A stretch of 64,000 nt of DNA from the NCBI GenBank assembly GCA_002269645.1, contig NIVC01001167.1, positions 261,933 to 325,932 of the forward strand. Reading direction: 5' to 3'. Positions 1-64,000 of this stretch are shown in pieces. Numbering within the stretch: position 1 is the first letter of the stretch; every line of letters starts with the position of its first letter. The notes beneath the pieces are model-generated. The model was not told the DNA's origin. It searched no databases and saw only the letters and a program-made list of their open reading frames with translations. The DNA is from Macrostomum lignano (Eukaryota). Made by a program: the position numbers and the translations under genes.

Positions 1-554
1 TCTGCCCGTGATGGAATCCGACATCGACCCATTGGAGGGCGTTATGCGCGGTGCCTGCACAGTCAGCTAATCGTGGTTGCCGCTACGCTCATGTGCGCCG
101 CCTTGCTGCGAACCCCTTTGGCTCCCACCACTTATTCGGCACTCCTATCCAGGCGAGTGTGTCCGACGTCGTGGGCTCCTGTGTAGTGTCTGACACGAAG
201 ATTGCTGTACTTCCGCATGCGCAGCTCTGTTACACTTAAAATACTTTAGAGAGTAGCCTCGAGTACTTCGGAATCCCACCGTTTGCTTCCCACAGTTGTT
301 TTACGTTTTTCATTACTAGTTATAGTATCTGATGGGTTTCGACCTTTCGGCCCCCTTGTGGGAAGCCTTCGGGCCTCAGGTCTCAGAAATAAATCAATTA
401 AAGTCCTGGCCCCCACTCCTGTCAGATGGTCAGCCCCATGGTAGCTTGATCGTGTGGCGAGCAGTGTAGGTCCTATAGCTAAGAGAGGGACAGCGAGAGA
501 CAAGCAGAGAGAATTTTGAAGGTAGAAATTAGTTAACCCGCAGGTTAGCTAACT

Positions 555-799
555 CGCTGCCACCAGCCCGTACGTCCTGGCTCACCACACCGGGACTCTC
601 GAAATCGGGCTTCCGACTAGAAGGGGCTTTGCACTTACCTGCCAACTAGTGTCTTTTTGCTGTCAATCTCGAAGTCATAGCCGATTATATAAGGGACACT
701 GCTGGGACTTGATCGCATTGGCCATGCAGGTACAGAGGGGACTTGTGCAGGGGATTCTTGCAGTGGCGAGACTATGGGGTAGCTACATGTACTATTACA
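555..799 (-). mobile_element. Gypsy-type 5' LTR (569-799) with tRNA-Leu primer-binding site (555-565)
   Basis: On the minus strand a ~230-bp segment starts TGTAATAG, ends ...GTACG (TACA expected) and contains TATATAA. After 3 nt comes TGGTGGCAGCG, the complement of the tRNA-Leu 3' end CGCTGCCA-CCA. No convincing gag ORF downstream within the window. Confidence 0.55.
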
Positions 800-2270
800 T
801 TGCTAAATACGAGGAATTGTACTTTTGTACCAAACATTATATCTAGTATAGATTCTATGACAATTTGCAGAAAAAGGATAAAAATGCCCATTGCCTACTG
901 TTAGTAGGCTAGTAAGTTGAGAGCTCATGTGCTAGCGTGGGATTTGGAAAAAAGTGCGTCCTCATCATATCAATATATTGCAGCTGCTTAATGAAACTGG
1001 TAATAGGCCTAATTGTTTATGTAATATGCTTATAGCTGAATTGGTAGCCTCTAAATCTACTTGTTTCCGCGATCAGTTAGACAACTTAATGTTTACTGAT
1101 GGATTTCTGTAACCAGTAGCTACTGTTATCTGTAATATATAACTGTTTTAAAACAATATTATCCCTATTGCCTGGTATCCACTCCCACAGTGTTAACGTG
1201 CACATTTTGCAGTAAACTTTCGCGAAGCTACTCGCTAATCGTTACGTATACTTTCAATTAATTCGAATTAGGCTTAATTAACTGATTAATTATTCCATAG
1301 TGATAAAACGGAACAATGAACCCTTCGTTTGTGCATTCATTCATTAATTGTCATCAATTCGTTATACTCGGTCCTTAGCATGCACTCATTTATTTATTGC
1401 AGCCGTAGTTGCCTTACAATTTGTAACGCACAATGACCTCCCGTAAGAGCTCTAGAGTGGAAAAGAACAAGGGTGGGCGAGCAAGCAGCGGGTGGTTATG
1501 TAAGGCGAAGCAGGACGGGATTGAACCGTCCTGGGCGATTTCGTGTGGCCGCATGGTAGTTCGCGAGGCCAAGCTCCTGCTGCTTCGTACACCCGAGCTC
1601 GCAAAACATACGCGTGGCCCGGACAAGCCCGAACATTCAACGGACTGCAGTCTGATTTCAAGATCACAGTCTGCTGTAAAACTACCACCTGAAACCAGCG
1701 GTGGTTCGGCAGCATCGCGGTCTCCAGTTGAGTCCGCAACTGGGTCCGCTCTGCTGGCTGACGTCGAGTCTTATTCTGCAGCTAATGACGAGTCAGAAGA
1801 CCCGGATCCGGGGACTGTAGGCCCCAGTGGCCTGTCCCCTGCATTCGCCTGTCCATACTGCCCAATAAGGCTAAGTGATCCGGAGTATATCCGGATCGTG
1901 AATAATAGTAGTAGTGAGAAATAAAGAAAACAATTTTTTAATCACAACTGAAGAAAACTGATCAGTTTTATTCAAGTGCTTGCTACGTGTTTATTAAAGT
2001 GTAAAGTGTATAAAATGTTATTAAAGTATTCAAGGTGACACATGTGTCAAGGGGGTCTGACCACAAGTCAAAGATTCAGCCACCATACAGCGCTGAGCCA
2101 AAAGCTTTATTAAATTTGTTGTGTTCGTACAATGAAGCTCCATAGCTTTATTATAGTTTCGAACAAACGAGCTTTGCTATTTTAAAACAGTGTACACAGG
2201 GACAACTAGAAAGTCCCTGAGTTTCTAACTGTCCCTGAGTGTACATTCCTACAGATACATCAATGTAATA

Positions 2271-4290
2271 TTCCTGCACGAAAACGAGTGCGTCAATGGC
2301 AAAAGCCAATTGACGCACTCGTTTTCGTGTAGGAAAATCATTGTCTTTTGACCATAGACAAAGTCATTCCTGCACGGTTTTCGAGAAACGTTAAGAAGAG
2401 ATGAAAATTGAGTGGAGAGTTTATAGAAAAGTGTATAAAGCTTATTGACTATGGCGTCTGTAATCGACTCGGCTCTGAATCCTCCATTAATTGATTTTCG
2501 CTACGCTACGGTGTCTGGATTAAGTGGCGACGAAATGTTTATTGAAAGTGTGTCCAGCAACTTTGAGAGGACGGGCGACGATTTGACTGCACTGATAGCG
2601 GATTGCACGTTCAGCGAGGAATTAGAGAAACTTTTCAGCTCGGATCCGGAAACCTTGTGTAACCTTGACGAATTGGAAAGTCTGGCCGCTCAACTGGAAC
2701 GCGACAACGAATGTCATTCGACTGTCTCTAAGGAGAAAGCTGTGATCAACCGCTTGACGGTCTAGTTGGCGAAGAATAATTTAAAAGTGGATTACGCGAC
2801 TGCTTCGGTGGAAGAAATTGCCAAATGGGTCCGCTACTTCTATGCGATTCTGCGTAAGTCAGACGGCAGCTTCTATTCGCCGAATACAATCGTAGGAATT
2901 CGAGCCGCACTGTTCAGGTACTTTATGAAATTACCTGGCCTCAATATCATCGCTCACGAGGCTTTTCATAGCGCGAATTTGATGGTGAAGAATGTTTGCA
3001 ATGCGTATTTGAAGTCCGGTGGTCGAGTGCAGCATTACGAAGCCATTGAGTCGGACGACCTTGTCAAGCTTGCTTCTTACTTCGACAGAAGCACTCCAAC
3101 AAGTTTGCAAGAAGAGGTATATTTCAATGTGTTATTTTATTTCGGCAATCGCGGCAGAGAATGGCTACGAGGTCTCACTGTTCGTTCATTCCGAGAGAAG
3201 GCCCTATCAAACGGAGCTATGGCGATCGAGTTGCAAGGCAGCACCTCAAAGAATGTAAAAGGCTCGAGTGACATGCGACTCTGCGACGACAATAAACAGG
3301 CCTTGATGGTGGCCAAGCCGGAGTCAAGGCACTGTCCAGTTCAGGCCTTCCAGCTTTATTTGTCGAAAATTACTGCCGTGCCGGGTTGGAATCAGGAGGA
3401 CTTCTTTCTGCGTCCGAAACCACGTGTGAATGCGGATGGCATCTGGTACACCAAAGTACCAGTTGGAATCAACACTTTGGGGCCGTTGCTCAAGAAGATC
3501 TCTTCGAATGCTAACCTGTCCAAGCTGTACACTCCGCATTGTGTGCGACCTACAGTTGTTACGGAGCTGAATGAAGCTGGCTTTTCTGTCGGAAAAATTG
3601 CGAAGGTGACAGGTCACAAGGTGAGCAATTCTTTATTCTTAGTAAGTTTATTGACACATGGACAAGGAATTTATTAAACACCACCTCTATTCACAGAATA
3701 GCGCGTCGGTAGAACGATACATCCGGAGAGGCAAGAAGAGGGACTCGATCATGGCAGGGATGAGTGATCAGCTGACAGTCGCTCTAGCTGGAACTATGCC
3801 GGCACCAAGTTCTACATTGAGCGAAGCTCCTGCAAGGGCTGTTACAACTACCGACCCGTGCGCCCTGAGCGACGCTCCTACAAGGGCTGTTGCGACTACC
3901 GACCCGTGCGGATCAGCGTCAATGTCAACTGTCAAGAAGTCACTGGTTGTTGAAGAATCGACCACCACACTTGTAGCAGCCCCCACTAAGCGGATGAAGA
4001 TTTTGGCAAACGGCGAAACGAATGTTGTGCAGTTTATTTTCGAGTAAATGCCGAGAGGGGTGTGAGTAGGTCTATAGACTCATTAACTGTTTCCCTAGTT
4101 CCACTTATTATCCTTTTTATTCTTCCATATTGTTATTGATTACATATTCAGTTGCTTCTAAAAATAAATTGTTAAATCGTGCAGGAATGAAGTCATTCCT
4201 GCACGATAAGCTAACGTATGTCAAGTGATTTCTACCATAGACACAGACATTCCTGCACGATAATAAATCGAAAAAATCATTCCTGCACGC
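2271..4290 (+). mobile_element. Crypton (CryptonA-like) tyrosine-recombinase DNA transposon
   Basis: YR coding region flanked on both sides by repeated TCATTCCTGCACG motifs and palindromes (2271-2335, 2351-2376, 4176-4207, 4234-4259, ~4278-4290). Boundaries approximate. Confidence 0.85.
2451..4047 (+). pseudogene. Crypton tyrosine recombinase (DUF3504/ZMYM-like YR); 2 exons (2451-3620, 3697-4047), one premature TAG at 2763-2765
   Basis: Motifs LRKSDG..YS, FGNRGRE (R), TSKN (K), HCPV, YTPHCVRPT (HxxR) and VTGHK. A phase-0 GT..AG intron at 3621-3696 joins TGHK to NSASVERY (catalytic Tyr). The upstream ORF is in frame across a TAG (likely TGG>TAG). Confidence 0.88.
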
Positions 4291-4936
4291 TGTGGTCAAA
4301 CGACAATGGTATTTGATGAGTAAATCAGTTGATAAAAATCACGCAGCTTAGAACCATGCGTTATAAAAACGATATAGTTTTCCTGCTTAAGTTTCTGTTG
4401 CATGTACAGGTGCAAAAGTTTTGCTGACATAACGCGTTCTTGTGTCTCGCTCCACCGTAATAAGGTTAACTCTATTACTGATATTTGCGATTCGAAAAAA
4501 AAGTGTTTACGCTATTAACGTTTGAATCGTCTAAATACACTGTCATTTTGAAGCTTCGTTTCAACTGTAATTTCTTTTCAAAGTTAAATTCATCCGTTTT
4601 ATTTGTTACCCGCAATATGCTTCCCTATTTTAGCAGATAGAAATATACAGGACTGACTGACACACTGACTTGAGTGAGTGGGTGACTGACTGACTGGCTG
4701 ACTGAATTTAAATTGTTTGTTTAATTGTCAGTCGGCTACATGTATCTAAATCTAGCTAGACACTATAGGTAGTAGTTACTCTTTACAGTTACTTAAAAGT
4801 TACTTTTTAAACGCAAAATCGGTATTGTACAAAACTCGCATTCTCATAAACAGTATCGTTATAAACACTTCAGCGCGTTCATGAATATAATATTACAGAT
4901 ATAATTTACACAGTTTTTTTCAGTGCGACAGACGAT

Positions 4937-7238
4937 ATGGATCGCAAGGGACACAATAATAATATATGCCGAGGTACTGACGGTCCTCCGGCCAAGCGCC
5001 ACAAAACCAAAAGTAAGAGAAAAATAACTGCAACGGCCGATGAAGCTCCGGCCAAGTCGAGTCGATCTGCTAAGGCCGATGGGGCTCCGGCCAAGTCGAG
5101 TCGATCTGCAACGGCCGATGAAGCTCCGGCCAAGTCGAGTCGATCTGCAACGGCCGATGAAGCTCCGGCCAAGTCGAGTCGATCTGCTAAGGCCGATGGG
5201 GCTCCGGCCAAGTCGAGTCGATCTGCTAAGGCCGATGGGGATCCGGCCAATTCGAGTCGATCTGCTAAGGTCGATGGGGCTCCGGCCAGTTCGAGTCGAT
5301 CTGCAACGGAGGCTTCGCCCGAGACTACCCATGACCATGTAGGCGGTCCTGAGGTTGCGGTGTCTGATCAAGAGGCTCTACCGTACGCGATCTTTGGCAA
5401 TGATCGAGAAAATCAGGACCCTGTAGCTGCAGCTGAGCCTGACATGGTGCCGTACAAAGTAGAAGCAGTGCGGCGTTACTTCATATTTCAATATCATAAT
5501 TTTCACCTTCGAACAGAAGTCGTATGCACAGAGGGCAGCAGTAACACAGCACTTGTTGTGGCACGTAGGCGTGATTCACCTGTCCCTGTCGCGGTGGGTA
5601 GTGTTGTACATATTGTGACGGCTCGGGCAAACAGGAAGAATGCCAGGCGATATCTTGGCACACTTCTGCGAGGCCCATTCCATCACAAAAGCGAAGCGAC
5701 TGGTGCCGCGACTTTAACAAATGTCCATACTCAGCCGACGGAGCTGCCCCGGGCCTGCGCCTCGTGCCGTGGCCTACTCGTTGAGCTGCAACGCTCAAAA
5801 TCTTTGACCGACACTCTCGGTAAGGCGGGAGCGAATTCCTAGTCGGAATAGCCATTCCGACTGTATGTAGCTCGTATATTTGCCTTTAGAGACTATGGGC
5901 CCGTTCTATAAAGCCATCAATCTTAGCTCCTATCTTCGCAGTGTAAAAGTTCCGACGTACGATCGAACTTACGCTACGACAGCTTTATAGTACGACCCCT
6001 ATATTTATTTATGTATATTTGTTTTGTCCGTATACTGTACGTTAAGATGTGTTAAGTACACAAGTTATTCCTCAGTTAGGATGCACGTTCAAGTTTTCAA
6101 ACACGTTTCTTAAACGTACTCTTTATTAAGGACAACTTTCATAATTGCATCCTTTTGAACAGGCTCTGAGCTTCGCGCAGCGCGCGCTGAATTGGCACAG
6201 CAGCATGAGGAGGTGCGCTCTCTGACACACCAAAACGCCGTACTGCGTAGGTTGGAGACTAAACTGCTCCAGCAGTGCGAAGTTGAGCAGTCGAAGATGT
6301 TGAAAATGCAGCGGGCTAGCAGTGCTGCCAATGCACTTCTTGTGCGCGCGTCGCAATGCCTAGCAGTACAGGACGTCAATGCAGGCCCTTCAACATCTGG
6401 GCAACGTTTGTTGGCCGGCTCCGATGACAGTCTGCATAGTCCGGCGGACGAGACAGAGGAGCCTGATTTGGAGGCCAACTTTGCAACCAGTAGTTCTCTA
6501 ACGGCGTCTCAGACTCAGTGCCTTTTACTGGCGTGTGACAGGGCGGCCTCTCAAGCTGGGCCCTCTGAGACCTCAAGTGGTTTGGTTGCCCTGTCCCAGG
6601 CGCAGCCATTTTTTAAGGTATCGGCAACATGCCGTGCCGAATTAGATCAGCGGCACCGGGACTACTTGGAGGCAAGAGAACAAAGGAGCACTGTCGATCT
6701 CGACGCCGCTGCCCGGTGCGACGCGACAGCCAAACAGGCAATGCTGCGGGCTCTAATTCGAGCAGTGTTTAATGACGCCGAGTTGGGCCACTCAACGTTG
6801 AGTGGTCGCAAGACGCCGGGCTACGTATCTACGCCAGCCAATCCGGCGAAGCTCGCCGCGGTAAATTTGTGGTTGCGTAATGCCAATATTGGGTTCTCCG
6901 AACCCGAACTGCGGCGAGCTTTCACCCGGTGCGGTGAAACTGCCCGACATCGATTAAACGTGCCCAAGCGCGTTCGCAAAGGAGCGTCTGAAGCTGAACG
7001 CAAATCGACGAAGAAGCTGGCTAAACAGTCCTCGCCGGTGCTCCGCGTTGTAACAGCCGGCGAGGACGCCCATGAAAGGGACAGGACTTCGACGTCTCGA
7101 TCCGCTCCTGCTGCAACCGCTGCTGCGTTGTCGGGACACGGAGCCACGGGGGGCACCGGCGGCGATCGTACAGACGCCAATGCCGCCGAGCGTGCAGAGA
7201 ATGCCGCCGACCTGTTGCTAGAACTCATCGGAAAGTAA
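4937..7238 (+). CDS. Spliced BEN-domain protein (exons 4937-5819, 6163-7238; ~652 aa): repeat region, coiled coil, C-terminal BEN-like domain
   Basis: GTAAGG donor at 5820 and AACAG acceptor ending 6162 join the two ORFs in frame (phase 1; DTL-G-SELRAARAEL). The C-terminal LRALIRAVFNDAELGHSTLSGRK...NPAKLAAV...RCGETARHR fits the BEN pattern by eye. AATAAA near 7395. Confidence 0.7.
5030..5302 (+). repeat. Coding minisatellite, 7 x 39 bp (ATADEAPAKSSRS / AKADGAPAKSSRS)
   Basis: Direct tandem units visible in DNA and protein. Confidence 0.95.
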
Positions 7239-7395
7239 AGTCAAAGATTGTAAGCAGTCAAGTATTTTTGTAAGTCAAGAATTGTAAGTCATCTTTTGTA
7301 TCTAAGTCATGAATTGTAAGTCATCTTCTTGTGTGTAAGTCAAGAATTGTAAGTCATCTTTTGTATGTAAGTTAAGAATTGTAAGTCATCTTTTA
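7239..7395 (+). repeat. Tandem ~32-bp repeats (GTCAAGAATTGTAAGTCATCTTTTGTATGTAA) in 3'UTR
   Basis: About 4 near-identical units. Confidence 0.9.
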
Positions 7396-7559
7396 ATAAA
7401 AGAATAAATGAGGTAGCCTTAAGGCTAGTTGAACTAAAGAATAAATGGCTTAATAAATTGAATTGTGGAAATATACTGCCACGTCTTTTCTTTCCTCTTT
7501 TACTTTGCCTCAGCAACACGCAAATTATAGACGGACGTAGTATGGATTTCATGCCTGCT

Positions 7560-7930
7560 CGTAACGTACTGCACATCCGATTTCTTTTCCGCTTTGGCCG
7601 TATGTTGTGGAAATCCGGTTTTCGTCCGGAAACTGCTCCGGTTTCTTTTCCGCTTTGGCCGTGTGTTGTGGAAATCCGGTTTTCGTCCGGAAAAAGCTCT
7701 GCATGCTCGTCCGGTACCATGCGGATTGACACCCGGATAAAATTTCAGACCAACCCCGGACACATCCGGATGAATGGGTCTCCGCATGAAAGATTTTCAT
7801 GTTTTGGTCCGTTTTGTAAACTTTTCGTCCGGCTTTTTCCCGGTTTTAATGGGAAAAATGCACTACGCACCGGACGAAACTCCGGAACTCTCTTCGACCA
7901 ATTTCCGGATGAAAAAGCCAGGCGGGATCT
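7560..7930. repeat. TCCGG-rich region with a ~55-bp direct duplication; possible transposon subterminal repeat
   Basis: TTTCTTTTCCGCTTTGGCCGT..GTTGTGGAAATCCGGTTTTCGTCCGGAAA occurs twice (~7580 and ~7641); many TCCGG/CCGGA motifs. Confidence 0.6.
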
Positions 7931-8340
7931 ATGAATTCGTCTTCATTAAATTTCAATTTCCAGTTTTGAAGTTAGTGTTCCAATTTTTGTTTCCATGGCT
8001 GAAAGATTGTTAGCAGTTCAGGCTATTTTGAAACTGAAAGTAGTGCTTTTCGTCGAAGGGAATCATTTTAGTTTACAATGAGACATTTTAATTAATCGCT
8101 AGATTTATTCAAATATCTCGTTACTGCATATTTCGCGTTCCAAAATTTCAGTTAATGCAAGGCAATGATCTTGCGGACTGTTCAGAGTCCGATGAGATAC
8201 GGTCTGAATCTGAAACCTCATCTGAGACGACGGAAAGTGATTGGTCGGAGACGACTAACACTGATTGGTCAGAATTAAGTAGCTCTGATTGGACCGAATC
8301 AACTGACTCTGGAGACAATAATCTATCTGTAGTAAGCTGA

Positions 8341-10119
8341 CTGTCATTGTCTACATCGACGATCTGCTCAAGGACTTGGAAGGTCTCCACGGGATTAGCG
8401 TTTCCGGATTTGCCGACGACCTGGCTACTTGGACCACCTGCGAGTCTACCTCGGAGGCCGCTGAGCAGCAGAGGAGGGCAGCGGACACCATTCAGAGGTG
8501 GAGTCGTTTGTGGCTCCTGCCCCTGGCCGGCAGCAAATGCACGCTCTTCAGTTGCAGCCCCAGAGGCCAAACGATGGACAGCAGCGGTATCACCATCAAT
8601 GATGTTGAGCTAAAGTGGTGCAAGTACCCCAAATTCCTCGGTCTCACCTTCGACCCGCAGCTAAAGTTTCACCGGCACGCAGAATCCGTGATAGCCAGCG
8701 CCAGGAGGAAGATGAACTTGCTCAGACGCGTCGCCGGCACAGACTGGGGCTGGAGTAGTCAACTGCTCAGGCAAACGTATAAGGCAATAATCGAAAGTGG
8801 CTTGCTCTACGGCGCCTCGGCGTGGACCCCCTGAATCACCAAAGAGACCTGGCGCCAGATGGAGGTCACGCAGAGAATGGCCGCTCATATCATAACCGGA
8901 TTGATGGCCACCACACCGACGGATGCGCTCGAGGCTGAAAGCGGCCTTGTGCCGATTGAGGACCTCTGCCACGCGCGGTGGGCCATCATGTACGACAGGC
9001 TTCTCAGGAAAGATAAGGACTCGCTCAGAGGCAAGCTCTTCCGGAAAGTTCAAGTTAACAGGTGTAAAAGAAAAGGCTGGAGGCATCAGGCTGCGGATAT
9101 CTTCAATATGAGCGGATTGTCCGACGCGGTCCTCGAGGATGCCATTGCTGAGGCCCCTTGGGCAGACAGCTGCAAGAACAGGGCCTTCATCTCTGGCTCC
9201 AGAGCGTCTACCGACTGCGAAAACAGGACCAAGGGCCTGGAAGTCATCGAGAAGCTTGGACACCTTGACTGGCTCATTTACTCTGACGGCTCGGTCAAGG
9301 ACAATAAGCGGGGCCGGCGGCATCGTGGTCTGCACACCCAGCGTGGACGATGTCGAGGGTGTCCAGCAGATCGTGGACAGAGCCAGAGCTGCGGCGGGGA
9401 AGCCATGCTCGTCAACGCAGGCGGAGCTTAGGGCGGCCTGCCTGGGGCTCGACTGGCTGGACGCGCGGAGGGACTGGACCAGCGCCGCCATCATTTGCGA
9501 CAGCCAAAGCTGCGTCCGGCTGCTGCAAGGGACCAGCAGACACCCGACGGCCATTTCGGCCAGATTGTGCATGAGGGCGCTCGAGGCCAGGGGCCAGCAC
9601 GTGAAGGTTGCATGGACACCGGCGCACTGCGGGCTGACCGGTAACGAGCTGGCAGACGAGGAAGCGGGCAGAGCGTGGGCTGAGGCCAGTGCCGAGGAGC
9701 AGGAGGCATGCAAGAGACCGTCGACCATAAGCAAAGCCTGGATCAACAGACATGTTGCAAAGGACAGGAAAAGAACGCACCCTCGGTCGGTCACGGTCTA
9801 CAGCACCACAGGACCGGCGAAGCAGCCAAGGTACAGCATCCGAGAAGAGGCCACCAGCTTCAGGAGGCTCCGCACCGGCCACTCTTTAGAGCTCGCCAGC
9901 TATGCGAAGCGCATCGGAAAAAATGAGGACAGCAGCTGCCAGGACTGCGGATCGCAAGAGGAAAATGTCGAACATCTGATGGACTGCCCGGCGACCTGGA
10001 GGAAGAGAGAAGAGATGGACATCAGGGAGCTGGCGGATCTGAACACCAAGGCCGAGAGGGCGCTTGACTTCTGGCGGTGGATGCGTGGCAGAAAGATCGA
10101 GAGGATGTAGTCCATGGGC

Positions 10120-10172
<53 letters not shown>
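8341..10172 (+). mobile_element. 5'-truncated I/Ingi-like LINE: RT C-terminal part + RNase H + CCHC finger, (CA)n tail
   Basis: VYIDDL..FADDLA, KFLGLTFDPQL, YSDGS, SSTQAELRA, ICDSQS, WTPAHCGLTGNELAD, CQDC..ENVEHLMDCP. Stop at 8832 and frameshift ~9305. (CA)n at 10122-10172. Confidence 0.9.
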
Positions 10173-10174
<2 letters not shown>

Positions 10175-10200
10175 AGCAGCAGCAGCAGCAGCAGCAGCAA

Positions 10201-11313
10201 TATGAATATGTGCTAGCTACCGCACGACCAGGAGTTGCTGGCGCCACCGTGCCTTGCAGCTCATGGCCAGTATGCCGGGATACCTGGACAGCCGGGAACC
10301 TCTGCCGGCGCTCCCCCTCTGCCCCTGGCAACGACCGCCAGCCACGCGCACGATCCGCTGCAACCTCACCGCGCCCGCTGGCGAGGCCGAGGAGACCGAA
10401 GAGCTCTCGACTGAGGTCGCTGCTAAGGAAACACTTTGGAGGCGCGCCCGAAGGCCATCCGCAATTGCGCAGCCGATCTAGTGCTCTACACGGATGGCTC
10501 GGCCACTGACGGCTGCGCCCGCGGTGGTGCGGCCTGCGTGGTCACCAGCGGCGACCCGGCCGACCCCGAGATGGTCACGACGATCTCAGCCACCGGCTCG
10601 CCGCACACCTGCAGTTTCGATGAAGAGAGACGGTCTCTACAGCTCGCTACTAACTGGCTCCGCAACCAGCAATTCACAGGACGGGTCCTCATCTGCACGG
10701 ACAGCCGCGCCCTCCTCATGGCTCTCCTGAGCGACAGGCCCCGTTGCTCGCTGCTCGACCTGGACTGCCAAGCTGCCGCCCTGGTGCTTCAATGGGTCCT
10801 GGCACACTGCGGCATCCCCGGGAACGAGCTGTCCGATGAGGCTGCCAAGCAGGCGGCCGCTGCTGATTCCGCCCCGGCACCCATCTCCTACCACAGCGCG
10901 TTGGCGACGATCAAGCGGCACTTCGGAGACCCGCCACTCACGCACGCACGCACCGCCGCGGTTTACAGGGCCCTCAACAGGGACCGCGACCGCGCCGAGC
11001 TGCGTAGCCGACAAGACGCGGTGCTATTGGCGAGGCTCCGCTCGGGACACTGCAGTTTTCTCCGCGCCTACTGCAACGTCGTCAACCCCGCCGCCGACCC
11101 GACCTGCCCGCGCTACCAAGACAGTCCGGAGGACCTGGAGCACTGGCTCAGCTGTCCGGCCCTCCGGCCCACCAGGCTCTCTATTTTCGACGAGGACGAG
11201 TTAGGCCTTTCGGTTCTGACCGCCGCCCCCGCGACGTCAGTGGCGCTTGCGAGGCGCAGCCTCCTCTGACTGGCCTCGGCGCCTGTGCCCCAACAAAACA
11301 AAACAAAAAACAA
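10201..11313 (+). mobile_element. Second 5'-truncated I/Ingi-like LINE: RNase H + CCHC finger, (CAAAA)n tail, inserted in a (CAG)n tract
   Basis: LYTDGSA, LICTDSRAL, QWVLAHCGIPGNELSD, LARLRSGH, CP..EDLEHWLSCP. Flanked by AGCAGCAGCAGCAA at 10187-10200 and 11314-11327 (probable TSD). Confidence 0.9.
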
Positions 11314-11329
11314 AGCAGCAGCAGCAACA

Positions 11330-14223
11330 GCAAGATCAAACATCAGGTTCTCGGCTGCTCGCAGAACATCTTCCAGCAGCTGCCGGATTCACTGTTGTTG
11401 CAAAGAGCGATATGAAAGGACCGCCTTTAAAAGACGAAGGAGTCGTCAAGCTCGACTCAGATCCGAACAAGTGCATAGAAGGTTTCTTTGCGAAATTGAC
11501 AAAGCCGCCCGTGAAATCTACAATTGGAACAGAAGATACAGCTACCAAAAGGTTCATTTGAGTCATGATGATCGCCATGCATTCGAGATTGCTACAGAGT
11601 GCCACTACTGCAAGCAGAGCTTCTGAAACTCAATAGACAAGCATCTAGACCATGATCATCTTACTGGACTCTTTAAAGGTGCTTCCTGTGCCCGATGCAA
11701 CATTTCGGCTCAGCTACGGAGGCGCTTTCTACCAGTGTTTTTGCACAATTTAAAAAATTACGACGCACTTAGTTTTTTCTACCGCTCTTGATCGAATACA
11801 GGACTGGAGCATCAATGTCGTGCCACAAACATCTGAGAGGTATCTTACGATGCGAGCTGGGTTTCCAGTCGCTGAGATTGTTACGCAGAGTGGCAAGAAA
11901 AAGGTACTGAATTTCACCATCCAGTTTGTTGATACGTACCAGTTTATACGTACCATTAGAGGAATTACCTTTGTTAACTATCATTGCGCACGTTTGAGCG
12001 AAGCTACTTCCTCCAACGAAACTTTTGCAGCAGCAGATTCGAATGTTCCGACCACTGAATCTCTTGTTCCAATTGACATCAACAATTTGTACGTACATGC
12101 GCTATCAATGAGACTTCCAGTGGACTCATTTGAATGGGTGTCTAATGAAGAGCTCGAGCGATGGAATGAAATGACAATTCTTCAGTCGAGAGATGACGAC
12201 GAATTCGCTTATCTATTGGAGCTGGATCTCGAATATCCAGAAATAATTCACGATGAAACCAAAGAGCTGCCTTGCACCAGAAAAGTCCACTCCAGAATTC
12301 GAAGACTTTCCAGACTTTATGAAAGAACTGTGGTTCACGTTGCATGCTCATCAAACGTATTGTAGTGACTGGCTGCTAACTGGCTATTCAGCAGCATTCA
12401 TTAGCTTTCCCTAAGAGTGCTGTGATCCGCTGCACAGTTGCTCAGTCCACCTCATCAAGTGAGAGAGTTACCCTGTGCTGGGCCTAAGTGTTTACTGTCC
12501 GATGACTCATCGCCTGAGCAGGCGTGGGCAGCCACACTCAATGTCTTCCCACTCGCGCTGAGGAGGCGTAGCAGGATGACTCATCACCTGCGCGGAGTGT
12601 AATGGCTGCCTAGAGGGAGTAAACAGGATGACTTGCCTCATCCGCCCAAGTTCTATTTTTAGCACAGAATAAGCGCGTGACTGTGCACACACACACTGTA
12701 CGTGGCCACTGACCTTGAGTCACGCCACTGCTGCATGACAGGGTTGCCTTATTTGGAAGTTGGCCTTGGATCACGCGTCGCTCGCATGATTCTGAGGACC
12801 AAATAAGGAAGTTTCACGCGCTCACCACATGAAACTCACGTGACTTTTGGGGGTCCGCTCGGCTATAAATACGGAGCATCTGGGAGCTTTTTTCTCCAGA
12901 TCGCGTCGCAGCGCATCCTGCGTCGTCTCGCGAAGCTTCATGGCTAACTCTTGAAGCCTCCTCCGAGCTCTTCTCTCTCATTTAAGGTTTTTCAGGTTCG
13001 AGCAGCATCTACTAGGAACGATCGACTGTCGAGACATTTTTCAGATTTGCCTTTGCTCCGAGCGACTTCGTTATTTTATTTCAGGTGACGGATAGACAAC
13101 TCTGCCGACGCGTCGAGTCCGCACACCAAGGTGGCAGCAACCCTACCAAGTCTAAGGCTAACGTTTTAGGTTCTTTTTCAGGCAAATCGATAGGTAGTAC
13201 AACGGTACTATCTAGCTACTTCCGGAGCAGCGGGTTCTATTTCTTCTATTTCTATTTCTATTTCTTGAACATCTTTAAGAACTAGGGAAGCAGTATCACA
13301 GTATCATGGTACTAAGAAACTATTGCTTACGTGCTATGATAAGCTGAACTACGTTGCTCACAGTAGAATTGTAAAATTCCATCTGCATCATGGAATGAAG
13401 ATCAAGAAGATCGATTTAGGCAAGCGCCAGTTTTTCAGCCGTACATCGAGGGCAACAGCAAGAAGCGAGCATTGGCAGCTAGCGAGTTTGAAAAGGACTA
13501 TTACAAGTTGAAAAATAACGCTCTTTTCGGCAATACGATGGAAATGTCAGAAAGCGGCAAGTAGTTAGAGTCTCACATCAGCCCGAGCGCCAAATTTGAA
13601 ATCCTTCTCTATCATTACAAATAATCTAGTCGTCTTTCAGTTTTCAAAGACAACTGTGACGCTTGACCGTCCAATATTCATTGGCCAGTGTGTCTTAGAT
13701 GAGTCTAAATTAAGCATGTACTCACTTTTCAACGACCGATTAAAACCCCTGTTTCGCGATCCATCCGTTGGCCAAACCATTAACTTACGTGGAGGAGACA
13801 GACTCTTTCTGAGTTTTAAGTACCTTGATCTTTACGGTTACGTCTTGCCTTAGCTAATCGAACAACAACTGCACGACACATCCAACTAACCAGCTGAACA
13901 TCCGCTAAAAGTCGGATGACCTGCAGGCTCGATTGGGTTGCGTGAAGAATGAATCCGCTGGTTGCCAGCACGAGGAATGGATTCTTCTTCGACCGAAACT
14001 ATACTCTATGAAAGCCAACCACAACGCTAAAAAGACGGCTAAAGGGATACAAAGATGTGTGCTACAAGCAGAAATTTCGCACGATGATTATCGACAGGCC
14101 TATGAGCAGCTGAAACAGATGGATGTTCAAGTTAGGGGAATCGGCAGTCGTCGACACAGGCTCTTCACTATGGAACAAACCAAACGCGCTCTACTGATTT
14201 GGAAGACAAGAGAGCTTGGCTAG
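11330..14223 (+). pseudogene. Decayed protein-primed family B DNA polymerase (Maverick/Polinton/adintovirus type) with endonuclease-VII-like module
   Basis: Across frames: CHYC..DHDHLTG..GASCARCN, FLHNLKNYDAH, QFVDTYQF, IDINNLY..LP (motif A), ELDLEYP, EFEKDYYKLKNNALFG (motif B), RPIFIGQCVLDESK, LRPKLYS..KTAKGI. Many stops, frameshifts, a deletion and a 947-bp insertion. Confidence 0.9.
12330..13276 (+). mobile_element. Unclassified ~947-bp insertion inside pPolB
   Basis: Flanked by AAGAACT (12323-12329, 13277-13283). Removing it restores FMKEL-GKQYH..GTKKLLLTCYDK. Contains TATAAATA (~12864) and ends in a (TTTCTA)n-like tail. Confidence 0.6.
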
Positions 14224-15299
14224 GACCAAATCAGAGCCTACCGTTTGGTCACTATGCTTTGTTGAAATCGAACAGCTCGAAGCGTCCACGTCAGGCTCCT
14301 ACACTAGCGAGCGACGTTAAGAGAATCCGCCAGGAGTTTTAACTGACTAATTACCTAAATACTTGCTGATTCTTTCACATTTATTATGACATTTGTCAGT
14401 TTATTGAAAATGAACTAAATTTTCTTTGTAAAGAAAAATCAAAACTATAAGTACCTTGATCAAGCTACGTTCTAAATATTTTTACAATGCTTATTTCAGA
14501 GTTCGCATACTTATTTTCAATCGGGCAATAAATTAGCCTTTCAATGCCTCAACCATTTTTAATGTTTTGACTGTCAGTGTTGCTTCACTTTTCCTGGCTT
14601 TGAAAAGCTCCTCAAGTCGCTTAACTACATGTAGCCTACTGTTAGATATCTTAGGCTCTCTAAACTAATCCAAAAGTGTATGCGCTTTTTTCAATTTGCT
14701 TAATTTGATAAGAATGTGGCCATTATGGCTATTCACCTTTTGCAGTATCTAGTTGAGTAGCTACACTGTCGCAGTTCTTGAATTACGTGTTTTTGTTTAT
14801 TTTATAAATCTTGCTTTGCATTTTACCCTACTGTGCTGCCCTTTATAAATTATCGGACTAACTTTTCATGTACCTTACTTTCCGATATTCATTTTATTTT
14901 GACCATGTTTATATTGCTTCTTAAATGTACTTTCATTTCTATGTAGTTTTTGTTTTACATAATGGTCTTACTATCTTAAAGCGTGTAATTTAAAAAAATA
15001 AACCGTGAAACGAATTTCAGTCCTGGATTTGCTCAACCATTCTCAAATCACTTAATTTGCAGAAAACCTTCGAGTTTATTTATTCATGGACAAACTGAGA
15101 CAGCAAGCATTGCAAAAAATTGAATCAGATCGTAGCATACGCATAGATTTTGCGCCACAGAGAATGTAAGACCCAGTGTGAAAAAGTAAGCACTTGTAGT
15201 ACTGAATTTTGCAGGAAAGTGCAGAAAAAGTTTCTGGTTTGTACTGACCCTTTTGTACCATCATAGCTAAAGCAGAAAGAGGCAGCACATTGTTAATTT

Positions 15300-15689
15300 C
15301 AAGTCTTCCATGAGCAGTAATAGTTTTAATTCGAACACAAAGTTAGCACTTTGAACTCTGTTTATATTGCCTCGGAGCCAAAAGCCATTTGTTTTAATCT
15401 CTCGAAACAAATTATAAACCAGAGATTAAATTTTAGGTTTCCAGCCGAGGGAGTTAAACAACTCAATGCAATTTCCTTGCCCAACATAGCATACCACCCA
15501 GTGACCAAATGAGCCATTCTGCTGAAGTAGGACAAAAACAAACTTGTTTTCAAGGTAAATTGATGATCGAAGTTTTCTTTTTACATTCAAGGGCAGAGAA
15601 TTTTTATAGCGCAAATGTAAAGTAACTATGAGAAATTTTTGGCAACACAAAAAATTTCTGACGAGATTAAATAGCTGAACTGCGTCCAT
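15300..15689 (-). pseudogene. Adenain-like cysteine protease of the Maverick/adintovirus remnant (frameshifted)
   Basis: GSFGHWVVCYVG..IELFNSLG matches the GHW..FDSLG pattern; lies next to the capsid gene. Confidence 0.65.
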
Positions 15690-15694
15690 GCCAG

Positions 15695-16200
15695 TTAAGA
15701 GGAATAGTCTAGCAAAAGCTCTCGGTGCTTGGTGACCTCAATCAGCGATTCATACAGGCACATAACAATCAGGGACACCGCTTCATTCAGAGCCTGTTGG
15801 AAGCGAATCTCCAACGCAGGTTGCCCTCCTTCTGTCCGTACCACAGAGCCGCTCCCTCGGGTGTGAGATCGAATGCAAACACCGTGTTGTTGTTGGAGGG
15901 GATAGGGGATCCACGGAACCGAATTCGTGTGGCTTGCAGATTGACAGCTTTTTAGGTAGTGTAAGTAGTATTCTCTTACAAAGGATTTGTTTTCAGGTGT
16001 GAAGGCGCCGTGGCACACTGTTTCCTCACCTTTCTTTAGAGCCAACCGGCTGAGGTTGAAGCTCTGGAACTGGAACGGGCTCGAGTGATGATGACCATTG
16101 AATGCTCGGTGGCTCACGAAGGCCAGCATGATGAACTTCGGCAATTTTTTAATGAAAGAATCCTTCAATGTTTTTAGACTGGATACCCTGGGGTCGATCA
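15695..16200 (-). pseudogene. C-terminal part of Maverick/adintovirus major capsid protein (double jelly roll)
   Basis: LPKFIMLAFVSHRAFNG..SPFQFQSFNL...REY...LEIRFQQALNEAVSLIVM..ESLIEVTKHRELLLDY is the typical C-terminal pattern; the N-terminal part is missing. Confidence 0.8.
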
Positions 16201-17787
16201 GTGAGTGTGGCTGTGAATGAGGCAGTGAATGAGGCTGTGATAGTGAGTGAGGCATATTGTACCTAATCTATGTTTCATGCTGGTTAATGCGCATGTTTTA
16301 TTTTGAATCAAAGTAATTTGGTGTCAAAATGAGTCACTACTGAAGTGAGGCAGTCCACCCCTTTGAGTCTAAAAGCATAGTGGATTTGACACGTACTATG
16401 AACGTGAAATATTTTGACCACCCCATTTCGAACCAATGAAAATTAGAGTGAACTTGTTGATGTCGGACATAAAGTCGAACATGATGTCGAATATAAAATG
16501 GGACTTCAGTTGGCCTTTCAAAGAACCAGATTTCTAATTGTCAATTAATTTCATTTTTTCAATAAATTAATCCAAATGTCCAAACAATTGGAGTTCATAA
16601 AACAGCTGATAAGCCGCAAAGGCAAATTCTATGACGTCGCTAAGCGGCAAAAGTCGTTTGAGAAAGAGCTCGCCGCGTCTGATCGATTCCAGTTAATGGT
16701 AAGTGAAGGTGAAGAGCAATATTTTTACCAATAACTGCCCTGTCTCTACCATTCTGCCCTGTCTCTACCATTCTGCCCTGTCTCCACTATTCTGCCCTGT
16801 CTGTACCAATTTCTACCAACAACTGCAATTTTTCTACTCAGACCGATACGTCACAACCCGACTCAGCTGAGCAGCCGCCCGGTCCAGCTGAGCAGCCCAA
16901 GTCGCGTGCCGGGCAGGAGTACATTTGCCCATTCGGTGACTGCCTGCCAATAAAAGAGTCCCGTTTTAGTGACCACATAAAAAGGGCGCATCTGAATCTG
17001 CTCGAAGAGACAAAACAAAATCTGGCAAAGGATGGGGTTCCTGCATTTCTTCTACACAAAAGAGCCCTCCAGATTCTGCGTGCTTCTGGGAAGCTCAACA
17101 CGCATCAGCTGACTGCCGGCCCAATGGCAGAGAAGGCGGTACAGTGCGACATCTAAGGCGAGTGGCGCAACGACAGAAATTTGCTGGCGAGCCATACACA
17201 CAACAGCCACCCAGACGCAGCAAGAGCTGCAAAGGAGCAGAAGCTGGCTGAGGCCAGAAGCAGAGTGCCGGCTAGACCAGCCGTGGCCGAGCACCCGTCG
17301 ACAGACGACGTTGAGGCACTCTGTGCGTTCTTGGCCAGCTCTCTCGGTGGGCGCAAGAAGCCGGCAACGGTACTCGAAATTCGGTGCTACCTGAAGTGGC
17401 TGATGCGTTCACTTGACATAGAGTCATTCAAATCACTGGTCATCGAAGACCAGCGCGACCGAATCAGCGCATATTTGGACAACCAGACCTATCCGATCCT
17501 CAAGCAGAGCGTCTTAGAACTCGAAAAAGTCGGCAACTTTCTGGTCACCCGACGCTATCAGCAAGTGATTGATGATGGGCTGCTGCAGCACCTAAAATCG
17601 TACAGGCAGTCGACAAAAAATTGGACTGCTAGTTCCATGGGTCCCAAGGCGAAATATTACGCGGACCTGATGGACCGGAAAGAAGAAGAGCTCCTGACCG
17701 GCGACCAAATTAAGGCCGTCTTCGAAATGAAGACCACCGTACTGGAGGAGGCTAGGTGCACAAAAGACCGGTGCGTTCTTATAATCT

Positions 17788-17915
17788 TTGAAATGGCACT
17801 CAGTTTTGAAAATGGCACTTAGTTTTGAAAATGGCACTTAGTTTTGAAAATGGCGCTTAGTTTTGAAAATGGCACTTAGATTTTGAAGTGGCACCTAATC
17901 TTTGAAATGGCACTT
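17788..17915 (+). repeat. Intronic ~20-bp tandem repeat (TTTTGAAAATGGCACTTAG) x ~6
   Basis: Visible tandem units; a 19-bp tandem (CTGCCCTGTCTCTACCATT x4) also lies in intron 1 at ~16736-16810. Confidence 0.9.
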
Positions 17916-18859
17916 AATCATGGGATTAAAAAATCTTGGCCTCAACATTGACACAGGACGGTGACATTCCTGGCCATCAGGATGTGCATTTGTTTCGGCG
18001 ATGGAAACGCAAAACCGGCAGGGCGTGGCCTCCGCCTGCAAAATTTCGGACGCACGCCGGTGGCTGAAGTCGCCGAATGAGCTTTTTGAAGTTATAGAGC
18101 ACAAGTCAAATGAGGGCCACGGCTCAGCGTGGGCAAGTGTAACACCGTGCGCAGATTTGGTGATGCAGGTCCTGGTGCAACGATTTGCGAAGAGCCGAGC
18201 GACGACGCTCAGGCGTTTGTATTTCGGTACGGCTCATTGGACCGCCTATTTTACCAGGATAGAAAAAGGTACTCACCGCTGCTGAACAATGTCACTATTT
18301 CTAAATTCCGCGAGTGGCTGGAAGTGATGGGCCTGGAAAACGCCACGGCGGAAGAACAGCGCTTGATGGCAGATCACCAGAACCACACCGAAGGAGTGCA
18401 GCGCCGCTTTTACCATGTGAGAATTAATCAATTTGTCTTTAAAATCGCTTCACGAGCTAGGAATTTCTCAAGCTCTTTGAAAGGCTTCACTATATAGTAT
18501 TTTGTGAAGTTTAGTGTTTATGAAACAAAAAGCTCCGAATAAGAATGTATTTTAAAAATTAAGTTTGCTTTTATTATTATTAACATTTTCATCCCACCAC
18601 GCAATCTAATCAGACCCAGACTAAGAAAAGAAGAGAGAATGGCCGCCAGCTCACAAAGCGACTGGTCACAGAGGGCGCCGGCGTGCGTGAAGAGGACGTC
18701 AACGCCAAGGCTCCGCTGCTCGGCAATGACCTGCAATCGGCTGCTGGCAGCTTAGCGAGCAGAATTACCAGCGCCGCCAGTGAGTGCATTATTGTTAAAT
18801 AAGCTTTGTGAATTGAGATTTTCGTGAATTTTGACCTCAGTGAACTTTGTCAATTTGGC

Positions 18860-19095
18860 CAAGTGAATCAGGACCTCAGGACCCTAGGTTACTATGAGTT
18901 GCTCAGAACTGAGGACGGTGTACGCAAGGTAGACTTATCTATGGGGCAGACTGATCCAAAGGTAGTCTTGCCCAAGTCTCTGGATAGTGAAGTATTTCAC
19001 CAAATCCATGATTCACCGTTAGCGGGACACCTAGGTCGAGATAAAACTTCCCAGAAAATTAAAACTCGATTCTGGAGGCCAGGATTAGCAACAGC
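18860..19095 (+). mobile_element. Gypsy pol fragment (integrase H2C2 zinc-binding region)
   Basis: VVLPKSLDSEVFHQIHDSPLAGHLGRDKTSQKIKTRFWRPGL. Confidence 0.8.
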
Positions 19096-19565
19096 AGTTA
19101 TATCGATATATCTGACTCCAGCGATGAGCCGAACGATACGCAGGCTATAATCACTGTACTTCGCTCAAACCAGCGTCTGTTGCTGCTAAAGCCGGGCAAA
19201 TTAGTTCTAGCTAAGTCAAAGGGTCACCAATACTGGCCAGCAGAAGTGACGAAGCGCCCAAGGTCAGGAACATATTTTAAAAAACATCATAATATGTCAT
19301 GCGACTCGATTCACGTGCTCGAGCCTCGCACCCGTGACTGGGTTAACGACTTCAAGCCATTTTTTCCGATTTCGAGCAGCGAAATGCCCGATGACCTTAA
19401 AAAAGCCTTCGACCTGGTCAAGTTAAGAATGAGCAAATAAGTTTTCAAAGTCCTTACTTGCATGTACGGGGCCACTAGCAAAAAAGAGAAAAAATAGTTT
19501 ATATAAATGTGAAGTGCACTTTCTAGTCTGAACAGGACCAAAGCTCACACAGCTATCTTTTACAT

Positions 19566-19702
19566 GCAGTTTAGTGAATGGGTTCTGTCACAATTTGCAT
19601 GGCAGTTTAGTGAATGGGTTCTGTCACAATTTGCATGGCAGTTTAGTGAATGGGTTCTGTCACAATTTGCATGGCAGTTTAGTGAATGGGTTCTGTCACA
19701 GT
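19566..19702 (+). repeat. 36-bp tandem repeat x ~4
   Basis: GCAGTTTAGTGAATGGGTTCTGTCACAATTTGCATG units. Confidence 0.95.
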
Positions 19703-20503
19703 TTTGTTAATTACTTGATATAACGTGAAGTGCACTTTTCAAGTTAAAGTCTGAACAGGTTCATTGTCTCCATCTTTTTGAAACCGCATTTTGTTAGATT
19801 TGATATTAACGTGAAAAGAACTTCAGTTAAAGTCTGAACAGGTTCATTATCTCCATCTTTTAAACTGTTAAAACTACATAGTTAATTGTTTCTAATGAAA
19901 TAAATATTTAAAAATTTACAAGGACAATTTTCGTTGCTTTCAAGGCATTGAATTTTTTTCTTCAGAATTTGAGTTTTAAATTTTTCATTTGGATTGGATA
20001 AAACATAAAATCATGCTTAAAGTTATCTAACGTATATGACTTTAATGTTTCACACCTACAAAGACTCTATAGCTAGTTAGCTATTGTGACAAGGTTAAGA
20101 TATTTACATGTAGGAGTATAATAGGAAGATAAGAAATATAGGATTTCGATCGATTGATGACAAATATTTATTTGACACAATTCTCACAGCTCAGGCATTT
20201 TAGTGAACAAACAAGTTCTGTTCTGTCACACTTTGCAATGCAGGGGCTAAATCATCTAAATCAACTAGTAGGCAGCACTGAATCCAGACTATCAATCCAT
20301 GTATATTTTAAATAACTGAATATGGTTTTGCTCACTTGCTCATGCAGGATATAATACCCCGCTTTGTGAGAAAAAGCAATTTTTTCGACTTTTTTAAAGT
20401 TCAAAACAGTTTTTTATTGTCAGAGAACAATTTTTTAATCGATTCGAACTCTTTTGTACAGAAGTAGTACTACAGATAACACAGCTAGCAGATAAGAGAT
20501 GTT

Positions 20504-21205
20504 TGTGACGTTGTCAGTTTCAGTAGCCCCGCCAAGGGCCGTTTGGACATACGGTACCAATATTTTAATATTACTAGTTCCGTATTCTCACGTTTACTGT
20601 AAGTAGTGCCCTAGGAATCTAATCAGCTGCGTACAATTGTAACCCCGCGTTCAGCGCGCGATCAATAATTTCTGTTCTTGTTTTTCTCAGTCAGCCAATA
20701 GAAATACGCCGCATTAATTATACTAATTTCTCTCGCGCGCCACCCCCCAGCCCGGTCCTTATCAGTTCTGTCTGGCCGTGCGCTCGGGCCCCACTCTCCT
20801 TTCGTCCCTTTGCCTCTCGCCTCTTTGCCTTAGCTCCGTCGCCACCCCGTCTGGGGCCTTCGCCTGTTTAGACTTCGTTAGCCTCTCGCACCCTTGCGAG
20901 CCCGTGTAGCTTGTAGGCTCTGACTGCCTTTGCTTGATCATTTGCCTTCTCTCCGCCACGATTTTAGCCACGCCATTGCCACTCCCAGTCACGCCACTAC
21001 TACTACTAAAACTATTTGCTCTATTGTTGCGTGGTCGCTAGCGCATTGTTAATCAAAGTACAAGACGTAATAATAAACTAAATCTGCAGCCAACGTTCGC
21101 AATAACGCTGATCCAATTACTGCCAAGTGCTACCGCTACAATTCCGCTTTCACTACATTATTTGCCTTCGCTTGTTCTCGAGACCACCACGACAATATCG
21201 TCACA
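20504..21205 (+). mobile_element. Solo LTR (702 bp) with 5-bp TSD ATGTT
   Basis: TGTGACG...CGTCACA perfect 7-bp inverted termini; ATGTT at 20499-20503 and 21206-21210; internal TATA and AATAAA. Confidence 0.9.
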
Positions 21206-22086
21206 ATGTTGAAAGTCAGGCAATGCATTAATAAAATAGAAGTTTTGTTGTTGTCTAAGTGCTATCCAACTATTAAGCGCCCTTTTACGCTTCAAAATTC
21301 TCATTTTAATTTTTTTTGAAATTCTAGAAGCGATCAAATCTAGTTTGTCACATTTAGTTCCTGTTAGCTATATTTATATCTTCTTCGTACACTTGCATTT
21401 TGACTTAATACGTATTTTGTGCACTTTTTGTTAAGGAAAGGAATTAAAAATTGTTCAAATTATATACGAAAAAATCATATTAGCTTAACTATGTGCAACT
21501 ACGTGAGCCAAACGTGACTAACATAATTACCTAATAATAATGAGAGCTCATTTTCTTAATTGAGCATTCGATGTTTCGATGTTCTGTATGTTCTCATACA
21601 GTCATAAACCAAGAGTTAGAATAAGAGTTCATATAAAAGAAACACATTTTTAGCAATAAAATTGTGTGATCATGATCCCAAGAAGCTTAATATACTGTAA
21701 AATATTTTTAATTCAGCTATCAGAATGAGCTATAGCTACTGGCGAAGTACCATATCATGATTTGTCCTTCCTAAATAGTCTGAAGTAGGCCAAAAAGGAC
21801 GGAATTTTATAGCTGAATCTGTAATATTTCGCATTCTGTCATGCGAAATGCAGGGTAAACATATTCTGCAATAAAGTTTTTCCTATCTATTTTTTTCTGT
21901 CACATTGTCATATTTCAACATTTCTGTCACAATGTATACCCATGGATTAGTTTAGAGGCTAGACCAGCAAGAGAGCGTCATGCTCCAGATAGATTAACTG
22001 TCAGGCCAAATCAGAAAAGTTATTCACAGAGGATAGCGGCGTTGTTTAACCCATTTAACCTATTACAGCCTAAGAACTAATTAACA

Positions 22087-23090
22087 ATGGCCGACGCCCC
22101 ATTGCGAGTATATGCTAAGAAGAAAATCTACGGCCAAAAGAGAAGGCATGAAGAGCAGGAAGACAACGAGCTCCCGCGAGTTAGGGCCGTACACATAGCA
22201 AACCAAGAAGAACAATGTAAGAAGCACAAGCTGAGAGAAGAAGATAGCGAGCCGAAGGGGAATTTAGTTATCAATGCAGATTTGGAGGAGTTAGAAAGGA
22301 AGACCGAAAGCGCTCTTCATGGAGGAGATCCGGCAGCAGGAAGGAGTAGATCCCATCGACGAACAGGACGAGACCAACCGACGTGCCGGCCAGAGTAGAG
22401 CCAGCCTGGGCCTGCACCAGACTCGCTCGTAAACTACGCAACACTACTCAGTGGACCAGGCGAGGAGCCAGCCCCTGAGAGGACCGAAAGCGAACGGCAG
22501 GACAGCCCCGGCACGCAGGTGCGAAATTTCCGCAGGTGCCGCCGCGCCCTTAAGCGATTTATTCTAACAACGGGACGAACGTGTTGTGTTGTGCACTTTT
22601 GCGGTGCCTGTGCACCTAGCCCCAGCGGGCTGAGTCACCCCTCAACTAGTTGTCAATTCAATTCAAGATGAGGACATGCCGAGTGAGGACGAGCAGTCGG
22701 ATGCGGACGCCTTCCGTGGAGACGACGAACCCGGGGATACCGACAGTAAGTCGGCCGTCAGCGACGGAAGTCGGCCGCCCGGCTGGGAGGCCGAGGAGCA
22801 GGGTTTTCGTCAGTCATTCGAGCGAAGCTATGCGCCAGACAGCGATTCAAGGCCGAGTTATCGGAGGCCTGCATTCAACTACTGGCCACTACCCCGCCGG
22901 AAGAAGCGGTAAGGTGCTTCGAGATCACCTGCTCTTACTGCTTGCAGTACGCGGAAGGAAAGGTGAGGGGTCCAATTTGCATGAAGGCGACTACCGAACA
23001 ACTCGAGTCCATTGCCAGCCAGATTGATCCAACTCACCGACTAATCCCGGTCAACGGGTTACTCTACCTATCTGCCCAGAACACTCTAAA
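22087..23090 (+). other. Possible multi-exon low-complexity acidic/basic coding remnant of unknown origin
   Basis: ATG ORF 22087-22398 and acidic ORF 22676-22912 with plausible donors (~22519, ~22910) and acceptors; no domain recognised. Confidence 0.25.
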
Positions 23091-24310
23091 CCTCCGGACG
23101 GCTAATTAAGACTGGGAAATCCAACTAGATAATTCTTCCGAAAGAACATTATTTACACGTGCTCGATGCTATCATTCTAAGAATAAATACCTTGCCAAAT
23201 ATTTACCGCTTTTTTGCACCGCATTTTTTCGTGTGTTGTTGTTGTTGTTAGCATACACTTGCCATTCTGGACATGCTTAGTTGTCATTATTACTCCATAT
23301 TAGTCATCAGAAATACTATTCATAATAATTTCAACTTGCTTATGTAAGATGCTCGACATTTAGTATATCCGGTAATTAATATTTTCTTCTCACTTACCTA
23401 TACGCATATTCTTAATAATTTCGCATGCTCACAACATTAAGTTTTATATCCAGTATATCGCTGGTAAGTGCATTAATATTTCCTTGTGTTTAACTAATTT
23501 CAAATACTTAAATAAATACAAATAATTAATGTACAAAAGAGGTTTTGCACATTTTGTAGTGAGGGGGAAATGTAGTAGAGCATTATTTTAGGAGTACAAC
23601 TAGGCACGAGTTAAATATGCTTTTACGCTACTAACAGTAGTTTCAGCTAGGGGAAATGATTAGAGCAGGGGTAAAAAGCTAACTTTGGGGTTTCTTTACA
23701 ACTAAAGAGCAGTTGGGCTCCTTAGAGCAGTTTTTGAGACCAGACTCGGCTCTAAACTCCAAATATTAACTGAACTAATTAAATTTTAAATTTTTCATTA
23801 ATTCAATAGGCTAAAATTTAAGTTTTGAATTTGCAGCAAACCCCTGCTCAGTTTTTCCAAATTATTATAAATTTTCCCTAGGCCACCAAAGCTTTCTTCT
23901 AAAGTAGCTGAGTGGTCCTAGTTAAATCTCTAAATAACCGAAATTAATACAGAAAAAAGCAAAAAAATCCAAAAAAATTAAATTGTAACTATAAAATAAA
24001 ATACTACATATTATAATCAATTTATTTACCTATAGTCTACTGTAACACATCTAAATTGTTTATTAAATTGTTGCCAGCAGCATCCTTGCCTCTTCTTTAA
24101 TTAAATTTGCTAAACTAGTCATTAGGCAATCCCTTTCTTTCTTCTTGGAGACCGTCTGCGCGCGCGCAAAATATCTACAAAGCAAAGAATATCCAATTGT
24201 GATAAGGTTACAGGACTCTGCTTGCTCACGATTCTGCATCCTAGTTCGAATCTTTGTGCAAAGAACTTATAGAATTTATTTTATAGCTAGCAATAATAAT
24301 AATAGCTGCA

Positions 24311-27245
24311 ATGAGCAAGCAGGTACCACCCTCAAAGATTGCAAAACCATCTGGCCTACCTGCGGCTAAGCGAGCCGATAATAGATCCTCCGTAGACAAA
24401 ATGGAGGCGTTCGGCCGTAGCCTGCTTGGTCTAGGCAGAAAATCCGAACGGCCACTTGCCGGTCCTCCTAGCGCAGCTACGACCTCAGGCGCAGCTGGTG
24501 CAGCTATCAAGGAGCCCAATAGTAATAGGGCCTCCAAGACGAGCGCTGATAGCATCCCGCCGGATGCCCCTTATAGCCTCGCAACCCTTGGCTGCCCAGC
24601 TGAAATAGACTGCACCATCGCTCCGCCATCTGATACGCCACCGACGCCCAGAGAACAGGCAAATAAGGCAACGCCTGAAACCTTGCCGAACAATGCCGAA
24701 AAACCTGAGGCGAAACCAAATTATACTGGTGACAATGTGTCTACCATTCCGAAGTCGCCAGTACTTGCTATCACGGCAAAACAGCAGCACAAGTCACCGG
24801 GCAGTGTTGTTTCGATTTCGTCGGACAGCGGCTCCGCGACTGTATTGGAAGGAGCTGGCCAAGCCGGCTCCGAAGACCCCAATGCAGCCGCATTTGCCCC
24901 TGCTTCTGAAGCCTCCGGCGAGGACGATTCGACACGTGCTGCAAACGTCGACCTCGATGCTGAAGATAACGACGGGCCCTATGTTGATCCGAATAGCTCG
25001 AACAGTCGCGACGCTGTGGAAAATGAAGTCGATGAGGACAACGCCAAGTATCTCCGCAATTCCATCGGCTTCCCTATTCACCCGGACCGCACCGGTGAAA
25101 ATATCCAGCGCTACGGCGATGCTGTGCTAGAATACTATCCTAAGCTTATTGAGTCAGTCTCCAAGCAGCTTTACGACTGCCTCATTGCCGATCTCTTGCC
25201 AAAGGCGATCAGGCACCGGCCTCATGAGCAGCGTAAAGTTGTGTGGTTCGGCCCAGGATATTCGTACTCGGGCGTACCTCTAGAACCAAATGACAAATGG
25301 CATCCGGCTGTCGAGGATCTGAGGGATTTCTTAGAATTCAATACAGATCTCGGCATGCCCAAATTTAATTCATGCCTAATCAATTTTTACGAGAGCGCCG
25401 ACGACCAGATACCGTAAGGCGAAATAATGACCAAAGAATAATCGGGCGCTTTCTTACCGAGCCAGGCTCTGTCATAGTCATGGCAGGCGGATGCCAGCGC
25501 CGATGCCAGCACAGCGTCCCGGCTGTGGGCATGCAGGAGGGAGTCCGCATATCGCTCACTTTTCGAGTGACTGAACCTCCTCGCACAGCCGCACTGGGGC
25601 GCGGAGGCCCAACAAGAGCAGCAGCTGCACTCGTCGGAGATGGGCCTGGCAGTGGCCGGGCGGGCACCAGCCTGGCCGCGCCGGGCTCCCGGACAGCAGC
25701 GAATGGGCAGCCAGGAGATCGCGGAGCGGCCGGCGCGTCCGGCTCTGCGGTCCCAGGTGGCCCTCGAGCCTAGGGCAACGGCGGCGGCATCGTCGGCGGT
25801 GCGGGGCGGGGCGGAAATCGCCAGTCCTATGCTGCAATGGCGGCAACCAACCAGGATGTATCACGGCCTCCTAATAGGGGAAATAGCAACGTAGTACCCG
25901 TGGTGTTTAATACTGCGGCGGAAACTAGCCAAATAGAATTTCTAAAGTGGCTCGCGGCCAACTTTCAAGGTTCGGCCCGGGCCACACTTACCAAGAAATT
26001 GACCCACGAAGTCGGCTTTCTAGTCTTCCCGGCCACTCCACGAGACCACCAACTGTTTCTGCGTGGGCCTCTGCGTGAGCCCCAGTTCGCTGGGGGGCCG
26101 GTGACGAGGCGTCTACCAAAGGCTCGACCGGACCCAAGAGCTAGGCCTGCTGCGCCACGGCGACCAATGACCCGAGCGGTCCACTCGTTCGTGGTGCGCG
26201 GCGTGCCTCCGGAGGTCGAGGCCAGCGACTTCAAGCGGCATCTACAAGAGAGTGCAGGTCTAAATATAATTTCAGCTAGCCGAATAACTGCTAAGCGAGA
26301 CAATAAGCCTACGTACTTGGTCCGCGTGTTTGTCCGCAACAAGCAGACTGTTGACGCCTGCCTAGCAACAGGAATTGTTACGGACTTCATGACCTACCAG
26401 TGCGAACCAAACAAGACCGCAGCTCCGGCACGAGCACCGCAGTGTCAAAACTGCCAGCGTTTCGGCCATCACGCCCAGCGGTGCAAAGCGGCCAAGCGTT
26501 GCAGGATCTGCGCGGCCGAGCACCACTGGCGTGACTGCGACAACCAGGACGCGGTAAAATGTGCCAATTGCAATGAGCCGCACAGAGCGAACTACCGCAA
26601 CTGCCAGGTGGCGATCGACTGCCACAGCGCGGCCCAAAGGCGTGCGGCTGCCTACGCAGCGGGCGCCCAAGAAGCCGCGGCAGCACAGACAGGTCGACCG
26701 CTCCACCACCTATTGCGGCAGCAGCGGCAGAAGCAGCATCAGCATCAGCAGCGGCAGCGGCAGCAGCGGCGCTACCCGCCCCCGCCCCCGCACCGGCACC
26801 AGAACCGGCAGCAGCACCGAGATGGGTCGACGCTGCAGCACGGGCGACAACGGCGACAGGGGGCAACGATTCGTTTTGGCTTACCGGCCCTGGCCTCCCT
26901 AGCCGGAAGCGCCCTGTGCGCGAATCGACCGACTCGGAGACGCAGACAACTGCGCCGGATGTAACGTCTAACAATGACACGCCGCCAAGTGCCAGAGAAG
27001 TCTCCCAGCTTCAGGGACTGGTGAGTGGGTTCCTTCCCCTCCTGGTCCAAGCACTTGTTGAGGTGCTGTCGACTCTCTGGCAGAGCCCGGCTAAACGGCC
27101 GCCTACTACCGAAAGCTCCCGTCAAACGGTGCAAGACGTAGTAGGTAGGGTTCTGGCCCGGGTCCTCGAAGGCGAATCGAACAGTCACCAAGGCCTTGGT
27201 CAGCTGCTTGGAGCCTCCTGGCGACAGGCGGGTGGCCAGACCTAG
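24311..27245 (+). pseudogene. E1 ORF1: low-complexity N-terminus + AlkB (internal deletion) + RRM-like region + three CCHC knuckles
   Basis: RKVVWFGPGYSYSG..FNSCLINFY | GSVIVMAGGCQRRCQHSV..RISLTFR; CQNCQRFGHHAQRC, CRICAAEHHWRDC, CANCNEPHRANYRNC; frameshifts. Confidence 0.88.
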
Positions 27246-27262
27246 AATAATATAGGATAAAT

Positions 27263-29632
27263 ATGTTCGGTAATAACGGGCACGATAGCTCGAACCCCAC
27301 TGCCTCAGGGCTCAAGATCGGTCACCTAAACTGCAGGGGGGTAATACCGAAACTAAAAGAACTCAGGCTCTGCGTCTCAGACCAGAAATTGGATATTGCG
27401 CTGTTTTCTGAGACCATCCTGAAAAATTCCAAGTATGCACTTTCCCGGGCTATGCTGCAGTGCGGTTTGACCTTCCGATTACGAAGCGCGGACTCCTCCT
27501 TGTTCACACCCCACGGGTTAAGGTAGCAGACGTCCAGCTCTCGTACGACAACGTCAACCATGAGGTCCTTACTTGCACAGTCACTCCTGTTGACGGCGCA
27601 TGTCCACCTTTCCAACTATCCCTGGTCTATCGGTCCTCGTAGCCGGACAACCTCGACACCGGACTTTTGACGAGGCTGTCCTCGGCAAAATACTCGCTCA
27701 TCATGGGAGACCTCAATGCTAGGCACAGCTTCTTGGGGGGTGAAAGTCGCAACAACAGAGCAGGACAGCAGCTCCATGATTGGCTCTGCGTCGATCCATC
27801 CCACCGCCCCACCGTTCTCAACCAACCAGGCCAGTTCACTGGAATAGCCCACCGGCAAGGCGTTGTGTCCCGGAATGTGCTCGACCTTGGGTTAGCCTCC
27901 GGCGACCTCGTCTCACTTGTTCAAGACTTTAAAGTGGGCTCTGACGTGGACAGTGATCACCTCCCAATAATACTCACCCTGGCGAGTAACTCCCCAGACT
28001 GGCAAGGGCCAGAGAAGGCTCAAAACTTTGCCAAAGCTAACTGGGAAGAGTTCCAAAATTCCTTGATGGAAAAACTGGTACAAGCGTGGCCTCCAGACCT
28101 TAGTACTAGGCAGCAAATTGATGCGGAGGTCGACCTCATCACGAACGCGATCCAGAAAACCATCGAGGATAATGTCCCGGTCAGAAACGGCCGTAGAGCC
28201 CTCCCCCAGAGGATCATTGCCATGATCAAGGAGAGGAGGAAGCTCCGGCGTCTGTACCACAGTACCAGGGATGACAATTTTAGGCTGCTCGCGAATAGAA
28301 AGGCGAAGGAAATAAAAAGCGCTATTTATTCGTTTGAGCAGGGCCAGTTTACCCAGATGTGCGAGAAAATAGTTGAAAAAAGTCAATGCCGGAATGTCAA
28401 GGACTTCTGGCAGGACACAAAAAAATTGATGGGGCGCAAAAAGGGCACCACTATTCCGTCCTTGAATGATGGCGCCACCCTCGCACATACTGACTCAGAC
28501 AAAGCTGATATGCTAGCGAGAGCACTAGATGTCAAAATGCGCCCGATTCCATCGACCGATGAGGAGCTGAAGAAGAGGGTTGAGCAGGCTATGAAGCTCC
28601 CCATCTTTAGACCGATTCCCTCGGGCGTAGATCCATCCATGGGCCACCCCCTGGAGGCTCCGTTCTCTGTTACAGACACCCTCTGGGAGCTGGACCACCT
28701 AAAAGTTGACAGTGCTCCGGGCCTAGACAAAGTTCCTAACTGCGTCCTTAAACATGGCCTGGAGCCCATTGCGGTTACCCGAATCACTAAACTCTTCAAT
28801 GATTGCTATCGTACGGGCATCTTCCCATCGCAGTGGAAAAAAAGCGGTGGTGACGATGATTCCTAAACCTGACAAACCTCCTGAATCCCCGGGATCCTAT
28901 CGGCCCATCAGCCTGACCTCCTGCCTCGGCAAGGTGTTCGAGAAGTTATTGGTGAGGAGGCTGATGAAGCATCTTGAGGGCCAGGGTATCCTCGGCGCGG
29001 ATCAATGTGCGTACCGGAAGGTCCACTCAACTTATGACAATCTTGTCCGCCTCGTCCAGGACGTCCAGGTGGGCAAAGCTAAACTAAAAAGGATTCTGGC
29101 CATCCTCCTTGACGTACAAGCGGCGTTCGATTCGGTGTGGTATGACTACCTGAGGTTCAGGATGTATGAAGTCAACACGCCAGACGAAGTCCGGTTCCTT
29201 GGCATGAACCTGGACTACCGGCTGACCCTTAACTCGCATGTTGAAAGAGTAGTCAGCCACGGCCGGGCGCTTGCCCTGTCCATTAACCGCATTGCTAAGC
29301 TGACCCGGCTAAGCAGCAATACCCTTAAAATGCTATACAGGGCTTACGTTGAGAGTGCGCTGACTTACGGTGCCCCGGTGCTGAACATCATAGCACCCAG
29401 TAATCTCAATAAGCTCCAGAAAATCCAAAACTTAGCTCTTAGGATCTGCTATGGCGCCCCTAGTTACACCCAGGTAGCCTACCTGCATGAGCTGGCAGCC
29501 ATGCCTATGATGGCAGACAGGATTCGTTCCCTGGGTGTAGGCTGGCTCTCCAAGGTGAAGGCTGCTGGGCACCACGATTTCCACATTGAGCCGGAACTCC
29601 CTAGAGCTGCCCGCAACCGCCCCCAGTGCTGA
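27263..29632 (+). pseudogene. E1 ORF2: apurinic endonuclease + reverse transcriptase (central RT motifs deleted), no RNase H
   Basis: HLNCRG..FSET, MGDLNARH, LDLGL, DSDHLP, SAPGLD, YRPISLTSCLGKVFEK, DVQAAFDSV; jumps to VRFLG at ~29182 (PQG and YADD absent). Confidence 0.92.
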
Positions 29633-30093
29633 ACCTGCTATGGGACAGCCTGAAGAGGAGGCAAGCTAATAGACAAGCAGCTGCAAATGCGGCGGCCCGT
29701 GCGGCCCAAAACCCGCCCTAGATTTACTAGGTTAGCTGCCCCAAAAGAAAACTTAAAGTGCCCCCAAGACAGTGGCTTCCCCTCTCTATTACTCTGGACC
29801 TAGCCGTCTGTCAGTGCACAAATAAAAGGTCTAATACAAAAAATAGGCGTGAATAGTAGCGGCAAGTGCTGGACCAGGCGGGTGGGCCTACGACCCAGTA
29901 ACAATACAGTAAAAATAGCTGGGCTTACCTGTTGGTACTGCAGGTGATACTGTAATCCGCTGTAGAACTCTTCCTGATTCCGCCTCTCTTTACCTTTTTA
30001 CAATCCAATTATTTTAGACTGCAAATGCTCCTTTCACATCTGGCTTTTGCCTTGTTTATATTTTACTCTTATTTTTATCCTAACCCAAATATA

Positions 30094-30947
30094 GTAGTAG
30101 TAGTAATAAGTAATTCGGCGCCTCAGCCATTGATCAGGCTCTTACGCCACTAGATAAATATAAATTCCAGGTTGGGAGTGTACTTATGTACACTGAGATC
30201 CTAATTGGAGCTAAGAGGACTGTACAAAGGGCAAATGACAAATCAAAAACCTCCCCGGGGGACAGTGACAGCGGAACGACATACCAGTCAGGAAGCCCGT
30301 GCCCAGAATCCAGGTTAGAGAGACCCCTTGCCTATTAGGGTTGGCCCGAAGGCCTAGAGCCGTGGCTACCATGCTGGGGCCGACCGCCCACCACCCCCGG
30401 GTACTCAACGAAATGTACATAAACCTCCCCGGGGCCAGAGGGGGAAGAGTGAACCATTCAGGGAAGCCCGTGCCTTCTCCTGGGTTAGATAAGCCAAAAC
30501 ACCGGTCATAAGACCGCCCCCACGGCCGTGGCCACCCGAAGGAGCCTCCCCCCCAACTAAACCCCGGGTACTCTTGCCAGACAGTCTCTTATCTTTGAAG
30601 CGGCAGGAGGGCTATTCACCGGGACTATTTCACCCTTTGCTTCCCCAACCCGCCATTTTTATAATGACCGTGCCAACGGTCTCGTCCTGCTCAGACTCAG
30701 TCCTGGTTCTGGCACACTCCAGCTTTAATAGGGTCGCTGGCTGTTCGCTCAGAGGGCACTTGAGGGAGACCGTCAAAGCACCAACTGGAACAGGTATAGG
30801 CCTGCCTTCCTATACAGCTACCCACAGCCCTTCCCGATCCACCATTACCCACCAACCCGGCCTACTCAATCATTACAAGCTCTCAGCCAGGCAGAGACAA
30901 GTTTCACGGGGGTACTGCGGTTAGGCGCCTCTATGCGAGACAAAACC
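30094..30947 (-). mobile_element. Non-autonomous SINE-like element copy 1 (~850 bp), (TAC)n tail, 17-bp TSD
   Basis: TSD ATCCTAAC(C/A)CAAATATA at 30077-30093 and 30948-30964; minus-strand 3' end GCGTAAGAGCC..GGCTGAGGCGC matches E2 3' end (43984-44013). Confidence 0.75.
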
Positions 30948-30964
30948 ATCCTAACACAAATATA

Positions 30965-31810
30965 AACTAAACTACTAAACTAAATAAGTGCTTCCGGCGC
31001 CTCAGCCATTGAAATAGGCTCTTACGCCACTAGATATAAAAAGTTTCCTGATAGGGAGTGTACTAATGTACACTAAAAGCCAAGTTAGACTATAGAGGAC
31101 TGTACAGGGCTGAATCAAAAAAACCAAACCTCCCCGGGGGACAGTGACAGCGGAACGACATACCAGTCAGGAAGCCCGTGCCCAAAAACCAGGTTAGATA
31201 GACCCAAGCATATTAGGGATGGCCCGAAGGCCTAGAGCCGTGGCTACCATGCTGGGGCCGACCGCCCACCACCCCCGGGTACAAATCATAAACCTCCCCG
31301 AGGCTAGAGGGGGAAGAGAGAACCATTCAGGGAAGCCCGTGCCTTCTCCTGGGTTAGATAGGCCAAAACACCGGTCATAAGACCGCCCCCACGGCCGTGG
31401 CCACCCGAAGGAGCCTCCCCCCCAACTAAACCCCGGGTACTCTTGCCAGACAGTCTCTTATCTTTGAAGCGGCAGGAGGGCTATTCGCCGGGACTATTTC
31501 ACCCTTTGCTTCCCCAACCCGCCATTTTTATAATGACCGTGCCAACGGTCTCGTCCTGCTTAGACTCAGTCCTGGTTCTGGCACACTCCAGCTTTAATAG
31601 GGTCGCTGGCTGTACGCTCAGAGGGCGCCTGAGGGATACCGTCAGAGCACCTTGGTACAGGTATAGGCCTGCCTTCCTATACAGCTACCCACAGCCCTTC
31701 CCGATCCACTATTACCCTCCAACCCAGCCTTCTCACTCATTACAAGCTTTCAGCCAGGCAGAGACAAGTTTCACAGGAGTGACTGTGGTTAGGCGTCTCT
31801 ATGCGAGACA
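30965..31810 (-). mobile_element. Non-autonomous SINE-like element copy 2, (TTAG)-like tail
   Basis: Colinear and highly similar to copy 1, same 5' terminus (TGTCTCGCATAGAG), different tail. Confidence 0.75.
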
Positions 31811-32749
31811 TGCGAGACACATAAAATTTTAGTCCTATGTGCCAACCAGGCCAAACCAATATACTTTGCGTAGGGGCTGCTACTAGTAGTAGTTCCTGCC
31901 GCCTAGCTACTATTTTATACTCAAACCAAATGTAAATATTTAAAATACTGACTTTAAAAACCTTCGCGCTGATCCCCTTTTCGGTCCAAAATATCTTTGT
32001 GAGGACCCGTCCCATTTACCGTAGAGCTCCCCCCTTTATCAGTTGCGAACACTTCTTCACTTTTATATTCCTAAATGTACATAATCAATTTAAATCGAAA
32101 TTTTTAACCTTCGTATAACTAATAATTAGCATAATTTTTAAATTTAAATATATCGGCAGAGCCCTACCCGGGCTGACCCGAGGTGCCTTCAGCACCAATC
32201 GTTTAACAACAGAGCAGTCCTTGGTCCGTAGTTGCCTTGGTAACTTAAAATCAATTAAGTAGTGAGCTACTACAGGTATCCACAGTGTGGGCCTCGGGTA
32301 GCTCTTGCTTAATTGTGCTTAAGCATCTGGGGTGACTGTTAAAGTTGTTATAAGTAATCTTTTATCTTAAAATAGTCAACTTTATATTTATAGTAAGTGA
32401 ATCCAAGTTTTCCTTCTAGAATTTTCTATAACAGACTTCTTAATTATATCTATGGTTTTCGACTCCCTTACATGTACCACTAAGTTTTGTTTGAGCTACG
32501 CCAGTGCTCAATTCCATGTTAACCCTTTCTTTTGCTATCTTTCTCAAAACTCAATAAACGCCGATTCATTATAATTTAATAAGGCTTTCTTAATAGGTTA
32601 TGGGCCCTGCGCCCCTCCACTGTGATCTACTGCAGTGTGAACAATAAAGCTGCTTCAGTGGCAGTGCGTCAGTCGGCGTGATTTTCAGGCTCTACCGTCT
32701 CTTAGAAAGTTCAAGCTCAGCAGTCCAGTTGTGCTGGTGGATCGACACG

Positions 32750-34945
32750 ATGTCTTTCGATGCCAAACTACTGGTTGAGAAGTTGGATAGTTCCAACTAC
32801 ACTGTCTGGAAGTTCAAGATGAAGAACGTCCTGATGGAGCGAGAACTTTGGGAAGTTGTTGATGGTACAGAGACACTTGCTGAGGACGCGACCAACGAGG
32901 TCAAAGTTCAGTTCAAGCGGCGTGCGAACAAAGCCCTAGCGACTATCGTATTGGCTGTTGCGGATAGTCAAATTCATCTAATTGAGGATGCAGTAACTCC
33001 AAAGGAAGCGTGGGATAAGCTTCAAGCATATTTCGAGCGGAGTTCGCTGGCAAATAAATTGTTTCTTAATCGGAAACTACAAGCGCTCAAGATGGTGGAA
33101 GGTGCATCCATGCAGGAGCATGTTAATCAGTTCAAGGATATGGTCAAACGACTGTCGGCTATCGGAGCAGGTGTTCCCGAGGACTATCAAGTCACGATTT
33201 TGTTAAACAGTTTGCCGAAGTCATATGACGGGTTGATTACTGCCCTGGAATCGCGAGCGGACGACTTGACGATGAATTTCGTACTCGAGCGGCTTTTGCA
33301 CGAGGAGTCAAAACGACTTGAACAGGAAAGCTGTGAACCTAGCAGCAATTCAAAGGCTCTGGTTGGATTCAACAAGCAACAGCACCAGAGTGTCAGACCA
33401 AAAGTATGTTTTTCTGCAATAAGCCTGGTCACCTAAAGAAGCACTGTTACAAATTCAAGAATAGCCTCTCTGTGACAGGTGGATCGAGCACAAATTCAAG
33501 ACCACGTGCACAGGATTTGAAGAAATCCAACAGAAGGCATCAGGCGAGGATTGCAGACGCCCCAGCAAAAGACTTAAAGGACTTTTCAGCTTCAGATGAG
33601 GAAGATTCTGCATTTCCGGCGTTGTCTATGGGCACATCATCGACAGCTAACGAGTCTAGTACATGGATTGTAGACTCAGGCGCAACGAATCATATGAATA
33701 ATGATCGGACAAGTTTTGAGAAATTTGAAGATTTTTCGGTACTGGAGAACATTTCGCTAGCAGATGGACATAAGCTCGAAGCCACTGGAAAGGGAACCGT
33801 TCGGTTGTATATCAATACTGGTTCTGGTAAGAAATTGTGCGAGCTGAGCGACGTTCTATATGTACCACTTATGGAACAGAATTTGTTCTCAGTATCAGCA
33901 GTTACAAGAAAAGGCTTCCGTGTACAATTCAGCGACGACAAGTGTCAGATTTTGAGCGCAACTGGTAAGATTGTTGGAGAAGCTTTGAAAGTTGGCAGAC
34001 TGTACAAATTGAAAGGCTTTAACCTAACTAACGAGACTGCATCTGTCGCGAGAAACAACAGCATCGACCTATGGCATCAGCGCTATGGACACCTAGGTGA
34101 GCAAGACCTGAAATCTCTAATTAATGGAAAGCAAGTGGACGGAATTGAGCTTAGCAAGGATGACGTAAAAACTGAAGGCATCAGTTTCTGCACAGCATGT
34201 GTGGAAGGAAAGCAACATCGAACGCCATTTGCAAAGGGTGAAACGTCAATGTCAACTGAACTATTGGGTCTAATTCACAGTGACGTGTGCGGTCCCATGA
34301 AAACTACGTCAATTGGAGGATCAAAGTATTTTGTCACATTTATTGACGACTATTCGCGCTATTGCTCAGTTTACTTCATTAAAAGCAAGTCAGAAGTCTT
34401 AGAAAAATTCAAGATCTTTCAGGCTCTCGTCACGAATCAAACAGACAAGTCTATCAAGATTCTTCGGACTGACAATGGTGGAGAGTATACATCAGGAGAA
34501 TTTGAGGCATTCTGTGCCCGAAACGGAATCATTCACCAGACTACTGTCCCACACTCTCCTGAACAGAACGGAGTAGCCGAGAGAATGAACCGAACCTTGG
34601 TGGAGGCAGCACGAACAATGATTGCACATGCTCATATTGGCAAGGAATTCTGGGCAAAAACAATCTCTACGGCAGCATATCAGCGTAATCGATCAATAAC
34701 CAGCGCAGTCAACAAAGCGACACCATATCAAATTTTGACCGGCAGCAAGCCGAGTGTTCAGCATTTGCGAGTATTTGGATGCGTTGCCTACGCGCATGTC
34801 CCAGCTGAGAAACGTCACAAGTTTGACTCAAAAGCTCGGGAAGTCAGATTTATTGGATACTTGGAAACCTCAAAAGGATATCGTTGTTTTGATTTCCAAA
34901 CACGATCAGTTTTCGTCAGTCGCGATGTAACGTTCCAATTACAAT
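32750..34945 (+). pseudogene. Copia gag-protease-integrase (1-nt frameshift ~33410; RT/RNase H missing)
   Basis: NYTVWKFKM, CxxC..GHLKKHC, WIVDSGATNHM, LWHQRYGHL, IHSDVCGP, FIDDYSRY, RTDNGGEY, QNGVAERMNRTL, VSRDVTF. Confidence 0.95.
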
Positions 34946-34950
34946 CCGAT

Positions 34951-36800
34951 TAAAGAATGTTCTGACCACATATATTCATGAAACACAGACGGAATGGGCA
35001 AGATACGTGCCAACGGCGACTTTAGCCCTGAACATAAGCTATAATAAAAATCTTCGAACTTCCCCATATGAGCTAATTTTTGGCCATGCATACAAGACCC
35101 CCACCGAAAGAGTTCTAAAGGAACAAGTGTCTGTTTATGACGAAGCCCCAAGTTATGTAAAGAAGCTAGCTAGTTCTTTGAAATTGAGTTGGGATGTTGC
35201 AGGCCATTTTCTACTTCAAGAGCGTCTCAAACAAAGTGAGCAAGCGAACAAAGGAAGAAAATATCATAAATTATCTGAAGGAGACATCGTATATTTGGAA
35301 AAACCTGTGAAGGACGGAAAATTCGACACAAATTATGAAGGCCCCTTTACCGTCAGGAAAGTGATAGGCGATTCCACAGTTGCAATTCAAAGACCGGAAA
35401 ATGAACAGAACGAGGAAGCTAGAACAGTAAACGCCAATAGGTTGAAGAGACTATTGTCAGGCCCACCAATAGCAGTTCCACCATTCTCTGAAGAAACCAA
35501 TGGCAACACAACACATGATGCGCATAAAATCAGATTGCACAAATCCAACGCCACGCAGACAGAAGTAACAGAGGAATCAGCTTGTAAGAGATTCACTTTG
35601 CGTCCACGCAAGAACTAGAACCATGAATATCCTGAACGACTTTGAGCGCCGAGCATGGATCTACCATAGGATCCACTTCTTTCAATGGTTCTCCCCCCTA
35701 CTGCCGGGTTATAAGGAAAGAGTAATACCCATCTTGGAAGATATCCGAACGGAAGCACGTAGACTATACGAACCGGGAGTTTCTGAAGTAGAATTCAGAG
35801 AGCCGCCACCGACACGGCTGATTGATGTATACAAGACGGAGCTCCGCAATCTCGCTGACGATATGTACGATGACGAATATCGCGAGGGACGCATTATTTG
35901 GGAGCTGATAGTTATCTGCTGCACCAAACTGCTTTCTCTCCTAAGAAACGAGGGTAATGCGAATACTACTGAAGAGGACAGCTCAGAGGACAACTGAAGC
36001 TCAAGTTGAGTCGGACAACATAAATCGAAGATCGCAGATGGTTTTGAGGCGAGATTGAACGAGCTACATCGCTATATCCAGAATGATAAAAGCTTTACGA
36101 GATTAAAATCATTCGCTCATACTTACAGCTATTTGCTTTCATACTAGTCTCAATGATTTCTTCATTTCCATATTTTACTAAATGCAAATGTGGGGACCAC
36201 ATTTTGAAAAAGGGGGAGTAATATAAGGATTCAATTTCATATGCATGTAGGCCTTAGGGACTATTTAGGGACTATTTTAGGAAGTAGTATTAGGGACTAA
36301 ATTAGGCAATAATTAGGGAATTGCATTGTTATCAGAGCGTGGTGAAGTGTAGCAGTTGTGGACAGCTGCACTCTTACAAAAAGCCACAAGTGCTTGATGA
36401 CGGCATTGCAAAGGGCGAGTGCAGGCCGCCCTAAAAGTCTGCTTCCACTTTAGAGGGGTTGTATGCTTTATGTGGGGCGAGGTTCAATTACATTTTTAAC
36501 AGAGACATTTCAGAAATCGCACGAGAAAGGGGAACCGTGAGAATCGGCCGGAATTGCGCGGTGGCTGGAAGACGTGGGAAATGATAACGCAGACAGTTTC
36601 ACAGGGACTTCATCGGGGAAATTTACTATAAATAAGCGAGGGGTTACGAGCGTAAATGCTAAAAACTTTACCTTTTTTCACTCTCTTTTCACTCTCTTTT
36701 ACACGCCTTGTATTAACTTTTGGATTGCTTAATAGTTTGCAAATCACGACGACCGCTTCTGCAGACACCTGTGACCTGAGGGTAAGACTGAGCACTGCCA
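34951..36800 (+). mobile_element. Gypsy 3' fragment: integrase C-terminus/GPY-F, extra ORF, PPT (36206-36218) and 3' LTR (from ~36219; end uncertain)
   Basis: EWARYVPTATLALNISY..SPYELIFG, GDIVYL..YEGPFTV; PPT GAAAAAGGGGGAG. Confidence 0.85.
35623..35997 (+). CDS. Additional ORF of unknown function directly after Gypsy pol
   Basis: ATG 4 nt after the pol stop; 124 aa, non-repetitive; may once have extended to ~36146 across two stops. Confidence 0.5.
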   Translation: MNILNDFERRAWIYHRIHFFQWFSPLLPGYKERVIPILEDIRTEARRLYEPGVSEVEFREPPPTRLIDVYKTELRNLADDMYDDEYREGRIIWELIVICCTKLLSLLRNEGNANTTEEDSSEDN

Positions 36801-37684
36801 TGACTATAGATTTATGAATAGTAGCGTATCGGTCTCAGACTAGGTAGATAGGCGTAATTTATATATATATATATATATATAATAGATTAATAGGAGTATT
36901 TGAGTAGCTTAGTTATACCGTAGTGTCTCAGACTTATTCTCCCTGCTTGTAGCTCGCTTATTTGCTTATTTACTTATTAATACAAACGTTGAAAATGCAG
37001 TAGTAAATATAATTATATGGTTGATCGGTAAACAACATCCAAACATATTCTACCTCGTTTGAGTTACTATTAATCATATGTAAGGTTCTTAGTTTGCGGC
37101 CAACTAGAAAACTTATACTATGGTTTTCAACTCCCTTACCTGTACCACTGAGTTTTGTTTGAGCTACGCCAGTGCTCAATTCCATGTTAACCCTTTCTTT
37201 TGCTATCTTTCTCAAAACTCAATAAACGCCGATTCATTATAATTTAATAAGGCTTTCTTAATAGTGACTACTCTCCTGGCGTCGGCATCGACCTCGGCAG
37301 TGACTTTCGGCGACTTTGGCTTCCGCGGCGACTTCAGCGACTCCGGCCTCGTCAGCGGCTTCTCGGCGCCTGCAGCCTCGGCGACTTCGACGGCCCGGTG
37401 TCTCGGCGGCTCGGCTGGTCGGCAGCTCGGTGACTCGTCAGCGCGGCGCCAGGTGCCTGCAACTGTTCGGCCAGCCTCGCGCGACGTCTGCAACACGGCG
37501 CCAGGTCTACCGGCCTAGTAGATACCAGAGCATAGCATCGTTTTAAAGACTTTTCTTGCACTCTCTAGAATTGGCTCTACTTTAAGTAGTATCATTTGAT
37601 TTTTAAAGTTTTACTAGTTTTAGTTTTAAATAGTTTTATTAGGCCTACCGCTTTTCTTGAATTTAGTACTGTCAGTAGTAATCC

Positions 37685-40183
37685 ATGGAAGTAGAGACCC
37701 AGAACAAACGCTCATCTCGCGACACCGACTCGCCACCGGTTGTCACGGCGACGAAAAAGGCAAACAATCGCTCGTCCTCTGGTCCTGGACGAGCGTCCAA
37801 CTCTGCTCCGACGGCAAGCAGCGTGCCAGCATGCGCCAAGCTAGAAGAAGAACCTCCAGCAGTCAGCAGTCGGGATGTTCAAGCCCCAGCACCCTCGTCT
37901 GAGGCCAGATCCAGGCTGTCCATCGCGGCGAGTCATCCTCTGCCTCCTGACGAAAATGACGCGCCTTCAGGTGAGACCTCCCCGGGGTCGGGCTCTGGCA
38001 CTGGTTCTAAAACGGTTCAAATAAATAAGACTGGTGAACAAATTCTAAATCTAGGACACAATCATGGCCAGCTTAGGTACCTACCTCAGGCCTTAGCTAA
38101 AATTGAGAACGATCTCACTAACATTATTATGAAAGAAATTCATCCTGCCGCGTTTCACCACCAAACAAACGGGCGACCTGAAATGAGAAAAGTAGTTTGG
38201 TTTGGGCCACCGTACTCTTACAGAAATGGCCAGCTTGACAGAAATGATCAATGGCACCCAGAGTTTATCAAACTAGTCACCTGGCTCCACGTTGAACTGG
38301 GATTACCACTCTTCAACTCCTGTCTTATCAACTTCTATGAAGATGGTAACACGACTATTCCATGGCACGCCGACAACGAACCTGAGCTTGGAGTCAACCC
38401 TACTATAGCCTCTATCTCGTTAGGTGCTCCAAGAGAGTTTGTAGTCAGGGCCAACACCTCAAAGAATATTGTGTTCAAACAACACCTGGCCAGCGGCAGC
38501 GTTCTCATTATGAGTGGCTCAACCCAGCAGCACTTCCAACATTGCATCACGAAGGACCCAAAGGTAAAAAATATGAGAATCGACTTAACTTTCCGAACAA
38601 CTCAAGACCCGGCACCGATAACGCCGCACTTCAATCCTTGCGTGCGTCCAGCAGATGATGCCATTGAACAGCAGCCAATCACCTGTGACCTAGACAATGA
38701 AGAGTCAATTCACCTAAAAGCTCAAGAAGAAAAAGCCAACTTTGAACGCATTAGACAATTAAGCCAATCCAGCACTAGTTCTTATCGCCAGCACAATCAA
38801 TCTAACAACCAAACTAAAGCTAAGGGGTCTGCACCGGTACTTTTCGAAGTCGCCCTAGAAGGGAAGGACCCCATCCAATTCGAACGGTTGCTCAAGACCA
38901 ATTTTCCTAACATCAGGGTCAAATCTGTCAAATAATTGTGCCATTCATCTGGTTACATAAAAATTCCTGAACATCCTAAAGACTTCAATGTACTCCTAAA
39001 TGGGCCGCTTAAAGTAGACTCCATCAATGGGCATGAAGTTACTCGCAGACTTGCCTCCAAACGACCAACCCGTCAAGGCGATGATCGATCACAAATTCGA
39101 GGACCTCTCAAGGCACCAAATTTACACTCATTCATAGTAAAAATGTAAAAAAAATGCGGTTGATGTCAGCGGCCTAGCGAAACACCTCTCGGAGGGTGAC
39201 CAGCAGCTTCCAATTGATGGGGCTGTCCGCATCTACTCGAAGGCTACTGGTCAAGCTACCCCCTTTGTCCGCCTCTTCACTAAATGCCGTGGCGCCATGG
39301 ACCACTGCATTGAACATGGCATCTACCTTGGACTGTTCCGGTACCGCTGTGAAGCCTCAACCAGCCTCCCACCAGTCAAAGCGATTCAATGCAAACGTTG
39401 CCAAGGCTTTGTTCACCTCGAGACTCGATGCACATCTGGTTTCAAGTGCAACAAATGTGCTCAAGACCACTACTCTGGCGATTGTCCAAAGGAGCACAAG
39501 TTCAAGTGCGCAAATTGCGAAGGAGAGCACCCGGCTTATTCCTACAAATGCCCAATGGTCAAGAAGGCCAACGAAGCTGCTACAAGTAAAGAACACGAGC
39601 GCATTAACAACTTAAAACTAAAACAAAAACGAAAAAAAAATTTCCGGAATAACCAGTTGCCATTTGGGAGCCAGACCCTTGGGGAGGTTTTCGGCGTTCC
39701 AGGTCCGCAGTCCTATGCCGAGATGTTGCGTCCCAACCCAAACCAGCTCTGCCATCCATGGGTCCAATTGCCTACTCCAACCGAGCTGCTCAGGCTTTCA
39801 TCTCGGCCTCGGCTCAGCCTGCTGACTCTCTCGCTGCCGCCGCTGCCAACCATCAAGCGCTGCTAGGTGCAACCAATCCATCTGAGTTCACAACAGCTGC
39901 TCCAGCCAATCCGGTCTCGACGCAATCTGGAGTTGATTCTACTAATCAATCAGGACCATGTGAGAGGGGCCTTTTCTCTCGGGAAGACGTGCTCGAGGTT
40001 GCGTTGCTGGCGCTTGACCGACTCATGAGCATAGAACCAGGACGGATGTTCACCCCCTGGGAGGCGGGGCAACTTGTCTTCCGGGTGGTGTCTAAAGTCG
40101 TAAGGGTGTTCAGGAATCAGAGAGTGCCTGTTGCAGAGTCAGGGGACACCAAAGTCGCGCAAGCGAACGGAGGTGGAACCTGA
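37685..40183 (+). pseudogene. E2 ORF1: N-terminus + intact AlkB domain + RRM-like region + three CCHC knuckles (stop 38933, frameshifts)
   Basis: CKRCQGFVHLETRC, CNKCAQDHYSGDC, CANCEGEHPAYSYKC downstream of AlkB; PVLFE..FPNIRV..VTRRL shared with E1 and E4. Confidence 0.9.
38068..38596 (+). CDS. alkB: AlkB (ALKBH2/ALKBH3-like) 2OG-Fe(II) dioxygenase domain of E2 ORF1
   Basis: RKVVWFG..YSY, FNSCLINFYEDG, WHADNE (H 38366, D 38372), IASISLGAPREF, LASGSVLIMSGSTQQHFQH (H 38540), RIDLTFR (R 38576, R 38594). Confidence 0.95.
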
Positions 40184-40272
40184 ACTCTCTGATTATAAGT
40201 TGCTTAGCTTAGTTCAATATATTCAATTCTACTCGTAAAACTCCTACGACAAATACCAAAAGTCACTCCGTT

Positions 40273-43048
40273 GTGCGGGACTTCCTCAACATTGGGCATC
40301 TGAACTGTAACTGGCTCAGCAACAAAATCTATGAAATAATTTCATGGCTAAATAATGAGGACTTAGATATAGGACTATTCTCCGAAACTGGCTTAGTTGA
40401 TACAAACCCTTTCTTTGTTCAAGACTACGCTATCCTTAGGTTTGACAAACCTCACTGTAGAAGAGGACTTGCCGTAGCTTATAAAAATAATCCTAACATT
40501 ATGAATATTAAAAAGTTTTATGACAACAGTCACCATGAATACATTAGTTTTGAGGTTTTCTTAAAGCATAACAGGTTGAACAAGCTTAATATAGTCCTCT
40601 TCTACAGGGCTCCCAACCCCACCAGGCTAAACTGTGACATTTTAAACAAACTTTTCTCTAATCCCTCCACCCTGGTCATTGGGGACTTTAATTGTAACCA
40701 TCTTGCCCTTAGTGGAGATTCCAATTATAATTACCCTGGCAGACAGCTCTTTGACTGGCTAGAAGAGCACCCCAACCCCCCATCTTACTAAACAACTATG
40801 GTGAGTTCACCAGAGTGTGCAATCGTGGCGGCTCCCACACTGCGAACGTGCTGGACTTGGGGCTTTGCTCTCCCAACCTTGGCGCCCACACCAGAGAGGT
40901 CCTTATAGGGGACGACTTGGACAGTGACCACTTCCCCATCATTATTAAAGTCTACCTTGACCCAAACAGTAAAATATCGAAAAAAACCCAAAAGTTTTTG
41001 GAGCACTGACTGGGAGACCTTCAGGGTGGTTCTTCAAGACAAGCTCAGTGACAATCAAATCAGCAATCTTAGGTTAGCTACTCCAGGTGAATTAGATCGA
41101 GCTGAAGATCTGTTAACTCAGAGTCTGAATGACACGATTGAGGAGGTGGTCCCAAACAGGGACCCCCGCGAGCAGCTCCCTCCCGACATAATAGCCAAGA
41201 TTAAGTACAGGAGAAAACTTGGGAAGCTTTTTAGGAATACCCGAATAGATAATTTTAGGATTCAGACGAATCAAGCTGCCAAGGAGATCAGGCTAGCCAT
41301 TCGTGTGCACAGGTCAAGAAAGTTTGAAAACTTATGTGAAAAAATTTCCAAGACCAGTTACCGTAAAGAACCAAGAAAATTCTGGGTTGACATAAAAAAA
41401 ATGATAAGTGAGGGTCCCAAACCCATCACCTACCCCCCGATTGTTCTCAAAGACTGTCGCTGATACTGAAGCTGAGAAAGCTCAGGCCTTCAAAGAATTC
41501 CTCGAGGCTCAGATGCGTCCCTGCCCAGATAGATCCACCCAGCTGTACAAAAAGATTGAGGCCCAAAAAGATCTTGAGATCTACAAACCTCATAACAACA
41601 TCTTAGCTGCGTTAGCCTATCATAAAGACCATGCTGATCCCGATAATCCGGACAAAGAAGACGTAGAAGCTGATATCCTTAATATCATAGATCAGGATGT
41701 TCTATGGGAAAGCAGGAAGCTCAGGGCAGGGGGGGGGCTCCTGGGCCTGACAAGATACCGAATGTTGTCCTCAAATTTAGCCTGAGTCCAGACTCCATCA
41801 GGGTGCTTGCGAAAATCTTTAATGCTAGTTTCCTCCTTGGATACTTCCCCAAGCGATGGAAAATGGCCACTGTCAAAATGATATCCAAACCTAATAAGCC
41901 AAAAAATCTCAATGCTTATTATTAGCCTTACCTCTTGTTTAGGTAAACTTTATGAGAAAATCTTAGCAAGGAACCTTCGGGTTATCTTAGAAAATCTAGG
42001 GATCATTAATGACGAGCAATGTGCCTATATGTATGATCATAGTACCTACGATAATATTGTTCGACTTACTGACGATGTGCTAAAAATGCTCCAGCTGAAA
42101 CAGTACACGTTGGGGGTCTTTTTTGACGTAAAGGGAGCCTTTGATGGGGTCTGGCACAACTACCTTAAATTCAAAACTCGAAAGTGTGGAGTCCCGCACA
42201 ACATGACCAGAATCTTAGCAAATTATCTTGACGATAGAACTGTCGAGATTGTAGTAGCTGGAGCTCAAAGTGCAGGGTTCCAGCCAAAAGCAGGTGTCCC
42301 CCAGGGGGGTGTCCTTTCGCCCCTACTATTTATTATTTATGTCAGCTCTATACCAAAACCGACAGATAATAAAGTTAAAATTAGTCAGTTCGCTGATGAC
42401 TTGGCGGTCTGGGCATGTGCAAGAAAATCTACCATGTCTGCTAAAAGACTCAACGACTACTTCATCCGTCTCAAAAGGTGGCTTGATGCTGTTGGTATCA
42501 CTATTAATGCCTCAAAAAGTAAAGCAATCTCCTTCTTCAAGGCGAACGGCAACAAAACAGGCCCTGGTGAACCCCTAATCAAACTTGGGAACAACAGAAT
42601 TAGTTATTATGACACTGTCACCTTTCTTAGCATGGTCCTAGACAAACAACTTAACTACAAACCTCACGTCGACAAGGTCGTAGGTACTACCACAAAAAAG
42701 ATTGCTGCGCTAGACAGAATGGTTAAAAATTCCAGAATTTCCCAACTCGGACTACGACTGATCTATGGGTCTTACATTGAAAGTACCATCGCTTACGGTG
42801 CTCCAATTCTTCTTAATCTTTCCGACTTCCAGGTCAATAGAAATCAGGTGCTCCAAAACAAGGCTCTGCGTATCATCCTTGACGCTCCACCCTACATCAA
42901 AATTTCCTACATTCACTTGGTCACTAACATGCCCATGATCAAAGATCGCCTGCTCAGCCTGGGGAAAAAATGGTTCAAAAAAGCGTTAGAAAGCGGTATA
43001 CATAATTTTAAAGAAGACACTAAAGAATGGTCGAGACCCGGCTTTTGA
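40273..43048 (+). pseudogene. E2 ORF2: APE + complete RT, no RNase H (stops and frameshifts)
   Basis: HLNCN..FSET, IGDFNCNH, DSDHFP, APGPD, ISLTSCLGKLYEK, DVKGAFDGV, GVPQGGVLSP, QFADD, FLSMVLD. Confidence 0.95.
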
Positions 43049-44924
43049 GTCCCGGTCACAACCGTTCTCAGGAAAAAACTTAATGCCTAAATTATAGCCA
43101 GATTCTTGGCTATAAGACTAATATTGTGCCCTTTTTGTTGGGGATTGATCTGTCGACCCTCTTCTATTTGTTAATTTTTGAAATTATAAAACAAAAAATT
43201 TTGCCGTACAACGGGACGGCTCCTGAGGTTATAACCTGCCTTCCTAGGGGTACTAGCATGGGATATGCATGCTATGCTGCATAGCCCTCTCTATCCACAG
43301 CTCCCTCAGGACGGGAGACGTTTTAAACCTGGAACCCCAAACCAGGTGGACCAATAGGCCCTTAACTCTGACTGAGTGAGCCGCTTTGGATTGGATTTGG
43401 GGTTTGGATTGCTATTTATAGCTTCAAAAAATTTGACATGACAGCTATGGAAACTTCGTTTTCGTAGCAGTAGTATGATTTGAATTTGACCATTAATATT
43501 GATTATTCTTAGGAATGATCGATTAAATTTTGACTCGAGCACCTCTCTCCGGGAGAGAGTCCAAACTTTACTGCTGGCTTTGATTCCAATCAGTTGACCA
43601 AATCTTAATGCGACTATCTTCCACTTAAAGTATTAGTCATCAAATCAAATATTTTTCAAATATTGCTAAACGTTTCACTTTTATTCTTTCCAAATTGCTA
43701 AAATTCTTTTATTCTGTTTATATTTAGCTCAAATATTTTCTTTGTGATTTCTTTACTTTGTTTTTACTCCTAATCTTGAAATTTTCATTTCAGTTTTAGT
43801 TTTATCTCACTTTCTTTATCTCTTGTTTTACTCTTGCTCTTATCTTTTCTATCTTTTATACTCGTATTATTTGTTATATAGCTACCCCCAAATATTTGTT
43901 TTATGTAAATATTTCCTCGTTTTTTACTTTTCCTAAATTGGACGTTCATAATCTAATAATTTGGAACACAAAAATACATAGTCGCGCAAGAGCCCTTCAA
44001 AGGGCTGAGGCGCAGGGCAATTCTATTTTATATTAGCCCCTACCTATCAAGTAAGTAAGTAAGTCCTTAGAGCAGTCCTTGGCTTTTTTGGAAAGTTAAG
44101 AAATTGCTGTGCTTTAGACACCACAGGTATCTACAGTGTAGGCCTACAGGTGTTTACTGTGCAGTATATTGACAAGCTTTCTGGGAAACCCACGTTACCT
44201 GGCGTCTTCGGCTTCTGCGGCGATCAACGGGTTCTGCAGCTTCTCCGGCCTCGGCGACTGCTCTTCAGCGACTTCGGCATCGTCGGCGGCGTCTGCGGCG
44301 GCCAGCTTCGACGGCAGCATCGGCGCCTGCGGCTTCGGCGGTTCGACGGCTGGGCCGGGCTCAGCGGCGGCGGGTGCGCGGCTCTTCAGCGGCGACGGCA
44401 CGGCACCAGGCACCTTGCGCGGCATCAACACGGCGCCAGACCCGCTCGTCTTATAGAAACTAGGACCTATTATCAGTTGTAGACTTTATCTTGCATTTAG
44501 TTGACTATAGACTACTGACAGTAGGTCAATTAGCATTTTCTTATAGTTTATTAATTAAGTTTTAAGTTTTAAGTTTTAATTAGCCTACCGTTTTAAGGCT
44601 TTATCTTGTATATTAATCTTATTAACAATTTATTTAAATGGAAATTGAGACTAATAGTAAGAGGGCACGTGAAACCGACTCGCCACCGGTCACTAAAAAA
44701 GCCAACAACCGTACTTCAACTGGCACCGACCGGTCTGTTGCTGCGTCGTCCATTCAAGCGTCGTCTCGTATGCAGCATCAGCACACTCTTGACGAAGAAC
44801 CTTCGGTCGGCGTCCAGGATGGTGAGCCCAGGCCTGTTCTGAAAGAGTCACATTTCTCAATCTCAAAGCCAGACTTATCAGATGACAAAACTTACAAACC
44901 AGTTCCAAACTGCAAGATCAGATA

Positions 44925-45439
44925 TATCCCTAATGAAGGCTAATGAGGCTAAACTCACCAAAATCCTCATGGAGGAGGTATACCCGCTGTCCTTCCACCA
45001 TCAAACTGGGGGTAGACCGGAAGCTAGGAGGGTGGTCTGGTATGGGCCAGAATACACCTACGGTGGTAGCAAGCTTGAAAGTAACGACGACTGGAACCCG
45101 GTTGTCACGCACCTTGCCACATGGTTGTGTATCGAGCTCAATCCGCCATTAGCAAATTCCTGTCTCATTAATTTCTACAAAGACGGGTCAGTAGCCATCC
45201 CATGGCACTCAGACAACGAGCCGGAGCTAGGAGATGACCCGACAATAGTGTCAGTGTCATTAGGTGCCCAGAGAGATTTTCAGCTCAGGACAAAGGGCAT
45301 GAGTCAGAACGTTGTCTTTTCGCAGAAGCTGGCTAGCGGCAGTGTAACAGTAATGAGTGGGGCCACGCAACGGTACCTTCAGCACTCTATCGCCAAAGAC
45401 CTGAAAGTCAAAGATTTTAGAGTTAATCTTGCATTCAGA
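44925..45439 (+). CDS. alkB: AlkB domain of E3 with all catalytic residues
   Basis: RRVVWYG..YTY, NSCLINFYKDG, WHSDNE, IVSVSLGAQRDF, LASGSVTVMSGATQRYLQH, RVNLAFR. Confidence 0.93.
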
Positions 45440-45639
45440 ATCACTAAGGATCCCAGAATTGAGAACTCACCAGCTCATACACCTGCATCAGCCAATCCTT
45501 GCGTCCGTCCGACTGACGACTCCATCACCTGCCACCTTGACGATGAAGAGTCGGTACGGCGCAGGGGTAGGCAGGACGCAGAAAACATGCAAAAGATTAG
45601 TTCACGCTCCAGCAGCAGCTGTAGGCTTAACTCTAAAAC

Positions 45640-46150
45640 TAATCGAACCAATCAGGACACTCAAGCACAAACAGCCAATCAGCGATCACAGCAGACTACT
45701 CAGCAATCCACTAAGCAATCTAAACCTAGCACTCAGCAGCCTCACTCAGCCAATCAGCACTCAGGCACTCAGCAGCCAGCCACTCAGCCTAACACTAAGC
45801 AGTCAAACGCAGCCAATTAGCACACACAATAAGGCACTCAGTAACATTCGTCAAACACTCAGCAGTCACATTCAGCCAATCAGCAATCAGGCACACAGCA
45901 GCCAGCCACTCAACCCAGCACTCAGCAGGCACAAGCAGCTCTGCAATCACAAGCAACTAAACCAGCTAATCAGACTCAGCAGCAAGCTTCCACTCAGGGA
46001 GTAAACTCAGGCAATCAGCAGTCAGCACCAAGAATTCACACTCAACCACCCAACAGCTACCAACTACCTGCAACTCAGCAATCAAACATTCACACACAGC
46101 AGTCACAAGCACGCACTCAACAGTCAGCCACACAACAACCTAACAATTCT
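45640..46150 (+). repeat. CAGC/ACTCA-rich degenerate repeat expansion (Q/S/T/N-rich)
   Basis: Recurring CACTCAGCAGCC / AATCAGC units. Confidence 0.8.
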
Positions 46151-46799
46151 TCTTGATGTGGCCGCAGCCTTCTGCTGCAAGCATAGGGCCGCAGTCACAT
46201 CTTAGGCACTCTGTCCGCTGCTAGCATCTGGAATAGGAATTTTCTGCTGCCTCCATGCACTCTAAGCAGCCTTACTTGGCGCTCAGAAGTTGCACAATAT
46301 GGCGCAAGCGAGCCGTTGTATGAGGCTCAATAGCATAGGAAATTAGGAAGTTTTGCCTAGCCTAGGGTTAGTTAGTGTAAGCCGCCAAATTTGGCACTTG
46401 CCTGTACTGTTGTTGCCTGGCCTGCCGCGTACAATCGCTCAGTGTACGCAAGTCTAGTTAGCCGCACTCCTCCCCCGTGCGCTCTCTGGCAGAGCACATT
46501 CCCAGGCTGGCCATGCAGTCCACTAAACAAAAAATCTAGTCAGGTGGCTCCACCGTGGCTCCACCTTGGCTAGCCCTTGCACCCGTGGACTCGGGGATCC
46601 AATGAGTGAGTCTGACAGTTTCCCACGCTAAAAATAGCTTGTTAACGGGACCCAGCCGGGCGGCTGTGGAGAAGCAGACGCCAGAACTTGACTCGTATTG
46701 GTTGGCAAGATACATGGCACTAATTCAAAAAAAGAAAAAAAACTTTTTTGGCTTTTATTGCGTGAGCATTAATAGCATTGACCTTGCCAAGGCGCTAAA

Positions 46800-47190
46800 A
46801 TGGGCGCCCAAAGGCTGAAATTGGCGCCGGTATATTAAAATCGGCGCAAAAAAGTAGCAAGCTGATATATGCTGCCACTTCTACGCCCGTTGGCACATTC
46901 CAGCGCTGATTCGGCGATCCTGGCGCCAATTTGGGGATCCTGGCGCCAAATTTAGCTTCCGGCGCCACTTCGAGCTCTCCCGCGCCAATTTGAGCTTTCC
47001 AGCGCTAGTTTGAGCTTTCTAGGGCTAGTTTGGGTCCTCTCGAGCTGATTTCAGCATTTTGGCGCTGATTCAGCGATCCTGGCGCCAATTTGGGGATCCT
47101 GGCGCCAAATTTAGCTTCCGGCGCCAATTCGAGCTTTCCCGCGCCAATTTGAGCTTTCCAGCGCTAGTTTGAGCTTTCCAGGTGCGCAGC
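46800..47190. repeat. GGCGCC-rich array with a ~159-bp direct duplication
   Basis: GCGATCCTGGCGCCAATTTGGGGATCCTGGCGCCAAATTTAGCTTCCGGCGCCA.. at ~46913 and ~47072. Confidence 0.85.
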
Positions 47191-47323
47191 ACCCCAGCCA
47201 TTTTAACTATTGACAAGCTTTTGTTGGAATATGACTTCAGATTTTGGAAAACATGCAAAAGTAGTTTCGGGGATTGGAATTCCACGGTTTCAATATACGC
47301 GGTTTTCAGTAGCTTGTGCTAAG

Positions 47324-48462
47324 CGGGTCTATGAAATTTGCTAGCAGGAAATCTGCTAGCCGAAGTTTGCTAGCGAGAAATGTGCTTGCCGAAATCTGCT
47401 AGCCGAAGTTTGCTAGCCGAAATCTGCTAGCCGAAATCTGCTAGCCGAAATTTGCTTGCAAAAATTTGCTAGCCGAAACCTGCTGGCCGAGGTTTGCTAG
47501 CCGAAGCTTGCTAGCAGGAATTTTGCTAGCCGAGATTTGCTAGCAGGAATTTTGCTGGCCGAGTTGCTAGCAGGAATTTTGCTAGCGAGGATTTAGCTAG
47601 CCGAAATCTGCTAGCGAGAATCCAACCAAAACCGGCAAGCAGCAATTTGGCTAGTCGAACTCAGGAAGTTGTAATTAGGTAGAGACAATTTGCTTGTCAA
47701 GTTTCGCAAGAATTTCACTAAATCCTCTATAGCGTCGCTCCACTTTTACCAATCCTCTTCAAATTGGACACAATCCAATTTTCAACTATTTTGACACAAT
47801 CGTATAAAGTTTCGAGTCTCGAAGTTAATTCTGAACGGCACTGTGTACTTTTAAAGTTAGTCTGCTTTTTGTCAGCGAGACAGCCACCCCAACCTCTGTC
47901 TCTCTCCTTCCTGGCCACTAGACAGATGTGTGAAAGGGGTTTAAAATTGATTAACTTTCAGCTGACACAAGTTTGCTCCACGTATACAGCGATTGACTTC
48001 AAACTTTATACAATTCTTCATTGACTCATTCTCTGTCTAAATATAAAGTCTCAACTGTGTACTTCAGTTAGAACAGAAACTGTAGGCATGTGAAGTTTGT
48101 CTGCTTTTTCTGTTGTTTGTGCGACTGCACTCACTCATTCCCCCAGACCAAGGATCAGGTGATAGGGATAACTGTGAGGGAAAATTGGAATAACTTTTTA
48201 TAGCCTTCTCTGGTAACGTTAAGCCTTGACAGTTCAGTAAGGAATTCAACTACTGTCCTACTACGAGCTATCTGATTGCGACTTGAGAGTATTCTGTCCC
48301 CCACAATGACAAACTGACTTTCCAAGCACTTGAACTGATGAGCCAGCAGATTTCGGCTAGCAAACTTCGGCTAGCAAACCTCGGCTAGCAGGTTTCGGCT
48401 AGCAAATTTCGGCTAGCAGATTTCGGCTAGCAGATTTCCTGCTAGCAAATCTCCTACTCCCG
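47324..48462. mobile_element. Foldback-like non-autonomous DNA element with long inverted arms of GCTAGC subrepeats
   Basis: Left arm CGGG..ATTTGCTAGCAGGAAATCTGCTAGCCGAA (47324-~47660) mirrors the right arm (~48340-48462); no TSD found. Confidence 0.7.
47930..48180. repeat. Interspersed repeat, inverted relative to the copy at ~51485-51730
   Basis: Reverse-complement similarity (ACAACAGAAAAAGCAGACAAAC..CATGC..ACAGTTTCTGTTCT). Confidence 0.75.
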
Positions 48463-49739
48463 TGCGTTCCGTCCAGAGAGCATATAGTCCATTTTAAAAC
48501 CCCCATTTTATAAGCTAAATGTAGCTTATAACTAAACATATCGCATCTTCCAACTATACTAATTATCTAAGATTTGTCTGTCTTGTGTGTCTGACCATAC
48601 GCTCGTATATATTCTATATATACTAATATACATTATAAATTCTAATTCTAAATTCTAGTATATTATATATAGTCGAATATTTTTCCCATAAAAGTTTGAA
48701 CGCTGACTTGCAAGCAGCCTACTAGGAGTTATCGTACATTGAGAGAGGGCCACCGTTCTACACCCACCCCAAAACTGAGCACGCGGGCCAATGAGAATTC
48801 TCCCACGGAGAGTTAGACAAGCCAACCCCTCCCTTTGATTAATGAGCCTCTCGCTTTTTGATTCTCCGACGGCCACCACCCACGGTGTAGGTTAATTTGT
48901 GGCTTTATTCACCAGTATCAAGGAGCTTATATAAAGAGCTGGAAAGAAAAGGCTATCCTTGTCTCTCATTTCAAGCATAGGCCTGCATAGTGTATAAATA
49001 TTTGAGCGCAAGCTTAACGGCTATACTTGGTTATTTTTAATTTGTCTTTAAATACAGGTAAGTTCAAGGAATCGAATAATTTTAAAGCGAAAATGCCACT
49101 GTTTGAATAATTCTTAGTAAAATTCAGTTTTGCTGCAGGCGCACGGTATCAAGTTTTTTCAATGGAATATATTCGATTCTTACAACGAGCGCCATTAGCT
49201 CGTTGAAAGCTACTCTTGAGCAAGGGTATAGTGCCCTCTCCTTTAGAGACCCTAAAATGCCCCAATGCCCCTTTTTGAGGCCCCCCTTTCGCACACTCCT
49301 TGGCCCTGAATTACTTTAATTGCTATTGCCGCTTGCACAAATTGTGGGTGGCATTTTGAACTTGAAAATTGTTCGATTTCCTAGAACCTTAGCTTGATAT
49401 TACGCTTCACAATAAGCAATATTTGCTTAGTTATAAGCTATATATATTGAGTTTTAAGCTATGTGCATTTAGTTATGAGATATATGCAGTTCCTTATAAG
49501 CTGTATATATATTTAGTTTTAAGCTATATATAGTTACAAGCTAAAAAATACCAGGAGAGAGCATGGAATTCATGAACTCATGGATTTCCAATCCCTGGAA
49601 CTATTTTTGCATGGATTCTACCATCTGAAGTCACACTCAAAAACTTGTTAAAAGTTAGACTGGAGATAAACATAAAATGGAGTAAATTTGTGTGAAATTA
49701 AGATTTGACGCAATTATTTATTTTGCTTGTTGGGGTGCT

Positions 49740-50960
49740 GTGCAGAATATCAGGATCTTCTTTTCTTCTTCTTTCTCCTCTCGTCTCTTGTCTCTCCTCT
49801 CATCTCTTCTCTTTTTCCCTCTCTCCTTTCCTCTCCTCTCTCATCTCTTATCTTTTATATCTTCTCATTTCTCTCTACTCTCTCTTCTCACTCCTTACTC
49901 TCCCCTCTCTTAACACTTCCCTCTTCTCTATCTTCTCTACTCTCTTATCTCTCTTCTCTACTTTTTCCTTTCTCTCTCTCTATCCTCTCATCTCTTCTCT
50001 TCTTTCCTTTCCTCTTTCCTGACTCACTTCTCCCTTTGTCTCTGCTCTCTCTTCTGGTATTTTAAATCTCATCTCTCTTATCTCTTATCTCTACTCTGTT
50101 CTCTCTACTTTCCCATCTCTCGTCTGTTCACGCTCATCTCTGCTCTCTCATCTGTCATCTTTACTCTCTTATACGTTCTCTCACTTATCTTCTCTGTATT
50201 CTTCTCTTTCACCTCTTCTGACTCCTCTCTTTCCTTTCTCCTTTCTCCTTTTTTCTTCTCTTCTCTTCCCTCTTCTTCTATACTCTCTCCCTCTCTTGTC
50301 TTCTCTCTTCTCTCTCCACTCTCTCCTCCTTTATCTCTCTTATCTCACTTCTCATCTCTCCTTCGTCTGTTCTCTCTCATCCCTCTCGCTCTTCTGTCAT
50401 CGATCTTTACTCTCCTCTTTCCTGTGTACTCTTCTCTTTCCCCTCTTCTGACTCCTCTCTTTCCTTACTCCTATCTTATTTTCTCTTCTCTCTTCTATAC
50501 TCTCTCTCCTCTATCATCTTCTCTCGTCTCTCTGCACTCTCATCTCACCTTTTTAATCTCTCATCTTTACTCTCTCATCTCTCCTTTCATCTGTCTTATC
50601 TCTACAATCTCATCTCTTTCCTCTCTCCCCCTCTTATCTCCTCTCTTCTCTATCCTTTCTACTCTCTCCTCTCTAATCTCTCCTCTCCTCTTGCCCCTCT
50701 GTTATCTTCTTTCTGCTTTCTCGTCTCTACTCTCTTCTAGACATTCTTTACTCTCCTCTCTCATCGATCCTCTGTCTTATCTCTCACCTCTTCTCACCTT
50801 TACTCTTTCCTCTCCCTTCTTTCTCCCCTCCTCTCGCTTCCTCCTCCCTTCTTCTCTGCTCTATCCTCACCACTTGTCTCTCCTCTTATCTTCCATGTTT
50901 TCTCTTACCACCCTCTCGCCTCTCCTCTCTTCTTATAGTATATTCCTTCTTCTTTCCACT
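49740..50960 (+). repeat. ~1.2-kb degenerate polypyrimidine (CT-rich) tract
   Basis: Almost purine-free + strand; internal duplication ~50155-50290 vs ~50400-50515. Confidence 0.95.
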
Positions 50961-51782
50961 CTCATCTGGCCCGCACATAAGCTGGATTCTTTATCTGGCT
51001 TTTGAAGTAAAAGTCTGCCGATCCCTGCTTCGAAAGCCAGTTTGTAGGATGTAGCTCGTACTACTCTCATTGTTGTTCTCGTGCTTTGATCATGTCATCT
51101 TTCTTGCCAATTTGATGTCCTGAAAGGAATTTGTGTATCTTCAGCTCCACTGCAGTCTGCAACAGTCTAACAACCAAGGATTAGGAGGCCATTTAAATTT
51201 AAAAGTACCTTTAAGAGAAACTTAAAATTTTCATGGTGTGACTAATTTAGTAGGGTTGAATCGCATTGCATCGCCTTTTCATAAATCTTTCGCTTTTACA
51301 AACCATGCTGGATTACCTTGATTTGCCAATTGCCATCCACTGTTAAACTGCTGCAGAGTTTGCCTATACAGAGGACAGTGCTACTCACTAAACTGTTATG
51401 GATGGCTAAACGTAGCCTCTCCACGGGTTCGCAGAGAAAGCCATAAACAAAGCTATTCCAAAACACTGTACATTGCCATGTACATTCAGCCCTATCGCCT
51501 GACCCTTGGTCTGGCTCTGGGGCAATGAGTGAGTGAGTGGTACGAACAACAGAAAAAGCAGACAAACATCACATGCTTACAGTTTCTGTTCTGATTGGGT
51601 TACAGAGTTGAAACTTTACATTTTGACAGAGAATGAGTCAATGAAGAATAGTGTCAAGTTTGATGTCAATCGCTTTATGTGGAGCAAACTTATGGCAGCT
51701 GAAAGTTGGTCAATTTTGAAACCCCTTTACTCATCTGGGTTTGGTTGAGCGGTTTGGAAGGCCATAGCGATCAAAATTGTCC

Positions 51783-51784
<2 letters not shown>

Positions 51785-51841
<57 letters not shown>

Positions 51842-51860
51842 CACACACACACACACACAC
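51785..51860 (+). repeat. (AGAC)n + (AC)n microsatellite
   Basis: Direct reading. Confidence 0.97.
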
Positions 51861-52467
51861 AGTTTTAATTCTTATATATTGAGATATCTGTCATATATTT
51901 AGTTTTAAGCTATATATAATTATATCTGTCATATCTGCTATATCTATCTGTCTCGTGTCTCTCTCAGTGTCTGTCTTAGTATCTCTTAGTGTCTGTCTTG
52001 ATGTCTTTCTCAGTGTCTGTCTCAGTCTTAGTGTCTTTCTTAGACTGTCTTAGTGTTGCAGTGTCTCTCCTAGTGTCTGTCTCAGTGTCAGTTACAGTCT
52101 GTCTTAGTGTCTGTCCTAGTGGCTCTCCTTACTCCACTTCTCTCCCATTGTCTACATTGTAGACAACTACGAAGAGTAGGCTACTAAAAGTAGTATGAGG
52201 GGAACATGTTCACTATGGTCTCTAGACATACACTAGCATTATGTTGTAAATGACGCAATTCATTATTATAGTTTCAAGATGACGCGAAAAAATGGCCCTT
52301 TTCCACTCACACCTCTGGTTTATTTTCCAGATGGACGCTATTCCGCCGCCGCCGCCGCCGCCGCGACGACGACGACGACTCCGGCGTCTCCGCAGCGGCG
52401 GCCTTCGGCTGCTGTCTGTAACTGATTATAACTGATTAACTGATTGTAACTGAAGTCACGAGAGCTG

Positions 52468-52966
52468 CAGTGTTCCCACCCTAGCGCGAATTTGCGCCAT
52501 GCCCGAAAATAAGGCAATATGGCGCGAATGCGCAAATAATAAGGTTCGGCGCGAATCTGAAAATGTGGAAAATTCGCGCCTAAATTGTAACCCTTTCGCA
52601 TTTTTTAGATGATTTTCACGTTAGGTGTTGTTTGTAACAAAACAGACCAGGAATGCAATAAATTTTATAATTGCAGTAGTGGTTTAGAAAAATTAATGTA
52701 TTTTTTACATTTTTCAACCCATGCTGTTGTTTCCAGTTTTCGACCCATTTTTTGCTAAGCTGTAGTGTTTTATCTTGTCAAAAATTGGATTATTTATGAT
52801 TGGGGTCCCTGGATGTTAGGTATTTGAGTTTTTTTAAATATCTCAATGGGCATCACACTGCATTAGAGCCTTAGAGGTAAAGAGTGATAATGACACGAAA
52901 AATATCCATGGCGCGAAAATGAACGGCTTGGCGCGAAAAAATGAAGGTTGCTGAGTGGGAACACTG
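52468..52966. mobile_element. hAT-type MITE (499 bp), 8-bp TSD GAGAGCTG
   Basis: TIRs CAGTGTTCCCA...TGGGAACACTG; TSD at 52460-52467 and 52967-52974. Confidence 0.92.
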
Positions 52967-53055
52967 GAGAGCTGTAACTGTAACTGATTGGGCTGGGCTA
53001 TCTGATTGTAGGGAAAGTTTTCGGAATTTTAAAAACATTTGAAAATAACTTTTTC

Positions 53056-53081
53056 AGACAGACAGACAGACAGACAGAGAA

Positions 53082-53116
<35 letters not shown>

Positions 53117-53119
53117 GAA

Positions 53120-53154
<35 letters not shown>

Positions 53155-53157
53155 GAA

Positions 53158-53204
<47 letters not shown>

Positions 53205-53391
53205 AAGACTAACTGAGAGACAGGGCATACAGACAGACAGACCGAGAGACAGACATACAGACCGACAGACATACAAAAGGAAAGACAGGCAGACGGACAG
53301 ACAGACAGACAGACAGACCGAGAGACAGACATACAGACAGACAGACATACAGAAGGAAAGACAGACAGACGGACAGACATGCAGACAAACC

Positions 53392-53425
<34 letters not shown>
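53056..53425 (+). repeat. Long degenerate (AGAC)n microsatellite
   Basis: Direct reading. Confidence 0.97.
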
Positions 53426-53659
53426 GAACTTTCCCTATAATCAGATATGAACCCTCGGGGCGAAGTGAATTAATGTTTTGTAATGTAATAATGTAATGTA
53501 ATTTATGTAATGTAATGTAGTTAATGTAATTTATTTAATTAATTAATTAATTAATTAATGTTTTCATAATAATTTATTAATAATTTAATAATAAAACGCA
53601 TCCTACTGCATCCTACCACAACAGATAAGCACATTCCATCAACAATTGACTCGTTCGTC

Positions 53660-53795
53660 TTAAGCAAATACCCTTCAGAATCCACCCCTTGGTCTTTACC
53701 CTCCAGAATCCACCCCTGGGTCTTTGCCCTTGAGAATCCACCCCTGGGTCTTTGCTTTCCAGAATCCATCCCTAGGTTTTTACCCTCCAGAATCC
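53660..53795 (+). repeat. ~29-bp tandem repeat (AGAATCCACCCCTGGGTCTTTGCCCT..) x 4-5
   Basis: Direct reading. Confidence 0.85.
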
Positions 53796-54439
53796 GCCCA
53801 CAGAATCTACAGCAATATGTAACGAAGACAACAAAACTAACCAGCCAAAAACACCTTTTGCACTCATTTAGATTCTGCCCGATCGCTACGAGGGCTTGAA
53901 GCGCGCTCTGCCGTTGCCGAAGTTCTGGGCTGCCGGCTTTCTTTGTCCAGCCGGACCTGGGGCCCAGGATGTACAATGCCTATGGCCTGACCGCTGCGAC
54001 GCCAAAGGGGCACAAGTTCAGTGAAAACAGAATTAATTGACAAGGCCAAGGTTCAGAGACCATGAATACAATATGGCTATAAAAATATATAGAAATAGCT
54101 AGATATGGCTATAAATATTGGTTTTGATACGTTAAAAATCGACTATTGACAGTTCCCGGGATTGCAAACCCTAACTCATAGCCTCTCCCTTATTCTCTTT
54201 CCTTTCCACTCTCATATGACCCACAGCCATGAGCTGAATTCTTTATCTGGCCCTGGACAGGGACTCCTAAAAAAAGCATCAGAAGTGCTAGCTCTAGAAG
54301 TCCCTGGAGGTAAAAAAGTTGCCGACCCCAGATCTGGAATAATGGTAAAAGTCGGGTTAGATAATCTCATCTATTCATTCATGATTTGCCTGTCCCACGG
54401 AACTCGGAAAAAAAGAAACTGAAGATACGAAATCCGGAT

Positions 54440-54618
54440 CAGTGGCGTAGCCAGGATTTTCTTCTGCGGAGGGGGTCACAGTAACAGGCTCACAGCGGCA
54501 ACCGGGGGCAGGGGGTGCTAGGCCTCTGCGACGGAAGAGGGGGGTGCTCGAAAATTTCGAAAATTTGGCCTGGATTAGCCGGCTGGGTCATGATCCCCCC
54601 GCCTTGGCTACGCCCCTG
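54440..54618. mobile_element. Small hAT-like MITE
   Basis: TIRs CAGTGGCGTAGCCA / TGGCTACGCCCCTG; TSD not clean. Confidence 0.65.
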
Positions 54619-55226
54619 CCGATCAAGCCTCCTTTATAGCAAATGTGGCTGTGTCCAGATTACGCAGTATTGAAATGAACTTTGCTTGCCTTACAGAATC
54701 GAAGAAAGAATAACAGGAGCGGGTGTGAGTTGTTAAAAGTTTTAGAAGGTATTAAAGAAATTTCCTGTTTTCTGGAGAAGGCTTTCCGAGAAAAAAGTTC
54801 TGAAATGCCTACTTGAATTTGAATCAGTTTCAGTTTTTCTTCGTTTGGGCATTGTTTAGAAGTTCTTGTTCGAATAAAAAATCACAAATTTGTTGCTTGA
54901 TAATACAACTCAATTCAATAAGAGTTGATTCAATTATTACTGAAGAAAACCCTTCTCGGAATGAATGTGACGAAAGGCCCAGGACAGGAAGGAAGAAGAG
55001 GATTGAGAGCCAAGATGATTGGGGAGCGCCGGAGCGGGACGGGGAGGGAATAGGAGGCAGGCAAGAGGTAAGGAAGAATTTCTATTGGCTGCAGAGATGG
55101 CTTTGACTTTGACTCTTTGACAGAACATATAACCAAGACTTAGACCGTTGTCTGGTCTAGACAGGCATCAAAATCCCATTTCCACCCATTTCTATTCAAT
55201 TCAATTACTTTTTGACTTGAATCTCA

Positions 55227-57453
55227 ATGGAAGGCATCCGATTCCTGGTGTTCTTCATGACGGACAAACAAGTACTGGAGTTATCTGGCAACAGCGTCTC
55301 TCTAGGAGAGTTCCAAGACTTCACAAGAGACGACTGGGAGCAGTTTGGTGAAGTTGGAGAGAACCGATATAGCGAGGAGAAAATAGAAATCCGAGCGGAG
55401 TATGAGGACGACTGGTATTCCGCAGTCATTTTGCAAGTTGTCTTGGATGCTGAAACGGACACGGACCCCACGATTAAATTCATTAGAGAATTAATCGAGC
55501 AGAAGAAGAAAAGCGTGAAAGGAATTCTTCGGTCGGTTCCACGTGTGAACAAGGGCGGAAGGAACCGTTTCGTCAGTATGAAGGTAGGCTAGAATCTACT
55601 TTGTCGACTTAATAAGTTAAGTAAATATTCTACATGTCTAACTACTAGCGGTTAGCAAGCAGAAATTATTAATACTTTTTAATCGAAAGATCAAAGCATA
55701 CATCTACAACTCCAACCCATGCAGTACATTGCTACGTCAGCCGACGAAGAAAACAGCAGCACCGATCGGCGGCTTCGGAAGTCGGGGCGCCCAACCGCCT
55801 CAACGTCACTCAATGCGGAACCAGTAGCTCTTCCAGCGCTCAACACCGCATTGCTACCAGCAAGGCTTGGTGCGACAAGTGAGATGGGGACTCCAAGAGC
55901 TGTGGTGGCGCCGCCGCCGGCGGTACCTTCTATGCTGACGCCCACAGCAGCGCCTACGTCGACGCTCACAGCAGCGCCTACGCCGACGCTCACAGCAGCG
56001 CCTACGCCGACACTCACAGCAGCGCCTACGCCGACACCATGCGCTGATTCAGTGACGCCAAAGCCGACGTACACACCGCGAAGCGTCGACGGTGAAGGCT
56101 TAGATGGCGACTGCGGCATCGACAGGCTCCATCCAGCTGCAGTGCTTCACATTCGTCAGTACCTGTCCAGTGTCGGAATCGACGCAGAGTCGGCAAGTGA
56201 TGTTGCACATCTAACAATGCTGGCTGCTCGCCGCAGTTGCGACGCAGTTCGTCGCATCAAGCAGCTAGAGGATCGGATGCTGCCCCTCCTCGAAGGCATC
56301 GCAGCTTCATTTGCTAGTCGCACAACTACCAGCAACACCGTCCACATTTCGAGCCTATAGACTCCTGGGCGGAGTACATCAAGTTTGTCTCATCAAGGCA
56401 GTTGCAGTCTAGCCTTGTAAGCAGTATTACGTTATTTTGCAACTATATTTAATTTGCAACCATTGGCCTTATGTACGAGCTAGATCGAATTAACTATCAT
56501 AAGCTAATACCCTTTCCCTTTGCAATAATACAGTTATTTTAACTCAGTAATACTAGCTCTTACTACTACTACGAGTAGTACACTTATAAGTTATTCCTCA
56601 AACCGTATTTTAACAGGGGCCTCATCTGTTAAGTTGCCGGTGCGATACGCTGTCGGAAACGGTCCGCCGGATGATGAATAAGTGTCTAGCGCCACGAATG
56701 CAGGTCGTTGTGAACTGGAGTGGCCGAGGCATGCTTGAGAAATGCCGGACGGAAGTGTTGGGCTGCCTAATGATAGAGGACCAACTTGCTTTTAAGAATG
56801 CCAAGCAAGTTTTCATAGGTAAGAGTACTGTGGCTATACTCTTGCTTTATTTATTGTCCAAATCCATTCCCGCTCTGACGCTTGCTTACTTAAGTATAAA
56901 AAATCAAATATAAAAACAAGAAATTTAGGAAACCTATGAGCGTATTACTGAATGAAAAAGCAGAAAAGGAAGAAAGAAAAAGAAAATACATTTAGGTAAA
57001 ATCTGTTACTCTACTCTACTATTTACTTAAAGTAGGCAGTATGAAATTATAAACTTCACACCCTATAAAAATTTAAAGTTCTGCCTCCCTAATTCATTCT
57101 CAGACGCCGTGGCCGACATGTTTCCGCCAGATCCTGTCACGAAGAAGGTCGTGTTCACGGAAAAACAGGTTGAGGCGGCAATAATTGCCGTCCTAAGGCA
57201 TGCTAGTGAGCGGAATGAAGCCAAATTAAAGCGGCTAAAGGTGGCCACGGAATTAGCCGCAGCGTCTGCAGCCACTTCCAGCTCTGCCACCTCCAGTTCC
57301 GCGGCCTCCGCTACTGCTCAAGTGCCCAAGGCTCGCCGCAAAACCTTCGGTGCAAGATCAACAAGAAAAGAGAGCAACGTCAAGATAGCTCGGCCTCGCA
57401 TCCTCAGTGATGATGAGTTCAACTGTGAGGACGAATCAGATATGGAGTACTGA
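55227..57453 (+). pseudogene. Spliced DUF4806-like (BEN-related) protein; exons 55227-55583, 55725-56416, 56617-56818, 57104-57453; one apparent frameshift ~56341
   Basis: All three GT..AG junctions are phase-compatible. ETVRRMMNKCL..VNWSGRG..K / EKQVEAAIIAVLRHASER fits the DUF4806 pattern by eye. 24-bp AAPTPTLT repeats in exon 2. Confidence 0.65.
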
Positions 57454-59156
57454 AGTTACTGAACCAACGAATGACACTACGTGTTTCTTAAAATTGCCTA
57501 ATTGTATTTCGCAAATTGCGATTTCGTAAATGGTATTTTGTATTTGTATTTGTACTTCTATCTTGTATTTTGCATTTAGTGTATGATTTTCATTTTTAGT
57601 ATATGGGATTATCGTGTTCATTTCGTGTTTAATACTATAGCCACAGTAATACTATAATCAGTTATAATCAGTTATTACATTATTAAAATGGAGCTGACGT
57701 TCTAATTTATTCACAATGTATGGTAACCATTACTTCCTTTGTCAACATCTTCAAAAAAATAAAATATACTCGAGAAATTAAATTCCACAATTCGGCACAA
57801 ATGCTTAACTGCTTACTTATAGTAGTCAGATGAAAAATCGAAAGATAAGAGTCCTATTCAGATCCGCCGTGAGCTTGAAATCTGGGTCTGGCGGACTCAG
57901 ACCACTTTATACCTAAACATATCAGTTGGAGGCTGACGAATCAGTGTCCGCCGGATTATTTTTTCAACACCGGGCATTTGCCCGTGGGGCGTAAAACAAC
58001 CCAGTCTCATCTCAAAGCAAGCTCTGAGACCCCAACGTTCCGTAATACGCAAAAATTACGGTGGTGTCAGCGCAACTCTACTGTTAGTAACAAGTTAAGT
58101 CAAGCATACGAGATACGTTAAATTCGGTGTCTGAGGACCCGCTCTGAACGCTCGCGCCAACGAAGACCGCTCGCCTACGACTAAAACTACCCTCCCCCCA
58201 GGATTGAGGACCCCGGCAGTCGGAGTATCTGCGAGACATTTCAATTGGGATTCGTCCACACGAATTTTCCGGATTTAATCTGTGCGAATTAACGACGGCG
58301 CCGATTCGAAGGCCTGAGCCGCTCATACTCGACATTAAATCAAGCGACCACCGGACAATCCCACCTACAATCAAAACTTTCTCCGCCCCACCTCAATTAA
58401 ATAAAAAAGGTAATTAGTTCCTGTTGTCAACAGCTACGGTAAAACATTAACAAAACTAAACTTACTTTAAGATTTTATAACTTGTTCATGATAGAAGCAG
58501 GAGAGTTTTTAAGTTTTATCACAATACATTTAAAATTGAAGACTTTTGTACCAGAAAAAATGTATCAAAGGTAGCACAACAGTTAAACTTTCAAATAAAG
58601 AATCTACTTTTTTTAAAATACGATACATCAATACGGTACCGGTATATAATTGATCTTCGACTTCAATGACAATAAATATGACAGGAACTAAATGTGCTTC
58701 ACCCCAAGTGTTACAAAAGATTACTATGTGTTTAATATTAGCACTGCTAGACTCACACCGTGTCAAAAGATAAACAAGCCAATAAAATAGAGACCATGAG
58801 TCCATGACTTCATGAGAGTTACTTTAGGCCTGCAACTGCTACACTAATGGACTGCCACATCGCTAACTTGCAGGCGGTTGAGCTTACCCTTCAGACTACT
58901 GCTGATATTAGCAGCAGTGTGAGCTGCGAGCGGGTGCACGCAAGGGGCCTTCCCTGTGCATCTTAGTTTAGGCTATTGGCTCTTTCGATACTACTTTTCT
59001 AATACGTTTATTTTCATCACTTAAACCAGCAATCCTCTAATCCTTATAATAATCCTCATTACCATAATTTAACGTTTGTTCACTCAAATTCTAATTTCTG
59101 CTTTTCTGCATGTTCTGCTTTTTTATACGCACAATATTTACATTAAGATAACATTT

Positions 59157-59219
59157 TGTCTAGCAGGATTCGAACCTCAAACCTTCCAATTTCAAGTCAG
59201 GCCCACTGGCCACCCGACC
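59157..59219 (-). mobile_element. tRNA-derived SINE head
   Basis: Minus strand A-box-like GGTGGCCAGTGG and B-box GGTTCGAATCC; no full cloverleaf or CCA. Confidence 0.75.
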
Positions 59220-59878
59220 AATTTTTAGCACTCAGAGAATTCCCAGACTTCTCATTCCCGTCCGCGGGTACACTCGACCAGCCTACCCTAGCCCACACGG
59301 ACCAATAGCAGCGTTCCTTGTCATATCTAGCGTACTATCACTATGCGCACTGTGTGGACTCTCAAGGACTAGCCTGTGTGGGTCCACACGAGGACTCACT
59401 AGCTAGCCACGTATTTTTTGTTTAGTGGATTGTCTGGCTAGCCCACGACCGTTAGGTGCTCTCTCGTTCCTCCTGCGTCCGAGCCTCTCCCCATGCGTTA
59501 TTCTATTTTTAGACTGAGGGCTTCGCGAGGGTGTCCCGAGCTGAACCCTCCCTCACGTGCAGCCTTGTGCACACAAGCCCAAATTTGGCATGCTATTTTC
59601 ACTGGTGGCTTGAAGCTTCTGTCGGCGCTTCGTACAAGCTACTTTTTAATTCAATTTTTAATCAGTTTAATCAATAGCTGTTGTGCATCATTATCCGCAC
59701 TTTTCGGCTGCAGTTTCATGGTCAAGCCACGGAATGCCCAAACGCTCCACCCTCCGCGTTCTATATTAATGAATGCAGGCCGATCTGTCTGATTTCTCCT
59801 CAGAACCGCCTCGTGAGGACTTGTCGAGAGCTTTCTCCAAGTCTAGCGCCTCAGCGCTGGTTAACAGCGAAGCAAATG

Positions 59879-62800
59879 CTCCTGAGCAGGTCTTGGTAGA
59901 GCAAAGCATCGCTAAGAAGCAGCCGCAAGCTCCTGAGCAGGTCTTGGTAGAGCATTGCAGCGCTCAAGCAGAAAGCACGCTCCTGGGCAGGTCTCGGTAG
60001 AGAATTGCTGTGCTATAGCTCTGGTTTCCAGCCTACCCTATTTGGCAGGAAATCAGTTAGCTGAAGCCATTCTGCTGTAGTCTATTTGCGACACAGGCGC
60101 GAATAAGAGTGAGAGTGAGTGTGCAGTCGCAGCACTCGTGCGCGATTCTAAGAAATAGCTGAGAGCTTAGTTAGCGTGAGTCTATTGCTGCTTCAGGCGC
60201 ATAGACCTATTCCTCGCCGCCCATATGCGCGAGTCGTAGCTATTAGGATAGTAGAAGTTAGGGGTCCTCTGAGAGCTAAACTCAGACACGCTCAAGCGCG
60301 GACATTGTCAGTGCCAGGACTGCGCCGCTCAAGGCATTTGCTACCATTGAGTCCTGTCATTTGGATATTGAAATATCTGAGGCTAGTTGTTCTAGCGTTA
60401 TTTATTTGCGTGGAACCCAATCAGCCCTCTTCATTGCGGATCCTACGGTTCCCACGCTGGTGGCAGCACTACCCTTAATTTTAGATTTCTCTCCAGTCTC
60501 AGCCCCCACAAGAGTGTTCGCTAAGGTTGTCCGGGACGACAGCAGTCCACCTATCCCGAGCAAACGAAAGCTCAGCTACTACACTGGTGATAGCGGTGGG
60601 ATTCCAAGGCCTACCGGACCACCCTTCCTCACCCAGACAAACCAAGACACTTCATTCTAAACTAACTAAAATTACGCCGGTGGTATTCGAGATGCCCGTA
60701 GAGGCCAAGAACCCAATAAAATTTGAACAATTTTTAAAAGCTAATTTTCCCAACGTTCGCATAATGTCGGTCAAAAAATTGTACCACAGCTCAGGGTACT
60801 TTGTATTTACAAACACTCCACAAGAAATGAATAATTTACTAACAACACCACTGAAAATCAATGAAATTAATGGACAAACAGTCACAAGACGCCTGCCATC
60901 AAACAGGCCGCGTCACCAAGCCGATGACAGGCTGCGAAAGCCACTAAAATCACCTAACGTACAATCAATCATTGTCAAGGGAGTTCCTCTCGTTGTGAAA
61001 GCCGAGGAGCTCTTGGTATACCTCGACGATAATTATGCACACTTGCAATTCGATGGAGCCCAGAGGACGGGGCAACCTACGCCGCTCATCAGACTCTTCT
61101 CCAGGAGCAAAGGCTAGTGCATTCACTAGTGCATTCAGGCACTTAAATCTAAATTCCATCAAACTAGACCGATCGAACAAGTAGCACTAGTCAGGATGAT
61201 AGGATAGGTAGTCAGACTCTGGCTGAGACTTTTGGTGTCCCAGGCCCATCATACGCTGCAATGGCACGACCAAAGCCTGTACTCGGTCCAATTATCTACT
61301 CGAATCGAGCCGCTGCCGCTGCTGTCGCCCAATCTGACAAGACGACTGCTCAGACTGCATCTCCTGCTGACAGCTCTGCGCCCGCAATGGTCAAGCAGAC
61401 TGCACACCTTCAAGCAGCTCTGCGCCTGCTGAACAATCCATTGCTGCCCATGCTGCTGCTGTAATCGGTGAGAGGGGTTCATCTCAAAGGCCAGCCAGCT
61501 TGCTATTCGGGCAGTGATGGAGGCTCTGGCGATTGCCCTCAATCCTGCTGGAACTGCAGCTAGGGCAGGTGAAGCTGAAGCCAGTACGGTGAGCGGAGGT
61601 GGATCCGTGCCCTGAGCAAATACAAAAAATTATCTGAATTATGGCTTTTTATAATAAAAATTCTCCTAACTCCACCCTGGTTATTGGGCATCTTAATTGT
61701 AATTCGCTTAGCAACAAAATGCATGAAATTATTATGTGGTTGCACAATGAAAATATTGACATTGGTCTATTCTCAGAAACTGAGCTCAAAAATAACGACA
61801 AGTTCTATGTCCAAGGGTATGCCATTATTAGATATGACATACCAGACTGCAGAAGAGGGTTAGCTATTGCTTACAAGAATACCTTAAAAGTATCCAGTGT
61901 TAATCAATACTTCGATAATATCCACCCTGAGCTTATCAGCCTCGCTGTCAACCCCAACAACAATCCCAGCAATACTATTAGGATTACCCTTTTATACAGA
62001 GCCCCTAATCCCGACCGCATCAACACTGCACTGCTTGAGCAGCTTCTACCCCAGCCAAGATCCCTCCTCATGGGCGACCTGAACTGTCGTCATCACTTGC
62101 TAGGAGGGGATAGCTGTGAGAATCATACTGGCAAACAGCTATTCGATTGGCTTAATAACCATCCTGATCCTCCCTTCATCCTCAACCAGTATGGTGATTG
62201 TACCAGGATCTATAATAGAGGGGGAAGTTCAGTAGGAAATGTCCTGGATCTAGGGATTTGCTCCCCAGATCTAGCTAACTCTGTTAGTGAGGTTTCAGTA
62301 GGTGATGATCTTGACAGTGATCATCTTCCTATTATTATTAAAGTGTTTGTAAACCCTAGCTCGGTCTGTAATCCCAAACCTCCAAAAAGTTACTGGCATA
62401 CTGATTGGGAGGCCTTCAGATATGCCCTCCAAGACAAGTTCGAAAACTGCAACCTTATCAGAACCCGGATCTCTACCCCTGAGGAGCTTGACAGTGCGTT
62501 TGAGAAGCTCACTAAAATGTTCCATGAGACTATAGATGAGGTTGTTTCGAACAGGGATCCTAGAGAGCAACTTCCCCCTGATTTTGTCAGTAAAATAAAG
62601 CACAGAAGAAAGCTCAGGAAACTTTTTAAGAAAACCAGAATTGATTCATTTAGAGTTCAAGCCAACCAAGCCGCTAAAGAAATTAGAATAGCTATATAGG
62701 AAATTTGAAGACCTGTGCAAAAAATAGCGAAAACAAGTTATAGAGAGCCAAGACAATTCTGGATCGATATTAAGAAAATGACCGGCCAATCCATCGGAGC

Positions 62801-64000
62801 TTTTTCTTTTCCCGCCCTTAGTTACAAAGGGGTAACTGCTGAAACAGAACAAGAGACTGCTGATCTATTTCAGGATTTCTTGGAAGATCAGATTCAACCC
62901 ACCCCGACACTAACTCCCTTCTCTTTGAGAGAGTTAAGGCCAGCGAAGATCATGAGATCTTTCGACCCTATGACTGCATGATGAGAGCCCTGACCTACCA
63001 CAGGGACAGGGCTGACCCTGATGACCCAGACAAAGAGGATATTGAATCTGACATTCTCAACATCCTCGACATCGATGTTCTAATGGAAACTAAAAATCTT
63101 AGGACTGGGGGTGCCCCTGGCCCTGATAAAATTCCAAATATTGTGCTTAAGCGCGGGCTCAGCCCTGACTCAATTAAAACTTTAGCCAAAATATTCAATG
63201 CGAGCTTTCTTCTGGGTTATTTCCCGAAGGCCTGGAAAAAAGCAATTATAAAAATGATCCCGAAACCTAAGAAGTCTAAGCATGAAATAGGTTATTACCG
63301 GCCTATCAGTCTTACATCCTGCCTAGGAAAACTTTACGAAAAAGTCATTGCTAGAAATCTCAGAATGATTTTAGAAAACAAGGGAATTATAAATGAAGAC
63401 CAATGTGCGTACAGACAAGACCACTGTACGTTCGATAACATTGTGCGACTCACAGATGATATACTAAAAATGAACCAATGGCGTCATGTGACCCTTGGTG
63501 TCTTCTTTGACGTCAAAGGCGCCTTCGATGGTGTCTGGTACAGATACCTGAGATATCGCCTCCTTGAAAGGGAGCTGCCTCAAACATGATCCGTATTATC
63601 TCCAGCTACCTAGAAGATAGGGAGATCTCTATACAAACCGGGAGGGGCAATAAGCAAAGGCTTCAGGCCTGCTGCCGGTGTCCCACAAGGAGGGGTGCTG
63701 TCCTCCCTTCTGTTTATTATTAACGTCAGCTCGATCCCAATCCCGCGTGACGTCAAAGTCAAGAAAGAGCCAGTTTGCAGACGATCTTGCAGTCTGGGCG
63801 AATGCTAAAACGTCTCTTTGACGGCCAAGAGGTTGAATGGGTATCTGGCCGTCCTGAAGAAATGGCTTAATGATGTGGGCATCACCATCAACCTTAACAA
63901 AAGCAGGCTGTTGCCTTTTTCAAATTCAAAGTAATTCATCCACGGGTCCAGCCAGGCGTCCGCTCAAACTCGGCCAGGATACTATCCCTACCACGATTCG
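59879..64000 (+). mobile_element. E4: related Jockey/I-group LINE lacking AlkB and the knuckles; runs off the window end
   Basis: Three 50-51-bp units with CTCCTGAGCAGGTCTTGG (59879-60005); ORF1 remnants PVVFE..FPNVRI..VTRRL and GSQTL..FGVPGP..GPIIYSNRAA homologous to E2. Confidence 0.85.
61641..64000 (+). pseudogene. E4 ORF2: APE + RT (stops and frameshifts; truncated by window)
   Basis: HLNCN..FSET, MGDLNCRH, DSDHLP, APGPD, RPISLTSCLGKLYEK, DVKGAFDGV, GVPQGG, QFADDL (~63775). Confidence 0.95.

What the first reader, a model, noticed from the sequence alone, without database searches (positions are those of the whole stretch)
37685..43048. LINE retrotransposon family with an AlkB nucleic-acid demethylase fused into ORF1
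Seen: E2 ORF1 reads N-terminus, AlkB (WHAD, FQH, RIDLTFR all intact), RRM-like region, three CCHC knuckles, then an APE+RT ORF2. The same fusion occurs in two other divergent members (E1, E3), so it is a family trait and not a chance capture. Established: ALKBH2/3-type enzymes remove m1A/m3C from DNA and RNA, and plant RNA viruses (Flexiviridae, Closteroviridae) carry AlkB in their replicases. Known Jockey-superfamily ORF1 add-ons are RRM, CCHC, PHD and esterase; I do not recall AlkB among them but cannot check. Inference: ORF1p coats the element RNA, so a fused demethylase could clear RT-blocking lesions from the template or cDNA, or erase host methyl marks. That would be a retrotransposon-encoded epitranscriptomic or repair system.
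Basis: partly seen in the sequence, partly recalled or inferred. Interest (0 to 1): 0.93.

Follow-up and report, generated by a model that had tools for sequence, protein, structure and literature searches.

The report
LINE retrotransposons carrying an AlkB demethylase
The window holds three dead copies of a flatworm-type LINE retrotransposon whose RNA-binding ORF1 protein carries an ALKBH3-like nucleic-acid demethylase; intact relatives exist elsewhere, unrelated LINE lineages captured the same enzyme independently, and I found no published description.

Summary
E2 encodes, in order, an N-terminal region, a complete AlkB domain (Pfam 2OG-FeII_Oxy_2, E=5e-30; HxD, H and RxxxxxR intact), two RRMs, three CCHC knuckles, a C-terminal helical region, then APE+RT. 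The predicted fold matches human ALKBH3 and ALKBH2 (TM about 0.8).

All three window copies are dead. E2 has a nonsense codon and two frameshifts in ORF1, a broken ORF2 and a Copia element in its 5' UTR. E1 has lost the HxD segment. E3 is split by about 14 kb.

Intact single-ORF AlkB-RRM-CCHC proteins (757-962 aa) exist in public assemblies, followed by APE or APE+RT ORF2; one 9-kb contig carries a full-length member. At least seven lineages below 50% identity keep the fusion, and AlkB is the best conserved ORF1 module. It is therefore a long-maintained family trait.

New here: two other LINE types carry phylogenetically separate AlkB domains. One is PHD-AlkB-esterase (ctenophore and marine assemblies, over 100 clusters). 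The other is AlkB-coiled-coil. A Penelope-like element may be a further case.

Most likely function (inferred): cis repair of RT-blocking m1A/m3C on the element's RNA or cDNA. Nine literature searches found no prior description; Repbase and Dfam could not be checked.

The parts
32205..32339 (+). E2 5' end and first part of the 5' UTR (starts AGAGCAGTCCTTGG), cut off from the rest by a Copia insertion
   Evidence: It aligns with the E3 5' end at 44068 and following. GTGAC at 32335-32339 is repeated at 37265-37269, as a target-site duplication would be.
32340..37264 (+). Nested Copia-type LTR retrotransposon inside the E2 5' UTR (not part of the LINE)
   Evidence: The 153-bp terminal repeats are 97.4% identical (alignment). 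Pfam finds Copia gag, gag-pre-integrase, integrase core and SH3.
37265..37684 (+). E2 5' UTR, second part, with a GC-rich segment conserved in E3 (37289-37428 vs 44246-44384, 71% identity)
   Evidence: Self-BLAST; sequence.
37685..40186 (+). E2 ORF1, conceptual: N-terminal region, AlkB, linker, two RRMs, three CCHC knuckles, C-terminal helical region. Broken by a stop at 38933 and by frameshifts near 39145 and 39750
   Evidence: Three-frame translation; tblastn with M. lignano P0001/P0308.
38093..38605 (+). E2 AlkB (ALKBH3/2-type Fe(II)/2OG dioxygenase) domain, with catalytic H-x-D, H and RxxxxxR intact
   Evidence: Pfam E=5e-30. PDB sequence search: ALKBH3 1.4e-21, ALKBH2 2e-12. AF2 pLDDT 89.9; Foldseek ALKBH3 TM 0.8-0.89.
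38828..39300 (+). E2 tandem RRM region (contains the stop at 38933 and the first frameshift)
   Evidence: Alignment with intact relatives. The homologous E3 segment models as two RRMs.
39390..39551 (+). E2 three CCHC zinc knuckles
   Evidence: Read from the translation. The relative P0164 hits Pfam zf-CCHC.
40273..43048 (+). E2 ORF2: APE endonuclease (about 40285-40990) and reverse transcriptase (about 41734-42700, FADD). Full length but with several frame changes and stops
   Evidence: Pfam. The intact 948-aa ORF2 of L013 maps on 40285-43012 in alternating frames. Three-frame translation.
43049..44066 (+). E2 3' UTR with a stem-loop (43984-44013, GCGCAAGAGCCC..GGGCTGAGGCGC) and a short (AAGT)n tail (44050-44066)
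   Evidence: Sequence; motif scan. A similar stem-loop lies near the 3' end of the intact relative L013 and at 32163-32195.
23723..30092 (+). E1: a divergent, GC-rich, decayed member. ATG at 24311, AlkB remnant at 25058-25584 with HxD lost, RRM/CCHC at 25816-26613, ORF2 at 27263-29632 with an internal RT deletion
   Evidence: tblastn; translation; Pfam. Its closest relative is P0167/P0205, in which the motif WHSDDE is intact.
44068..46150 (+). E3, 5' part: 5' UTR (starts TAGAGCAGTCCTTGG directly after the E2 tail), ATG at 44638, a frameshift near 44900, AlkB at 44945-45460 (WHSD, LQH and RVNLAFR intact), Q-rich linker
   Evidence: (Pfam E=2.8e-26).
60494..64000 (+). E3, 3' part: rest of ORF1 (two RRMs, CCHC region apparently lost), then ORF2 with APE from 61647 and RT running off the window end
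   Evidence: tblastn; translation.

Best explanation
What is shown. E1, E2 and E3 are three dead copies, from three divergent subfamilies, of an APE-type LINE family. The closest database relatives are in the flatworm Macrostomum lignano. The family's ORF1 protein is a Type-I gag-like protein (two RRMs plus three CCHC knuckles) with a complete ALKBH3/ALKBH2-type Fe(II)/2-oxoglutarate dioxygenase fused at its N-terminal side. The fusion is old and is kept under constraint. Intact full-length members exist elsewhere.

What is inferred. ORF1p coats the element's own RNA in cis, so each ribonucleoprotein carries many demethylase modules held against single-stranded template. The enzyme would oxidatively remove Watson-Crick-face methyl lesions, mainly 1-methyladenine and 3-methylcytosine. 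These lesions stall reverse transcriptase. Removal could act on the RNA before or during target-primed reverse transcription, and possibly on the single-stranded first-strand cDNA. The effect would be a higher yield of full-length, undamaged insertions. This is the role shown for the AlkB domains of plant RNA viruses.

At least two other LINE lineages, and an orchid Gypsy element, recruited AlkB independently. That argues for a general benefit of such an activity to retroelements.
For: Identity.
- Pfam AlkB, RT and APE hits.
- Catalytic residues are invariant in 28 aligned sequences and across family lineages.
- AF2 model pLDDT 89.9. It covers about 200 of 215 residues of human ALKBH3 bound to 3mC ssDNA (8jnr/8jnk, E about 2e-17, TM 0.8-0.89) and of ALKBH2. 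E. coli AlkB (TM about 0.6) and ALKBH5 (about 0.57) are weaker matches.
- The sequence is closer to ALKBH3 (1.4e-21), the paralogue that prefers single-stranded substrates, than to ALKBH2 (2e-12).
- Tandem RRM fold and three CCHC knuckles.

Family trait and constraint.
- Intact ORF1s P0162-P0165, with APE or APE+RT ORF2 downstream.
- L013 is full length, with a 948-aa intact ORF2.
- At least seven lineages: E2; E3/P0001; P0161; P0162-3; P0164-5; E1/P0167/P0205; P0169.
- Mean identity between lineages: AlkB core 49%, RRM1 41%, CCHC 38%, RRM2 37%, C-terminus 28%.

Convergence.
- A PHD-coiled-coil-AlkB-GDSL-esterase ORF1 family of more than 100 clusters, including Mnemiopsis leidyi.
- L003 has an intact 766-aa ORF1 overlapping by 4 nt an intact 1143-aa PHD-APE-RT ORF2.
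- Its 90% cluster has 57 members. At least seven distinct full-length variants, 98.5-99% identical, lie on different large contigs.
- L011 has an AlkB-coiled-coil ORF1 followed by an APE+RT ORF2.
- In a bootstrapped NJ tree the PHD-esterase AlkBs form their own clade (1.0) and never join the flatworm type (0.0). The L011 AlkB sits with animal ALKBH3.
- The RTs of E2 and L003 are only 24% identical.

Precedent for the mechanism.
- Plant-virus AlkBs demethylate m1A/m3C and prefer RNA (PMC2553587).
- An orchid Gypsy-encoded ALKBH5-like protein binds RNA and demethylates m6A in vitro (PMC9289625).
- That m1A and m3C block reverse transcriptases is established knowledge; I did not test it here.
Against: - No biochemical data exist for any of these proteins. 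Substrate (m1A/m3C or m6A or other; RNA or DNA) is inferred from subfamily resemblance only.
- All three window copies are pseudogenes, so nothing in this window acts today.
- E2 and E3 read H-x-D-N-E where most relatives and ALKBH2/3 read H-x-D-D-E. The significance is unknown.
- Direct tests of selection (dN/dS) had no power: the available contigs were identical or differed at one site.
- Monophyly of the flatworm-type AlkB clade has weak bootstrap support (0.23-0.42).
- Human L1 is reported to benefit from m6A and to be suppressed by ALKBH5 (PMC7873242). Removing methyl groups is therefore not always good for a LINE.
Confidence: 0.6

Rival explanations
1. Epitranscriptomic counter-defence. 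The ORF1-borne demethylase erases methyl marks that host enzymes deposit on the element's RNA (m6A, enzymatic m1A or others), or on host RNAs. This would escape reader-mediated decay, sequestration or silencing. It would not be repair of chemical damage.
For: The orchid Gypsy AlkB is an m6A demethylase, and its authors propose exactly this (PMC9289625). m6A affects L1 and ERV RNA fate in mammals (PMC7873242; cited in PMC9289625). Tethering to an RNA-binding protein fits action on RNA.
Against: The domain is ALKBH3/2-type. It resembles the m6A erasers of the ALKBH5 type only weakly (sequence E about 3e-3, TM about 0.57). In human cells ALKBH5 suppresses L1 (PMC7873242).
Confidence: 0.2
2. DNA-level repair. 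The enzyme acts on DNA rather than on the RNA template. It would remove 3mC/1mA from the single-stranded target DNA or cDNA at the integration site, or 3mC made as a by-product of cytosine DNA methyltransferases acting on methylated transposon DNA.
For: ALKBH2/3 repair DNA, and the fold matches DNA-bound ALKBH3 and ALKBH2 equally well. DNMT1/3 co-occur with ALKB2 across eukaryotes because DNMTs make 3mC, and M. lignano is reported to keep DNMT1, DNMT3 and ALKB2 (PMC9246332). CpG observed/expected is mildly low in the LINE copies (0.60-0.87).
Against: ORF1p is an RNA-coating protein that is made and assembled in the cytoplasm. The host already has ALKB2 for its genome. The sequence is closer to the single-strand/RNA-preferring ALKBH3 than to the duplex-specialised ALKBH2. 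The CpG depletion is weak and not specific.
Confidence: 0.12
3. Functionless passenger. A host ALKBH exon was transduced or fused by chance and is carried along neutrally. Alternatively, the apparent fusion is an artefact of gene models or of adjacent insertions.
For: All copies in this window are degenerate, and E1 has lost its catalytic HxD. Some database proteins are truncated or chimeric models; P0002, P0003 and P0308 show internal deletions or UTR read-through.
Against: Uninterrupted ORFs of 757-962 aa are read directly from DNA contigs. The fusion is kept in at least seven lineages at 30-50% identity with invariant catalytic residues, and AlkB is the best conserved module. Independent captures occur in other LINE types that have many young intact copies.
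Confidence: 0.03

Closest known systems
AlkB domains in the replicases of plant positive-strand RNA viruses (Alpha-/Betaflexiviridae, Closteroviridae)
   Same: An AlkB dioxygenase is built into a polyprotein of an RNA-templated replicon. It was shown to remove m1A/m3C with a preference for RNA, and the proposed role is to keep the template intact (PMC2553587).
   Different: Here the host element is a LINE retrotransposon of animals. The domain sits in the RNA-coating ORF1 protein, not in the polymerase polyprotein. The polymerase to be protected is a reverse transcriptase.
Phalaenopsis (orchid) Ty3/Gypsy elements with an ALKBH5-like ORF (PMC9289625)
   Same: A retrotransposon lineage acquired and kept an AlkB-family demethylase. 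RNA binding and demethylase activity were shown in vitro.
   Different: That case is an LTR element in plants, with a separate additional ORF, a domain of the ALKBH5 (m6A eraser) subfamily, and a recent acquisition in a single lineage. Here the element is a non-LTR element in animals, the fusion is in-frame within ORF1, the domain is ALKBH3/2-type, the fusion is old, and capture is recurrent.
Type I (Jockey-like, 2 RRM + 3 CCHC) LINE ORF1 proteins and their known accessory modules (PHD, esterase, coiled coil/CTD) (PMC4120745, PMC3905857)
   Same: The RRM-RRM-CCHCx3 core, the modular evolution of ORF1, an APE+RT ORF2, and a 3' stem-loop with a short microsatellite tail, as in CR1/L2-like elements.
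   Different: An enzymatic nucleic-acid repair or demethylation module is not among the described ORF1 domains. The second family found here adds AlkB to a PHD+esterase ORF1 in a ctenophore, whereas the cited survey found esterase ORF1s only in vertebrate groups.
Human ALKBH3 (and ALKBH2)
   Same: Best sequence and fold match. The iron and 2OG ligands are identical, and the match is full length, including the N-terminal substrate lid.
   Different: ALKBH3 is a stand-alone cellular enzyme with about 28% identity to the LINE domain. The LINE version is embedded in an 750-960-aa RNA-binding protein.
Retrotransposons that captured other epigenetic enzymes or readers (DNMT, MBD) as cited in PMC9246332
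   Same: A mobile element captures a host nucleic-acid-modification module.
   Different: A different enzyme class and a different element type; I did not examine these cases here.

Membership tests
AlkB / ALKBH2-3 subfamily of Fe(II)/2-oxoglutarate dioxygenases | Sequence membership: Pfam 2OG-FeII_Oxy_2 above the gathering score | tested here: met
   E2 scores 105.6 bits against a cut-off of 31.2, E=5e-30. E3 scores 93.4 bits. E1 gives only 17.9 bits and is a remnant.
AlkB / ALKBH2-3 subfamily of Fe(II)/2-oxoglutarate dioxygenases | Iron-binding H-x-D...H triad and 2OG-binding R-x5-R | tested here: met
   E2 has WHAD, FQH and RIDLTFR. E3 has WHSD, LQH and RVNLAFR. These residues are invariant or nearly so in alignments A3 and A5. 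E1 does not meet this feature: HxD is lost.
AlkB / ALKBH2-3 subfamily of Fe(II)/2-oxoglutarate dioxygenases | Double-stranded beta-helix fold with the N-terminal nucleotide-recognition lid, closest to ALKBH2/3 rather than ALKBH5/FTO | tested here: met
   AF2 pLDDT 89.9, pTM 0.86. Foldseek: ALKBH3 TM 0.8-0.89 over about 200 columns; ALKBH2 about 0.8; EcAlkB about 0.6; ALKBH5 about 0.57. This is a predicted structure, not a solved one.
AlkB / ALKBH2-3 subfamily of Fe(II)/2-oxoglutarate dioxygenases | Oxidative demethylation of m1A/m3C in nucleic acid | not testable with these tools
   This needs recombinant protein assays.
APE-type non-LTR (LINE) retrotransposon with Type I ORF1 | ORF2 with an N-terminal APE endonuclease and an RT, and no LTRs | tested here: met
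   Pfam Exo_endo_phos_2 and RVT_1. The intact 948-aa ORF2 of L013 maps collinearly on E1, E2 and E3. No terminal repeats flank the elements.
APE-type non-LTR (LINE) retrotransposon with Type I ORF1 | ORF1 with RRM(s) followed by CCHC knuckles | tested here: met
   Three knuckles read in E2. Tandem RRM model and fold hits. zf-CCHC Pfam hit in the relative P0164.
APE-type non-LTR (LINE) retrotransposon with Type I ORF1 | Defined 3' end (tail or stem-loop) and target-site duplications | tested here: inconclusive
   A 3' stem-loop plus an (AAGT)n tail is seen in E2, and a similar stem-loop in L013. Target-site duplications could not be defined, because the 5' ends abut the 3' ends of other copies.
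APE-type non-LTR (LINE) retrotransposon with Type I ORF1 | Placement of the RT in a named clade (Jockey, CR1, L2, Rex1 and so on) | not tested
   No reference RT set (Repbase/RTclass1) was available. The best database RTs are 38% identical or less and unnamed. One weak hit is named 'transposon BS'.
APE-type non-LTR (LINE) retrotransposon with Type I ORF1 | Coding-competent copies | tested here: not met
   This feature is not met in the window: E1, E2 and E3 all carry stops, frameshifts or insertions. It is met outside the window: L013 has intact ORF1 and ORF2, and L003 does for the second family.
Retroelement-borne ALKBH5-like m6A demethylase (orchid Gypsy type) | AlkB domain of the ALKBH5 subfamily | tested here: not met
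   ALKBH5 matches only at E about 3e-3 to 8e-3 by sequence and TM about 0.57 by fold. ALKBH3 matches at 1e-21 and TM 0.8-0.89.

The most novel reading that the evidence does not exclude
AlkB-type nucleic-acid demethylases have been recruited independently, and kept for long periods, by several non-LTR retroelement lineages of animals: Type I RRM-CCHC LINEs of flatworms, PHD-esterase LINEs of ctenophores and other marine eukaryotes, a coiled-coil-ORF1 LINE, and possibly a Penelope-like element. If so, methyl lesions or methyl marks on the RNA template are a general and so far unrecognised barrier to retrotransposition, and elements overcome it with their own repair or eraser enzyme carried on the RNP coat protein. 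A side effect: transposon-borne AlkB copies could inflate or confuse presence/absence calls for host ALKBH2/3 in comparative genomics.
Probability: 0.5. Interest if true: 0.85.

Novelty: new variant of a known kind. Interest (0 to 1): 0.78.

Why it matters
ORF1 proteins of LINEs are known as RNA-binding chaperones with a few accessory modules. An enzymatic base-repair or demethylase module on the coat protein would be a new functional class for LINE ORF1.

Plant RNA viruses, an orchid LTR element and several animal LINE lineages all acquired the same enzyme. That points to a common selective pressure: methylated bases block polymerases that copy RNA.

The idea is directly testable. Intact sequences are available, and simple assays exist: complementation of an E. 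coli alkB mutant, demethylation of oligonucleotides, and retrotransposition reporters with HxD mutants.

There are three practical consequences. First, AlkB treatment is already used in the laboratory to remove RT blocks, and here nature seems to have done the same. Second, TE-borne AlkB copies may confound surveys that link ALKB2 presence to DNA methylation; this is my inference (context in PMC9246332). Third, compact ORF1-AlkB fusions are natural examples of RNA-tethered demethylases.

Tried and rejected
1. dN/dS between close copies had no power. Contigs L004-L006 and L007-L010 are identical within each group. L015 and L016 differ at one nonsynonymous site in 2889 nt. I used module-wise conservation instead.
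2. P0001 could not be located on any contig, so no M. lignano DNA was available.
3. The RT homologue search gave no clade-level names and no close relatives; the best hit is 38% identical. The LINE clade therefore stays open.
4. I guessed that P0244's C-terminal half is an L1-type (Transposase_22) ORF1. Neither Pfam nor a PDB sequence search supports this. I keep only 'coiled-coil-like, followed by APE+RT ORF2'.
5. I searched for terminal repeats of the roughly 14-kb insertion in E3 and found none. Its nature and exact borders are unresolved.
6. The 5'-end motif TAGAGCAGT is not enriched in the window as a whole (18 matches against 16.6 expected). Only its position at the three 5' ends is notable.
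7. The 'recent host-exon transduction' reading is rejected (see the rival explanations).
8. CpG depletion as a clue to DNA methylation is weak and inconclusive.
9. The source organism could not be identified beyond 'closest relatives in Macrostomum lignano at 54-61% amino-acid identity'.

Full report
1. WHAT IS IN THE WINDOW

The ORF at 37685-38935 carries a bona fide AlkB domain (Pfam 2OG-FeII_Oxy_2, 105.6 bits against a cut-off of 31.2, E=5e-30). The iron ligands (WHAD, FQH) and the 2-oxoglutarate motif RIDLTFR are intact.

Reading on in three frames gives the following order:
- an RRM-like region;
- three zinc knuckles (CX2CX4HX4C, CX2CX3HX4C, CX2CX3HX6C; 39390-39551);
- a C-terminal helical region, with the end of ORF1 at 40186;
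- an ORF2 with an APE endonuclease and a reverse transcriptase (RVT_1 E=1e-31, FADD).

tblastn with these pieces finds two further copies with the same order. E1 lies at about 23723-30092. E3 lies at 44068 to about 46150 and continues from about 60494 to the window end.

2. STATE OF THE COPIES

None of the copies is functional.

E2:
- ORF1 has a nonsense codon at 38933 and frameshifts near 39145 and 39750.
- ORF2 is full length when compared with an intact relative, but it alternates between frames and contains stops.
- The element is larger than the stated coordinates. Its 5' end is at about 32205.
- A Copia-type LTR retrotransposon sits at 32340-37264 inside the 5' UTR. Its 153-bp LTR ends are 97.4% identical. 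Pfam finds Copia gag and integrase domains. GTGAC flanks it on both sides.
- The 3' UTR runs to a stem-loop (43984-44013) and a short (AAGT)n tail (44050-44066).

E1 is GC-rich and decayed. Its AlkB has lost the HxD segment and about 30 residues, and its RT core carries a deletion.

E3 has a frameshift before AlkB. Its AlkB motifs are intact (WHSD, LQH, RVNLAFR). ORF1 is then interrupted in the Q-rich linker by about 14.3 kb of repeat-rich DNA, and it lacks the knuckle region.

3. THE ALKB MODULE

By sequence the closest solved structures are:
- human ALKBH3 (E=1.4e-21);
- ALKBH2 (2e-12);
- ALKBH5, only marginally (3e-3).

An AlphaFold2 model of residues 111-325 of the E2 ORF (28-sequence alignment, pLDDT 89.9, pTM 0.86) superposes over about 200 residues:
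- on ALKBH3 bound to 3mC-containing ssDNA (TM 0.8-0.89, E about 2e-17);
- about as well on ALKBH2;
- less well on E. coli AlkB (about 0.6) and on ALKBH5 (about 0.57).

It is therefore a complete ALKBH3/2-type domain, including the N-terminal substrate lid.

4. THE REST OF ORF1

A model of the homologous, uninterrupted E3 segment (60641-61114; pLDDT 81) shows two beta-alpha-beta-beta-alpha-beta units. Its best structural matches are all tandem-RRM proteins, such as FIR, PABP, IMP3, HuR and PTB.

In the published classification, two RRMs plus three CCHC knuckles is the Type IB ORF1 of Jockey-like elements (PMC4120745). The 3' stem-loop plus microsatellite tail resembles CR1/L2-type ends; this comparison rests on my own knowledge. 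I could not place the RT in a named clade. The best database RTs are 38% identical or less and carry no useful names.

5. IS THE FUSION A FAMILY TRAIT UNDER SELECTION?

Yes.
- The nearest database proteins are three Macrostomum lignano proteins at 54-61% identity. One of them (P0001, with P0308 in its cluster) joins AlkB, a Q-rich linker, RRMs, knuckles and the C-terminus in one ORF.
- An exhaustive HMMER search with P0001 found further members: P0161, P0162/P0163, P0164/P0165, P0167/P0205 (the lineage of E1) and P0169.
- P0162-P0165 are uninterrupted ORFs of 757-962 aa read from DNA contigs, with APE or APE+RT ORF2 directly downstream (L004-L010, L013-L016).
- L013 (9.1 kb) is a full-length member. 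It has an 843-aa ORF1, a 948-aa intact ORF2 and the family's 3' stem-loop.
- These lineages are only 30-50% identical to each other and to the window copies. All keep HxD, H and RxxxxxR.
- Between lineages, the AlkB core is the best conserved ORF1 module: 49% mean identity, against 41% for RRM1, 38% for CCHC, 37% for RRM2 and 28% for the C-terminus.

This pattern is not what a neutral passenger or a recent host-exon transduction would show. Direct dN/dS tests had no power.

6. BEYOND THE FINDING: INDEPENDENT CAPTURES

PHD-esterase family. A weak hit, P0015, led to a second, large family of more than 100 clusters at 90% identity.
- Its ORF1 is PHD finger, coiled coil, AlkB, GDSL/SGNH esterase.
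- In L003 an intact 766-aa ORF1 overlaps by 4 nt an intact 1143-aa ORF2 with PHD, APE and RT.
- Its 90% cluster has 57 members. At least seven distinct full-length variants, 98.5-99% identical, lie on different large contigs, which indicates a young, recently amplifying family.
- A degenerate copy lies on a Mnemiopsis leidyi chromosome (L002).

Coiled-coil family. A third architecture has AlkB at the N-terminus of a coiled-coil-like ORF1, followed by an APE+RT ORF2. It occurs in L011.

Possible Penelope-like case. [quoted passage not shown] That is the Penelope-like architecture. This is one contig with weak Pfam scores, so it is tentative.

Phylogeny. In a bootstrapped neighbour-joining tree of 82 AlkB domains:
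- the PHD-esterase AlkBs form their own clade (support 1.0) and never join the flatworm type (0.0);
- the L011 AlkB sits among animal ALKBH3-like proteins;
- the flatworm-type sequences cluster together, with the L012 protein, but with weak support (0.23-0.42).

The RTs of E2 and L003 share 24% identity. The simplest reading is at least three independent captures.

7. MECHANISM

Shown: the domain composition, the intact catalytic residues in E2, E3 and all intact relatives, the ALKBH3/2-like predicted fold, and the physical fusion to RNA-binding modules.

Inferred:
- ORF1p binds its own RNA in cis, so the template is coated with demethylase modules.
- ALKBH3-type enzymes remove m1A and m3C from single-stranded DNA and RNA. 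These lesions block base pairing and stall reverse transcriptases (established knowledge, not tested here).
- The most economical function is therefore repair of the RNA template, and possibly of the first-strand cDNA, during target-primed reverse transcription.
- The plant-virus precedent is direct. Viral AlkB domains demethylate m1A/m3C, prefer RNA, and are thought to protect the genome RNA (PMC2553587).

Rivals:
- Erasure of regulatory marks as counter-defence. This is the reading proposed for the orchid Gypsy ALKBH5-like protein (PMC9289625). It is weakened here by the ALKBH3/2 rather than ALKBH5 affinity, and by the report that ALKBH5 suppresses human L1 (PMC7873242).
- Repair of DNA, for example 3mC made by DNA methyltransferases. 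M. lignano is said to keep DNMT1/3 and ALKB2 (PMC9246332). CpG depletion in these copies is only mild.
- A functionless passenger. This is strongly disfavoured.

8. NOVELTY

Nine full-text searches returned no description of an AlkB domain in a LINE or a Penelope-like element. They combined AlkB, dioxygenase or 2OG-FeII with non-LTR, LINE, ORF1, esterase, CR1, Penelope-like, Macrostomum and Mnemiopsis.

The dedicated survey of Jockey-superfamily ORF1 domains lists RRM, CCHC, PHD, coiled coil/CTD, esterase and zf/lz only (PMC4120745). The orchid paper names only RNA viruses as other AlkB-bearing mobile elements.

Repbase, Dfam and subscription journals could not be searched, so prior annotation cannot be excluded.

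I rate the finding a new variant of a known kind: AlkB carried by a mobile element or virus, now in LINE ORF1 proteins, of the ALKBH3/2 type, and recurrent.

9. VERDICT

The window copies are dead. E1's AlkB is a remnant. The element boundaries are wider than stated.

The finding gains weight from intact relatives, from long-term conservation and from independent captures in other LINE lineages. The proposed function is plausible and testable, but unproven.

Noticed in passing
window 44050-44076; 32163-32218; 23700-23731: Head-to-tail junctions. The (AAGT)n tail of E2 is followed within 1-2 nt by the full-length 5' end of E3 (TAGAGCAGTCCTTGG). The 5' end of E2 (AGAGCAGTCCTTGG) is preceded by a 3'-end-like stem-loop from another family member (32163-32195). 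E1 also starts with TAGAGCAGT. All copies are on the + strand. This could reflect insertion next to resident copies or end-to-end template jumping; it is unexplained.
   Followed up: partly
window 30105-31810: An 843-bp unit is tandemly duplicated (91% identity). Each copy starts with the reverse complement of the family's 3' stem-loop (30117-30148, 30996-31028) and abuts a (TAG)n/(TAA) microsatellite at 30093-30113. It is probably the 3' UTR of a minus-strand, 5'-truncated family member lying tail-to-tail with E1.
   Followed up: partly
window 32340-37264: A Copia-type LTR retrotransposon is nested in the E2 5' UTR, with the flanking 5-bp repeat GTGAC. Only the last 153 bp of the two LTR regions are alike (97.4%); the first 100 bp or so differ.
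   Followed up: partly
window about 2700-12400: A DIRS-like element: an ORF with DUF3504/phage-integrase (tyrosine recombinase) at 2766-3677, an RT-like match at 8316-8822, RNase H at 9139-11269, and a GC-rich core (56-58%).
   Followed up: no
window about 46150-60494: About 14.3 kb interrupts E3 ORF1 and is rich in repeats. These include a 14-bp satellite (47333-47615) with an inverted copy (48345-48450), a CT-rich array (49756-50692), (ACAG)n/(CAGA)n (51783-51862, 53055-53425), and an inverted 250-bp pair (47923-48175 / 51482-51737). There are no recognisable protein domains and no terminal repeats.
   Followed up: partly
L013 4346-4717; L014 3167-3538; L005 3269-3643; L006 3177-3551: In the P0164/P0165 lineage a conserved small ORF of 123-124 aa (basic, N/K/S-rich) lies between ORF1 and ORF2. 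It is absent from E2, where the spacer is about 90 nt. It has no Pfam hit.
   Followed up: no
L012 1805-7083 (Logan SRR19193851): An AlkB-containing ORF lies directly upstream of an RT (YIDD) + GIY-YIG ORF (Penelope-like architecture). Its AlkB groups with the flatworm LINE type in the tree, which hints at module exchange between retroelement classes.
   Followed up: partly
L003 7001-12729; L002 7199-12067 (Mnemiopsis leidyi CM108485.1): The PHD-AlkB-esterase ORF1 LINE family also has a PHD finger at the start of ORF2. An esterase-type ORF1 in a ctenophore conflicts with the earlier view that this type is confined to vertebrates (PMC4120745).
   Followed up: partly
window 37264-37518 and 44150-44482: The GC-rich segment of the 5' UTR is conserved between E2 and E3 (71% identity) and is open in several frames on both strands. 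The N-terminus of the M. lignano model P0003 looks like a translation of this UTR, so that gene model probably reads through the UTR.
   Followed up: no
literature (PMC9246332): M. lignano is cited as retaining ALKB2 together with DNMT1/3. Its proteome contains LINE-borne AlkB proteins annotated only as 'Fe2OG dioxygenase domain-containing protein', so presence/absence surveys of ALKB2/3 could pick up transposon copies.
   Followed up: no
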